From assembly GCA_002269645.1 (NCBI GenBank), contig NIVC01001259.1:1-64000 (forward strand): a stretch of 64,000 nt of DNA, in the 5' to 3' direction. The translations under genes and the position numbers were made by a program. Positions 1 through 64,000 of this stretch are shown in pieces. The first letter of the stretch is position 1, and each line of letters opens with the position of its first letter. The stretch comes from Macrostomum lignano. Its lineage: Eukaryota. The notes beneath the pieces are model-generated. The model ran no database searches. It was not told where the DNA came from and saw only the letters and a program-made list of their open reading frames with translations.

Positions 1-1840
1 GTGCACTCCAGTGCGATGCCGCGTTGGTTCTCAAGGCTCGTGGAGGCGCCTTCTTCGGGATGGAGACAATTCTTTGAAGTACGCCAGAGGGGAGCGGCCG
101 TGGCAGCTGGGTCGCCGCCGAGACAGCAGTACTTGTTCAGGATGCTAGTAATGCTGTCTGTGAGCTCTGGCAACTTCAGAACCCTGGGAGGCACTCGGTC
201 GACTCCAGAGGCAGCGTCAGCGCGCATGCTCTTCAGCGCCTTGGTAACTTTCGCGGCGGTGATCGAGCCGGTGTAGAAGTCGCCATGCTGGGCTGGGGTG
301 AAGCGGCGGTGGGGAGAAGGGAGACGTCGGGAGGGGCATTTAAAACTTGCCGGTAGTGGTCGACAAGCAGGCTCTTTCTTTGCTCGGTGGACTCAGCGCC
401 AACGATTTTGGTCGGACGAGGTCCTGTGAGGCGGTTGATTCGCTCGCCAGGCAGCGATGTGCCGGCAGTTGTCGTTGGCGGTCTTGATTTCTTGGACCAC
501 CTCCTCAATAAACACTTCAGTTCGTTGGGCGTACGTCACCTGCAGGTTGTCTCTGGCAAGTCTAGCCTGGTCGCTGTCTTCGCCGTAACGCGCAGCGCGC
601 GCTCTGTGCAGAGCGTCTGGCAGTGGCGATCACGGGGTCGCAGTCCCAAAGTGCTCTTGGCTGGTGTCCTATTTGTCTAGGCAGAACTGACGCTGCCGAC
701 CCGACGGCACTCGCAAAGGCCTCAGCTGTCTCAGTGATTGCGGGTCTCGCGTTGGAGAGCTCGGTCAGGAAGGCAGTGCGAGTCTCTGGGTTCCTCAGGT
801 CTGCCCAGAGAGGCTTCGGCGGGGGGCGTCTGAATCGCGTCCAAGAGAGGTTCAGTTCTCAGGCAACCAAGCTGTGGTCGGAAGCGACGCATCTGGGGCG
901 GATGTTGATCACTCTGCACACCCTAGAACGCATTGGGAAAAGGCAGAGGATCCAGTCCAGCCTTGTCGTTCTGCCGTTTGGGCCGAAGAAAGTCAGGAAG
1001 CTCCGCACCGGAGCTTCGCGAGCCGCTGCCGTAAAGAGCCATTCACTCCGACGAGGTTCCTAGACTGGATGAAGGTCTCCAGGAGGCGGAGTTGGCGTTG
1101 GGCACGCCCCAGTTGTTCTTCACCAGGCGGCCATCAGGGGGCCATCAGGGGGCAGGGCGCCATTTGAAGTCTCCAGCCCAAATAAAGGTCGCGAGCCGGG
1201 ATTGAGTCCAGGAGGTGGCCAAGCCTGTCGTACAGGTCTTCAGTCTCGGCGGGGTCCTCGCTGGTCCTGGGCGGCAGTGGGGGCGTAGATGCAGGCGACG
1301 TGCAACCGTCGGTTGCCTACTCGAGAAAGTCACGTGGCCGAGTCGGTTTTGTCAGGAAGCTGATGTTCAGCAGGGCTCTGTGGTGCTGCTGGCGAGAGTA
1401 AAAAGCCAATGCCTCCTGTTCACGGAGCGAGGCGGGCGCAGCTTTGAACCGCCATCGAGGCCCAGATCGGCGCTCTCGTCAGTGGCCCTGCTGTGCTCCT
1501 GAACTGCCAGGATGGAGATCTGCAGGTCGGAGGCCAGGCGAGCTAGCTCCTGCAGCCGCAGCTTGGCAGGCAGATGGGTTGGCCTGGCACCTGGGACCTC
1601 TTCGTCGCGAGCATGTGCAGTGCGGGGGGTCAGACTTGGATGGATGTCTGGCCCTCTCGGCTCCGGCTGGGCAGGCTGCGAGTCCGGGGGGGCGGCGGCG
1701 GCGGGCAGCAGCACGAAGCTCCTTGCGCCGAGCATTGAAGCGCTGTTTGCGGCGCTCAGAAGCAGTCGGTGAGTCGCCAGCTTAGTTGCCGCACAGCCCG
1801 AGGGCGGCAACACCGTTGGCACCTGGCCCGCAGGAACGGC
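1..1840 (-). mobile_element. Degenerate RTE-like non-LTR retrotransposon (AP endonuclease plus start of RT), runs off the left edge
   Basis: Manual minus-strand translation across frameshifts gives APE motifs LAVQEH, CIYAPT, GDF(N) and RLDWILC (about 1560 to 940), and RT N-terminal motifs SGVDRVPPRVLK and SKIVSIPKKG..LENQRGIALEC (about 1-270). Many frameshifts. Clade is inferred from architecture. Confidence 0.8.
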
Positions 1841-2342
1841 CGGAGGTGGGCGGCTCTAATTTACAATTGCTCAGAGTAACATGCAATGAATTGAGTCTTC
1901 GCAGTAAGAGACCGTCTTTATGTCTCTTCTCTACCGTCTTCACGCGTCTCTAAAATTATGCAAGTGAGGCTGTTAAGGCAGTCAAACATTCAACAAAATT
2001 AAATATATTAATACTACTTTTTATTGGAAGATCCGAACCGATTCTGGTTCTGGAATTGGTAATGTAAAAAGCCTACATGAGAATTGCCGCCGAGATTTGC
2101 CACGTTCGTTTTGCCCGCGAGTGAATTGCCCGCAGAACTTTGCCACAATGCTTTTTTCCTGCAACGTATTTAGCACGCGGCAGATTTTGTCTGCGTTGCC
2201 CCAATGCTTTAGTATTCTTAAGCAGTTATACCATCGAACTAGGTTTTGATCGGGTAAATCTCCCTAATTGAATTCTAAGCATTGTAGGCAAACCTCGGCG
2301 GGCACATCTCGGCGGGAAAAATTTGTTTGCTGGCAATTTCGT

Positions 2343-3140
2343 GGGCCAGGTGACAAAACGGTGTCGCCGTCACTTTCGTGACTGTCGGGGCGGCAACTGA
2401 GCTGGAGACCACAGTGGACGCCGAAGTGAGCTGGACTCTGCGCGCCGCCGGCAGCGCTTTAATTTTTGGCGCTAGGAGCTCCGCACCGGAGCCCGAGTGC
2501 CAGCACCTCCACCCAACCGGCAACCCGCCGCAATGCACGCGCAAGCAAAACAGACGCAGAGACGAGCCGACCAACCAACACTTTTGGCCCAGATTCGGCT
2601 CGCCAACTTTTAACACCCGCGCACCCTGATCAGTCACCCGCTGTAGGCTGCAGCTGGAGCTGACCCGGTTGGCGGCCGACTGCTGGGCATCTCAGTTCTG
2701 GCTGTCCAAGAGCATTGCAGGAGCACGGACGAAAGCGCAGGCCTGGGCCTCGGTGGCGGCCTTGAATTGGCTTCGGGGGGTGTTGGCTTCCTGCCCTCGC
2801 CCGCCGCTTCCAATGCAAAGCCCTGCTGGACATCCGGCCGGTTTCCCCTCTTAAGCGCCTTGGTCAAGCGGCTTTTGCCCTGAAGGACAGGCGCGCCTGC
2901 ATGTTGTCTGCGTGTATGCCCGATAGCCCCTTGCACCAGCAAGAATCCCGCAGAGACTGAGGTCCTCTACGATACCCTGGTCACCTGCTGGATCTAATTC
3001 CATCCCGCGATATCTTGTTTTCGTTGTCGGTGACTTCAATGCGCCTTTGCCGGCTGATGGCCGCCTGGTGAAGAATTTCTGAAGAATTACCGATCGCCAA
3101 GTCTGCCTATCTGTCCAGCTTCACCCAGGCAAGGACCACT
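2343..3140 (+). mobile_element. Second, 3'-truncated copy of the same LINE family (5' region plus endonuclease)
   Basis: Starts gggccaggtgacaaaacggtgtcgccg, homologous to the reverse complement of about 1770-1830. Encodes RLATFNTR, (V)LAVQEH, VVCVYA and VFVVGDFNAP (about 3020-3045) across frameshifts. Confidence 0.75.
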
Positions 3141-3806
3141 AGAAGTTACCGTTGTATCAGGACGTAACAGTCTTCTTAAATATTGCAAAAATATTTGAGG
3201 GCCTGTCTGTTTGAAGCATCAGCTAAATGTTACGAGCGCTAGAAATAAAAGAGAAATATTCGCTCACGCCAGTGCGGTTGCACTCCTGAAAGCAGGCAGA
3301 GAGACCAAATGAACATATGCGTGACGGAAATTTCCAATCAACCTCTTTCCCCAGCAGAAAAAATTAAAGATGTGACACAAAATTTGAAGCTGGGAATACA
3401 AAAATAATCTCTACACATCATGTATGAATACGCAAATGTCTATTTGCGCCTCCAAAATGCCTTGAAAATGCACAACCCATACCATTTATTTAGCTTACAT
3501 TTATACTCGTACAAGTAAATTAATTCAAGGAATCACATGTAGCTATATATAATACACGTTCGCACTCGTGCAAAAGGTCAATAAGCATTTGCCTTCAATT
3601 TTGCTGAATCATTTTAATTCACCGCATTCTCAATCGTATCTGTAGTGCCGGGCCAGTTCTCCGCATGGTCGAATATAAAGAAACAACTAAAATTTCAACG
3701 AAGAAGTGGCAAAAAATTCGCAAACACCTAAGGTGCGTGACCTATCTTTTGAGCCTGTAGGACCATAAGGCGAATCTCCCAGCAGACTGCACTCAGTTCG
3801 GATCGA

Positions 3807-3813
3807 TATAAAA
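3807..3813 (+). promoter_or_regulatory. Candidate TATA box of PLA2 paralog 1
   Basis: TATAAAA about 110 bp upstream of the ATG at 3925; position only. Confidence 0.35.
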
Positions 3814-3924
3814 GCTAGGGAATGTTCAACTAGGACGTGTCGGAATCAAACTTTTAATACTTCGGGAAGCCAGCTGCACCTTTGTTAATTTGATTTCTAG
3901 CTAGCACGCCAGGATCGAGGCAGA

Positions 3925-6900
3925 ATGAAGTTGATATTCGCTTTGCTGCTGCTTGCATTGTCGGCTCAGCTGCTATTCGTTGATGCCGCCCAGCTGCTCA
4001 ACAGGCAGCGCAGGCGCATCGACCAGCTGGGTCACATGATCTCCGCCACCACCGGCCATCACTATGCCGCGTACATCGGCTACGGCAACTACTGCGGCCC
4101 CGGCGGCGCGGGCGTGCCGGTGGACAATCTGGATGCGTGAGTGCGGGCTGGGGAGCGTTCTCGTCCAAGATTTGATATTTATGCGCTTTGATACTACTGA
4201 AATTAATATCTACTGCAATGCTCGAAGCTCAACATGATAATGTGAAAGTGATTTCACCTTGGTTCAAACAATGAAATGGCGCCTCTCTCTCAAACGAAAT
4301 GGCGCCTCTCTCTATCAAATGAAATAGCGCCTCTCTCTCAAATGATATGGCGCCTCTCTCTCAAATGAAATAGCGCCTCTCTCTCAAATGAAATAGCGCC
4401 TCTCTCTCAAATGATATGGCGCCTCTCTCTCAAATGAAATGGCGCCTCTCTCTCTCAAATGAAATGGCGCCTCTCTCTCAAATGATATGGCGCCTCTCTC
4501 TCTCAAATGAAATGGCGCCTCTCTCTCAAATGATATGGCGCCTCTCTCTCTCAAATGAAATGGCGCCTCTCTCTCTCAAATTGAATGGCACCTCTCTCTC
4601 AAATGAAATGGCGCCTCTCTCTCTCAAATAAAAATAGCGCCTCTCTCTCTCAAATAAAAATAGCGCCTCTCTCTCTCAAATAAAATGGCGCCTCTCTCTC
4701 AAATGAAATGGCGCCTCTCTCTCAAATGATATGGCGCCTCTCTCTCAAATGAAATGGCACCTCTCTCTCAAATTAAATAGCGCCTCTCTCTCAAATAAAA
4801 TGGCGCCTCTCTCTCAAATGATATGGCGCCTCTCTCTCACAAATGATAAGGCGCCTCTCTCTCAAATGAAATGGCGCCTCTCTCTCAAATTGAATGGCGC
4901 CTCTCTCTCAGATAAAATGGCGCCTCTTTCTCAAATGAAATAGCGCCTTTCTTAAATGAAATGGCGCCTCTCTCAAATCAAATGGCGCCTATCTTAAACG
5001 AAATGGCGCCTCTCTCAAATGAAATGGCGCCTATCTTAAATGAAATGGCGCCTCTCTCTCAAATTAAATGGCGCATTTCACACAAATGAAATGTCTTTCT
5101 CTTTTTCAGATGAAATGGCGCCTCTCTCTCAAATGAAATGGCGCCTCTCTCTCTCAAATGAAATGGCGCTTCTCTCTCAAACGAAATTGCGGCTCTCTCT
5201 CTAAAATGAAATGGCGCCTCTCTCTCAAACGAAATTGCGGCTCTCTCTTTCAAACGAAATGGCGCCTCTCTCTCTTAAACGAAATGGCGCCTCTCTCTCA
5301 AACGAAATGGCGCCTCTCTCTCAAATGTAATGGCGCCTCTCAAATGTAATGGCGCCTCTCAAATGAAATGGTGCCTCTTCTCTCAAATGAAATGGCGCCT
5401 CTCTCTCAAATTAAATAACGCCTCTCAAATGAAATGGCGCCTCTCTCTCAAATTAAATAACGCCTCTCAAATGAAATGGCGCCTCTCTCTCTTTCTCAAA
5501 TGAAATGGTGCCTCTTTGACTTACTTTACTTAGCTGCAGGGTCTCCGTGCGTCCGGAAACAGCGAGGAGGCGTTGCCGCCCATTTCGCTAGGAGGTGGAT
5601 TGTCGCTCGCCCGGTAGCCCTTAGATAGCGGATGAGCTGGCAGAGATTCTCGGGCCTGAAAACGTCGGAGAGGTCCGGGTTTGGGCCGAGGTAGGTGAGC
5701 CTGTCCTGAGTAAAGGCGGGGCATTCACAGATGAAGTGCTCCGCATTCTCGACACCGGAGAGGCAGAAAGGGCACTCCTCACTGCGGATTTTCCCCTGGA
5801 GGTGACGATGCCTGGCAAAGCAGCCATGACCCTAGAGGGCCATGGTCACCGTCCTGATGTCCCTGCGGTTGAGTCCAAGCAGGGCCCTGCGCAGGGCGGA
5901 GGAAGGACAGGGGACAGCCGCGCGGGATTGCCGGCAGTCGGGGCGTTAGCCCACCTCTCCCTGTGCTTAGAAGCCACCCACTGTTTGATCCGAGTGGTGA
6001 CAACGGCGATGGGGGTGGGGGCCACGGGCAGGGGACCAGTGAAAGAACCGGTCGAGCCAGCCTTGGCCAGGCGATGCAGTCGAGGACTGTACGCAAGCAG
6101 GTGGTGGTGCGCTCAAGGGCGTGAATCGCCGCTTGACTGTCTGAGTGGAGGGTTATCTCCTTCCCCCAGACGCGCTGATTGTACAGCTCCATGGCGCAGG
6201 AGCTGATGGCGAGAACTTCGTTCTGGAAGACGGTGAGCAGGTGCCGGTGTGTTGGGAGAAGGTCGCCACAGTTCTCCCTCCAGACACGATGCAGTAGCCG
6301 TAGCCAGAGGCGAAGTTGATTTGGATTTGGATTTGGTCAAGCAGACGGCGGGTTGTTCTCATTGCCTCCCCTCTAACAAAGAGGTCGAGGGGGAATGTCC
6401 AAGAAGGAGTTCATGCCGGCAAAGGGCGTAGAGGGAGCCGCGCTCATGATAGCTCGACAAGCGCGGCCTTGCACCCTATTTAGAACCTCAAGAACCCCTT
6501 TCACCTCTAGGGCACTATTCCAAATGAAGCCGGCGAAGGAGATGGCCGGTCTAACAATGGCAGTGTAGATCCACCGAAGGCGGCGGGGGTGAGGCCCCAG
6601 GTAGCACCGAAAGCTCCGCGGATCTGCGCGAGAGTCGCGAGAGCTTTGCGGGCTTTGGTTTGGACGTGCGGGGTCCAGCTCAACCTGTGGTCGAGGGTGA
6701 CGCCCAGACATCTGGTTTGTTTCTCCATGGCAACAGGTTTGCCATAGAGGGAGAGCGGTTCGATCCTCAGTTTCGGCGGCTGGTGAACATGATAGCCACG
6801 GTTTTAGACTCAGAGAACCTGAGACCGCAGCTATGTGCTCAGCGCTCGGCACGGTGGATGAAGGCTTGAAGGAGGTCCCTGAGGACCGCGGGTGATGGTC

Positions 6901-9900
6901 CAGCCACAGTGACGGTAACATCGTCCGCATAGCCGACCTCCTGAACTGGGTCCGGATGCGGGCTGCAAAGCAGCTCGTCCATGACTAAATTCCAGAGGAT
7001 CGGGTTGAGGACTCCACCTCGCGGTCCGCCTTTCTGGACTTCCACGGAGCGTGAGTGTCCCAGGAGGTGGCAGTACGATGGGAGACCATGTACATGATCC
7101 AGCGAGTGAGGTGCTCATGCGTGCCCCGGGATTCCAGGGCCCGCTTAAAGGCATCAAAGAGCACATTATTGAAAGCACCATCAATGTCGAGGAAAAGCGA
7201 CAGCGCGTATCCACTGCCAAGCACGGCGCGCTCCAGCTTGTCGACAATTGCGTGCAGCGCACTTTCGATGGAGCGTCCAGGACGAAAGGCGTGCTGATTA
7301 GGGGAGAGCGGGGAGTTCCTCAGCTCAACGAGGAGGCGTCAGAGCACCAGCCGTTCCATCAGTTTGAGGAAGAAAGACGTCAGACTGATAGGGCGGTAAG
7401 CTTTGGCAGAATGATAGTCTCCCTTCCCTGGTAGTCTCATCTTGCCAGGCTTTTGGCACGTACCCGAGGGTAATGCTGGCCTTGAAGAGGTTGCAGAGGA
7501 GGCCGAGAAACCTGTCATTTTTAACTACCTCATGGAGGAAGGCAGGATAAATGCTGTCAGGTCCCGGTGACTTGAAAGGAGAGAAGGATTTTGCGGCGCG
7601 AGCCATCCTCTCTCTGGTAATGATGGTCGAAGCCAGGATCTGTCCGCCCGGAGAGTGGTCCGGTGGGCCTAGCTGCGGTGCGGCACGTGGGAAAAAAGAG
7701 CTGGTGAGCATAATGTCCAGCGATTCCCCAGGGTTCTCAGCGAGCCGGCCGTCCGGTCTTTTAATGACTGAGAGCTTTGACATTTTGTCGAGGGTGAGAG
7801 CCTTAACTACGCGCGAAGTAGGGCGGGTGCCTTCTAACTCCGCGCAGTATTGGCGCCATTTGTCGGACTTGGCTTTCCTGGTTTCACGCTTAAAGTCGCG
7901 GATCGCTTCTTGGTAGGCGGCCAGGTCAGCTGGGTCCTTGCTCTTGCGAGCTTTCCGTTGGAGGCTCGCCTTTGCCTTGCGCCGGAGGGATCCAAGCGCC
8001 GGGTGCCACCAGGGGGCGGATTTTTTGCCTTTGTAGGCTTTAAGAGGACAGGAAGCCTGATGGGCTGTCAGGACGGTCTTGCTGAGCAAGTCTGCAAGGT
8101 CATCCACTTCCTGACAGGTGGTTGGAGCGGCGGTAGACAGCTGATCTGTCTGGCATTTCAGGGTTTCCGTGAAAGCCGTCCAGTCAGTGTTCCGGACGTT
8201 CCTTTTCCACAGGATGTGAGGCTTGGGGCAAGAGGATTGCAATCGAAAACGAACGAAGCGATGGTCAGACAGAGATTCCTCTTCGTCCCACACCTCCCAG
8301 TCCTTGACTAAAGGAGTCAAGCCATGGGAGACGAGGGTAACGTCGAGGGCCTCCGTCCATCGCCCGTTGTCAAAGGTGGGGGTTCCACCAATGTTGCAAA
8401 ACTCAGTATTGGTGGTGCAGATGTAAGCAAGGAGTTCCTCGCCTCTGCTGTTGGAAGTATTACTGCCCCAGTGGGTGTGGTGAGCGTTGACGTCGCCCGC
8501 CACCAACAGCTCGAACCTACGGTTAGAGCAGTAGTCCACGAGGGAGATGAGGTTGGGTGGAACCGCGGGGCCATCGCCAGGGATATAAATCGAGGCGATG
8601 ATGACCGTGCGGTTGGTGATAAATGGTTGAATTGAATGACACAAAGGTCTCTGTCAGAGAGGTCCGGTCTGTGCCAAGCTTTGAGATGGGTTAACATGGC
8701 TGCTCTGGGGTTTTGGGGGTCTTGAAAGCAGTCAAAACCAGCAGGAATATTCAGAATCTTACCTTTCTTTGTCCAGGGCTCCTGGATTAGGATAATGCCC
8801 GGTTTCACAAAGTTTGCCACCCGCATCAGGTTGGTCGAGGCCGCGATGCAGTGGTGTAGGTTTAGCTGCAGGATGTCCACTCCGGGGAATCCACGAGTGG
8901 TCCGCGCAGCTTCCTGCCGGCTCAAGGCGAGTTGTGCAGGAGAGTCGCCTCTTCTGCCTCGCCGATAGCTCCAGGCTCCAGTTCCATGGGCTCCTCCCGG
9001 ATGGTCTCCATGGTCGAGGGCGGGCCGCCACCTGGGCGGCATTCTCGCTCTCGGCCCGGTTTTCCGGGGGGCCGCAGTGGTGACACTGGGCTGGGGGTTG
9101 CTGCGGTTGTGGGCCCTGGCGGTGTCCAGCAGCTGCTTTGCGCGCTGAGTCAGACCAGAGCGTATGGTCTTCCGGGCGGGTTTCCGGCCCTTTCCACGTC
9201 CGCCTGTTGCTGCAGCTTTCGCGGCTTTCCCCCTGACGGGGTCCACGTCCTCGGAGGGGTCGTGACGACCGGGAGCTTCTTTTACTGGGCGTTTCCGCCC
9301 GGCAGAGTCCCCGCTCGCCCGCCTACGTTTCTCCGGGGGCGGTGGACGGGTGGCGTCAGACTCAAAGCTAAAGAGCTGAATCTGCATCAGCCCGACAGAG
9401 ATGAGAGACATGTCCGGATAGCGGAGCATCCAGCTATCCGACAGTCCAAGAATAGCCGTGAAGTCGTTTCCGCCCGGCTTGGAGATGGTCTCGTGAACTA
9501 CGACACCGTTTGCCGGTAGCTCCGGGTTGGTAGCCACTAGCAGGTGACGCAGCTCGTCGGCCTTGGTGATGCAGCTGCGAGCCGGGATCCAGGCACGGTG
9601 CCGGTGTGTCCGGGGTCGTTCATCCTCCCTGTAGATAAACAGGTTTTCCAGCTCGGTGCCCCAGTCGAAGGTTTTCAGCAGCTCGAGGAGCTGCTGTCCT
9701 GACTGGCTGTCGGCGGGCTGGATATGGAGGGCTTGGTCCTCGACTTTCGTCTTTTGGACTGGAATGGTGGTGCCGCTCAAGGCCATCTTGACCAGGTGGG
9801 AGTCCAACCTGCGCCAGATAAGGTCGAGCTGTTCGGCCGTAAGAGGCGTCTCCTGGCCTTGGATAACCTGGGCCGGCCGCCTCTTGGCCATAGCCGCGTA

Positions 9901-10970
9901 GGTGCGCTTCGGCTTGGTGGTTTGGCCAGCGCCCCCCGTTTTGGATCCCTCCACGGCCGTGGGAGCTTCCACACTGCAGAGGTCCCGCCACGGGAGGGGC
10001 CAGCCGCACCAGGAGCTTCGGCGGCACCTGATGCATCTGGCCGGCGCGCGGGGTCCACCCCCTTGTCGGATGTCGGCTCCTCCGCGGGGTTCGCAGAGTT
10101 CCGGCACCCTCCTCGGAGGGCGGCTTTCGCATTCCTCCGTTCCTCCGCTTTGCGCTGGAGAAAGACTACGGGCCCTCGTTTTAGAAATCTGAGGTCCGCT
10201 GTCTTGTTGTCCAGCCACTCCGGTGTTGTCCTGAGCGGCGGCAGCGGCAGACTGAGAGAGGCACCGGAGGTTCCGGTGTTGCGAATGTCCGGCTGGGCCG
10301 CGGTACCAACCTCGGTTGGTGCTCCAGCAGCCTCGGGCGTGTTGGATGTAAATGAATACTCCATGAGTCGCTGAAAGGCGAATGGGGACCAGAGGTGAGA
10401 AGCTGCTGGGCCGTAACCCCAAACCCACCAGCCAGGCCAAGAGGTAGCGACCGGGGGCTGGTTTAAGCCCTTACCGGCCCGACCGCTAGCAACCGAGAAA
10501 CTTGGCTAAGAGCCCGGCTTGGAAAAACCAGAGGCCGAAACCAAAGTACCATCAGCGCGGTACTACACTGGGCCCTTGAGGGAAGCAGGAGGAGTGCCTC
10601 CGGAGCCTGCGGACTGGCCGCATACCCTGTTAAGGTCATAGGGTGATACCTGTTCCTCAGAGCCGTGACCAGAGGTACCTGATACGCACAGGTTCACTTC
10701 CGGGCGGAGCCCGTACCCAACTTGGCCAACAGGCCACGGATGGGTTGCCGCCGCCGGAGCCCAGTCAGTCCAGCAGCCCTAGAGCTGCCTTGAACACATG
10801 CGGGGCGTGAACCCCTGGGTCGGCTTGTGAGTCAGCTTGGAGAGAGTTCTCCCGCCATTCCTGCACCAGAATAGAGGGGGTGCAGGTGTGTAGGATCGCA
10901 GACCTTAGCTCGTAGGCCTGGTCTGTCTCATGCTACACAGGCGTGCTGAACCCACCTTGCATGCATGGTG

Positions 10971-11044
<74 letters not shown>

Positions 11045-12656
11045 GAAATGGCGCCTCTCAAATGAAATGGCGCCTCTCAAATGAAATGGCGCCTCTCAAA
11101 TGAAATGGTGCTTCTCAAATGAAATGGTGCCTCTCTCTCTCAAATGAAATGGCACCTCTCAAATGAAATGGCACCTCTCAAATGAAATGGCACCTCTCAA
11201 ATGAAATGGCGCCTCTCAAATGAAATGGCGCCTCTTGAATGAAATGGTGCCTCTCTCTCTCAAATGAAATGGCGCCTCTCAAATGAAATGGCGCCTCTCA
11301 AATGAAATGGTGCCCCTCTCTCAAATTGCGGTGCCCCTTAATAAACGGCTCGCACAGGGAATTTTAAATTAATTGAAAATGTACTCAACAATTTCCTTTT
11401 TCAAATTCAATAAACGTCAAGTTTACCTAAAATTCTAATTGCTAACTAGTGAAGCCAATCAAACTAAATTTTAAGTGGTTCACAAAAAACTAGTCAAAAG
11501 CGTATCCCAATCTACAAATAGTGGTAATAGCTAACAAAAAGCAATTCCCCGCCCCAATTTTCAGCAAAGGGAGGGGTTACCTCACCTGAAAATAATTATG
11601 TTTCTCTTGCATAAAGCAGAGCGAAAAATGCTTACAACTCTAAAATTACTATAAAATTAACAGGTGCTGCCAGGTGCACGACTACTGCTACGATGATCTG
11701 ATGGAAAAGAAGAACGCTGGAAAGTGCGGCTCAGGCAGCGGCCCCGTGTTCAATCAGTACCTGTCCAGGTTTAACTACAAGGAGAAGAGCAACGGCCAAC
11801 TGGAGTGCCGTAAGAACTTCTTTGATGTGCATTTCAGTTCCTGCCTCTTCATTTCCTCTTTTCCTATCTCAAGGTCTTCTTGTGTCTTAGGTCTTCGTGT
11901 GTCTTTTGTCTACTTGTGTCTTTGGTCTTCTTGTGTCTTAGGTCTTCTTGTGTCTTAGGTCTTCTTGTGTCTTTTGTCTACTTGTGTCTTTGGTCTTCTT
12001 GTGTCTTTGGTCTTCTTGTGTCTTAGGTCTTCTTGTGTCTTAGGTCTTCGTGCGTCTTTTGTCTACTTGTGTCTTAGGTCTTCTTGTGTCTTAGGTCTTC
12101 TTGTGTCTTAGGTCTTCGTGCGTCTTTTGTCTACTTGTGTCTTTGGTCTTCTTGTGTCTTTGGTCTTCTTGTGTCTTTGGTCTTCTTGTGTTTTTAGGTC
12201 TTCTTGTGTTTTTAGGTCTTCTTGTGTCTTTGGCCTTCGTGTGTCATAGGTCTTCCCCTGGGTCTTGGGTCTTCCTGTGTCGTAGGTCGTCCTGTGTCCT
12301 TGGCGTTCCCGTCTTCACCTCTGTCTCTGAGGAACTGCCTTCAAAGTGCATGGTTCACACTCATGATATAGATGACGAGATCTATACCTCCAAGACTCTT
12401 CAGCCCGCCAGCTCGCACCCTATCTAATTGTGTTTCAGTGGATGATCGTAGCACCGACTACTCCAACTGCTTGTACGAACTGTGCCAGTGCGACAAAGTG
12501 TTTGCCGACTGCCTTCGCCCAATCAAGGATCAATACAATATTGAGAACCTGAAGGAGAGCCAGAAGTACCTTCGCAGTCTGGTGCTGCTGATCGAGACTG
12601 CTCCGAGCGTAGCCGACTGGGTGTGGCGCATTGTTGAGTCCCTGCTAGCTGCTTGA
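3925..12656 (+). CDS. Secreted phospholipase A2 (group I/II-like fold), paralog 1; join(3925..4136,11664..11809,12439..12656), 191 aa
   Basis: Signal peptide, RQRRR propeptide site, Ca loop YGNYCGPGG, catalytic [11 protein letters not shown] and CQCDK (Asp99 equivalent), 10 Cys. All introns are GT..AG with consistent phases (2,1); the spliced length of 576 nt is an intact frame. Confidence 0.93.
4268..5515. repeat. Minisatellite aaatgaaatggcgcctctctctc (about 19-25 bp units), left arm, PLA2-1 intron 1
   Basis: Direct tandem repeats; the same unit resumes at 10965 beyond the LINE. Confidence 0.95.
5700..8890 (-). pseudogene. LINE ORF2 APE-RT-RNase H, broken by several frameshifts; RNase H lacks recognisable DGS and WVPGH..GNE..AD segments
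   Basis: Pieces appear in ORF-track entries 8317..10440, 7325..8644, 6985..7224, 6839..7045, 6507..6728, 6373..6930 and 5779..6192. Confidence 0.85.
8920..10364 (-). pseudogene. LINE ORF1 (frameshifted); central domain resembles the DUF4780-type ORF1 of LOA elements
   Basis: ATG at 10364; the frame switches near 9950 into ...[28 protein letters not shown]...FTAILGL...[11 protein letters not shown]. An acidic C-terminus ending LLHNSP* lies in another frame. The domain name is from memory of the family, not a search. Confidence 0.6.
10753..10964 (-). ncRNA. HDV/CPEB3-like self-cleaving ribozyme at the LINE 5' end (predicted)
   Basis: Hand-folded nested double pseudoknot: P1 GCAUGC/GCAUGU with G1.U, P2 CCCAG/CUGGG, P3 GGG/CCC, L3 UUCACGC, J1/4 GU, P4 hairpin, J4/2 CUGA. 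G1 is 10964, the base adjoining the TSD. Confidence 0.8.
10965..11330. repeat. Right arm of the aaatgaaatggcgcctctc minisatellite with a (CT)n expansion at 10971-11040
   Basis: Direct repeats matching 4268-5515. Confidence 0.95.
11868..12300. repeat. 17-bp minisatellite gtcttaggtcttcttgt in PLA2-1 intron 2
   Basis: Tandem units with variants, degenerating rightwards. Confidence 0.9.
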
Positions 12657-12816
12657 GCAAGCTTTGAGCACAATAACCGATTGTGACTTCTCTGACTTGG
12701 ACAGTGAAATACAGTCTATGATATGTTAATTTCCAAATATGATCTCTGATGCAAAATGTTTTGAGTCCCTCTTAAAACTTCATTTTTAATTTTTATAACG
12801 TAATTTAGCTCCTGGC

Positions 12817-13813
12817 ACTACCCCACCTGTATCCTCAGCTGTCTGTCACCTCTACCCCACCTGTATCCTCAGCTGTCTGTCACCTCTACCCCACCTGTAT
12901 CCTCAGCTGTCTGTCACCTCTACCCCACCTGTATCCTCAGCTGTCTGTCACCTCTACCCCACCTGTATCCTCAGCTGTCTGTCGCCTCTACCACACCTGT
13001 ATCCTCAGCTGTCTGTCACCTCTACCCCACCTGTATCCTCAGCTGTCTGTCACCTCTACCTCACCTGTATCCTCAGCTGTCTGTCACCTCTACCCCACCT
13101 GTATCCTCAGCTGTCTGTCACCTCTACCTCACCTGTATCCTCAGCTGTCTGTCACCTCTACCTCACCTGTATCCTCAGCTGTCTGTCACCTCTACCCCAC
13201 CTGTATCCTCAGCTGTCTGTCACCTCTACCCCACCTGTATCCTCAGCTGTCTGTCACCTCTACCCCACCTGTATCCTCAGCTGTCTGTCACCTCTACCCC
13301 ACCTGTATCCTCAGCTGTCTGTCACCTCTACCTCACCTGTATCCTCAGCTGTCTGTCACCTCTACCCCACCTGTATCCTCAGCTGTCTGTCACCTCTACC
13401 CCACCTGTATCCTCAGCTGTCTGTCACCTCTACCTCACCTGTATCCTCAGCTGTCTGTCACCTCTACCTCACCTGTATCCTCAGCTGTCTGTCACCTCTA
13501 CCCCACCTGTATCCTCAGCTGTCTGTCACCTCTACCCCACCTGTATCCTCAGCTGTCTGTCACCTCTACCCCACCTGTATCCTCAGCTGTCTGTCACCTC
13601 TACCTCACCTGTATCCTCAGCTGTCTGTCACCTCTACCTCACCTGTATCCTCAGCTGTCTGTCACCTCTACCCCACCTGTATCCTCAGCTGTCTGTCACC
13701 TCTACCCCACCTGTATCCTCAGCTGTCTGTCACCTCTACCCCACCTGTATCCTCAGCTGTCTGTCACCTCTACCTCACCTGTATCCTCAGCTGTCTGTCA
13801 CCTCTACCCCACC
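12817..13813. repeat. 34-bp minisatellite ctaccccacctgtatcctcagctgtctgtcacct between the PLA2 coding regions
   Basis: Near-perfect tandem repeats, period 34. Confidence 0.97.
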
Positions 13814-13868
13814 TTTTCCGTAACCCAAAGCCACATACAGCTCTGCATATTTTCAGAGTTCAGGCGCC

Positions 13869-15979
13869 ATGAGAATTTCACTGAGTCTGGCCTCGCTTCT
13901 GCTTGTACTCGTAATTGCAACGGCGGTGGTACATGCGCAGGAGGACTCTACTCGCCTGGTCCGCAAGCGCAGGCGTCTCGACCAACTGGCCCGCGTACTG
14001 AGCGCTGCCACGGGCCAGAGCTACGCGAGTTACGTCGGCTACGGAAACTACTGCGGCAAAGAGGGCAGCGGACAGCCGGTCGATAAAATTGACGCGTGAG
14101 TGCGGCACGAACGCATGATTAGGGTGCGTGTAGCTTTACTGGATTAATAGCCGAGTGTATATAGAGTTAATATTGGGTAAGATTAGGTCTAATACGTGTC
14201 TTTGTGATGTTCTGTCGGATAAATACCTGTCTAGATGGTGTTATGTTGGATAAATACCTGTCTAGATGATGTTCTGTTGGATAAATACCTGTCTAGATGG
14301 TGTTCTGTTGGATAAATACCTGTCTAGATGATGTTCTGTTGGATAAATACCTGTCTAGATGGTGTTCTGTTGGATAAATACCTGTCTAGATTGTGTTCTG
14401 TCGGATAAATACCTGTCTAGATGGTGTTCTGTTGGATAAATACCTGTCTAGATGGTGTTCTGTTGGATAAATACCTGTCTAGATGGTGTTCTGTTGGATA
14501 AATACCTGTCTAGATGGTGTTCTGTTGGATAAATACCTGTCTAGATGGTGTTCTGTTGGATAAATACCTGTCTAGATATGTTCTGTTGGATAAATACCTG
14601 TCTAGATGGTGTTCTGTTGGATAAATACCTGTCTAGATGGTGTTCTGTTGGATAAATACCTGTCTAAATGGTGTTCTGTTGGATAAATACCTGTCTAGAT
14701 GGTGTTCTGTTGGATAAATACCTGTCTAGATGGTGTTCTGTTGGATAAATACCTGTCTAGATGGTGTTCTGTTGGATAAATACCTGTCTAGATATGTTCT
14801 GTTGGATAAATACCTGTCTAGATGGTGTTCTGTTGGATAAATACCTGTCTAGATGGTGTTCTGTTGGATAAATACCTGTCTAAATGGTGTTCTGTTGGAT
14901 AAATACCTGTCTAGATGGTGTTCTGTTGGATAAATACCTGTCTAAATGGTGTTCTGTCGAATAAATACCTGTCTAGATGGTTTTCTGTCGAATAAATACC
15001 TGTCTAGATGGTGTTCTGTTGGATAAATACCTGTCTAGATGGTGTTCTGTTGGATAAATACCTGTCTAGATGGTGTTCTGTTGGATAAATACCTGTCTAG
15101 ATGGTGTTCTGTTGGATAAATACCTGTCTAGATGGTGTTCTGTTGGATAAATACCTGTCTAGATGGTGTTCTGTTGGATAAATACCTGTCTAAATGGTGT
15201 TCTGTTGGATAAATACCTGTCTAGATGGTGTTCTGTTGGATAAATACCTGTCTAGATGGTGTTCTGTTGGATAAATACCTGTCTAGATGGTGTTCTGTTG
15301 GATAAATACCTGTCTAGCTGGTGCCCAGCTTGATAAATGCATGTGCTCAACTCATCATCGAATGCATCGACAATTCCAGCTGCTGCTTACAGCACGATCA
15401 CTGCTACGACAGACTGAACGCCAAAGACAAAAGGAACCAGTGCGGCTTCTTGTTCGGCACGTACATAACAGCGTACTCGTACCAGAATGCGGACAACGGG
15501 CTGATACTCTGCGGTAAGAATTCAGAGGCAGCTCTGCGGTAAACCCGCCTGACTCTCGCGTCAGAACCCCTTGTTCGACCCACATTCATTTGGGGTGTTT
15601 GTGCATGAAAATTGTCCTGCGGGTTGTTTACGTGTTATTCAAACCCCTTTGTGTGCACCCTTTGTGAGCGGTGTATTAGAGCGTGCCTGCGTACAGCACA
15701 CCGGAAAGAAAGCAGAATCCTGCCACTGAACTGCTGTTCCATCCTCAGTGATCCTTCAAATTTTCAGTTGACAACGGCAAAACTGCCAAATCCAAGTGCA
15801 AGCGAGAGCTGTGCCGGTGCGACCTGGAGTTCGTGCGCTGCCTCCAGCCAGTCCAGCACCTGTACAACACGGCCAACTTAAAACGCCAGAAGGCGCAGCG
15901 AGTCATGGCGGGGATTGTGGAAAAAACTGGACGGCTGTTTAGAAATGCGAAGGACACGATTTTGTCCTGGATTGGTTGA
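13869..15979 (+). CDS. Secreted phospholipase A2, paralog 2; join(13869..14095,15380..15513,15768..15979), 190 aa
   Basis: Signal peptide, RKRRR site, YGNYCGKEG, DACCLQHDHCY, CRCDL, 10 Cys. Same intron positions and phases as paralog 1; 573-nt intact frame. Confidence 0.93.
14205..15317. repeat. 31-bp minisatellite ggataaatacctgtctagatggtgttctgtt in PLA2-2 intron 1
   Basis: Tandem repeats, period 31. Confidence 0.97.
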
Positions 15980-16164
15980 AGCTGGTTGACAACTGGCAAA
16001 ATTTTCTGCATAGCATAACCAGATGCCGATGGTTGAACAAAACTTTACAAATAAATAAATCCTTGCTACTCGGAGACACTTATAATTACTTATAAAACCA
16101 TAGTACTTGACTTATTGTACTTGGATTATGGGGTTAAAAATACACACACACATTCAGCCAAAAC

Positions 16165-18090
16165 ATTCTGCAAGCAAACATCCTGCAGACACAAGCATCT
16201 ATCCTGCAGACACAAGCATCTATCCTGCAGACACAAGCATCTATCCTGCAGACGCAAACATCCTGCAGACGCAAAAATCCTGCAGACGCAAACATCCTGC
16301 AGACGCAAACATCCTGCAGACACAAGCATCCTGCAGACACAAGCATCTATCCTCCAGACACAAACATCCTGCAGACGCAAACATCTATCCTCCAGACACA
16401 AACATCCTGCAGACGCAAACATCCTGCAGACACAAACATCCTGCAGACACAAACATCCTGCAGACACAAGCATCTATCCTGCAGACGCAAACATCCTGCA
16501 GACACAAACATCCTGCAGACACAAACATCCTGCAGACACAAGCATCTATCCTGCAGACTTTTTTATTAGAGGCAGGGGGGTGTGTGCACCCTGGTGCACT
16601 TTAAGCGACATAGGCACACAACCGGCGAGAGGCATTACTGCCCATTCTGCCGACTCCCCTGAGCAGGCATACAAACGCGCGGATACGTACGCAGGCACAC
16701 ACTCACACAGGAGTGTACAGCGGCCCTAACTTTATATTATCGTTAGGCATGTACACTTCACTGCGCCTTGGGGGGTTGGCTCTCAAGGCCGTTAATTGCA
16801 CGAGCAGAGCCAAGCCGAGATTCCAATTCAGCCCCAAATTAATGTGACTGCACTTGGAATCGAGCCTGGGTCGCTGGCACGCCAGAGCCTGCGCTACCGC
16901 TGGGCTACGGCCCCCCTATATCCTGCAGACACAAACATCCTGCAGACACAAACATCCTGCAGACACAAACATCCTGCAGACACAAACATCCTGCAGACAC
17001 AAACATCCTGCAGACACAAACATCCTGCAGACACAAACATCCTGCAGACACAAACATCCTGCAGACACAAACATCCTGCAGACACAAACATCCTGCAGAC
17101 ACAAACATCCTGCAGACACAAGCATCTATCCTCCAGACACAAACATCCTGCAGACGCAAATATCCTGCAGACACAAACATCCTGCAGACACAAGCATCCT
17201 GCAGACACAAACATCCTGCAGACACAAACATCCTGCAGACACAAACATCCTGCAGACACAAACATCCTGCAGACACAAACATCCTGCAGACACAAACATC
17301 CTGCAGACACAAACATCCTGCAGACGCAAACATCCTGCAGACACAAACATCCTGCAGACACAAACATCCTGCAGACACAAGCATCCTGCAGACACAAACA
17401 TCCTGCAGACACGAACATCCTGCAGACGCAAACATCCTGCAGACACAAACATCCTGCAGACACAAGCATCCTGCAGACACAAACATCCTGCAGACACAAG
17501 CATCCTGCAGACACAAACATCCTGCAGACACAAGCATCTATCCTCCAGACACAAACATCCTGCAGACGCAAATATCCTGCAGACACAAACATCCTGCAGA
17601 CACAAGCATCCTGCAGACACAAACATCCTGCAGACACAAACATCCTGCAGACACAAACATCCTGCAGACACAAACATCCTGCAGACACAAACATCCTGCA
17701 GACGCAAACATCCTGCAGACACAAACATCCTGCAGACGCAAACATCCTGCAGACACAAACATCCTGCAGACACAAACATCCTGCAGACACAAGCATCCTG
17801 CAGACACAAACATCCTGCAGACACGAACATCCTGCAGACGCAAACATCCTGCAGACACAAACATCCTGCAGACACAAGCATCCTGCAGACACAAACATCC
17901 TGCAGACACAAGCATCCTGCAGACACAAACATCCTGCAGACACAAGCATCCTGCAGACACAAACATCCTGCAGACACGAACATCCTGCAGACGCAAACAT
18001 CCTGCAGACACAAACATCCTGCAGACACAAGCATCCTGCAGACACAAACATCCTGCAGACACAAGCATCCTGCAGACACAAACATCCTGC
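16165..18090. repeat. 17-bp minisatellite atcctgcagacacaaac, interrupted by a SINE
   Basis: Tandem repeats; they account for the spurious long ORFs with a 17-aa period on both strands. Confidence 0.97.
16559..16918 (-). mobile_element. tRNA-derived SINE (about 360 bp)
   Basis: Minus-strand head GGGGGCCGTAGCCCAGCGG...GGCTCGATTCC contains Pol III A- and B-box-like motifs; A-rich 3' end (ctctaataaaaaa); TSD tatcctgcagac at 16547-16558 and 16919-16930. Confidence 0.8.
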
Positions 18091-18457
18091 TTCACAATCA
18101 CAATCTAATATACTAAAAATGGTTTGTCGGTAGGTATCTTCGCATAACTAAAAATTCTCATTCACCCAAAAATTTGAATTCCCTCAAATGTTTAAACTGC
18201 ACTGTTTAAGCAAGAAAGAAGAAGCAAGCAAAGCATGTCTCAGACTCAGTCTATTAGAAATGCATCTGGCACACTGATGAGGGGCCTTCGGGCCATAGAC
18301 ATGACCGGGCGGGGAAGCGCTGGGCCCCAGGGGGGCGAAGGCAAAGTTCTGCACGATTTTATTAATACTGAATTCGCTTAGGCCCAGCACAGCCGCAGAG
18401 GGACGTCAGAAAAAGAAGTCAACACAGCCGATTTATCTCAGCTCTGCACCCTCGCTA

Positions 18458-19846
18458 ATGGCAGCAGCGGGCAGGGCGACGGCGTCGGGCAGGTCGTCAA
18501 TCGACAGTCGTTCGTTTCCAAAATTCCAGCCGATGCCGTCGAACGCGAACAACAGAGGCTGGCAGAGGCAGCAGCAGTCCACGCAGCAACAGGCGCCGCC
18601 GACTCAGGCTGGCGGGCAGCACTGCGGCCGCTCGCACTCTGTCAAGCAGCAGAACCTCTGCCCAGGCCAGCAGGACGATGACTCCGACGCCAGGCAGGTC
18701 TGCTGCTCCGCGCACCCCAACGTGGCCGGCTGCTGCTCGGCCAGACCGCCCGCCCTGCCGCTTGGGGCCGCCGGCTACTCAGCCTGCCAGCGGCCCTACA
18801 AGCCGCCGCCGCCACTCGGCGGCAACTGCGGCCGCGCCGTACCGCTGGCCTCGCTAACCAGAATCTACAGGCCCGAGGATGAGCAGCCGAGTGCCGAGGA
18901 GGGCGCTGGTGGCCCTGACTGGGAGACGGACGGCGGCGAGGGCCAGACGGCTACCGCGACGGCCACCGCCACCACGGGGGTGCGCACCGATGACGCGGCG
19001 ACCGCAGGCACCGGGGCAGCTGACGAAGGCGCCGACCTGGTGGCTACGCACAGCTGTCCGGTGAGCTCGGTCAGTCCGGAGTCCCGCCAGGGCTGCTGCC
19101 GAAGGCCGCCTGGCCAGACGCCGCCGCTGTCGCAGCTGCAGGTCCTCATCCAGCAGCCACCGCAGCCTCAGTTGGAAGCCGCTCCTGCCAACGCCAACCA
19201 GACGGACGCGGCCAAGCCCGACAATGCCCGGCGACACAGGCGCCGCCGGCTGTTCTTTCCGTCGCTCTCCCGACGCAAGAAGCAAACAGCTGACGGCGGC
19301 AGCGGCGGCGGGCAGAGAAGGCGCTCAACAACTGAACCACCGCCGACACAGCCGCCGCCATCGGAGCCGCAACTGACTCAGCCGGTGCAGGAACTGCAGC
19401 AACCGCGGGTGCAGCAGCAGCAGCAGCGACAGAGACAGCAGAGCATCTCAATGCGGACGGCCCCGTTGTCATCCAGCCGCCCGTGGTGGCAGCAGCAGCA
19501 GCACAATCAGTACCAGCAGCGCCACAGCAAGCAGAGCCAGCAGCCGCTGTTTTTGCAGTCGCTGTCCTCTCCGGCACCGCTGGGAGATTCGACAATCTAC
19601 GCCTGCGGCAGCGGCGGCGGCGGCGGCGGCGGCGCTTCCCGCCGTACGCCAGACTTCGAACCAGAGACAGAGCGCAGTCCGCCACGGCTGCACCCCTGCC
19701 AGCGCCACCGTGTGCAGCAGCAGCAGCAGCAGCAGCAGCAGCTCACCAACCGAGGCCCCTTTTCTGGCCTGGTCCGGTCAAGGGACAGCTTCTCTGCCCA
19801 GCACTACTACAGCAGCCGAAGCAGCTCGGCCTCTGACTTGTATTGA
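18458..19846 (+). CDS. Hypothetical 462-aa Q/P/S/G-rich, probably disordered protein (single exon as seen)
   Basis: Long ATG-initiated ORF, GC-rich against AT-rich flanks, not tandem-repeat derived; no recognisable domain. Confidence 0.5.
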   Translation: MAAAGRATASGRSSIDSRSFPKFQPMPSNANNRGWQRQQQSTQQQAPPTQAGGQHCGRSHSVKQQNLCPGQQDDDSDARQVCCSAHPNVAGCCSARPPALPLGAAGYSACQRPYKPPPPLGGNCGRAVPLASLTRIYRPEDEQPSAEEGAGGPDWETDGGEGQTATATATATTGVRTDDAATAGTGAADEGADLVATHSCPVSSVSPESRQGCCRRPPGQTPPLSQLQVLIQQPPQPQLEAAPANANQTDAAKPDNARRHRRRRLFFPSLSRRKKQTADGGSGGGQRRRSTTEPPPTQPPPSEPQLTQPVQELQQPRVQQQQQRQRQQSISMRTAPLSSSRPWWQQQQHNQYQQRHSKQSQQPLFLQSLSSPAPLGDSTIYACGSGGGGGGGASRRTPDFEPETERSPPRLHPCQRHRVQQQQQQQQQLTNRGPFSGLVRSRDSFSAQHYYSSRSSSASDLY

Positions 19847-20357
19847 AGCACTGAATAATATTGAAACAATCGAAATAGACTTTTTGAGTTGTTGCAATTT
19901 TTTTCAAAGTCCCGATGTTGAATTTACTTTTTTGAGTCGCTTTTCGTGTGTGTCCGCCTTGTTTTGCAGCTCGATACGCCTCCATCTCCATTCTCCCCTA
20001 TGCTCAGAGAGCAACTTTTTTAAAGCTGGGCTAATAATCTCAGAAACAAAAGAATAGCAAACCCAGAGAACGCTTTAACAGCGATGCCCTCGCTTTCATT
20101 TGCGATGTTGCCCTGCAGTGAGTTCAACTTTTTGCCTAATTCATTTTCACAATTTTATTTTCTCTCGAATAAAGCAAAGGAGAAATTACGTGTACAATTT
20201 TCAAAACGGCCTTCTGGATGGCTGGGATTGAAATGTGCAATTTATTGCTAACAGATGGGGCTGTGGAGCCACTGAGATATCTAGTATTGGTTTGAATCAA
20301 TGAGAAAGTAAGTTTGGAGTCCTCCACCCAGCTTTTTGGACTGTCACCCTTTGCTGT

Positions 20358-21440
20358 TCAGTTGGGCTGCAAACCCCTCTTGGTTTTATTAGGCTGCAAA
20401 CCCCTCTTGGTTTTATTGGGCTGCAAACCCCTCTTGGTTTTATTAGGCTGCAAACCCCTCTTGGTTTTATTAGGCTGCAAACCCCTCTTGGTATCATTGG
20501 GCTGCCAACCCCTCCCGGTTTTATTGGGCTGCCAACCCCTCCCGGTTTTATTGGGCTGCCAGCCCCTCCCGGTTTTATTGGGCTGCCAACCCCTCCCGGT
20601 TTTATTGGGCTGCCGAACCGGGGGCCCATCACAAGCTCGAAAAATCACATCGTCGAAAAGCATCCACCATCATAAGCTCGAAAAATCACATCGTCGAAAA
20701 GTTTAGCAACCACCATCACAAGCTCGAAAAGTCATAAGCTCGAAAAATCATATCGTCGAAAAGGTTAGCAACCACCATCACAAGCTTGAATAGGGTTAGG
20801 GTTAGAGCTTGTGCCTTAGGGTTAGAGTTTAGGGTTGGGGTCGGGATTAGAACTAGTGCCTTTAAGTTAGGGTTTAGGGTTAGGTTAGGGTTGGGGTTAG
20901 GGTTATGCTTCAGGGTTAGACTAGGGTACTGGTGCCTTAGGGTTAGGGTTAGTGCCTTGGGGTTAGGGTTAGAGCTTGTGTCTTTTCGAGCTTGTGATGG
21001 TGGTTGCTAAATCAGTTTTCGACGATGTGATTTTTCGAGTTTGTGACTTTTCGAGCTTGTGATGGAGCCTTGTTTTCGACGATGTGATTTTTCGAGCTTA
21101 TGATGGCGACCCGCCGAACCCTCTCGGTTTTATTAGGCTGCAAATCCCTCTTGGTTTATTGGGCTGCAAACCCCTCTTGGTTTTATTGGGCTGCAAACCC
21201 CTCTTGGTTTTATTGGGCTGCCAACCCCTCTTGGTATCATTTGGCTGCCAACCCCTCCCGGTTTTATTGGGCTGCCAACCCCTCCCGGTTTTATTGGGCT
21301 GCCAACCCTTCCCGGTTTTATTGGGCTGCCAGCCCTTCCCGGTTTGATTGGGCTGCCAACCCCTCCCTGTTTATTAAGCTGCTACCCCATGTTTTATTGG
21401 CCTGCAACTCTGCAACGTTTATACTGGGCTGCCATCCCTT
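20358..21440. repeat. 27-bp minisatellite ttgggctgcaaacccctcttggtttta, split by a MITE
   Basis: Same-orientation units at 20358-20619 and 21113-21440. Confidence 0.9.
20620..21112. mobile_element. Non-autonomous DNA transposon (MITE) with about 40-bp TIRs, sub-repeats and a degenerate (TTAGGG)n core
   Basis: TIR GGGGGCCCATCACAAGCTCGAAAAATCACATCGTCGAAAA versus reverse complement GGGTCGCCATCATAAGCTCGAAAAATCACATCGTCGAAAA; 8-bp TSD gccgaacc at 20612-20619 and 21113-21120. Confidence 0.85.
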
Positions 21441-22958
21441 CTTTACTTGACTTAGCCGCAGAGACCTGCAGTGCCACCCCTTCTGCGTTTTAACAAACAC
21501 TTTGCCTACAAGCCAGAAGTAAATAAGAAGGCAGTTCAAATTACAGTCTGTGACAGACATGACTACAGCAAACGGAGTCGCGGAGGTACATAATTCTACA
21601 GTCATAAGCGCGTCAGATGACTGTATCTGAGGCTCTGAGGCCCAGAGAGTGCTAAATCATAATTTATTAGTTCAGAATATTAAAGAGGAAGAGATAAAGA
21701 GGAACTCTGTGACATAACTGGTGCATATAGCTGCTATAATTAATAATCGAAAATAACAATAATATTAATAATAATAATAGTAATATCTCGCACTGGTTTA
21801 AACAAAGAACAGTTATAGTTTTTCCAGTTCGTTGTATGTGCATGCTAGTGTTAAAATTATAATAAATTAAAAATAGTTCTTGGATTAAGGCAATTAGAGG
21901 AAAGAGGGAGAACAAAGTGCGCTTTCAAAGAAAAAAGTCTAATCTCGGTACTAACGGAAGAATAAAGTTGCTTTATTGTCATCAAACGGGACCCATGTAC
22001 GGGGACGAAGAATACAATGCGAAAAAATTAAAAGAGAAAAGACAGAAAAGAAGAAAAAAACGCAAATAAAAAATGGTTCAGTTGACGCTGAGCAATGGAC
22101 TACACATAGATGAGATATCGTCAGCAATGCTTTCCTTGCAACCAAATGTGCTTTAAAAGGATATTGTAAAGTTTTCGATGCTTTTTGATGACAAAATTTC
22201 AACCTGCCCATAAAAAATATCAGATAAATAGAGATCGACATGCGCTTTTCGTCTACTAACAGTAAACTAGCGCATTAAAAAACTTTTTCGATGCTCGAGA
22301 AACTATTCGTTGGCTCGAAGTGTCGCAGTTGTACAACAGGAAAAATCGGTTCGAATGGGAGAACTGACAGACAACCTGCTTCCAGTGGCCAGTAAAAGCT
22401 TTAGATGAGATTTCACGGTTTAACACTCGCACTGTCGCACAAAACGTTTCCACTCCAGACTCTTGCATTGGTACTCCACGGCTGAGTTTGAGATTGCAAT
22501 CTGAGTTCAGCCAGGAAGTGATCGGTCAAGCAGAAATTAACACCGTTTTTATGACGCTTTTATGACTTATGAGGCGGGATAAAACCTGCTTTTAATACAA
22601 CAAAAAGGAAACGACGAGTTGAAGAAAGTGCAAAAATCCGGATGGTGACAAGGAATGAGCCGTTAGCAAAAAAATTGCTTGACAACCAGCGGATTAATGA
22701 TTGAAGTTCGAGTGACTATCAATAAGAACAATAACTTCAATGATGTGCCAACCACCTGGTTTTCGCTTTTTAGTTAAAAAAAACGCTGGATGACTTTGCG
22801 AGCATTATGGAGAATGAAATATTTCCACCAATATTTGCAACAAAGGAAATCGAGGATTCAGAAAATATTGTTTGAAAATTTGTTTCAAAGAAGTACAAAT
22901 AACCTTTTTTCTGCATCCGGGGTTCGAATTTTTAACAGATACCATTGGAAACCCGATT

Positions 22959-23105
22959 GGAACCTGCTTGGAAACCCACCGGAACCTGTTTGTAAACCCA
23001 CCGGAACCTGTTTGTAAACCCACCGGAACCTGCTTGGAAACCCACCGGAACCTGTTTGGAAACCCACCGGAACCTGTTTGGAAACCCACCGGAACCTGTT
23101 TGGAA
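22959..23105. repeat. 22-bp minisatellite ggaacctgtttgtaaacccacc downstream of synaptotagmin
   Basis: About 6-7 tandem units. Confidence 0.9.
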
Positions 23106-23212
23106 ATCACAGAGACGTCATTTCAGCTGCGCCCACAACAATCCATTGCTGTCCCCAAATTTCCAAGAACTTTTCACAGTTCGTCACGGTCGCGGAGTTC
23201 CAGCCAGGGGGT

Positions 23213-24463
23213 TCAGGACTTCTCCGGCATCTCCTGCAGCGTGTGCCACTGGGCGATGGGCCGCCTGGGATTGGCCAGCATGTCCGACCAATGGCGCAGC
23301 TCGGCCTGCGTGGCCGTGCAGCCCAGCACGACGCGGCCAATCGGCTCGCTGGTGCCGATGCGGTCGTAGTCAACCACCGTGACGATGAGCGTCACCTTCT
23401 GGATCTGCTCGAACGGAACTTCGAAGGTGAACGACTCGTTATAATAAGGGTTCAACGTGCACTTCTTAATAGTGGTCTTCTTCTTCTTCAACCGCTTGCC
23501 GTTCATCATCAGCGACAGTTTGACGTAAGGATCCGACAGGCCGCCGACGTCCATCTTCTTGAGGTTCTTGGCCTCCAGGATCACGATGGTCAGCTTGCCG
23601 GCCGTGGGCACGTAGCGCAGCGAGAAGCAGATGTCGCCGAGCTTGTTGCTCTTGTCGTCCTCGCTCTCCGGCGGATCGACGTCTTTCCACTCTTCGATGA
23701 CGCGGGCGAGGTCCATGCAGCCGAGGGGCAGCTTGATCAGGCCGATCTGGTCGTGCTTGGAGAACCTGTCGAAGTCGTAGATGGCAAACACCAGCGTCTT
23801 CGAGGGCACGTCGGCGTACGGCACCTTGAAGACGAAGGTCTCGTTGAACACCGGGTTGAGCGTCTTGCGGTGCACCTTGGTCTCGAATTTCTTCTTCTTG
23901 TCCGGCAGGATGTACGTCTTCACGTAGGGGTCCGAGGTGCCGCCCATGTCCATGGCCGGCAGGTCCGCGGCTTGGATGACGCCCACGGACAGCTCGCCCT
24001 TCTGGAAGTCGTAGTCCAGCGAGTACTGCAGCTTGCCCAGCTTTTCCGCCTCCTTCTCCTCGGCTCCTTCGTTGTCCTCCATCGCGTCGGCCAGCTCCTC
24101 CATGTCCGGCTGCACTTTCTCTTTGCCGAGCTCGCCGCCAAGCAGCTGCACATTCTTCATGTCCACCGCGCCTTTGCCCTTCTTGCCGTCTTTGCCGCCC
24201 TTCTTCTTGCCTTTGCAGATGCAGCGGCGGCAAATGCAGAACAGAATGAGCAGCACAAGCAGCGCCGCGCCCACCAGGATGGCCACCACGGCCGCCTTCG
24301 ACATGTGCATCTTCTCCGATAGGAAGTCCAGCGCTACATTCGCCTGCTTCAGCGCCTTCTCACTGTTGCTCTTCTCTGTGGAGCCCGGCGTGCCTTCGCC
24401 GCCTCCGCTGGGAGTCGTGCCGTCATCGCCGTCTGCCGGCTTGCCCGCCGTCTCCTTGGTCAT
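23213..24463 (-). CDS. SYT1: Synaptotagmin-1 homolog, intronless CDS, 416 aa
   Basis: N-terminal TM helix with Cys cluster; C2A ([21 protein letters not shown]); C2B ([31 protein letters not shown]); C-terminal [10 protein letters not shown]. Confidence 0.97.
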
Positions 24464-25588
24464 CGCCTTATGGTTCGGGTATGCGGAATCGCTCGCTGGC
24501 AGGGGGTTTTTGCTCCGCTGAGATCTGGGATCGGGGCTGAGCTGGGGGGGATGCGGCAGTTAGGCCAATATTTAACGTAAAAGCCCGGCCGAGCTGCGGA
24601 CTCCGGTGGTCACCGCGCGCAGCCCAAGCAAATCGATTGCCGATTCCCCCGCCGCCCTCACCCTCCACCCCGCCAGCGCCATCTGCCCCTCTCCGCTGGC
24701 GCATCCCCTCCCCGCCCCACCCTTCGGTCCCGACCACCAGCAGCAGCGCCAACCTCAATTCCGCTGCTCAGTTGCCCCCGGCAACCCGCGGGATCCAGCA
24801 GGAGCGGATCGATACTGAAGGGGCCTCCGCTCCCCACCACCTCTAGTCTGCCAACCCCGCGAGCCTGTAGGAGGGTCGGAGGGGATGAGGGAAACAAGCT
24901 TGGCTCTTCCCATTCCTGGCCCTCCCCCACCAGCGCCTGCAGCTCTGGGAGCTGAGTTGGAAACGGTTGGCTGGGAGGAAGAGAACTCTCTTTCTAGTTT
25001 TTTCACTAGGGGGGATTTGGGAGGATTTAGGAGAATAGGAAATGCGGCTGGCAGTCCGCTGGGGGGATGAGTGCAGCGGAGGGGAGGGCGGCTCTGCAGG
25101 CCGGCGGGGTCGATGTGTCCGGAGGCCAGAGGCGGACCAAGAAACACAAGGAGCTATTGAGGCCTCTAATTTTAGACTTTTGGCTTAGCCCTGGAGCTGC
25201 TCCATTCTCCCCACTTCTCCCACCAACCCTCCTTCGCTCTGGGCTCTCTCACACACACTAGCAGCTAAGCCTCAGAGGCATCTGCGCTCTCCCTCTCTCC
25301 TCCCCTCTCTCACTCTGCCGTGCTGCCCTATTAAGCAATAGGGCTACGCAGGGCTGCAGTGCGCACACAATTGACAGAGCAGATTGGAACTGGCCAACTG
25401 TGTAGAGGCTATGGAAGTGGGGCTGAGTCTGAGAGATCACGGTGTGTCTCTTCTGCCTGTCATACAGATCAAACAGACGTATTTTAGCAACTAATAATTC
25501 AATGGTTCTGGATGCTAGTGAACAAATTGTGGCAAGTGATGGATCGAAAATATTGCCACTTATAAGCGTCCAGCCAGGAAAGTGGGGG

Positions 25589-27460
25589 TCAGAGAGTGGA
25601 TAGTGGCGGATCAGAGAGTGGATAGTGGCGGATCAGAGAGTGGATAGTGGCGGATCAGAGTGGATAGTGGCGGATCAGAGAGTGGATAGTGGCGGATCAG
25701 AGAGTGGATAGTGGCGGATCAGAGAGTGAATAGTGGCGGATCAGAGAGTGGATAGTGGCGGATCAGGGAGTGGATAGTGGCGGATCAGAGTGGATAGTGG
25801 TGGATCAGGGAGTGGATAGTGGCGGATCAGAGTGGATAGTGGCGGATATGAGAGTGGATAGTGGCGGATCAGAGAGTGGATAGTGGCGGATCAGAGAGTG
25901 GATAGTGGCGGATCAGAGAGTGAATAGTGGCGGATCAGAGAGTGGATAGTGGCGGATCAGGGAGTGGATAGTGGCGGATCAGAGTGGATAGTGGTGGATC
26001 AGGGAGTGGATAGTGGCGGATCAGAGTGGATAGTGGCGGATATGAGAGTGGATAGTGGCGGATCAGAGAGTGGATAGTGGCGGATCAGAGAGTGGATAGT
26101 GGCGGATCAGAGAGTGGATAGTGGCGGATCAGAGAGTGAATAGTGGCGGATCAGAGAGTGGATAGTGGCGGATCAGAGAGTGGATAGTGGCGGATCAGAG
26201 TGGATAGTGGTGGATCAGGGAGTGGATAGTGGCGGATCAGAGTGGATAGTGGCGGATATGAGAGTGGATAGTGGCGGATCAGAGTGGATAGTGGCGATCA
26301 GAGAGTGGATAGTGGCGATCAGAGAGTGGATAGTGGTGGATCAGGGAGTGGATAGTGGCGGATCAGGGAGTGGATAGTGGCGGATCAGAGTGGATAGTGG
26401 CGGATCAGAGTGGATAGTGGCGGATCAGAGAGTGGATAGTGGCGGATCAGAGAGTGGATAGTGGCGGATCAGAGAGTGGATAGTGGCGGATCAGAGAGTG
26501 AATAGTGGCGGATCAGAGAGTGGATAGTGGCGGATCAGGGAGTGGATAGTGGCGGATCAGAGTGGATAGTGGTGGATCAGGGAGTGGATAGTGGCGGATC
26601 AGAGTGGATAGTGGCGGATATGAGAGTGGATAGTGGCGGATCAGAGTGGATAGTGGCGATCAGAGAGTGGATAGTGGCGATCAGAGAGTGGATAGTGGTG
26701 GATTAGGGAGTGGATAGTGGCGGATCAGGGAGTGGATAGTGGCGGATCAGAGTGGATAGTGGCGGATCAGAGTGGATAGTGGCGGATCAGAGAGTGGATA
26801 GTGGCGGATCAGAGAGTGGATAGTGGTGGATCAGAGTGGATAGTGGCGGATCAGAGTGGATAGTGGCGGATCAGAGTGGATAGTGGCGATCAGAGAGTGG
26901 ATAGTGGCGATCAGAGAGTGGATAGTGGCGATCAGAGAGTGGATAGTGGCGGATCAGAGTGGATAGTGGTGGATCAGGGAGTGGATAGTGGCGGATCAGA
27001 GAGTGGATAGTGGCGGATCAGAGAGTGGATAGTGGCGGATCAGAGAGTGGATAGTGGCGGATCAGAGAGTGGATAGTGGCGGATCAGAGTGGATAGTGGC
27101 GGATCAGAGAGTGGATAGTGGCGGATCAGAGAGTGGATAGTGGCGGATCAGAGAGTGGATAGTGGCGGATCAGAGAGTGGATAGTGGCGGATCAGAGAGT
27201 GGATAGTGGCGGATCAGAGAGTGGATAGTGGCGGATCAGAGTGGATAGTGGCGGATCAGAGAGTGGATAGTGGCGGATCAGAGTGGATAGTGGCGATCAG
27301 AGAGTGGATAGTGGCGGATCAGAGAGTGGATAGTGGCGGATCAGAGTGGATAGTGGCGATCAGAGAGTGGATAGTGGCGGATCAGAGAGTGAATAGTGGC
27401 GGATCAGAGTGGATAGTGGCGGATCAGAGAGTGGATAGTGGCGGATCAGAGAGTGGATAG
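25589..27460. repeat. 20/22-bp minisatellite gagagtggatagtggcggatca
   Basis: About 1.9 kb of tandem repeats with unit variants. Confidence 0.97.
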
Positions 27461-28276
27461 CAGCAGCAGACCAAGGAGGTGACAGTCAGCCATAAGATCC
27501 AACAAGCCAATGCCCAATCCCATTATCCAGTAAGCAAGCAAAGTACACGCCAGACTTTCATCTCGGTGCAACTCAAGCTCTCCATCAGACAGAAGTGGCA
27601 AACCAAATCAGCCTGGGAAGAAACTGGTCCCCCCGCCAGGGCCTGCAAATCCAAGATAAGCAGGTCCCGCAGCAGCAGCAGCCATGAATATCGCCATCAA
27701 TTTGCTGCTTGTATCGGCTCCCTGAAATTCTCTTCCCAAAAACTGGCAATTTTATATACTGACGAATTTCCGCAGTTCCGAAAAAAATGGGAAACATGTT
27801 TGATGCAGGGACCGCGTGCTGCAGAAGAGAGAAACCAGCATGATTGCTTTGACGACAGGGAGTTCACGGACAGACAGACAGTCAGCTGGTATGGAACTGG
27901 TATTAGCCAAGCAGCAAACTCTGCACTTGGCTGGATTTCCCCTGGGAGACTGTCGTAGGGGATGGGATTGAGTTAGCGGTGCCTACTGCCGGCCAGGAGG
28001 GTCTCCCAGGAGACGAGATGGATGGCGACAGGTTTGGCCATGGATGCACGGACCCTAACGAGATGACGGTGCAAGCTGTTTAGTGCAACCGAGTCTGCCG
28101 AGCCATCAATCATGGCATAAATCAATTACGAGAGATGAATAGAACGTTTCGATTCTATTATAATACTTCAATTTGCAAGCAATTTCGGTTTATTTCCACA
28201 TTTATTCACAACATTGAGTTATCGATATTTTTCCGGGATTCGAATGTTTACAATAATTAGCACGTATATTAAACAG

Positions 28277-28535
28277 AAAGCAGGTGATAGCAGCACAATT
28301 AAGGGCCACAAGCAGGTGATAGCGGCACAATTAAGGACCAGAAGCAGGTGATAGCGGCACAATTCAGGACCAGAAGCAGGTGATAGCGGCACAATTAAGG
28401 GCCACAAGCAGGTGGTAGCGGCACAATTAAGGGCCACAAGCAGGTGATAGCGGCACAATTAAGGACCAGAAGCAGGTGATAGCGGCACAATTAAGGGCCA
28501 CAAGCAGGTGATAGCGGCACAATTCAGGACCAGAA
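28277..28535. repeat. 32-bp minisatellite aagcaggtgatagcggcacaattaagggccac
   Basis: About 8 units, two alternating variants. Confidence 0.92.
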
Positions 28536-28588
28536 GTACTCGATAATCATCAGCAGCCCGGGCAGTGCAGCTCGCAAGCCCAATCAAA

Positions 28589-28804
28589 TCAGCAGCCGCA
28601 TTCCCTCAGCAGCAGGCCCGACCGTGTCAAGCCGGACGGCCGGTGGCCGCGAGCCCGGACAGCGTGGCAGACCAGACAGGCCAGGCAGATCATGGCCGGG
28701 TACAGCAGCGGCAGGCTGGCCAGCCCGGAGCCAGGCGGGGTGTCGGCCAGCCACACAGCCGCAAAGCAGAACAGGAAGATGAGCAGCTTATCGGAGTTGC
28801 GCAT
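28589..28804 (-). CDS. Possible small hydrophobic protein or exon (MRNSDKLLIFLFCFAAVWLA...RECGC)
   Basis: GC-rich island with coding-like codons and two hydrophobic stretches; no recognised family. Confidence 0.25.
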   Translation of the reverse strand: MRNSDKLLIFLFCFAAVWLADTPPGSGLASLPLLYPAMICLACLVCHAVRARGHRPSGLTRSGLLLRECGC

Positions 28805-29132
28805 TAAGCTAGCCGGCAAGCGCCTATATTAAAAAACAGTATAGCTGTTGACTCAAGGCCGGAGAGGAGCTGAAAATCTGCATTTTCTGCCGCCGGGAAC
28901 GCTGCCGTTAAATTAATAATGCAACACACAAGCTGGGTTTAGAGGGTCTCCGTGCCCCAGCAACTATTAGTGCTAGTGCAACATGGGTCTCCTGCTCTCG
29001 CAGTGAATTGGCTGCTTTCTCTGCGCTGTCAGCAGAGAAATCCAATGCCTCGGGGGGAGACCGGCTGCGAGCGAGAAATTTCTGCCAGGTAAAGAAACCC
29101 GACGACTCAGGTGGCAGACACACCCGAAGGCT

Positions 29133-29615
29133 TAAATACTCTCACAGAATGGCAACTGCCCCACCTGAAGGCTTAAATACCCTCACAGAATGGCAGCTGC
29201 CTCACCTGAAGGCTTAAATACCCTCACAGAATGGCAACTGCCTCACCTGAAGGCTTAAATACCCTCACAGAATGGCAACTGCCTCACCTGAAGGCTTAAA
29301 TACCCTCACAGAATGGCAACTGCCTCACCTGAAGGCTTAAATACCCTCACAGAATGGCAACTGCCTCACCTGAAGGCTTAAATACCCTCACAGAATGGCA
29401 ACTGCCTCACCTGAAGGCTTAAATACCCTCACAGAATGGCAGCTGCCTCACCTGAAGGCTTAAATACCCTCACAGAATGGCAACTGTCTCACATGAAGGC
29501 TTAAATACCCTCACAGAATGGCAGCTGCCTCACCTGAAGGCTTAAATACCCTCACAGAATGGCAACTGTCTCACCTGAAGGCTTAAATACCCCCACAGAA
29601 TGGCAGCTACCACAT
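29133..29615. repeat. 41-bp minisatellite cctgaaggcttaaataccctcacagaatggcaactgcctca
   Basis: Period 41. Confidence 0.95.
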
Positions 29616-30044
29616 CTGGACAAGAATATAAAAAAAGAAACTTCGACAAAAATTAATGTTAAATTTGTTGCAAGAGAAAATCTTTACCCGAAAAATATTT
29701 CTGGTCGATTCGTTCGTTCAAGCTTAAACATTTTTTATTTTCAATTTATGTTGTTAAATAATAAGCTGAACACCGGATTGCTACTTAAAGTAGCTAATTA
29801 GAATTTGCAAACTGCCGACAGTCAAATGCATATATACGAACTGCAATATAGCAAGTGGACAGGTAAGCAGGCATATTTAATCTTATAATTGCAGAAAAAA
29901 GTTTAATAAAGTTCATTTAACCAAGCAAGTTTGATTAAAGTAGGCAAATAAACGCTAGATTTAAGCTACCAATTCGGATAATTATTGCGTTTAGTAGACT
30001 ACTGACAATTTCTTGCCTACTGAAGAGATTCGAGTTTTGCTCCT

Positions 30045-30570
30045 AGAAGACACTCAACAGTTATGCTCCTAGAAGAAGACATTCAACAGTTGTGCTCCTA
30101 GAAGAAGACATTCAACAGTTGTGCTCCTAGAAGAAGACACTCAACAGTATTGCTCCTAGAAGAAGACATTCAACAGTTGTGCTCTTAGAAGAAGACACTC
30201 AACAGTTATGCTCCTAGAAGAAGACACTCAACAGTATTGCTCCTAGAAGAAGACATTCAACAGTTGTGCTCCTAGAAGAAGACATTCACCAGTTGCGCTC
30301 CTAGAAGAAGACATTCACCAGTTGTGCTTTTAGAAGAAGACACTCAACAGTTGTGCTCCTAGAAGAAGACACTCAACAGTATTGCTCCTAGAAGAAGACA
30401 TTCAACAGTTGTGCTCCTAGAAGAAGACATTCAACAGTTTTGCTCCTAGAAGAAGACACTCAACAGTATTGCTCCTAGAAGACATTCAACAGTTGTGCTC
30501 CTAGAAGAAGACATTCACCAGTTGCGCTCCTAGAAGAAGACATTCAACAGTTGTTCTCCTAGAGGAGATT
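30045..30570. repeat. 29-bp minisatellite ctcctagaagaagacattcaacagttgtg
   Basis: Period 29. Confidence 0.95.
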
Positions 30571-30638
30571 CGACAGTCCTGCTACTAAAAGAACCTGGCA
30601 GAAAGCGCAGTGAAACACACGAGAGCCACAGCAACCAA

Positions 30639-32613
30639 TCACCGAGTCAGCTTGGCAGCCGCCCGATCCTGAGCCAGCTGGAAGGCACGCAGCCGGTGCA
30701 GCCAGGCTGACCAGGCCGGCAGCAGCTGGTCGACGCCCAGCCGAAGGCAGGCGGCCGGCGAGCCGTCCGGATAGGCATAGACCAGAATAGCCGAATCAAC
30801 TGGCGGCAAGCTATCCTCGTTGCCATGACAACATGCCATGGCATTTGATTAAGCGCGCCCAGATACGAGGCCAACTGCAGCGGCGCATCGTAGGCATCTT
30901 TCAGGCCGGCAATTTTGCGTTCGTGAGCCGTTTTCCATTCGATCAGCAGCTCCGGCCGCTGCCTTCCGCTGTTGACGTCGCCTTCGTCTGGGCGCAGTCG
31001 AGCCAGGCAATCAAGTCGGCCTTTGTAGCCCAGCTGCTGGTGGACCACCAGCGCCTCCTGCGACTGCACGGATTCAACTGTACGCAGAATCTGTTTTTTG
31101 TAGGGTTTGCAGATATATGGGATACAATTGTGCAGAAAGAATTGCGAGCAGATTATGTGTTAAGAGGGGTCTTTGTTTAGTGGAGAAGACTCACATCCCT
31201 GAGTCTTTGTACATTTAGGAGATTCCCATCATATAGTCTTTGTCCAGTGGAGATTCCTGCTATATAGTATTTGTCCAGTGGCGAAGATTCCTCTCATATA
31301 GTCTTTGTCCAGTGGAGATTCCTGTCATATAGTCTTTGTCCAGTTAAGGATATTCGCGTCATTTAGTCTTTATTCCAGTTGACTATATTGACTAGATTAG
31401 GGTTCTTTTTCAAATAAAAGAGAAACGCTAGGCGTCGTAGTCATTTTTCAGCATACATGCGCAACAGTCGGCCGAGTCGGCCGATCCGGCCGACTGATTT
31501 GGCAGCCAACCAAGGAAGTCGCAAAAATGCCCACCCAAAAAATACCCACGCAGTAGTACTAAGTAGCTGACGAGGCATTTTTGCCTGATAAGACAGTCAT
31601 AGTTACTCCCGCCGTTTACCCAAAGTTGCGTTAATTTTGCTTTCCTTTTTTTTACAGGTAAGTCGCATTTTTGGCCAAAAACTACGTCGCATTTTTGTTA
31701 AAACTAAGTCGCACGGCCGACCGAATTTTGGACGTTGCGCATGTATGTTTTTCAGTGACGGTAGGTCTCAATGATAGCGATGCGGTGTGTATCAAAGTGA
31801 TAATTATGACTCTTGATAGTCTATTGAAGGTGCTAAAGAATATTTGATTTGGTGGATGTCTCATGAGGTCCTTAGTTGATGGGTGTCACCGAGTCCTCGT
31901 ATTTCACAGCAGCGATTAAAGGCTCTAGTTAAACGAAAAAATAATCAGCCCCATACATGCGCAACCTCCAAATTTCGGTTGGCCGTGCGACTTAGTTTTA
32001 ACAAAAATGCGACGCAGTTTTTGGCCAAAAATGCGACTTACATGTAAAAAAACCCGAAAGCAAAATTAACGCAACTTTGGGTAAACGGCAGGAGTAACTA
32101 TGACTGTATTATAAAGCCTCGTCAGCTACTTAGTACTACTACTCTGTTTTTTCGGGTCGGCATTTTTGCGACTTCCTTGGTTGGCCGCCAAATCGGCCGA
32201 CTGTTGCGCATGTATGATCAGCCCCCAGCCAGACTCACTGGCAGCACAGATTGAAAGAAGCCGGCCACTTCAGCCTCTGGCTGGGCGTCGCCAGACTCCA
32301 GATAGCTCCAGATGCTGCGGTGCAGCTGCGTGCCAGCCGACAGCAACCCGGCCCTGTAACGGGCGAATCCTTCGGGCCCGAGAGCCTCCTGCTTCTTGCG
32401 CAACCACCGAGCGAGAGCGATGGCGCTTTCTGGCGGCCGGGTCCTGTCCAGCACGGTGGTGACGCTGGGCAGACTGGCCGACTGTCCGTCAGTGTCCGAC
32501 TGCGGGGGCACCGCTGCGCCTAGAAATGGATAGTCCTCGGTGCCAGTTGAGCACAGCAACCGTCGGCTGCTACTCAAGCGAACGGCGCGGATTAACCGAG
32601 AGAGAATCTGCAA
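30639..32613 (-). CDS. MGME1: Mitochondrial genome maintenance exonuclease 1 (PD-(D/E)XK); complement(join(30639..31090,32239..32613)); about 275 aa if one missing base near 30840 is restored
   Basis: Basic, Ser-rich mitochondrial-type leader; LPSVTTVL, ARW...LGPEGF, GTQLH, GRLDCLA, LIEWKT, DAPLQLASYLGALN, VYAYPDGSPA. GT-AG intron, phase 0. Exon 2 is 452 nt, one short of a full frame. Confidence 0.88.
31452..31747. mobile_element. MITE copy A in the MGME1 intron (TIR CATACATGCGCAAC)
   Basis: 14-bp perfect TIRs; 8-bp TSD tttttcag at 31444-31451 and 31748-31755. Confidence 0.9.
31952..32216. mobile_element. MITE copy B, same family, opposite orientation
   Basis: Same TIRs; its own 8-bp TSD atcagccc at 31944-31951 and 32217-32224; interior is the reverse complement of copy A. 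Confidence 0.9.
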
Positions 32614-32812
32614 TTAGAAAGAAATCTAGAAGAGGTCAAAGCAGTCAAAGACTTCCAGGAAAGAATACAACTTGCATCACTTGCAATGCCAACTTATATA
32701 AACAAAAAAGCAATTCATTTTTTATACAACTGAAACCCTCCTGCTCCACCTTACAAAAAATTGCTCCATGGCACCTAAGCAAATTTGCATATAAGCTAAT
32801 TTTAGTACAAAA

Positions 32813-35800
32813 CTAGCAATCTACGCCCCCCGTTGGGGAGCCAAAGAAATGCAATACACGTTTTTTTAATAAGCTACATGTATCCTTGAAATCTTAAAAA
32901 ATCTCCTGTCAAACCTTGTAAGCCTTGACATGTCAGTTATCCCCCCCACAAGCTTTAACATATCAACTTCCCCCCTTGACATCTCAGCAATGCCCCCAAT
33001 AAGCCTTGGAAATCTAAAAATATCTGTCAACCTTCTAACCCTAACCCTAGCCTAACCCTAACCCTAACCCTAACCCTAACCTAACCCTAAAGCATTGAAA
33101 TTTCAGTAATTCTCCCTAAGAGTCATTATAGCACTACTACAGCATTATAGCGATTCCTTGCAAGCCTCAACATCGTAGGGATTCCCAAATGAATCTCTTA
33201 ACTTCGACATGAAGCTTCTTTTATTTTTTACATTACGCTTTTTTATCAGCGATCCCTCCCCTGAGGAGGCATCAAATAATGTAATAAAAAGTTTTCAATA
33301 AACTACATGTAGCTTCTGACTTTAGCCTTGAAATCTCATTTATACCCCCGTGAGCCTTGACATCTCAGCTATTCCCCCCGTAAGCCTTGACATGTCAGCG
33401 ATGGCCCCATAAACCTTGAAATCTAAAAAATCCCCTGTTAACCTTGAAACCCGATAAAATATAACCCTCAACCCACACCTGACCTAAACCTAACTTTAAC
33501 CCAACCTAAAGCCTTGAAATCTCAGCAATTCTTCTCCCCTAAGCCTTAACATTTTAGTGATTCTTTCTTTAAGAATCACAGCACTATAACGATTTCCACC
33601 AAGCTTTGACATCGTAGCAATTCCCAAATGAATCTTTTAACTTCGACATGACTTTTCTTTTATGTATACATAGTGCTACTTTTATTTTTTACATGACTTT
33701 TCTTCTATCAGCGCCCCCCCCGTGACGAGCCAACAAAGAATGCAATAAAAAAATGGAGTAAAGTACATGAACTTTGAAGTAGCTTCTGACTTTTGCTTTG
33801 ACATCTCAGAAACCCCCCCCCCGTAATCTCAGTTATTCTCTGAGAGCCTTGACGTCTCAGTTTTTCTCCCCAGCACAGCTAATAGTTGCATTTAATTTTT
33901 ACATGAACCCTTTATGTCTGACATGACGTTTCTTTTATTCTACCGAGACGCTTCTTAATTTTTTAAATGACACTTTCATTAGTTTTTAAATGAGGCTTAT
34001 ATGATTTTTTCTTGACGCTTTATGATTTTTACATGACGCTTCTATGATTTTTTCTGACGCTTCTATGATTTTTACATGACGCTTCTATGATTTTTTACAT
34101 GACGCTTCTATGATTGTTTACATGACGCTTCTATGATTTTTATATGACGCTTCTATGATTGTTTACATGACGCTTCTATGATTGTTTACATGACGCTTCT
34201 ATGATTGTTTACATGACGCTTCTATGATTGTTTACATGACGCTTCTATGATTGTTTACATGACGCTTCTATGATTGTTTACATGACGCTTCTATGATTTT
34301 TATATGACGCTTCTATGATTTTTTACATGACGCTTCTATGATTTTTTACATGACGCTTCTATGATTGTTTACATGACGCTTCTATGATTGTTTACATGAC
34401 GCTTCTATGATTGTTTACATGACGCTTCTATGATTGTTTACATGACGCTTCTATGATTTTTACATGACGCTTCTATGATTTTTACATGACGCTTCTATGA
34501 TTGTTTACATGACGCTTCTATGATTGTTTACATGACGCTTCTATGATTGTTTACATGACGCTTCTATGATTGTTTACATGACGCTTCTATGATTTTTACA
34601 TGACGCTTCTATGATTTTTACATGACGCTTCTATGATTGTTTACATGACGCTTCTATGATTTTTTACATGACGCTTCTATGATTTTTTACATGACGCTTC
34701 TATGATTTTTTACATGACGCTTCTATGATTGTTTACATGACGCTTCTATGATTTTTATATGACGCTTCTATGATTTTTACATGACGCTTCTATGATTTTT
34801 ACATGACGCTTCTATGATTGTTTACATGACGCTTCTATGATTGTTTACATGACGCTTCTATGATTGTTTACATGACGCTTCTATGATTGTTTACATGACG
34901 CTTCTATGATTTTTACATGACGCTTCTATGATTGTTTACATGACGCTTCTATGATTTTTATATGACGCTTCTATGATTGTTTACATGACGCTTCTATGAT
35001 TGTTTACATGACGCTTCTATGATTTTTATATGACGCTTCTATGATTGTTTACATGACGCTTCTATGATTGTTTACATGACGCTTCTATGATTTTTACATG
35101 ACGCTTCTATGATTTTTTACATGACGCTTCTATGATTGTTTACATGACGCTTCTATGATTTTTTACATGACGCTTCTATGATTTTTTACATGACGCTTCT
35201 ATGATTGTTTACATGACGCTTCTATGATTTTTTACATGACGCTTCTATGATTGTTTACATGACGCTTCTATGATTGTTTACATGACGCTTCTATGATTGT
35301 TTACATGACGCTTCTATGATTTTTTACATGACGCTTCTATGATTTTTTACATGACGCTTCTATGATTTTTACATGACGCTTCTATGATTGTTTACATGAC
35401 GCTTCTATGATTTTTACATGACGCTTCTATGATTTTTACATGACGCTTCTATGATTGTTTACATGACGCTTCTATGATTTTTATGACGCTTCTATGATTT
35501 TTACATGACGCTTCTATGATTGTTTACATGACGCTTCTATGATTTTTACATGACGCTTCTATGATTGTTTACATGACGCTTCTATGATTGTTTACATGAC
35601 GCTTCTATGATTGTTTACATGACGCTTCTATGATTTTTTACATGACGCTTCTATGATTGTTTACATGACGCTTCTATGATTTTTACATGACGCTTCTATG
35701 ATTTTTACATGACGCTTCTATGATTGTTTACATGACGCTTCTATGATTGTTTACATGACGCTTCTATGATTGTTTACATGACGCTTCTATGATTTTTACA

Positions 35801-38721
35801 TGACGCTTCTATGATTGTTTACATGACGCTTCTATGATTTTTACATGACGCTTCTATGATTGTTTACATGACGCTTCTATGATTGTTTACATGACGCTTC
35901 TATGATTTTTACATGACGCTTCTATGATTTTTACATGACGCTTCTATGATTGTTTACATGACGCTTCTATGATTGTTTACATGACGCTTCTATGATTGTT
36001 TACATGACGCTTCTATGATTTTTTACATGACGCTTCTATGATTTTTTACATGACGCTTCTATGATTGTTTACATGACGCTTCTATGATTTTTATGACGCT
36101 TCTATGATTTTTACATGACGCTTCTATGATTTTTTACATGACGCTTCTATGATTGTTACATGACGCTTCTATGATTTTTACATGACGCTTCTATGATTGT
36201 TTACATGACGCTTCTATGATTGTTTACATGACGCTTCTATGATTTTTTACATGACGCTTCTATGATTTTTACATGACGCTTCTATGATTTTTTACATGAC
36301 GCTTCTATGATTGTTTTCATGACGCTTCTATGATTGTTTACATGACGCTTCTATGATTTTTTACATGACGCTTCTATGATTGTTTACATGACGCTTTATG
36401 ATTGTTTACATGACGCTTCTATGATTTTTATATGACGCTTCTATGATTTTTACATGACGCTTCTATGATTTTTTACATGACGCTTCTATGATTTTTTACA
36501 TGACGCTTCTATGATTGTTTACATGACGCTTCTATGATTTTTTACATGACGCTTCTATGATTGTTTACATGACGCTTCTATGATTGTTTACATGACGCTT
36601 CTATGATTGTTTACATGACGCTTCTATGATTTTTACATGACGCTTCTATGATTTTTACATGACGCTTCTATGATTGTTTTCATGACGCTTCTATGATTTT
36701 TTACATGACGCTTCTATGATTTTTTACATGACGCTTCTATGATTGTTTACATGACGCTTCTATGATTGTTTACATGACGCTTCTATGATTGTTTACATGA
36801 CGCTTCTATGATTTTTTACATGACGCTTCTATGATTGTTTACATGACGCTTCTATGATTTTTACATGACGCTTCTATGATTGTTTACATGACGCTTCTAT
36901 GATTGTTTACATGACGCTTCTATGATTTTTTACATGACGCTTCTATGATTTTTTACATGACGCTTCTATGATTTTTTACATGACGCTTCTATGATTGTTT
37001 ACATGACGCTTCTATGATTTTTATATGACGCTTCTATGATTTTTTACATGACGCTTCTATGATTGTTTACATGACGCTTCTATGATTGTTTACATGACGC
37101 TTCTATGATTGTTTACATGACGCTTCTATGATTGTTTACATGACGCTTCTATGATTGTTTACATGACGCTTCTATGATTGTTTACATGACGCTTCTATGA
37201 TTTTTTACATGACGCTTCTATGATTTTTTACATGACGCTTCTATGATTGTTTACATGACGCTTCTATGATTTTTACATGACGCTTCTATGATTGTTTACA
37301 TGACGCTTCTATGATTTTTTACATGACGCTTCTATGATTGTTACATGACGCTTCTATGATTTTTTACATGACGCTTCTATGATTGTTTACATGACGCTTC
37401 TTGATTTTTACATGACGCTTCTATGATTGTTTACATGACGCTTCTAATTTTTTACATGACGCTTCTACGATTTTTTACATGACGCTTCTATGATTGTTTT
37501 CATGACGCTTCTATGATTGTTTACATGACGCTTCTAAGATTTTTTACATGACGCTTCTATGATTGTTTACATGACGCTTTTTGATTGTTTACATGACGCT
37601 TCTACGATTTTTATATGACGCTTCTATGATTTTTTACATGACGCTTCTATGATTTTTACATGACGCTTCTATGATTGTTTACATGACGCTTCTATGATTT
37701 TTTACATGACGCTTCTATGATTGTTTACATGACGCTTCTATGATTGTTTACATGACGCTTCTATGATTGTTTACATGACGCTTCTAATTTTTTACATGAC
37801 GCTTCTATGATTTTTTACATGACGCTTTATGATTGTTTTCATGACGCTTCTATGATTTTTACATGACGCTTCTATGATTTTTACATGACGCTTCTATGAT
37901 TGTTTACATGACGCTTCTATGATTGTTTACATGACGCTTCTATGATTGTTTACATGACGCTTCTATGATTTTTACATGACGCTTCTATGATTTTTTGACG
38001 CTTCTATGATTGTTTACATGACGCTTCTATGATTTTTTACATGGCGCTTGTATGATTGTTTACATGACGCTTCTATGATTGTTTACATGACGCTTCTACG
38101 ATTTTTATATGACGCTTCTTTTTAAAAAGTCTTTTAGTTTTCCTGACGTTGAAAAGCTTTAATTAAAAAAACTATACTCAAATTCAAACCATCGAAAATT
38201 CAAACCATCGTCACTGCATTTAGCAGTTCAGTTTGTTCACCTTTAGGCTAGCTCTCATCATTTTGATAACATCAACTTTTGCACTTATATAACTCAACAC
38301 TTTTAAATCCAAGCATAGAGTAAATCACACGAAGCAGTTATGACATAATCAGTTTCTCAGTCAGTCAGTATCAGTTAACAATATGGTTACGCAATTTAAA
38401 TCAAGTCTGGTGCTACGCTTCCACACTGCATTTTCAATTCAAGTCGGAGTTACAATTCAGTTATGATGCAATCTATTTCAGAGTCAGAATTCAACCAGTC
38501 AGTTTTTTCTCTAGCATTCTTACAATGCATTTCAAGTCAAAAAGTTTGCTTGACCTTTGCAAAAAAGCATGTTTTTCGAATATTTAATGCCTTTAGCATC
38601 GAGCAATTTCTTAGCCACGATGCATGTACCGTCACGGGAAAATTTCTGATCGAACAGTGCAAGTTCGAACAAAATCGGTCCAGCCATTTTTTCTCTAATC
38701 TATCACATATATATATATAGA
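32813..38721 (-). mobile_element. Non-autonomous Helitron-like element or composite containing about 450-bp tandem units and a large satellite
   Basis: Minus-strand 3' end: hairpin ctcccc-aac-gggggg, then CTAG|T at 32813-32816. Minus-strand 5' end: TCTATATATA at 38721. Hairpin-led units start near 32826, 33250 and 33712; (CCCTAA)n at 33045-33088. That the two ends belong to one element is inferred. Confidence 0.5.
33990..38118. repeat. 22/23-bp satellite acatgacgcttctatgatt(g/t)ttt, roughly 180 copies
   Basis: About 4.1 kb of homogeneous tandem array with degenerate units on the left edge; copy number estimated from length divided by period. Confidence 0.98.
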
Positions 38722-38740
38722 CATCACATTTTTAGTATAT

Positions 38741-41700
38741 ACGAGGCCAACTCCTCCTCTGGAGGAGAAAGGGGAAGAACTCCCATCACCGGAATTCCAT
38801 TCCCTGATCTCCATCAGCTGAATCCCATCATCTAACTGTTCTCCAAATCCATTAAAATCCTCTCCGTGAAACTGAACACCATCGAAATCCTCTCCGCGAA
38901 ACAGAAATCCTCTCCGCGAAACTGGACCCAATCGAAATTTTCTCCGTCAAACAGAACTCAACTCTCAGGATTCATTAGTTAGGGTTAGGGTTAGAGCTGC
39001 ACAGAGCTGCGGGTTGAAAGGCGCCGATAAAAATGTGAATTAATTGAATCAATTTATTGCGCAACCGTTTTCTCATTCAGTCAGTATCAGGCTCAGGTAA
39101 AGTTAACGAAATGATTGCGCAATCTAAATCAACCCTCCAATACACAGCGACTGACCCCCTTCCGCAGTGGCAATTAAAAGTTGAACCGCCCCCCCCTCCC
39201 ACCAACTGTTGGGGGGTTGGTCGAACCCCCATTGAACCCCAAAATGAGTACAATATTTCCAGAAAGTAAAAAGTATGGAAGTTGTTTTCGATCGCTGTGT
39301 TTTTTCTTTTCACATTTAAAACAAACAACTTATATCCCCGAACTCAGTGTTGCGAGACCTTTCCAGCAATATAAGTATATTCTTTTAAAGTTTAGAACTC
39401 GAGGAACAGTTTGCGTTTGAAATGTCCCGATTTAAAGCATTGAAGTATCGAGTGTACGTTCACCTGCCTGCTAAAAAGGCTCGCAAGTTGATGCATTGAA
39501 TTTCAGTGTGCAAAAAATACACCGGGCTGCCTAATTGAAAATCAGAGCACATATCGTTGCGCAATTGTCTATACAGTCAGCCCGTGCGCCAAGGTCCAAG
39601 TGTACACACGCCGCCACTGAGAACGCAAGCACCCCCCACTGGAGAGAAAATACACTGCAGAGATAGGAGAAAGTTATGGCGCAATCGCTCAAAATTCATG
39701 CAAGTTTTCAGCTCCAAGCAGAAAGAGGGGACAAATAAGATTATCAAAGGTCAATATTGCAGTTTTTTGCTTTTTTCGGGATCTTAAAATGCAAAAATAA
39801 AAAATTGAAATAGCCCACTGCCATCCTCGGAAAATTTGCAGTTTTCCCATATAAGTCTCGACGCTGACTTGCAAGTCGTCTAGGAGGAGATATGTATCAC
39901 ACAGACAAACAACGCACCACTTTTAGTATTTAGACGAGGCCAACTCCTCCGCTGGAGGAGAAAGGGGAAGAACTCCCATCACCGGAATTCCATTCCCTGA
40001 AATCCACCAACTGAATCCCATCATCCAACTCCTCACCGCAAAACTGAACACCATCGAAATCCTCTCCGCGAAACAGAAATCCTCTCCGTGAAACTGAACT
40101 CCAAGGAAATCCTCTGCGTGAAACTAAAATCCATCAAAATTGTCTCCGTAAAACAGAAATACATCAAAATTCTCTCCGCAAGACAGAAATCCTCTCCAAG
40201 AAACTGAAAACCATTGAAATTCCCTCCGTGAAACTGGATTCAATCGAAATTTTCTCCGTCAAAGGGAATTAACTCCCAGGATTCAATGGTTAGGGTTAGG
40301 GTTAGGGTTATGGTTAGAGCTACACACAGCAGCGTGTTGAAAGGCGCCGATAAAAAAATTGAACCAATTGAATCAGTTGAATGCGCAACCAATTTCATAG
40401 TCATTCAGTATCAGTCTCGGTAAAATTAGGAAAAAAAATTGCGCAATCTAAATCAACCCTCCAATACACAGCGACCGACCCCTTCCAATACGCAGTGAAG
40501 GTTAGAAATTCAACCCCCCCCCCCCTAACTGTTGGGGTGTCGGTCGAACCCCCATTGAACCCGTAAAATGAGTACAATCTTTGCAGAGAGTTAAAAGTAT
40601 TGAAATATCGTCTTTGCTTTTGCTTTGCTTTTTGCTTTCATATTTAAAGCAAACAACTTATATCCTCGAAGTCAGCATTGAAAGATCTTTCCAGCAATAT
40701 AAGTCTCTTCTCTCAGAGTTCAAAACTCGAGGAACAGTTGGCGTTTGAAATATCCAAATTTAAAGCATTGAACTATCGAGTGTACGCATACGTGCACTGC
40801 CTGCTAAAAAGGCTTGCAAGTTTATTCATTAAATTCCACTGCCGCCCCAGCACCCTCAACACAGGGGGGTTTGGTTAAGTTCTCAGTGCACACAGTTGTG
40901 GCGCAATCGCTAAAAATTGATGTCAACCGGCCCAGCTTACACCCCTTCAGTTGAAAGAATACACTGCACAGATAGGCCGGCTGTTGTGGCGCAATAATTG
41001 TAAATTACGCAAGATGTTCATATTCCCCTATTGTTTTACTACTTCTGCTTTTTTAGGGATCTTAAGACGTGAAAATAAAAAATTGAAATAGCCCACTGCC
41101 ATCCTCGGAAAATTTGCAGTTTTCCCATATAAGTTTCAACGCTGACTTGCAAGTCGTCTAGGAGGAGATGTGTATCACACAAACAGACAAACAACGCACC
41201 AACTTTAGTATTAAGACGAGGCCAACTCCTCCTTCGGAGGAGAAAGGGGAAGAACTCCCATCACCGGAATTCCATTCCCTGAAATATCCATCAACTGAAA
41301 TTCCATGTCTTGAACCCTATCTTCCAAATCGTCTCCAAATTCTTTACAAAATCTTTGAAAGACCATAGCTCAAAGACTCTCACGTCTCTCATATCTCCTC
41401 TCTCTTCTATTCGCTATTATCGTGACTCTCTTCTCTCTCCTCTCTCTCATCTCATCTCTACCCCTACTCCCTTATTTATCTCTTCTCCCTCGTCTTTCGT
41501 TTGTACCCTCTCCTGTCTCTTGTCTCCTCTCTTCTCTCATATCTCTCCTCTTCACTTCTGTCTCCTGTCTCCTCTCTTCTCTCTTATCTCTCCCTCTTCT
41601 CTCCTCTCTCATATGTCATCTCTTCTTACTTATCTATCGTCTCTCTTAACCCTCTCTCTCTTCTCTTTTCTCTCCTATCTGCTTCTCATTTCTCATATCT

Positions 41701-44700
41701 CATATACGCTCTCACACTCTACTTTCTTGTCTCCCATCTTTCTTTCCTCCTTACCACTATCCCCTATCTCTTCTCTTCTCTCTTTTCTATCCTCTCCATT
41801 CTCTCTTCTCTCCTCTCCTTTCTCATTTCATCTTCTCCCCTCTCTTCTCTAATCTCTAATCTCTTCTCTCTTATGTTCTCACTCATCTCTTTTCTCATCG
41901 CATCTCTCATTTCTCCCCTCTTTTCTCCTCTCTTCTCTCTCATCTCTCATCCCTCATCTCACTCCTTCTTTCTCCTCTACTCTCCCCTCTTTTCTATTAC
42001 CTCTGTACGCTCTTATCCCTCATCTCTATTCTCTCTCCTATCATCTCTCTTGTCTCCCTCTGCTATCTCATATCTCCCCTCTCGTCTCCTCTCTCCTCTT
42101 CTCTTCTCTCTCCTTCGTTCCCGCCTTACTCCCCTCTTTTCTCCCATCTGTCATGTCTAATCTCTCGTCTCATTTCTACTCTGTTTTCTATCATCTCATC
42201 TCTCTTCTCTTTTCATTCTTCTCTTTACTCTCTTCTCTGACTGACTGAAGATGCCAAATCCATCAAAATCCTCTCCGCAAAGCAGAAATCCTGTCCGTTC
42301 AAATGAAAACCATCGAAATCCTCTCCATGAAACTGGACTCCTTCGAAATCCTCTCATTGAAACTTAAATCCATCAAAATCGTCTCGATAAAACAGAAATC
42401 AATCATAAATTATCTCCGCGAAACAGAAATCCTCACTGTGAAGATGAACGTGATCGAAATCCTCTCCGTGAAACTGAACACCATCGAAATCCTCTCCACG
42501 AAACAGAAATTCTCTCCGTCAAAATTTAAACATTGAAATCGTCTCCGCTAAACTTGACTTAATCGATTTTTTTCCGTCAAACAACTCAACTCTCCGGATT
42601 CATTGGTTAGGGTTAGGGTTAGGGTTAGGGTTAGAACTATACGCACAGCTTCGTGTTAAAAGGCACTGATAAAAATATTGAACTAATTGAATCAATTCAT
42701 TGCGCAACCGATTTCACAGTCAGTCAGTATCAGTCTCAGTTAAAGTTAACAAAAACATTGCGCAATCTAAATCAACCCTCCAATACACAGCAGCAGTGAG
42801 AAGTTGAACCCTCCCCCAACTTTATCTATTACGTCTCGCAAAACTGAGTACAATTTTTGCAGAAAGTTAAAAGTATGGAAATAGTTTTTCAAATGCTGTG
42901 CATTTTCTTTTCATATTTAAAGCAAACAACTTATATTCCCGAACTCAGCGTTGCAAGATCTTTCCAGCAATATAAGTTTCTCCTCTCAAAGTTTAAAACT
43001 CGAGGAACAGTTAGCGTTTGAAATTTACCGATTTCCCGACTGCTTGCTAGAGAAGCTCGCAAGTTTATTCATTGAAATTCACTGCCCAGCTAATACACAG
43101 GGCCGATAATAAAACCAATTGAATCTCGGCACAGTTCTATCTTTTTAAAACAGCTATGTACACTCAGCCCAAGCCCAACCCCCCCGTTTCGGGGAATCAT
43201 TAAATTTAACTCAACCCCTCAACTAAAATCTTCCTACAATCTTTGCAGGAAGTTAAAAGTATGGAAATCGTTTTTTGAATCCCGCGCTTTTAGTTTTCAT
43301 ATTTAAAGCAAACAATTTATATCCCCGAACTCAGCGTTGCAAGTTCTTTCCAGCAATATAAGTCTCTCCTCTCAAAGTTAAAAAATCCAGCAACAGTCTG
43401 AGTTTGAAATTTGCCGATTTATAAGCATTGCAATATTGAGTGTACGTTCATACGTTCACTGCCTGCTAAAGAGGCCCGCAAGTTTATTCATTGAATTTCA
43501 CTGTCTAACCAATGCACAGGGCAGTCAATTGAAAGGTGCTGATAATAAAACCAATTGAATCTCAGCACAATAGCCATATAATTGCGCTTACTTACCCACC
43601 ACCCCACGAAATACACACAGTTCAATTTTTCAGCCGGGGTCCGCTTGTACACACGCTGCCACTGAGAACGCGACCAACCCCCACTGGCGAGAAAATACAC
43701 TACAGAGATAGGAGAAAGTTGTGGCGCAATCGCTCAAAATCATGCAAATTTTCGGCTCCGAGCAGAAAAAGTGTCCAGAGAAGGTTAGGAAATCAGTTTT
43801 CTGCTTTTTTAGGGATCTTAAAATGTGAAAATAAAAAATTGAAATAGCCCACTGCAGTCCCCGGAAAATTTGCAGTTTCCCCATATAAGTTTCAACGCTG
43901 ACTTGCAAGTATTCTAGGAGGAGTTATGCAACACACAAACAAACAGACAAACAAACAAACAATCATCGCACCAACTTTAGTATTAGGACGAGTGGAACTC
44001 CTCCTTCGGAGGAGAAAGGGGAAGAACTCCCATCACCGGAATTCTATTCCCTGAAATATCCATCAACTGAAATTCCATGTCTTTAACCCTATCTTCCAAA
44101 TCGTCTCCAAATTCTTTACAAAATCTTTCAAAGACCATAGCTCAAAGACTCTCAAGTCTCTCATATCTCCTCTCTCCTCTCTTTCATCTCATCTCTACCC
44201 CTGTTCCCTTATTTATCTCTTCTCCCTCGTCTTTCGTCTGTACCTTCTCCTGTCTTCTGTCTCCTCTCTTCACTCTTATCTCTCCCTCTTCTCTCCTCTC
44301 TCATATGTCATCTCTACTCACTTATCTATCGTCTCTCTTAACCCTCTCTCTCTCTTCTCTTTTCTCTTCTCTCTGCTCTCATTTCTCATATTTCATATAC
44401 GCTCTGACACTACTTTCTTGTCTCCCATCTTTCTTCCTCCTTTTCACTATCCCCTGTCTCTTCTCTTCTCTCTTTTCTATTCTCTCCATTCTCTCTTTTC
44501 TCCTTTCCTTGCTCCTTTCATCTCTCTCCTCTCTCCTCACTCTCTTCTCCTTTCGCTTCTCTCTCCTCTCTCTCCTCTCATCTTTACTACCTTATTTATA
44601 TCTTCTCCCTAGTCTTTCGTCTGTACTCTCTCCTGTCTCCTCTCTCCCCTCCTCTCTCATCCCTCATCTCCTCATCTCCTCATCTCACTCTTTCTTTCTC

Positions 44701-47700
44701 CTCTACTCTCCCCTCTCTTCTATTGCCTCTGTACGCTCTTATCCCTCATCTATTCTCTCTCCTATCATCTCCAATCTGTCATGTCTAATCTCTCCACTCA
44801 ATTTTACTCTGTTTTCTATCATCTCTTCTCTCTTCTCTTTTCAGTCTTCTCTTTACTCTCTTCTCTGACTGATTGAAGATGCCAAATCCATCAAAATCCT
44901 CTCCGCGAAGCAAAAATCCTGTCTGTGCAACTAAAAACCATCGTAATCCTCTCAGTGAAACTGGACTCCTTCGAAATCCTCTCCTTGAAACCTGAATCCA
45001 TCAAAATTGTTTCCATAAAACAGAAATCAATCATAAATTATCTCAGCGAAACAGAAAGCCTCTCCGTGAAGCTGAACATGATCGAAATCCTCTCCGTGAA
45101 ACTGAACACCATGGAAATCCTTTCGTGAAACTGAACATCATCGAAATCCTCTCCACGAAACAGAAATCTTCTCCGTCAGAATTTAAACATTGAAATCGTC
45201 TCCGCTAAACTTGACTTAATCGAATTTTTTCCGTCAAACAACTCAACTCGCCAGATTCATTAGGGTTAGGGTTAGGGTTAGGGTTAGAACTACGCACAGC
45301 TTCGTGTTAAAAGGCACAGATAAAAATATTGAACTAATTGAATCAATTCATTGCGCAACCGATTTCACAGTCAGTCAGTATCAGCCTCAGGTAAAGTTAA
45401 CAAAAGATTGCGCAATCTAAATCAACCCTCCAATCCACAGCTGTAGTGAGAAGTTGAACCCTCCCCCCAACTTTATCTATTACGTCTTGCAAAACTGAGT
45501 ACAATATTTGCAAAAAGTTAAAAGTATGGAAATAGTTTTCCAAATGCTGTGCTTTTTCTTTTCATAGTTAAAGCAAACAACTTATATCCCCGAACTCAGC
45601 GTTGCAAGATCTTGCCAGCAATATAAGTTTCTCCTCTCAAAGTTTAAAACTCGAGGAACAGTTAGCGTTTGAAACTGTCTGATTTATAGCATTGAAGTAT
45701 CGAGTGTACGTTCACTGCCTGCTTGCAAGTTGATGCATTGAATTTCAATGTCCAACAAATACACAGGACTGCCCATTGATAGGCAGGAAAACTTATCAGT
45801 AGCCATATCATTGCGCAATTATCTATAAAGTCAGCCAGTGAGCCAGGGTCCAATTGTACACACGCCGCCAATGAGAACGCGCCCATTCCCCCACAGGAGA
45901 GAAAATGCACTGGCGACATAGGAAAAAGTTGTGGCGTAATCACTCAAAATTTATGCCAATTTTCAGCTCCGAGCAGAAAGAGGGGACAATTAAGATTATC
46001 AAAGGTCAAGACCGCCGTTTTCTGCTTTTTTAGGGATCTTAAAAATTGAAAATGAAAGATTAAAATAGCCTAAAGCCATCCTCGGAAAATTTGCAGTTTT
46101 CCCATATAAGTTTCAACGCTGAGTTGCAAGTATTCTAGGAGGAGTTATCGAACTGACATACAGACAGACAAACAACGCGTCAACTTTAGTATATACGAGT
46201 GGAACTCCTCCTTCGGAGGAGAAAGGGGAAGAACTCCCATCACCGGAATTCTATTCCCTGAAATATCCATCAACTGAAATTCCATATCTTTAACCCTATC
46301 TTCCAAATCGTCTCCAAATTCTTTACAAAATCTTTCAAAGACCATAGCTCAAAGACTCTCAAGTCTCTCATATCTCCTCTCTCCTCTCTCTCATCTCATC
46401 TCTACCCCTGCTCCCTTATTTATCTCTTCTCCCTCGTCTTTCGTCTGTACCTTCTCCTGTCTTCTGTCTCCTCTCTTCACTCTTATCTCTCCCTCTTCTC
46501 TCCTCTCTCATATGTCATCTCTACTCACTTATCTATCGTCTCTCTTAACCCTCTCTCTCTCTTCTCTTTTCTCTTCTCTCTGCTCTCATTTCTCATATTT
46601 CATATACGCTCTGACACTACTTTCTTGTCTCCCATCTTTCTTCCTCCTTTTCACTATCCCCTGTCTCTTCTCTTCTCTCTTTTCTATTCTCTCCATTCTC
46701 TCTTTTCTCCTTTCCTTGCTCCTTTCATATCTCTCCTCTCTCCTCACTCTCTTCTCTTTCGCTTCTCTCTCCTCTCTCTCCTCTCATCTTTACTACCTTA
46801 TTTATATCTTCTCCCTAGTCTTTCGTCTGTACTCTCTCCTGTCTCCTCTCTCCCCTCCTCTCTCATTCCTCATCTCCTCATCTCACTCTTTCTTTCTCCT
46901 CTACTCTCCCCTCTCTTCTATTGCCTCTGTACGCTCTTATCCCTCATCTATTCTCTCTCCTATCATCTCCAATCTGTCATGTCTAATCTCTCCACTCAAT
47001 TATACTCTGTTTTCTATCATCTCTTCTCTCTTCTCTTTTCAGTCTTCTCTTTACTCTCTTCTCTGACTGATTGAAGATGCCAAATCCATCAAGATCCTCT
47101 CCGCGAAGCAAAAATCCTGTCTGTGCAACTAAAAACCATCGAAATCCTCTCCGTGAAACTGGACTCCTTCGAAATCCTCTCCTTGAAACTTAAATCCATC
47201 AAAATTGTTTCCATAAAACAGAAATCAATCATAAATTATCTCCGCGAAACAGAAAGCCTCTCCGTGAAGCTGAACATGATCGAAATCCTCTCCGTGAAAC
47301 TGAACACCATGGAAATCCTTTCGTGAAACTGAACATCATCGAAATCCTCTCCACGAAACAGAAATCTTCTCCGTCAAAATTAAAACATTGAAATCGTCTC
47401 CGCTAAACTTGACTTAATCGAATTTTTTTCCGTCAAACAACTCAACTCGCCAGATTCATTAGGGTTAGGGTTAGGGTTAGGGTTAGGGTTAGAACTACGC
47501 ACAGCTTCGTGTTAAAAGGCACAGATAAAAATATTGAACTAATTGAATCAATTCATTGCGCAACCGATTTCACAGTCAGTCAGTATCAGCCTCAGGTAAA
47601 GTTAACAAAAACATTGCGCAATCTAAATCAACCCTCCAATACACAGCAGCAGTGAGAAGTTGAACCCTCCCCCAACAATCTTTGCAGAATAAAGTACAAT

Positions 47701-49645
47701 CTTTGCAGAAAGTTAAAAGTATGGAAATAGTTTTTCAAATGCTGTGCTTTTTCTTTTCATATTTAAAGCAAACAACTTACATCCCCGAACTCTGCGTGGC
47801 AAGATCTTGCCAGCAATATAAGTTTCTCCTCTCAAAGTTTAAAACTCGAGGAACAGTTAGCGTTTGAAACTGTCTGATTTATAGCATTGAAGTATCGAGT
47901 GTACGTTCACTGCCTGCTTGCAAGTTGATGCATTGAATTTCAATGTCCAACAAATACACAGGACTGCCCATTGAAAGGCAGGAAAACTTATCAGTAGCCA
48001 TATCATTGCGCAATTATCTATAAAGTCAGCCAGTGAGCCAGGGTCCAAGTGTACACACGCAGCCACTGAGAACGCTCCCACCCCCCACTGGAAAGAAAAT
48101 ACACTACAGAGATAGGGAAAAGTTGTGGCGCAATCACTAAAAATTCATGCATTTTTTTAGCTCCAAGCAGAAAGAGGGGACAATTAAGATTATCAAAGGT
48201 CAAGATTCAAGTTTTCTGCTTTTTTGAGGATCTTAGAAATTAAAATTTCAGAATTAAAATAGCCTATAGCCGACCTCGGATAATTTCCAATCTTCCCATA
48301 TAAGTTTCAACGCTGAGTTGCCACTATTCAAGGAGGAGTTGTCGAAATGACACACACACACACACACACACAGACAGACAGACAAACAACACGTCAACTT
48401 TAGTATATATAGACGAGGCCAACTCCTCCTTCGGAGAAGAAAGGGGAAGAACTCCAATCAGCGGAATTCCATTCCCTGAACTCCATCAGCGGAATCCCAT
48501 TTTCCAACACCTCTCCGCGCAACAGAAATCGTCTCCGTGAAACTGAACACTATCGAAATCCTCTCCGTGAAACTGAACACCATCGAAATATTCTCCGCGA
48601 AATAGAAATCCTCTCCGTGAAACTGGACTAAATCGAAATTTCTACGTCAAACAGCCTAGCTCTCAGAATTCATTGGTTAGGGTTAGGGTTAGGGTTAGAG
48701 CTACACACAGCTGCGTGTTGAAAGGCGCCGTAAAAACATTGAACCAATTAAATTGCGCAACTTATTTCTCAGGCAGTCAGTATCAGCCTCAGTTAAAGTT
48801 AACACAAAGATTGCGCAATCTAAATCAACCCTCCAATACACAGCAACCGACCCCCCTTCCAATACGCAGTGCAGCTAGAAATTGAACCCCCCCACCAACT
48901 ATTGGGGGGTCGGTCGAACCCCCATTGAACTCCAAAATGAGAACAATCTTTGCAGAAAGCTAAAAGTATGAAAATCTTTTCTTGAATGCTGTGAATTTAA
49001 TTTTCATATTTAAAGCAAAAAACTTATATCCCCGAACTCAGCGCTGCAAGCTCTTTCCAGCAATAAAAGTCTCGTCTCTCAAAGTTAAAAAATCGAGCAA
49101 CAGTTAGCGTTTGAAACTTTCTGATTTTAAGCATTGAAATATCGAGTGTACCTTCACTGCCTGCTAAAGATGCTCGCGAGTTTATGCATTAAAATGCACT
49201 GAATTTCACTGTGCAAAAAATACACAGGGCTTCCTGTTAAAAAACAGAACACAAATAGTTGCGCAATTGTCTATAAAGTCAGCCAGTGAGCCAGGGTCCG
49301 ATTGTACACACGCCGCCAATGAGAACGCGCCCATTCCCCCACAGGAGAGAAAATGCACTGGCGACATAGGAAAAAGTTGTGGCGTAATCACTCAAAATTT
49401 ATGCCAATTTTCAGCTCCGAGCAGAAAAAGTGTCCAGAGAAGGTTAGGAAATCAGATTTCTGCTTTTTTAGGGATCTTAAAATTAAAAAATGAAAGATTA
49501 AAACAGCCTAAAGCCGATTCCGGAAAATTTGCAGTATTCCCATATAAGTTTCAACGCTGAGTTGCACGTAGTCTAGGAGGAGATATCCTACAAACAAACA
49601 GACAAACAAACAAACAAACAACGCACCAACTTTAGTATATATAGA
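38741..49645 (-). mobile_element. Head-to-tail array of six non-autonomous Helitron-like units (1.2-2.8 kb), each with a (TTAGGG)n tract
   Basis: Unit boundaries (+ strand acgag) at 38741, 39934, 41216, 43988, 46195 and 48413. Minus-strand 5' A|TCTATATATACTAAAG at 49645. Each 3' end has hairpin ctcctcc-nnn-ggaggag about 10 nt before a CTAA/CTAT-like terminus (degenerate at several junctions). Confidence 0.7.
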
Positions 49646-49961
49646 TAGATAGATAGAGAGGATAGTTTTAGTAGAGACATTATAATATAATTTAAGAGTT
49701 TATTCTCTAACTGGGCCTCTTACCTATTAATTCATATTTTTACACAAATTTATACAAGTAACTACCCATCCAACATCCAATTTTATTACCTTATTTGGTG
49801 CTATAGACTTTTGTTGCCTACTGCTGCCATGTAAATTTTCAGTGGCATTTGAACTGATATTTACAAGCCAGTCAAAATACCTTCATAAGCTCTATCCTAC
49901 TAATAGTAATCAGCTAAGCAAATCAACATACGTAATTATGGTGTCAAAACTTTGGTGTCTA

Positions 49962-52900
49962 CCACTTGAACGACTGTGCTGCTAAATGACTGCTTGACTA
50001 CGATTACGACTACCCTCCCCAGACTTGAGACCCCAGCAGCCAGAGTAAAACAGGAGAAATTCATTGTGGTTTGTTTACACGATTTTTCTAAACTATTTGT
50101 GCAAACACAACGCCGGCAGAAATTCAAAGTTAAAACCGCCCCACTTCATGGGTGTCAGCAAACCATCCAATCTACCAACCTATTTCTCTATCCCACCTCA
50201 CTGGTGACAGCTAAGTGGGATAACGAAATGCCAAAACCCCTTCAACAAGTCATTCAAATGTTATGTTATGGCTTCTACTAATTCTACAGCCGTGGATGCA
50301 ACAGCCGACGCTGCAGGTCCCAACAATTCAATGACAAGACCAACCTATGATGAGATGATTTGCATGGTAACCAAAGAGGTATGACGGCAACTGGAGCAGA
50401 CCAGCCTGGGCCACCCACAACACCATCATACCAGCAGCCCCAGCAGCCAGATCGAGCTCTAGCGCCGAAACTGGTCAAGATTCAGCAGTACACGCCAAAC
50501 CAAGTCTTCGACATGCATCTGGATCCAGGCTCTTGAGGAGCAATGCAAAGACAAAAGAAGGCGGAGGTCCTCATGAATATGGACATCACCACAACCTATC
50601 CTGCAGTTGTCAGGATGGAGCTGAAAGATAATCTAATGTTTGGTGAGTTTAAACAACAATTGTCTGAATGCTTTATGCATATGGCTGAAATGCTGTAGTA
50701 TTGGGAGCAATTCCAATACTGTCAGCAAGACAAGAACACTAGCCTGGCTCAGCAAGTAGCACCGCCGCCAGTGAGACATGTCCGGGTTCTTGAGGATGAT
50801 GACAGTCAGATGCCCACTGGGATGCAACATGACAGAGACAGAGTCACAGACACAGAAGCAGAAGCCGACTTGAACAGCCTAGAGCTTAGAAGTGTCCTGC
50901 GGCTTCACAGAGGTGCGGACAAAGCCAACACCCGATGTGGCCAGCGACGCCAACGCCGCGCCCACGCCACGGTAGACATAAACCCGGGAAAGAGCCCGGA
51001 CAAGTATTCTGTATCCTGCAGATCAACTGCAATGGCCTTAGAGCCCATCACATGGAGTTGTCTGCGTGGCTCCACCAGAAGCCCGCCTTGGTACTGGTGC
51101 AGAAATCGAAGCTCATACCAAACTAGAGCTACAATCCGCCAACCAGGTACTGTGTTGCTGCCCGATGTGATGGTGTCACCAAAATGACACAGACATAAGC
51201 TGACCAACCAACAAGCAGCTCCCCACAAGAGCTGAGGCAGATGATGCGGATGGATTGAAACCATGGCCGGTTCCTAGGCCCAGGGGGCCGACACGTGATG
51301 CGCCTAAGATGCTAACTGCGGTGACCCGCCAACAAAACCAAGTGGTGCGGCAGCTGCTGGAGCAGCTGCGCATGCTCCTACTGCAACGAACTGCTGCCGT
51401 CTCTGCACAGGTCACTTGAACCTCCGCTGGCTGAACCGACTAAGCAAGCGCCACCACCACAGCCCCCACTGCCACCAACGCAACAACAGGCTCATGAATG
51501 AGAGGCCCAGCCGCCCCAGCAGACCCAGCAGGCCTGGCTGGCTCCTCGATATTGCCACCACCATCCTCCACCCCAAGGGAGGGGACACCATCCTCTTCTC
51601 CTCTGTCTATGTCCCACCCAACAGCCAACAGTGACAAGACAACTGGCAATCATCGCTCCACCTGATCCCGACCCACCACCAAGCAATCATTGGTGGCGAC
51701 TTCAACAGGCACGGGACCTGGGATGCCTATCAGGAAGAAGACGAGCGAGGACGACTTCTGGAAATGTGGGCTGCCGTGAACAACCTCCACCTTGCAAACA
51801 ACGGCAGCCACACGCGCACCAACCCAGCGACAGGAGGCCTATCAGCCCCAGACCTGACCTGGTGCACCCAGAATATGCACCGTACCGTAGCTGACGGCTG
51901 GCGCACCAAGGCTGACATGCGCTCGGACATCTGCCAATCAGCTTCCCACTTGTCGCCCAGACCAAGCCGAGGAGTAATGAACTGGGACCAGCACGCTGGA
52001 GCTTCTTTAAGGCAAGGCAGTGCATCATGACCTACAACAGAGAACCTATTCAAATGGCAGGCCAACTTACTATCAAAGTTAAGATTAGCAATTTTGAGCC
52101 TACAGTCAAGTTTCTGTTAAAGGGATCACATGACAACATCTTAGGCTTCGAGTTCCTGGAAAAGTATAGCAACTTACTGGACCTCGCAGCTGGGATGCTG
52201 TTCTTCAAGGACAGCACTGCTGCACCACTTTGCTACATGCGAACTAAAGCTACCACATATAGAATTTATATGGCTGAGAGCACAACTGTGCCGCCACTAT
52301 TGTCAGCCTGAATCAAAATTAAATTAGCAAAAGGATGAGAAGAAAATCAAGGGACACCCGCTGTGATTGAGCTGCTAAAGCGGGCCTGACGCAAAGACGA
52401 TGTGCAGCACCTGAATGCTGGCCCTGCCTTAATATCTATGGTGAACAGAGAAGGCGCTATCGAAATGATTAACCAAGGTACAATATCGATTAAAGTGCAA
52501 GCAAATGCACTTGTTGGGATAGCAAGACCACTTTGACTGCCCAAATTACAATGATTCCCACTGCTGAAGCGAGAAGCTTTAGTCAATCAGGTCCAAGATG
52601 AAGACCCTGACACTTGGATCAAGGAGATTGACATTGGCAAGGACCTGTCTAGTGACTAGCATGCTCAAGTCATTGAGCTATTGAAGAAGTACAAGACCAT
52701 CTTCTCCCAAGGGCCACACAATCTTGGCCAAACTCACCTGGTCACCTACAACATTGTGCTAAAGGACAGAGATCCTGTACATTTGCTGACACGAAGGATT
52801 CAGCCCAAGGTGGATCAGCTGCTTGACGATCTACTTGCCAAGGAAGTGATTCAACCGAGCTTCTCTAGCTACAACACCCCGCTGGTGATCATCCCAAAGA

Positions 52901-54266
52901 AGGATGGCAGCCTGAGAATTGTACAAGACTTCAGGAGTCTGAATCAGAAGTGTGAGTACTTTCTGTACCCAATACCAAACATCCAAGAAGCATTCGCCAG
53001 CCTCAAAGGAAGCTAGCTATTTAGCACATTCAATTTAAATAGCAGCTATTATCAGATTCCTCTGCATCTAGAAGACCAAGACCTGACTGCTTTCGCCATG
53101 CTGCACTGCAAACAATTCGCCTACAATGTTATGCCTATAGAATTAAGCTCAGCACTAGCCAGTTTCATGTGACTCATGAATGCTATGCTCAATGGGATTG
53201 CTTACAAAAGTGCAATAGCCTATCTGGATGATGTCATTGTTTATTCTAAGAAATTCACTGACTATCTACAATATATGTAAGAAGTTTTCGAATGAATACA
53301 GGAAGCTAATCTAAAGTTCAAAGGCAAGAAGTGCCACCTATTTTGGGCAAGTCTAAATTATCTGGGACATATAGTAACTTAGGATGAATCAAGACTGACC
53401 TAGCAAAGATTGAGGCAATTCAAACCTGGCTGAAACCAAGAATGGCCCATCAACTTAAAAGCTTTGTCTGCACATGCACTTATTTATTATGCTAAATTTG
53501 TACATGGCTATGCAGAACTTGCAGCTCTGCTCCACAATCTAATTAAAAAGAAAATCTGCTACTTCAATTGTTTATGGGGAAAAGCCTAGCAAGATGCATT
53601 TAACCAGCTTAAGGCAGCTATAACTTTGACATCAGTGCTCACATATCTGCAGTTCACTGAGGATCCTGGCATAATATTTGTCTTTAATACATGGATGCTT
53701 TTGCAACCAAAATCAGAGCCTACCTAAGCCAATGCCAAGCTGACAAAGACGAGTGCCCAATTGGCTATTCCTCCCAGCAACTCAAACTGGCTGAGGCCCA
53801 ATATCCAATTATCAGATATCCTGTTATCCAATATCTGAGGCCCGACACTTCAAGGATTCAAGGATGAATGCATGGAGGAGGCTCAACGCAAGGTAGCTGA
53901 TGAGGACCAAAGTAAACAGCCAGCCATGATATCTGGCACAGTGGTGCTAAAGGTCCACAATAGCAGCCACTGTAGCCCTCCACTGAGCAAGAAACTATCA
54001 ACCTACCAGAATAGACAAAAACTGCTAACAAAGCCACTTAAACAACTGTGCTGCTAAACAACTGAAAACTACGATTAAGACTACCTCCCAGATTTGAGAC
54101 CACCACAGCCAGAGTAAAATAGGAGAAATTTGTTGTGATTTGTCAGCACATTTTTTTCTAGAAATATTTATACAAACACAATACTAGCGAAAATTCAAAG
54201 TTAAAACTGCCCTACCTTTTTGGTGTCAGAAAACCAATTGACTTTTTTTCTCTACCCCCACCTTAT
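49962..54266 (+). mobile_element. Decayed Ty3/Gypsy LTR retrotransposon (integrase missing)
   Basis: Diverged direct repeats at about 49962-50200 and 54034-54266; PBS-like TGGTGACAGC at 50202; protease remnant ILGFEFL; RT SSYNTPLVIIPKKDGSLRIVQDFRSLN and YLDD at 53221; RNase H remnant PIGYSSQQLKLAEAQYP; many stops. Confidence 0.85.
50990..51960 (+). mobile_element. Fragments of a LINE AP-endonuclease inside the Gypsy remnant
   Basis: ILQINCNGL...LVQKSKL (50990-51126) and SSVYVPP...IIGGDFN.H..WD...RGRLL...HLANNGSHTR...SAPDLTW (about 51545-51870). Confidence 0.7.
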
Positions 54267-56066
54267 ATTATTAGGATAGAAATGGTAAACTAAAAATCTT
54301 AAACTAAAATTCAAAAAACCTAAAAAATTATATATAATATATAGTTTGATTCCTAAAACTTATTAGTGTTTAGGCCTATCATCATATCTATAGGTTTTTT
54401 TGATAGCTTTTGATATGCAACTAGGCCTATGGGTTTTTTGAAAAGTATTCCAATAGGGCTAATCAATAAATTACATAATAATCAATTAGATAGCTTTATT
54501 AGGAAAAAATGATTGACAAATATTGTTTATAATATTGCCATGGCCATATAGGATGGCATTTTTATAATTTTAAAGGCTAAGGATATAAGTTAAATTTGTA
54601 AAATATTGTTAAAATTTAATACAATAGGTGAATAGGGCCTAGCAATGGGATTTCTAGTTTTAGCATATGGCCATGGCCCATAAGGAGTCTATATAGAATC
54701 AAAGCTTATTTGCCTTTTAATTATGAATATGACAATAGATCTATATTTATATAGGCCTATGCTTATGATTTAATTTTGTTATGTTCGATCCTGAAATTAG
54801 CATTAGATTAAAGACCAGTGGGCCACATATTTAACTTAGCTTGAAGTGGTAAGGTCAAAACTATAACATAAGCAATTGTCAACTCAACCATGCAATATCA
54901 GCTTTGTCAACTGTTAGTTTCAATGGGTGCCAGTCAATTCGTCTGCGCATTTTTTCCAGAATTATTTATGCAAACGCAGACGAATGGCGGCAGACAAATC
55001 AACTGGAAACCGTTTTAATTAGGTTAAGATGTCTAGGTTTATGTTTTAATAATGGATTACTTCATTACTTGAGACTTATTTACAGATGAATCTAATAAAT
55101 TGCATTGGATCATTGGCTAAAATGAAGTTGAAATTATATAAAATAGAATATCTCAAATGCGATTTAACCAAAATATATTATTTATGAATGAAATTATGAG
55201 CTAAGCTGTTCAAGCGAGCTCCAAGGATCAAGGTTGAGGCGGGGCCCGCGGCCCGTGCGCTCGTTTGCACGTTTTTATTAATTTTGAATTTGCGCAAACC
55301 TTCTGGGAAAAATGCAAATAACAAGAAAATAATTGCAAAACGCTTGCATTTTAAATATACTCAAAAACATTGAAAAGTCGCAGCTTTGAGAGTTCGCAGT
55401 AAATTCTAGCTCAGAAATGACTTTTGAATGACGCAACTTGCGCCACGCGACACAGAGTTGGGCTGGATGAGGAGAGGTTGGGAAGAGCGGAGGGCGAAGA
55501 TTGGATGGATAGAAGCTTTCGCCGGGTTTTCATTGTTTTTAAGCATTTTTAAATATCAAAATGGTTAGCCAGGTGACATTGACGCTGGTCGAAAGACACT
55601 GCTCACTGGGACAAAGGGTGGCAAATTTTGAATGTTGCTGAGTATATGCACACGTGCTCAGTATATGTCTTATTGAAGAAGAAGTTATAGATCTAATGTT
55701 TTAATTCATAACATTTCGCTATAGCTTGCAGCATCTTCAGGCTAGAAGTCAAAACGGTGAGTGCTTAAAAGTTTAAAATATTAATTGGATTCAGATTCAC
55801 CACAAAGTTGTAAGTACACTCCAGCCCCTTCTTCCGCCGACTCGATCATGTATGATTAATGTACATGTACCTTAACCTCTAAGTACACCAACCGCCTTAC
55901 TCCCTCGCTACCAAAATTTTAACCAATCACAGCGCGACTAGCCGACTAGCTACAGTAGGCATGTTCAGTCTCGTCACTTTTTAAAGCGATGCCGGTCATG
56001 CAGTCCAAGGCGGGTCAATGTCTATCTGTTCATACGTTACGTGCATGTGTGCTGCGTGACTTCAGC

Positions 56067-56225
56067 CAGTGGTGGATTTAGGGGAGGTGGACAGCTGAGC
56101 CGCCCTCCCCCCGTTGAGTTAGAATTTTTTAATTTTTTATATGGAAAATACACATTATCGCTCGTGTACATGTACATGTATAGTAATCTGCGCCCCCCAT
56201 ACAAAATTTTCTGGATTCGCACCTG
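56067..56225. mobile_element. hAT-like MITE (cagtggtggatttag ... ctggattcgcacctg)
   Basis: Imperfect TIRs; near-perfect 8-bp TSD acttcagc / actttagc. Confidence 0.6.
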
Positions 56226-56756
56226 ACTTTAGCTCTAAATATAAGCAAAAAAGCTCAATTATACATCGATCCCTTGCTTACGAGGGAAATTACATGAGCT
56301 TCATTGACACATCGATTCGTATTACCCTAACGATATTTTTATTGAACTTGTACTCATAATTTTTTAAATTTTGTCCTATGCTTCAATTGCAATATCAGCA
56401 ATAACATTAACTACAGTACATGTTATACGCCAAGCTTATTTACATTTAGCTAGTCAATATATTATATAATTATGAATTAAATTATGAATGAAAAGTAGGG
56501 TATTTTTATTTTCACAACACAAAATATCTCAACTCGTCTTTGTCAGAGAACACAAAAAATTAATTTTTACACGTATATAAATATAACAGTACACAGTGTA
56601 CTTCAGTTATACCACTGATGTACATTTACAAAGTATGTGCAACAAAATGTTTAAGGTGAATTTTTCTATACATTTAGTTAATCTTTTTTACAAATTAGTT
56701 AGTGACGTTCATGCCATGGATTAATATTATTATAATTGTGCATCCGTTTCACCAGA

Positions 56757-59700
56757 TCACTGCTGACCACCAAGATGATTAACCATGACTGACAGGCCAA
56801 CAATAAGACCAACCACGATAATAAACGGCAGCCAGGTGAGGACGAGGCGAGGCCAGCTGCAATTTTTGTTTCGAAAAAAATAAAAATTTCCTTTATTGGA
56901 ATTGAATTAACAATCAATAACTCACTCACCTAACGTAGCGACAGTGCAGTGTGAAGAGAAAAAAGATGCGGACCATGTTCCACGTCTTGCAGCCGGAGTA
57001 CTCCATCTTGTTAAGCGCCATGGCCACATGACTGTGACAGTTGTCGCAGAATAAATTGTGCTGCAGATGGTTTGCGTAAGAATTTCACTGTGAATTTGAT
57101 GCTGGGTGAAATTCTCTGCCCAGATCATAGTCTGCTCTCCCGCACTGCACCCAGGTCATAGAGTCTGCTCTCCCGCACTGCACCCAGGTCATAGAGTCTG
57201 CTCTCCCGCACTGCACCCAGGTCATAGAGTCTGCTCTCCCGCACTGCACCCAGGTCATAGAGTCTGCTCTCCCGCACTGCACCCAGGTCATAGAGTCTGC
57301 TCTCCCGCACTGCACCCAGGTCATAGAGTCTGCTCTCCCGCACTGCACCCAGGTCATAGAGTCTGCTCTCCCGCACTGCACCCAGGTCATAGAGTCTGCT
57401 CTCCCGCACTGCACCCAGGTCATAGAGTCTGCTCTCCCGCACTGCACCCAGGTCATAGAGTCTGCTCTCCCGCACTGCACCCAGGTCATAGAGTCTGCTC
57501 TCCCGCACTGCACCCAGGTCATAGAGTCTGCTCTCCCGCACTGCACCCAGGTCATAGAGTCTGCTCTCCCGCACTGCACCCAGGTCATAGAGTCTGCTCT
57601 CCCCCCGCTTCTCCCAGGTCATAGAGTCTGCTCTCCCGCACTGCACCCAGGTCATAGAGTCTGCTCTCCCCCCGCTTCTCCCAGGTCATAGAGTCTGCTC
57701 TCCCGCACTGCACCCAGGTCATAGAGTCTGCTCTCCCGCACTGCACCCAGGTCATAGAGTCTGCTCTCCCGCACTGCACCCAGGTCATAGAGTCTGCTCT
57801 CCTGCACTGCACCCAGGTCATAGAGTCTGCTCTCCTGCACTGCACCCAGGTCATAGAGTCTGCTCTGCTGCACTGCACCCAGGTCATAGAGTCTGCTCTC
57901 CCCCCGCTTCTCCCAGGTCATAGAGTCTGCTCTCCCGCACTGCACCCAGGTCATAGAGTCTGCTCTGCTGCACTGCACCCAGGTCATAGAGTCTGCTCTG
58001 CTGCACTGCACCCAGGTCATAGAGTCTGCTCTCCCGCACTGCACCCAGGTCATAGAGTCTGCTCTGCTGCACTGCACCCAGGTCATAGAGTCTGCTCTCC
58101 CGCACTGCACCCAGGTCATAGAGTCTGCTCTCCCGCACTGCACCCAGGTCATAGAGTCTGCTCTCCCCCCGCTTCTCCCAGGTCATAAAGTTTGCTCTCC
58201 CGCACTGCACCCAGGTCATAGAGTCTGCTCTCCCCCTGCTTCTCCCAGGTCATAGAGTCTGCTCTCCCCCTGCTTCTCCCAGGTCATAGAGTTTGCTCTC
58301 CCGCACTGCACCCAGGTCATAGAGTCTGCTCTCCCCCTGCTTCTCCCAGGTCATAGAGTCTGCTCTCCCCCTGCTTCTCCCAGGTCATAGAGTTTGCTTT
58401 CCCGCACTGCACCCAGGTCATAGAGTCTGCTCTCCCGCACTGCACGCAGGTCATAGAGTCTGCTCTCCCCCCGCTTCTCCCAGGTCATAGAGTTTGCTCT
58501 CCCGCACTGCACCCAGGTCATAGAGTCTGCTCTCCCACCGCTTCTCCCAGGTCATAGAGTTTGCTCTCCCGCACTGCACCCAGGTCATAGAGTCTGCTCT
58601 CCCGCACTGCACCCAGGTCATAGAGTCTGCTCTCCCGCACTGCACCCAGGTCATAGAGTCTGCTCTCCCGCACTGCACCCAGGTCATAGAGTCTGCTCTC
58701 CCGCACTGCACGCAGGTCATAGAGTCTGCTCTTCCCCGCTGATATTCTGCTTTCTGCTCTGCTTTTGCTCCCAGTTCACCAGAGTCTGCCTACCTGTATC
58801 TAAATTCAAAATAGACTACTTAAAAAGCACTCAGATAAAGCAATAGACACATATAGCTAATCCATACCATGCGACCCTTGTAGACCTCGCTAGCATCATA
58901 GACAGCCCTGTCATAGACATCCCGTCCAACGGAGTCGATGTCCAGCTGCCAGTACTTGTAGGGCCAGCCAAAAGCCATTTGGTCCTCGCTTACTTCATAT
59001 GGGCCAGCAAAATCGCGAACAATTCCAGCACTGGTGCAAATGCCCAGGTGGCCAATGAGGGGAATCAGCCAGCTGTGGCAGTGGTAGAGAGGAGTTCATT
59101 CATTAATGCATTTCTTCCTTGCACTAATATATTTATCCCACTAATCCCATATTAGTTTTTTGCTTTGTTAATTTAAACCTATTGTTGGAATTTCTTCATT
59201 TCAATTTTTTATAGCTGTATTAACTACTTATTATAGTAATTCAACAATCAATATAGGCAGGTTACTTATTGCTGTTTATTTTAGGGATCTCCCCATTAAA
59301 TGTACCTACCCAAATGTAAAACTATTTTAGGATCTTGGTTGGCAATGGATTTCTACCTATTGACTGTATTTGGAGACTTTTATTGGCATAAAGTTACTTT
59401 TGAAGGAAGCTATAAGACTTCTGCTAAGAAATAGTAGTCATAATATTATTATAAAACTGAATTATTTTTTAGAAAAAAGTGCTTATTTTCACTCCGATTA
59501 TTGGAAGTATAAATAACTCTTAAGTCATTTTATACAGAATTTTAACACAAATACCATGCAAAAAGAATTAGAAAAAATTATCAAGCAGTTATTCTATAAT
59601 ATGCATTCAAAGTCAGGCAACTCTATACATGTAAGGACTCAAGTAAGATGTTTAAAAAAGGAAATTTCTAACTTTATTAACTAATATATTGTTAGAACCT

Positions 59701-64000: not shown

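What the first reader, a model, noticed from the sequence alone, without database searches (positions are those of the whole stretch)
10753..10964. Complete HDV/CPEB3-like ribozyme whose cleavage site is exactly the 5' end of a LOA-like LINE
Seen (minus strand): the first element base after the 11-bp TSD is G10964. P1 GCAUGC (10964-10959) pairs with GCAUGU (10801-10796) with the G1.U wobble. A ~135-nt J1/2 folds into hairpins (ugugUAG/CUAcaca, cagacc/ggucug, ccugcacc/ggugcagg). P2 CCCAG (10819-10815) pairs with CUGGG (10764-10760), extendable by gccg/cggc. P3 is GGG/CCC around L3 UUCACGC (10811-10805). J1/4 is GU, P4 spans 10793-10769, and J4/2 is CUGA with the catalytic C at 10768. Known: L3 and J1/4 parallel the mammalian CPEB3 ribozyme (UUCACGU ... 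GU, single-pair P1.1), and HDV-like ribozymes process the 5' ends of R2, RTE, L1Tc and Baggins elements. Inference: the element is excised from read-through transcripts rather than using its own promoter, which explains the exact TSD/G1 match. The fold is intact although the ORFs are broken. It lies antisense to the PLA2 pre-mRNA, so it should not cut that transcript. P1 is 6 bp rather than the usual 7.
Basis: partly seen in the sequence, partly recalled or inferred. Interest (0 to 1): 0.85.

Follow-up and report, generated by a model that had tools for sequence, protein, structure and literature searches.

The report
HDV-like ribozyme at a LINE's 5' end
The first 212 bases of a dead 5.4-kb LINE retrotransposon can fold into every helix and core nucleotide of a hepatitis-delta-type self-cleaving RNA, with the predicted cut exactly at the element's first base; this is a known way for such elements to trim their transcripts, so it is a good new example, not a new mechanism.

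Summary
On the minus strand, a 5449-bp LINE (10964 to 5516) sits in a 19-23-bp satellite, flanked by the duplication AGAGGCACCAT. Its first base is G10964. From that base the RNA can form a complete HDV-type nested double pseudoknot. A 139-nt J1/2 folds into its own domain (z = -3.6).

- **Chance:** a deliberately loose descriptor starts at base 1 in 8 of 20,000 dinucleotide shuffles. A stricter one never does.
- **Published range:** the two oddities, a 6-bp P1 and a long structured J1/2, both lie inside published ranges.
- **Relative:** a distant LINE relative (L001) carries a compact fold of the same type upstream of its ORF1.

Weak points: no Rfam hit, no second copy of this family and so no covariation test, no ribozyme in a sister family, and cleavage untested. 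The "LOA-like" label is unverified. This copy is dead and lies antisense in a PLA2-like intron.

Verdict: probably a genuine 5'-processing ribozyme of the parent element (about 0.7). It is a new member of a known kind. [quoted passage not shown]

The parts
10965..10975 (-). 5' target-site duplication AGAGGCACCAT, part of a satellite unit
10959..10964 (-). P1 5' strand GCAUGC. The predicted cut is 5' of G10964, the first base of the LINE.
10820..10958 (-). J1/2 peripheral domain, 139 nt. It is a multi-hairpin fold closed by a roughly 10-bp helix, 10955-10945 with 10836-10827. That leaves 3 nt to P1 and 2 nt to the extended P2.
   Evidence: -58.2 kcal/mol, z = -3.58, 0 of 200 shuffles as stable
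10815..10824 (-). P2 5' strand CCCAG (10819-10815) plus extension GCCG (10824-10821), with A10820 bulged
10802..10814 (-). P3 GGG (10814-10812), L3 UUCACGC (10811-10805), P3' CCC (10804-10802). The first U and the G of L3 sit where HDV and CPEB3 have the U.G wobble. The C at L3 position 3 is placed to pair with G10795 (P1.1).
   Evidence: PMC4836649
10796..10801 (-). P1 3' strand GCAUGU. U10796 pairs with G10964.
10794..10795 (-). J1/4 GU, the P1.1 partners: G-C plus U-U, as in CPEB3
   Evidence: PMC4836649
10769..10793 (-). P4 hairpin, 9-10 bp with a 2-nt bulge and a CUAG loop
10765..10768 (-). J4/2 CUGA, with C10768 in the catalytic-cytosine position
10753..10764 (-). P2 3' strand CUGGG (10764-10760) plus extension CGGC (10756-10753)
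5516..10964 (-). The whole LINE, 5449 bp and 60% G+C.
- 5' UTR: 10964-9892.
- ORF1-like region: starts at 9891.
- Endonuclease: about 8883-8240.
- RT: about 7576-6842, with YADD at 6931.
- RNase H-like motif: 6156-6112.
- CCHC motif: 5774-5721.
- 3' end: ...GTAAGTCAA.
At least 5 frameshifts break the reading frames.
5505..5515 (-). 3' target-site duplication AGAGGCACCAT

Best explanation
The first roughly 212 nt of this LINE encode an HDV-like self-cleaving ribozyme. It belonged to the active parent of this now-dead copy.

Proposed mechanism:
1. An active copy has no need of its own promoter. It is transcribed as part of a longer RNA that starts upstream.
2. As the 5' UTR emerges, P1, P3, P4 and the J1/2 domain fold. 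The closing helix of J1/2 brings P1 and P2 together, and P2 and P1.1 complete the double pseudoknot.
3. C10768, with a Mg2+ ion held at the L3 U.G pair, catalyses cleavage 5' of G10964.
4. The released RNA starts exactly at the element's first base. A full-length cDNA copy therefore begins with G directly next to the target-site duplication, as seen here.

Shown: the fold, its position at base 1, its rarity by chance, the stability of the J1/2 domain, and a fold of the same type in a distant relative.
Inferred: catalysis, co-transcription, and any further role such as translation start or protein binding.

In this particular copy the motif is a fossil. The reading frames are broken and the element lies antisense to its host gene.
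For: - **Fold and boundary:**
- **Uniqueness:** it is the only loose-descriptor match on the 5449-nt sense strand, and it lies at base 1.
- **Shuffles at a fixed start:** 8 of 20,000 loose, 4 with the G.U pair, 0 strict. The background rate in real DNA is about 2-3 per 10,000 start positions.
- **Positive control:** the descriptor recovers the CPEB3 ribozyme at its known cut site (that sequence was recalled from memory).
- **J1/2 domain:** z = -3.58, closed by a helix next to P1 and P2. This matches the activating 'pinch' domain described in PMC4908430.
- **Both halves of the pseudoknot:** each appears as a minimum-energy fold, P1+P3+P4 and extended P2+P3+P4.
- **Core positions:** they match those described for HDV and CPEB3 in PMC4836649, namely G1.U, the L3 U...G pair, P1.1 of G-C plus U-U, and a 4-nt J4/2 that starts with C.
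- **Relative:** L001 (32% identical endonuclease, DUF4780-type ORF1) has a 96-nt fold with the same proportions on the sense strand, 490 nt upstream of its ORF1: a 6-bp P1 with G.U, a 5-bp P2, GC-only P3, L3 UCCGCGU, J1/4 GG and J4/2 CUAA.
- **Precedent:** ribozymes at LINE 5' ends are reported in six clades (PMC5786205, PMC6765202, PMC3774820).
Against: - Rfam gave no match to any model, even at E up to 10. These searches are only weakly informative. One spanned the 139-nt insert, and the other left out the P1 5' strand.
- No second copy of this family was found in the window or in any collection. There is therefore no covariation test, and no check that other full-length copies start at the same G.
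- Among the 80 related loci fetched, only the locus already held as L001 (re-found as L051 and L057) shows the fold. A sister family with a sharply defined 5' end (L007 type) has none, even with relaxed rules.
- J4/2 is CUGA, where HDV and CPEB3 have two adenines after the variable position.
- P1.1 has only one Watson-Crick pair.
- The descriptor was written after the candidate had been seen.
Confidence: 0.7

Rival explanations
1. Chance resemblance. A GC-rich, highly structured 5' UTR happens to satisfy a permissive pseudoknot descriptor, and the element's 5' end is set by an internal promoter or by the end of reverse transcription.
For: - The loose descriptor hits real DNA about once per 4-8 kb.
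- One such hit, in L037 and L062, lies inside ORF1 coding sequence and is clearly false.
- No Rfam hit and no covariation data.
Against: - The hit must start at one particular base. That happens in 4e-4 of shuffles with the loose descriptor and in fewer than 5e-5 with the strict one.
- All functionally critical unpaired nucleotides are also correct.
- A relative has the same arrangement.
Confidence: 0.15
2. A structured 5' UTR element with a non-catalytic job, such as binding the element's own protein, internal ribosome entry or RNA stability. It would keep an HDV-type fold but no longer cleave, or cleave very slowly.
For: - HDV-like folds in R2 are reported to bind the R2 protein and to support translation start (PMC6765202).
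- J4/2 CUGA, a one-pair P1.1 and a 6-bp P1 could all weaken catalysis.
- CPEB3, the closest core match, has a flexible and weakly formed P1.1-P3 core (PMC4836649).
Against: - The exact match between the predicted cut and the element's first base is what cleavage predicts. Binding roles do not need it.
- The stable J1/2 'pinch' domain is the feature shown to speed up large HDV-like ribozymes (PMC4908430).
Confidence: 0.1
3. The ribozyme serves the host gene by processing the PLA2-like pre-mRNA, rather than serving the LINE.
For: The element lies in an intron of a PLA2-like gene.
Against: - The fold is on the strand opposite to the gene.
- No descriptor match exists on the + strand at this place.
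- On the complement, G.U pairs become C-A mismatches.
Confidence: 0.02

Closest known systems
HDV-like ribozymes at the 5' ends of non-LTR retrotransposons: R2, R4/Dong, Baggins (LOA clade), RTE, L1Tc/Ingi
   Same: - A double-pseudoknot ribozyme on the sense strand whose cut site is the element's first base (PMC3774820, PMC6765202, PMC5786205).
- Elements that rely on read-through transcription and often sit in introns or downstream of LTR elements.
- A P1 of 6-7 bp, a P2 of at least 5 bp, and a long variable J1/2.
   Different: - The host element is an unclassified APE-type LINE. Its ORF1 shows at most a weak DUF4780 signal (E = 0.18).
- It has no detectable sequence similarity to curated ribozyme models.
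- The clade is not established.
Mammalian CPEB3 ribozyme (Rfam RF00622)
   Same: - L3 UUCACGC against UUCACGU.
- J1/4 GU giving a P1.1 of one G-C plus a U-U pair.
- A 4-nt J4/2 that starts with the catalytic C.
- G1.U at the cut site (PMC10274809, PMC4836649).
   Different: - CPEB3 is a compact 68-nt intronic sense-strand element with a 7-bp P1, a 4-nt J1/2 and J4/2 CGAA (PMC4836649).
- This one has a 139-nt J1/2 domain, a 6-bp P1 and J4/2 CUGA.
- It belongs to a transposon and gives no RF00622 hit.
Large HDV-like ribozymes with a structured J1/2 domain (drz-Agam-2 type, with helix P1.2)
   Same: A stable helix-closed domain in J1/2 that juxtaposes P1 and P2, and an extended P2 (PMC4908430).
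   Different: Here the domain is larger and branched, with three hairpins. Its effect on rate is untested.
The HDV-like fold in the related LINE locus L001 (ENA metagenome contig), found here
   Same: - A 6-bp P1 with G.U, and a 5-bp P2 abutting a GC-only 3-bp P3.
- A 7-nt L3 of the form U-Y-C-R-C-G-Y.
- A G opening J1/4, and J4/2 of the form C-U-R-A.
- Sense strand, upstream of ORF1.
   Different: - J1/2 is only 41 nt with no clear structure.
- P1.1 can form two pairs (CC/GG).
- The helix sequences are unrelated, and the LINEs share only about 32% endonuclease identity.

Membership tests
HDV-like self-cleaving ribozymes | Nested double pseudoknot in the order P1, J1/2, P2, P3, L3, P3', P1', J1/4, P4, J4/2, P2' | tested here: met
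   Script descriptor; helices read directly. The same descriptor recovers CPEB3.
HDV-like self-cleaving ribozymes | P1 of 6-7 bp whose first pair is G.U at the cut site | tested here: met
   A 6-bp P1 with G10964.U10796. The 6-7 bp range is stated in PMC4908430 and PMC3774820.
HDV-like self-cleaving ribozymes | A 3-bp P3. An L3 carrying the U...G pair at the base of P3, and a C that pairs with the G of J1/4 (P1.1). | tested here: met
   GGG/CCC, and L3 U1-U2-C3-A4-C5-G6-C7 with J1/4 GU. The roles of these positions are taken from PMC4836649.
HDV-like self-cleaving ribozymes | A cytosine opening a short J4/2 between P4 and P2', followed by purines | tested here: met
   CUGA 10768-10765. It has only one terminal A, where HDV and CPEB3 have two.
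HDV-like self-cleaving ribozymes | Match to curated covariance models (Rfam HDV, CPEB3, drz-Agam and related families) | tested here: inconclusive
   No hit at the gathering score or at E up to 10. The 139-nt J1/2 insert, or the missing P1 5' strand in the short sub-window, would defeat these narrow models. The compact L001 fold was not detected either.
HDV-like self-cleaving ribozymes | Helices supported by compensatory changes among homologous copies | not testable with these tools
   No homologous copy of this 5' UTR was found. The comparison with L001 involves two sequences that were both picked by a pairing descriptor, so it is circular.
HDV-like self-cleaving ribozymes | Mg2+-dependent site-specific self-cleavage that depends on the J4/2 cytosine | not testable with these tools
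   Needs a bench assay.
LINE 5'-end processing ribozymes (R2, Baggins, RTE, L1Tc type) | Cut site coincides with the first base of a full-length element, on the coding strand | tested here: met
   The boundary is fixed by the duplication and by the satellite periodicity. The ORFs lie on the same strand.
LINE 5'-end processing ribozymes (R2, Baggins, RTE, L1Tc type) | Recurrence in related elements | tested here: inconclusive
   Present in the L001 lineage. Absent at the defined 5' end of the L007-type sister family. Most of the 80 loci do not reach their 5' ends.
LOA clade of LINEs | Placement within LOA in an RT phylogeny | not tested
   No reference LINE sequences were available. Only generic domains were seen: Exo_endo_phos_2 and RVT_1.
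LOA clade of LINEs | An RNase H domain after the RT | tested here: inconclusive
   A motif ...EVLAI...[15 protein letters not shown] is visible at about 6156-6112, but there is no Pfam hit at E up to 0.1.
CPEB3 ribozyme family (RF00622) | Match to the family model, and an orthologous intronic sense-strand location in mammals | tested here: not met
   No RF00622 hit. The motif is part of a transposon and lies antisense to its host gene.

The most novel reading that the evidence does not exclude
The ribozyme is a portable 5' module that LINE lineages of this group gain and lose. It is present in the window's element and in the L001/L014 type, where it sits on an extra 260-nt 5' extension. It is absent from the L007 type, which shares the downstream UTR. 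A further step is more speculative: the CPEB3-like core (L3 UUCACGY, and a P1.1 of G-C plus U-U) would mark the kind of LINE module from which the mammalian CPEB3 ribozyme descends.
Probability: 0.1. Interest if true: 0.6.

Novelty: new member of a known kind. Interest (0 to 1): 0.4.

Why it matters
If it is active, it adds one more LINE lineage that relies on ribozyme trimming of read-through transcripts instead of its own promoter. It is also a natural example of a large, branched J1/2 domain on a CPEB3-like core, which could be used to study how peripheral domains speed up this fold. For annotation, it shows that curated RNA models miss such ribozymes when J1/2 is long. A descriptor anchored at LINE 5' ends finds them. 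It does not change current understanding of the mechanism.

Tried and rejected
- **Rfam:** searched the whole window at the gathering score, and 10700-11000, 10755-10830 and L001 2150-2265 at E up to 10. No relevant hit.
- **Other copies in the window:** blastn of the element against the window found only itself.
- **Protein searches:** ORF1 gave nothing. The endonuclease gave 5 proteins, with one close relative on a 1.5-kb contig that lacks the 5' end. A 5' UTR ORF of L001 found only itself.
- **Related loci:** 80 were fetched. The loose descriptor gave many hits on both strands with no enrichment on the sense strand, 82 against 125. The L037/L062 hit lies inside ORF1 and is false. A second apparent 5' boundary, the L071 type, lies in coding sequence. 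A search for 3' ends gave no clear boundary.
- **Core scan:** a 20-mer of the core found one chance hit in a Roseicyclus coding region and none in viral contigs.
- **Covariance model:** building one from the two seeds was abandoned because MAFFT misaligned them.
- **UTR similarity:** no DNA similarity between this element's UTRs and any locus.
- **Shared 3' motif:** the 10-mer AGTAAGTCAA is shared by this element's 3' end and the flank 6 nt upstream of L001's ribozyme. No wider alignment supports it, so I treat it as a lead only.
- **Papers not held:** Ruminski et al. 2011 could not be read, and a look-up of Webb et al. 2009 under a PMC number recalled from memory also failed.

Full report
**Observation.**
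- P1: GCAUGC 10964-10959 pairs with GCAUGU 10801-10796, closing with G10964.U10796.
- P2: CCCAG 10819-10815 pairs with CUGGG 10764-10760. It can extend by GCCG 10824-10821 / CGGC 10756-10753.
- P3 and L3: GGG/CCC around L3 UUCACGC (10811-10805).
- J1/4 is GU, P4 spans 10793-10769, and J4/2 is CUGA with C10768.

An independent script descriptor re-finds exactly this arrangement. J1/2 is 139 nt rather than about 135.

**The element and its ends.**
- The region belongs to a 5449-bp LINE on the minus strand (10964 to 5516). Pfam finds the endonuclease (Exo_endo_phos_2, E = 2e-19) and RT pieces in two different frames.
- An RNase H-like motif and a C-terminal CCHC motif are visible by eye.
- At least five frameshifts break the reading frames, so this copy is dead.
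- The LINE is inserted in a 19-23-bp satellite, with arrays at 4270-5491 and 11036-11318.
- The flanking 11-mer AGAGGCACCAT recurs throughout the satellite with one mismatch, 47 matches in all. The boundary is still exact. The 5' flank ends ...GGCACCAT, where the unit would continue TTCA but GCATGC follows. The 3' flank reads ...GTAAGTCAA|AGAGGCACCATTTCA. Removing the element and one copy of the 11-mer restores a regular unit.
- G10964 is therefore the element's first base.

**Is it more than chance?**
- I wrote a deliberately loose descriptor: P1 6-7 bp, J1/2 up to 250 nt, P2 at least 5 bp, P3 3 bp, L3 5-9 nt with a C, a G after P1', a P4 stem, and J4/2 of the form C-N-R-A.
- It is not rare in real DNA. 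It gives 31 raw matches on the 128 kb of both window strands and 207 on 645 kb of related loci, about 2-3 per 10,000 start positions. A match on its own therefore means little.
- What counts is the fixed start. In 20,000 dinucleotide-preserving shuffles of the element's first 300 nt, a match begins at base 1 in 8. Four of those have the G.U pair. None has a UYC-type L3 and a GC-rich P3.
- On the whole 5449-nt sense strand, the only match is at base 1.
- The descriptor recovers the CPEB3 ribozyme at its known cut site (that sequence was recalled from memory and partly checked against a primer in PMC10274809).

**Peripheral domain.**
- J1/2 alone folds to -58.2 kcal/mol, against -43.5 +/- 4.1 for shuffles (z = -3.58, 0 of 200 as stable).
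A roughly 10-bp helix (10955-10945 with 10836-10827) closes it, leaving 3 nt to P1 and 2 nt to the extended P2.
- This is the architecture that Webb and co-workers showed to accelerate large HDV-like ribozymes by pinching P1 and P2 together (PMC4908430).
- The pseudoknot-free predictor returns each nested half of the double pseudoknot in turn: P1+P3+P4 for 225 nt and extended P2+P3+P4 for 212 nt.

**The two oddities are within known ranges.**
- PMC4908430 describes "a 6- or 7-bp P1 helix".
- PMC3774820 gives a P1 of typically 6 or 7 bp and a P2 of at least 5 bp. It reports J1/2 loops of 216-498 nt in silkmoth R2, and a spacing between P1 and P1' of 23 to over 700 nt.

**Core nucleotides.**
- PMC4836649 describes, for HDV and CPEB3, the G1.U wobble, the U20.G25 pair at the base of P3, a CPEB3 P1.1 of one G-C plus a U-U pair, and a 4-nt J4/2 with the catalytic C followed by two adenines.
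- Here L3 is U-U-C-A-C-G-C. Its U1 and G6 take the wobble positions. C3 faces G10795 and U2 faces U10794. J4/2 is C-U-G-A.
- CPEB3's L3 is UUCACGU (primer GTTCACGTCGCGGCC in PMC10274809), so 6 of 7 positions agree.
- Three of those positions are functionally fixed, so the remaining agreement (3 of 4) is not significant. "CPEB3-like" is a description, not evidence of descent.

**Relatives.**
- No other copy of this family was found. The window holds none. ORF1 has no detectable homologue. The only close endonuclease relative (73% identity) lies on a 1.5-kb contig without a 5' end. The UTRs match nothing at DNA level. Covariation therefore cannot be tested.
- Distant relatives (25-48% endonuclease identity) gave 80 loci. 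With the stricter descriptor, the only sense-strand hit upstream of an ORF1 is in L001. L051 and L057 carry the same hit with identical flanks over the aligned 341 bp, so they appear to be the same genomic locus re-sampled in other metagenomes.
- The L001 fold is 96 nt: P1 GGUGGC/GCCACU (6 bp, G.U), J1/2 41 nt, P2 UGUCA/UGACA, P3 GCC/GGC, L3 UCCGCGU, J1/4 GG, a short P4, and J4/2 CUAA. It lies 490 nt upstream of a DUF4780-type ORF1.
- It sits just downstream of an LTR-retrotransposon fragment. The review PMC6765202 describes this setting for promoter-less Baggins and RTE elements.
- Six bases upstream of its G1 lies AGTAAGTCAA, identical to the last ten bases of the window's element. This may mark the 3' end of an upstream LINE copy, but it is a lead only.

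**A negative result among relatives.**
- A sister family (L007, L023, L036, L055, L078) has a sharp 5' boundary at GGTAGTTCTACAGG with unrelated flanks. It shows no HDV-like fold there, even with relaxed rules.
- L001 and L014 share this UTR block but carry an extra 260 nt or so at the 5' side, which holds the ribozyme.
- The ribozyme is thus not universal in this group. It behaves as a 5' module.

**Curated models.** Rfam gave no relevant hit at the gathering score or at E up to 10, for the window or for L001. These families are narrow, and either the long J1/2 or the missing P1 strand would defeat them. I count this as inconclusive, not as refutation.

**Context.**
- The LINE and its satellite lie between a + strand exon encoding YGNYCGPGG (4081-4107) and one encoding CCQVHDYCY (11665-11691). 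Those are the calcium-loop and catalytic motifs of secreted phospholipase A2.
No descriptor match exists on the + strand at this place, so the host transcript should not be cut.
- Host-gene transcription would not yield sense LINE RNA from this copy.

**Mechanism and rivals.**
- Most likely (about 0.7): the parent element used this ribozyme to cut itself out of read-through transcripts. This gives an RNA, and hence full-length insertions, that begin at G1.
- Rivals: a chance match in a structured GC-rich UTR (about 0.15); an HDV-type fold kept for binding or translation without useful cleavage (about 0.1); a role in the host pre-mRNA (excluded by strand).

**Novelty.** Ribozymes at LINE 5' ends are established for R2, R4/Dong, Baggins, RTE and L1Tc. 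One summary lists them as occurring in six clades, including LOA (PMC3774820, PMC6765202, PMC5786205). This is a new member of a known kind. The clade of this LINE remains unresolved, because no RT phylogeny could be made.

Noticed in passing
window 4270-5491 and 11036-11318; 10972-11040: A 19-23-bp satellite (unit about TTTGAGAGGCGCCATTTCA on the minus strand) flanks the LINE on both sides. Next to the 5' junction, the GA part of one unit has expanded to (GA)34.
   Followed up: partly
window 4081-4107, 11665-11691, 15381-15407 (+ strand): Secreted-PLA2-type motifs: [18 protein letters not shown], and a second catalytic motif CCLQHDHCY 3.7 kb further on. This suggests tandem PLA2-like genes. 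Pfam did not score the single exon.
   Followed up: partly
window 11872-12298: A 17-bp tandem repeat, 25 copies (AGGTCTTCTTGTGTCTT), starts just after the PLA2-like exon.
   Followed up: no
window 10470-8320 (- strand): A single 717-codon open frame runs from the 5' UTR through the ORF1-like region (Met at 9891) into the start of the endonuclease, with no stop between ORF1 and ORF2. ORF1 has only a sub-threshold DUF4780 signal (E = 0.18).
   Followed up: partly
L001 2144-2159: AGTAAGTCAA, identical to the last 10 bases of the window's LINE, lies 6 nt upstream of the predicted cut site of the L001 ribozyme. It may be the 3' end of an upstream LINE copy in tandem. An LTR-retrotransposon integrase/RNase H fragment lies further upstream.
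   Followed up: partly
L007 2292, L036 678, L055 561, L078 3820, L023 75; L014 1-131; L001 2273-2420: Sister LINE families share a conserved 5' UTR block that starts sharply at GGTAGTTCTACAGG and has no HDV-like fold. The L001/L014 type carries an extra 5' extension of about 260 nt, which holds the ribozyme.
   Followed up: yes
window 1885-1962 (- strand): A cluster of loose-descriptor matches shares one core (P3 GCC/GGC, L3 GCCCUCG, J4/2 CUGA). L3 lacks the U-Y-C start, so it is probably chance.
   Followed up: no
L084 7787-7806: The 20-mer GGGGTTCACGCCCCGCATGT occurs once in an uncultured Roseicyclus genome, inside what reads as coding sequence and without the rest of the fold. I take it as a chance match.
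   Followed up: yes

Follow-up and report, generated by a model that had tools for sequence, protein, structure and literature searches.

A predicted amphipathic C-terminal helix on a secreted flatworm phospholipase A2 from Macrostomum lignano: candidate membrane-binding extension or released peptide?

Does a secreted phospholipase A2 (PLA2) gene of Macrostomum lignano, a flatworm with a free-living habit, encode a second product, an amidated peptide, behind its enzyme core? The question is raised by the second of two adjacent PLA2 genes (paralog 1 and paralog 2) in the window analysed here, a 64,000 nt stretch of eukaryotic DNA with many introns and minisatellites. At its 3′ end, 15881-15979 (+), paralog 2 translates to KRQKAQRVMAGIVEKTGRLFRNAKDTILSWIG, followed by a stop. 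The initial annotation had read a Lys-Arg (KR) pair, a 29-mer, a terminal Gly and a stop here, which matches the translation exactly, and had proposed that one precursor could deliver both a lipase and a processed, amidated, membrane-permeabilizing peptide. The reading favoured here, given about an even chance of being correct, is that the mature enzyme keeps its tail as an interfacial helix for membrane binding, and that no amidated peptide is separately released. The more solid outcome is the recognition of a clade of protostome secreted PLA2s (sPLA2s) that lack Cys27 and bear such tails. Literature searches turned up no paper that deals with the paralog 2 gene, with a PLA2 of Macrostomum or planarians, or with an sPLA2 bearing an amphipathic C-terminal extension, and no proteomic or expression data for the gene.

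Gene models and genomic copies

Paralog 2 is a transcript-supported gene of three exons with a product of 190 aa (Table 1). The splice junctions use GTGAGT and GTAAGA donors, each with a CAG acceptor, and the overlapping AATAAA pair downstream of the stop is the likely polyadenylation signal. The product is 100% identical to PAA62050.1 (BOX15_Mlig018473g2, Macrostomum lignano, NCBI); therefore the tail belongs to the annotated gene product. All three deposited M. lignano proteins of paralog 2 are identical. The gene also occurs in another genomic copy (NIVC01001979.1, locus L001), which has four synonymous and no non-synonymous differences from the window copy over 573 coding bases. One of the synonymous differences is within the tail, at 15904, and this copy ends as the window copy does, with a Gly codon and a stop. 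The differences between the two copies show that the gene in its entirety is under purifying selection, a pattern uninformative on the KR pair or the Gly specifically. UniRef entry P0002, at first sight a variant with another junction, was discarded, being a frameshifted model in which the two paralogs are fused. The contig of this entry is not on record.

The product of paralog 1 (191 aa) is identical to P0003/PAA70179.1. The KR pair and the terminal Gly are both missing from it, as had been noted initially, yet its exons encode a tail of the same length as that of paralog 2, and this tail is amphipathic too (muH 0.44, p~0.001). The paralog 1 tail is neutral and more hydrophobic than its counterpart. 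Mature paralog 1 is acidic (pI 5.0), whereas the pI of mature paralog 2 is 9.0 and that of its tail 11.

Table 1. Features of the two PLA2 paralogs in the 64,000 nt window
Feature	Position	Strand	Description
Paralog 1 exon 1	3925-4136	+	Signal peptide, RQRRR propeptide site, Ca2+ loop
Paralog 1 exon 2	11664-11809	+	Active site CCQVHDYCY
Paralog 1 exon 3	12439-12656	+	Tail encoded by the final 32 sense codons, 12558-12653
Paralog 2 exon 1	13869-14095	+	ORF; GTGAGT donor after 14095; in-frame splice
Paralog 2 signal peptide	13869-13937	+	23 aa, read from sequence
Paralog 2 propeptide QEDSTRLVRKRRR	13938-13976	+	13 residues with RKRRR end; [KR]R site of the family
Rest of paralog 2 exon 1			Mature N-terminal helix and Ca2+-binding loop
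Glu codon at canonical position 32, paralog 2	14061-14063	+	
Paralog 2 exon 2	15380-15513	+	Active-site helix CCLQHDHCY (His48/Asp49) and beta-wing region
Paralog 2 exon 3	15768-15979	+	Core helix 3 (CRCDLEFVRC), junction YNTANL, KR, 29-mer, Gly, stop
Lys-Arg dibasic pair, core/tail hinge	15881-15886	+	Candidate prohormone-convertase site; from translation
29-residue cationic amphipathic helix QKAQ...LSWI	15887-15973	+	Charge +4; predicted helix
Terminal Gly codon (GGT)	15974-15976	+	From translation
TGA stop, paralog 2	15977-15979	+	From translation
Two overlapping AATAAA hexamers	16050-16059	+	About 70 nt 3′ of the stop, read from sequence

Enzyme core, tail helix and tail-bearing relatives

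The assignment of paralog 2 as a secreted PLA2 is supported by profile and by predicted fold. Pfam PF00068 (secreted PLA2) matches residues 39-154 with an E-value of 5.4e-24 and 85 bits (cutoff 32), and a phmmer search of the PDB returned many group I/II/V/X enzymes (best E 5.5e-18). The AlphaFold2 model aligns in Foldseek with group I/II/V structures at a TM of ~0.8 (target TM 0.76-0.85) over roughly 125 columns; none of the solved structures matched there has a segment that corresponds to the tail. The catalytic His48/Asp49 are kept in CCLQHDHCY, the H and D being invariant or nearly so in the homolog alignment. The Ca2+ loop, YGNYCGKEGSG, has Tyr28 and Gly30, with Glu at position 32 instead of Gly. 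Inactivation of the enzyme by this Glu was considered and is not supported, non-Gly residues being common at that position (about 21% of homologous domains).

The cysteine pattern departs from that of the classical enzymes. Mature paralog 2 has 10 Cys (five disulfides), with Asn at position 27 and no Cys past helix 3; therefore the Cys27-Cys126 bond and the group II bond from Cys50 to the C-terminus are both absent. The group I bond Cys11-Cys77 is absent as well, and by its disulfides paralog 2 falls outside groups I, II, V and X proper. Because of the RKRRR site in its propeptide, the protein, judged by its sequence, must meet a proprotein convertase.

Beyond the core, the 29-mer contains six K/R and two D/E residues and no Cys, and the recount reproduces the net side-chain charge of +4 given by the initial annotation. 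The helical periodicity claimed there also stands, although the list of hydrophobic positions omitted A8 and L26. The hydrophobic moment is 0.569, compared with 0.207 +/- 0.104 for shuffled sequences, of which 0.12% of 5000 scored as high (p 0.0012); it has a sharp maximum at 100 degrees, the hydrophobic residues recur with a period of 3.6 residues, and the hydrophobic and basic faces lie ~180 degrees apart. The amphipathicity of the 29-mer exceeds chance. AlphaFold2 predicts the tail as one unbroken helix in the full-length protein (pLDDT 84-90) and again as a helix in the mature protein (pLDDT 78-85, pTM 0.79), where the KR pair is placed at the hinge, directly before helix 124-153. In length (12-40 residues), lack of Cys, positive charge and high muH the 29-mer agrees with linear cationic amphipathic alpha-helical peptides. 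A GPI-anchor signal or transmembrane segment was rejected, as a charged residue occurs every 3-6 positions in the tails of both paralogs; an ER-retention signal was likewise rejected, none being present.

From 1.84 billion representatives, 938 relatives were recovered by an exhaustive HMMER search, and tails were scored in the best 150 of these, a tail-bearing member being defined by a Cys-free stretch of 20-75 residues past the last Cys of helix 3. At least 29 tail-bearing homologs were found among the best 150 of the 938 relatives, with tails extending 8-44 residues beyond the core. They include sequences from the nemertean Tubulanus, the brachiopod Lingula, Octopus, a millipede, a centipede and a shrimp, and from the bivalves Sinanodonta, Mactra, Magallana and Mytilus. 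Cys27 is missing from all the tail-bearing homologs, and so is any Cys past helix 3. Among the best relatives, a C-terminal Cys is missing from 35 of the 43 members without Cys27 and from none of the 82 with Cys27 (Fisher p = 1e-23). Loss of Cys27 accompanies loss of the C-terminal Cys, and the C-terminus is therefore untethered. By this pattern of cysteines, the Cys27-less, tail-bearing protostome sPLA2s are a distinct structural clade with a C-terminus let go from the core. Within it, the extension is untethered, Cys-free and 10-60 residues long, with a tendency to form an amphipathic helix rich in L/F/I/W/K.

Relative to the core, W, F, L and K are each enriched ~twofold in the 29 tails; I is also frequent, and there are no Cys. 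Trp is present in 12/29 tails and recurs near the tail end across the family, and 12/29 reach nominal significance (p<0.05) for their best 11-residue hydrophobic moment. The tail sequences of the homologs are hardly alignable; in the metagenomic homolog P0014 a similar Ser-Trp motif aligns at the same place as that of paralog 2. The tail is a clade-wide C-terminal extension, not one peculiar to paralog 2. No relatives between 44% and 100% identity to paralog 2 were returned by word-indexed protein searches and the exhaustive HMMER search, and a metagenome scan with the exon-3 peptide gave no match.

Processing signals and the fate of the tail

Missing from the clade is the Cys27-Cys126 disulfide, by which the C-terminus is normally held to the calcium loop, and an untethered extension takes the place of the tethered C-terminus. 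In the favoured reading, the tail would stay on the mature enzyme and lie on the membrane as an extra interfacial helix beside the catalytic surface. The cationic tail of paralog 2 could then steer the enzyme to anionic membranes, for example those of bacteria, and the neutral, hydrophobic tail of paralog 1 may favour lipid that is zwitterionic or dietary. In paralog 2, the KR pair and the terminal Gly would be lineage-specific and may permit partial cleavage or amidation, but would probably not be the reason for the existence of the tail.

Several observations argue for this retained helix. Both paralogs have significantly amphipathic tails of equal length, tails without Cys recur in 29 homologs with a shared bias towards W, F, L and K, and loss of Cys27 tracks loss of the C-terminal Cys. 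The tail is modelled as one long helix (pLDDT 78-90) in a mature protein whose pTM of 0.79 includes it, and the two genomic copies differ at synonymous positions only. Interfacial Trp and basic residues are known to control the membrane affinity of sPLA2s. In Lys49 myotoxins, the cationic/hydrophobic C-terminal region (115-129) works while attached to the protein (PMC12650257). Nevertheless, shared function across tails that can hardly be aligned is read from physicochemistry alone, and in a protein that passes a convertase, KR in an exposed hinge makes at least partial cleavage plausible.

The processing signals were compared across the family. The N-terminal propeptide [KR]R, which served as internal control, is at a fixed position in 23/28 members, and the family plainly has the signature of convertase-activated zymogens. 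The initial annotation had named conservation of the KR pair and terminal Gly in orthologs as a check, and among the distant homologs (<=44% identity to paralog 2) the outcome goes against its proposal: [KR]R occurs at the core/tail junction in only 4/29 members and a terminal Gly in 4/29 tails, with two further tails ending in Gly-Lys. Any dibasic pair at the junction is found in 11/29; all sPLA2s are basic in this region. Given a Gly frequency of 4.1% in the tails, a terminal Gly in 4/29 has p = 0.03; terminal Gly or Gly-Lys is thus slightly commoner than tail composition predicts, a point against the retained helix, although the apparent excess of Gly amounts to a weak hint and no more. Both signals would be expected by chance in ~0.55 members (29 x 0.14 x 0.14) and were observed in one; at family rates, their joint occurrence in paralog 2 does not go beyond chance. 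Furin prefers basic residues at P4 and P6, and KR alone calls for a PC1/3- or PC2-type enzyme. In paralog 2 neither P4 nor P6 of the KR pair is basic; it is therefore a poor furin site, and cleavage would need an enzyme of the PC1/3 or PC2 type.

These data weigh on the two-in-one precursor of the initial annotation, which is considered unlikely both in its proposed steps (after a cut behind KR by a prohormone convertase, the core is trimmed by a carboxypeptidase, Gln cyclises and Gly donates the amide) and in its proposed products (a PLA2 and a free 29-residue cationic, membrane-permeabilizing peptide acting together). A dibasic site ahead of the peptide, the Gln behind it and a C-terminal Gly are all present in paralog 2, KR is modelled at a hinge ahead of the predicted helix, the peptide is cationic (+4), Cys-free and of high moment (muH 0.57), the protein is already convertase-dependent at its N-terminus, and a terminal G or GK is found in a few homologs as well. 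PLA2 precursors cut into several chains include the scorpion heterodimeric PLA2s and the acidic crotoxin subunit. Precursors of this kind are also known from group III, with its flanking domains (PMC12421130). Set against this, the signals are not conserved among the distant homologs (<=44% identity) and paralog 1 has neither; the tail predates them, since paralog 1 and 25/29 homologs have a tail without a junction [KR]R, and the single co-occurrence and the weakness of KR as a furin site also count against release. Of the initial proposal, the part upheld is that a secreted PLA2 carries a cationic amphipathic helix; the comparative evidence lends no support to the processed, amidated free peptide. 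A version in which KR cleavage and amidation would release a 3.31 kDa pGlu/amide helix that permeabilizes anionic membranes and synergises with the co-secreted 13.6 kDa core, the clade acting as a reservoir of such helices, attached to the enzyme or released from it, seems distinctly improbable. Calculated masses are 17,247 Da for the uncleaved mature protein, 13,593 Da for the trimmed core with 5 disulfides, and 3310.85 Da (pGlu, amide), 3327.87 Da (amide only) or 3328.86 Da (unmodified) for the peptide.

Other roles for the tail were weighed on the same evidence. Carboxypeptidase E and PC1/3 have C-terminal helices that bind membranes and sort these proteins to regulated secretory granules. 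The flatworm tail might similarly be a sorting element that binds TGN or granule membranes, or a latency mask over the interfacial surface until its removal at KR, the peptide being a by-product; this is rather doubtful. An amphipathic C-terminal helix throughout a clade of zymogen-type secreted enzymes, KR at the hinge in paralog 2 and a slight excess of terminal G/GK that fits transit through amidating granules would agree with it, but most members have no cleavage site, which a lid made to be removed would generally need, and the tails range in length between 8 and 44 residues. It is very unlikely that the tail is functionless, a tolerated appendix drifting since the loss of the Cys27-Cys126 disulfide: barely alignable sequences of widely variable length would be expected of such an appendix, but the tail persists in several phyla with a consistent composition bias, 12/29 tails have a nominally significant moment and no non-synonymous difference separates the two genomic copies. 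Scarcely credible is a self-association element, a coiled coil that would dimerise the enzyme. The hydrophobic stripe (3, 6/7, 10, (14), 17, 21, 25, 28) does fit a/d heptad spacing and many sPLA2s work as dimers, such as the Lys49 dimers (PMC12650257), but Gly at 9 and 15 and Thr/Ala at core positions would make a poor coiled coil, and the tails of many homologs are too short for one.

Should the tail be retained as a membrane-binding helix, the clade would represent a structurally distinct and so far uncharacterised type of protostome sPLA2 that has five disulfides, lacks the Cys27-Cys126 bond and ends in a free amphipathic C-terminus. Membrane selectivity could then be tuned by a charge swap of one helix, for which the adjacent M. 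lignano paralogs, one acidic/hydrophobic and one basic/cationic, would be a natural pair. If paralog 2 were cleaved instead, one precursor would yield both an enzyme and a peptide of antimicrobial type, a rare arrangement, and a genetically tractable flatworm would have a first candidate for a host-defence peptide.

Comparison with known systems

With the classical sPLA2s of groups I/II/V/X, paralog 2 shares the fold, the CCxxHDxCY His/Asp motif and a Ca2+ loop with Tyr28 and Gly30; it differs from them in its five disulfides, Glu at position 32 and a 30-residue, Cys-free helical tail. Group IIF resembles paralog 2 in layout in that it, too, has a long C-terminal extension behind a classical core. 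The IIF extension is not an amphipathic helix. It has a free Cys, IIF keeps the group II disulfides, and no sequence relationship to the flatworm tail is seen; as in the reading favoured here, the IIF extension is retained on the enzyme (PMC12421130). The features that define the sPLA2 groups have been reviewed, and in groups IB and X, as in paralog 2, a signal peptide is followed by a propeptide that is cut at a basic site (PMC12421130).

Flanking segments of group III precursors are removed at basic residues during maturation (PMC12421130), but group III belongs to another branch (PF05826), which paralog 2 matches weakly (E 2e-06). The small subunit of the scorpion heterodimeric PLA2s stays disulfide-linked, whereas the flatworm tail has no Cys. 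The C-terminal region of Lys49 myotoxins damages membranes and synthetic versions of it are antibacterial (PMC12650257). In these viperid proteins, which have no catalytic activity, Lys replaces Asp49, and their active region lies within the disulfide-bonded core; paralog 2 keeps Asp49, which places it outside the Lys49 myotoxins, and its tail is an added free helix. The helices of carboxypeptidase E and PC1/3 are C-terminal and amphipathic likewise, but they are granule-sorting signals on unrelated enzymes.

The resemblance of the tail end to a bee-venom peptide, pointed out initially, carries no evidential weight: the likeness covers five residues, and Trp near the tail end recurs in the family (12/29). 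No homology is discernible, and descent from a common sequence was rejected. The shared concept is that of a lipase together with a cationic amphipathic helix, which in bee venom are encoded by separate genes, with the PLA2 of group III. If the two-in-one reading of paralog 2 were true, a host-defence or prey-digestion device would be held in one gene where bees use two.

Repeats and other open reading frames around the paralogs

The window is crowded with long and highly regular minisatellites, which have periods of 17–48 bp and reach 184 copies; several of these arrays lie in the PLA2 introns or in the DNA between the two paralogs. The paralog 2 gene spans 2111 bp here versus 1449 bp in L001, its second genomic copy on NIVC01001979.1, a difference due in large part to the 31-bp array in intron 1. 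Intron 1 of paralog 1 is 7.5 kb long. One of two overlapping ORFs within it, 439 aa in length, has a match to PF14529, the endonuclease-reverse transcriptase family (E 2e-19); judging by this homology, the pair is the remnant of a non-LTR retrotransposon, which accounts for the size of the intron.

Two further long ORFs are present in the window. Going by its domain content, the 416-aa ORF appears to be a gene, or an exon of one, for a synaptotagmin-like protein; it is unrelated to the PLA2 tail finding. The 462-aa ORF has no Pfam match; it may represent either a coding exon of low complexity or an artefact of GC-rich repeats.

Minisatellite arrays and non-PLA2 open reading frames in the window
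Feature	Position	Strand	Details
Minisatellite array	4270-5491		
Two overlapping long ORFs	7325-10440	-	Within intron 1 of paralog 1
Minisatellite array	11030-11318		
Minisatellite array	11872-12298		
Minisatellite array	12818-13814		
Minisatellite array	14208-15323		
Minisatellite array	16161-18090		
462-aa ORF	18458-19846	+	High in poly-Gln, poly-Ala and Arg
416-aa ORF	23213-24463	-	Two C2 domains (PF00168, E 1.5e-58)
Minisatellite array	25577-27460		
Minisatellite array	33947-38119		
Minisatellite array	57129-58732		

Calcium-binding loop and a chimeric database entry

In exon 1 of paralog 2, the codon at 14061-14063 encodes Glu in place of the canonical Gly32 of the Ca2+-binding loop; Gly32 is retained by paralog 1. 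Position 32 is occupied by a residue other than Gly in ~21 % of homologous domains, mostly by Leu or Met, and Glu is unique to the paralog 2 protein among the 150 best hits.

The 283-aa UniRef entry A0A1I8FPH9 (homolog P0002), from an older M. lignano assembly, was considered as a sequence variant of the KR junction and rejected, as it is a frameshifted chimera of paralog 1 and paralog 2 pieces.

Tail ends and alternative tails in homologs

Gly and Gly-Lys are classical amidation-donor endings. Six of the 29 tail-bearing homologs, found among the best 150 of 938 relatives and including the paralog 2 protein itself, end in one or the other; for terminal Gly alone, p = 0.03. The other five (P0009, P0013, P0023, P0030 and P0042) come from Lingula, Tubulanus, Octopus and Mactra, and their whole sPLA2 tails may be candidates for C-terminal amidation.

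Octopus sPLA2 genes of the tail-bearing clade give rise to isoforms (P0162-P0168) whose differences lie chiefly in the last exon, with alternative tails that are short and alike (…KILGGLFKH… and …KLIGGLFNH…), which suggests that the tail is a swappable module in Octopus too.
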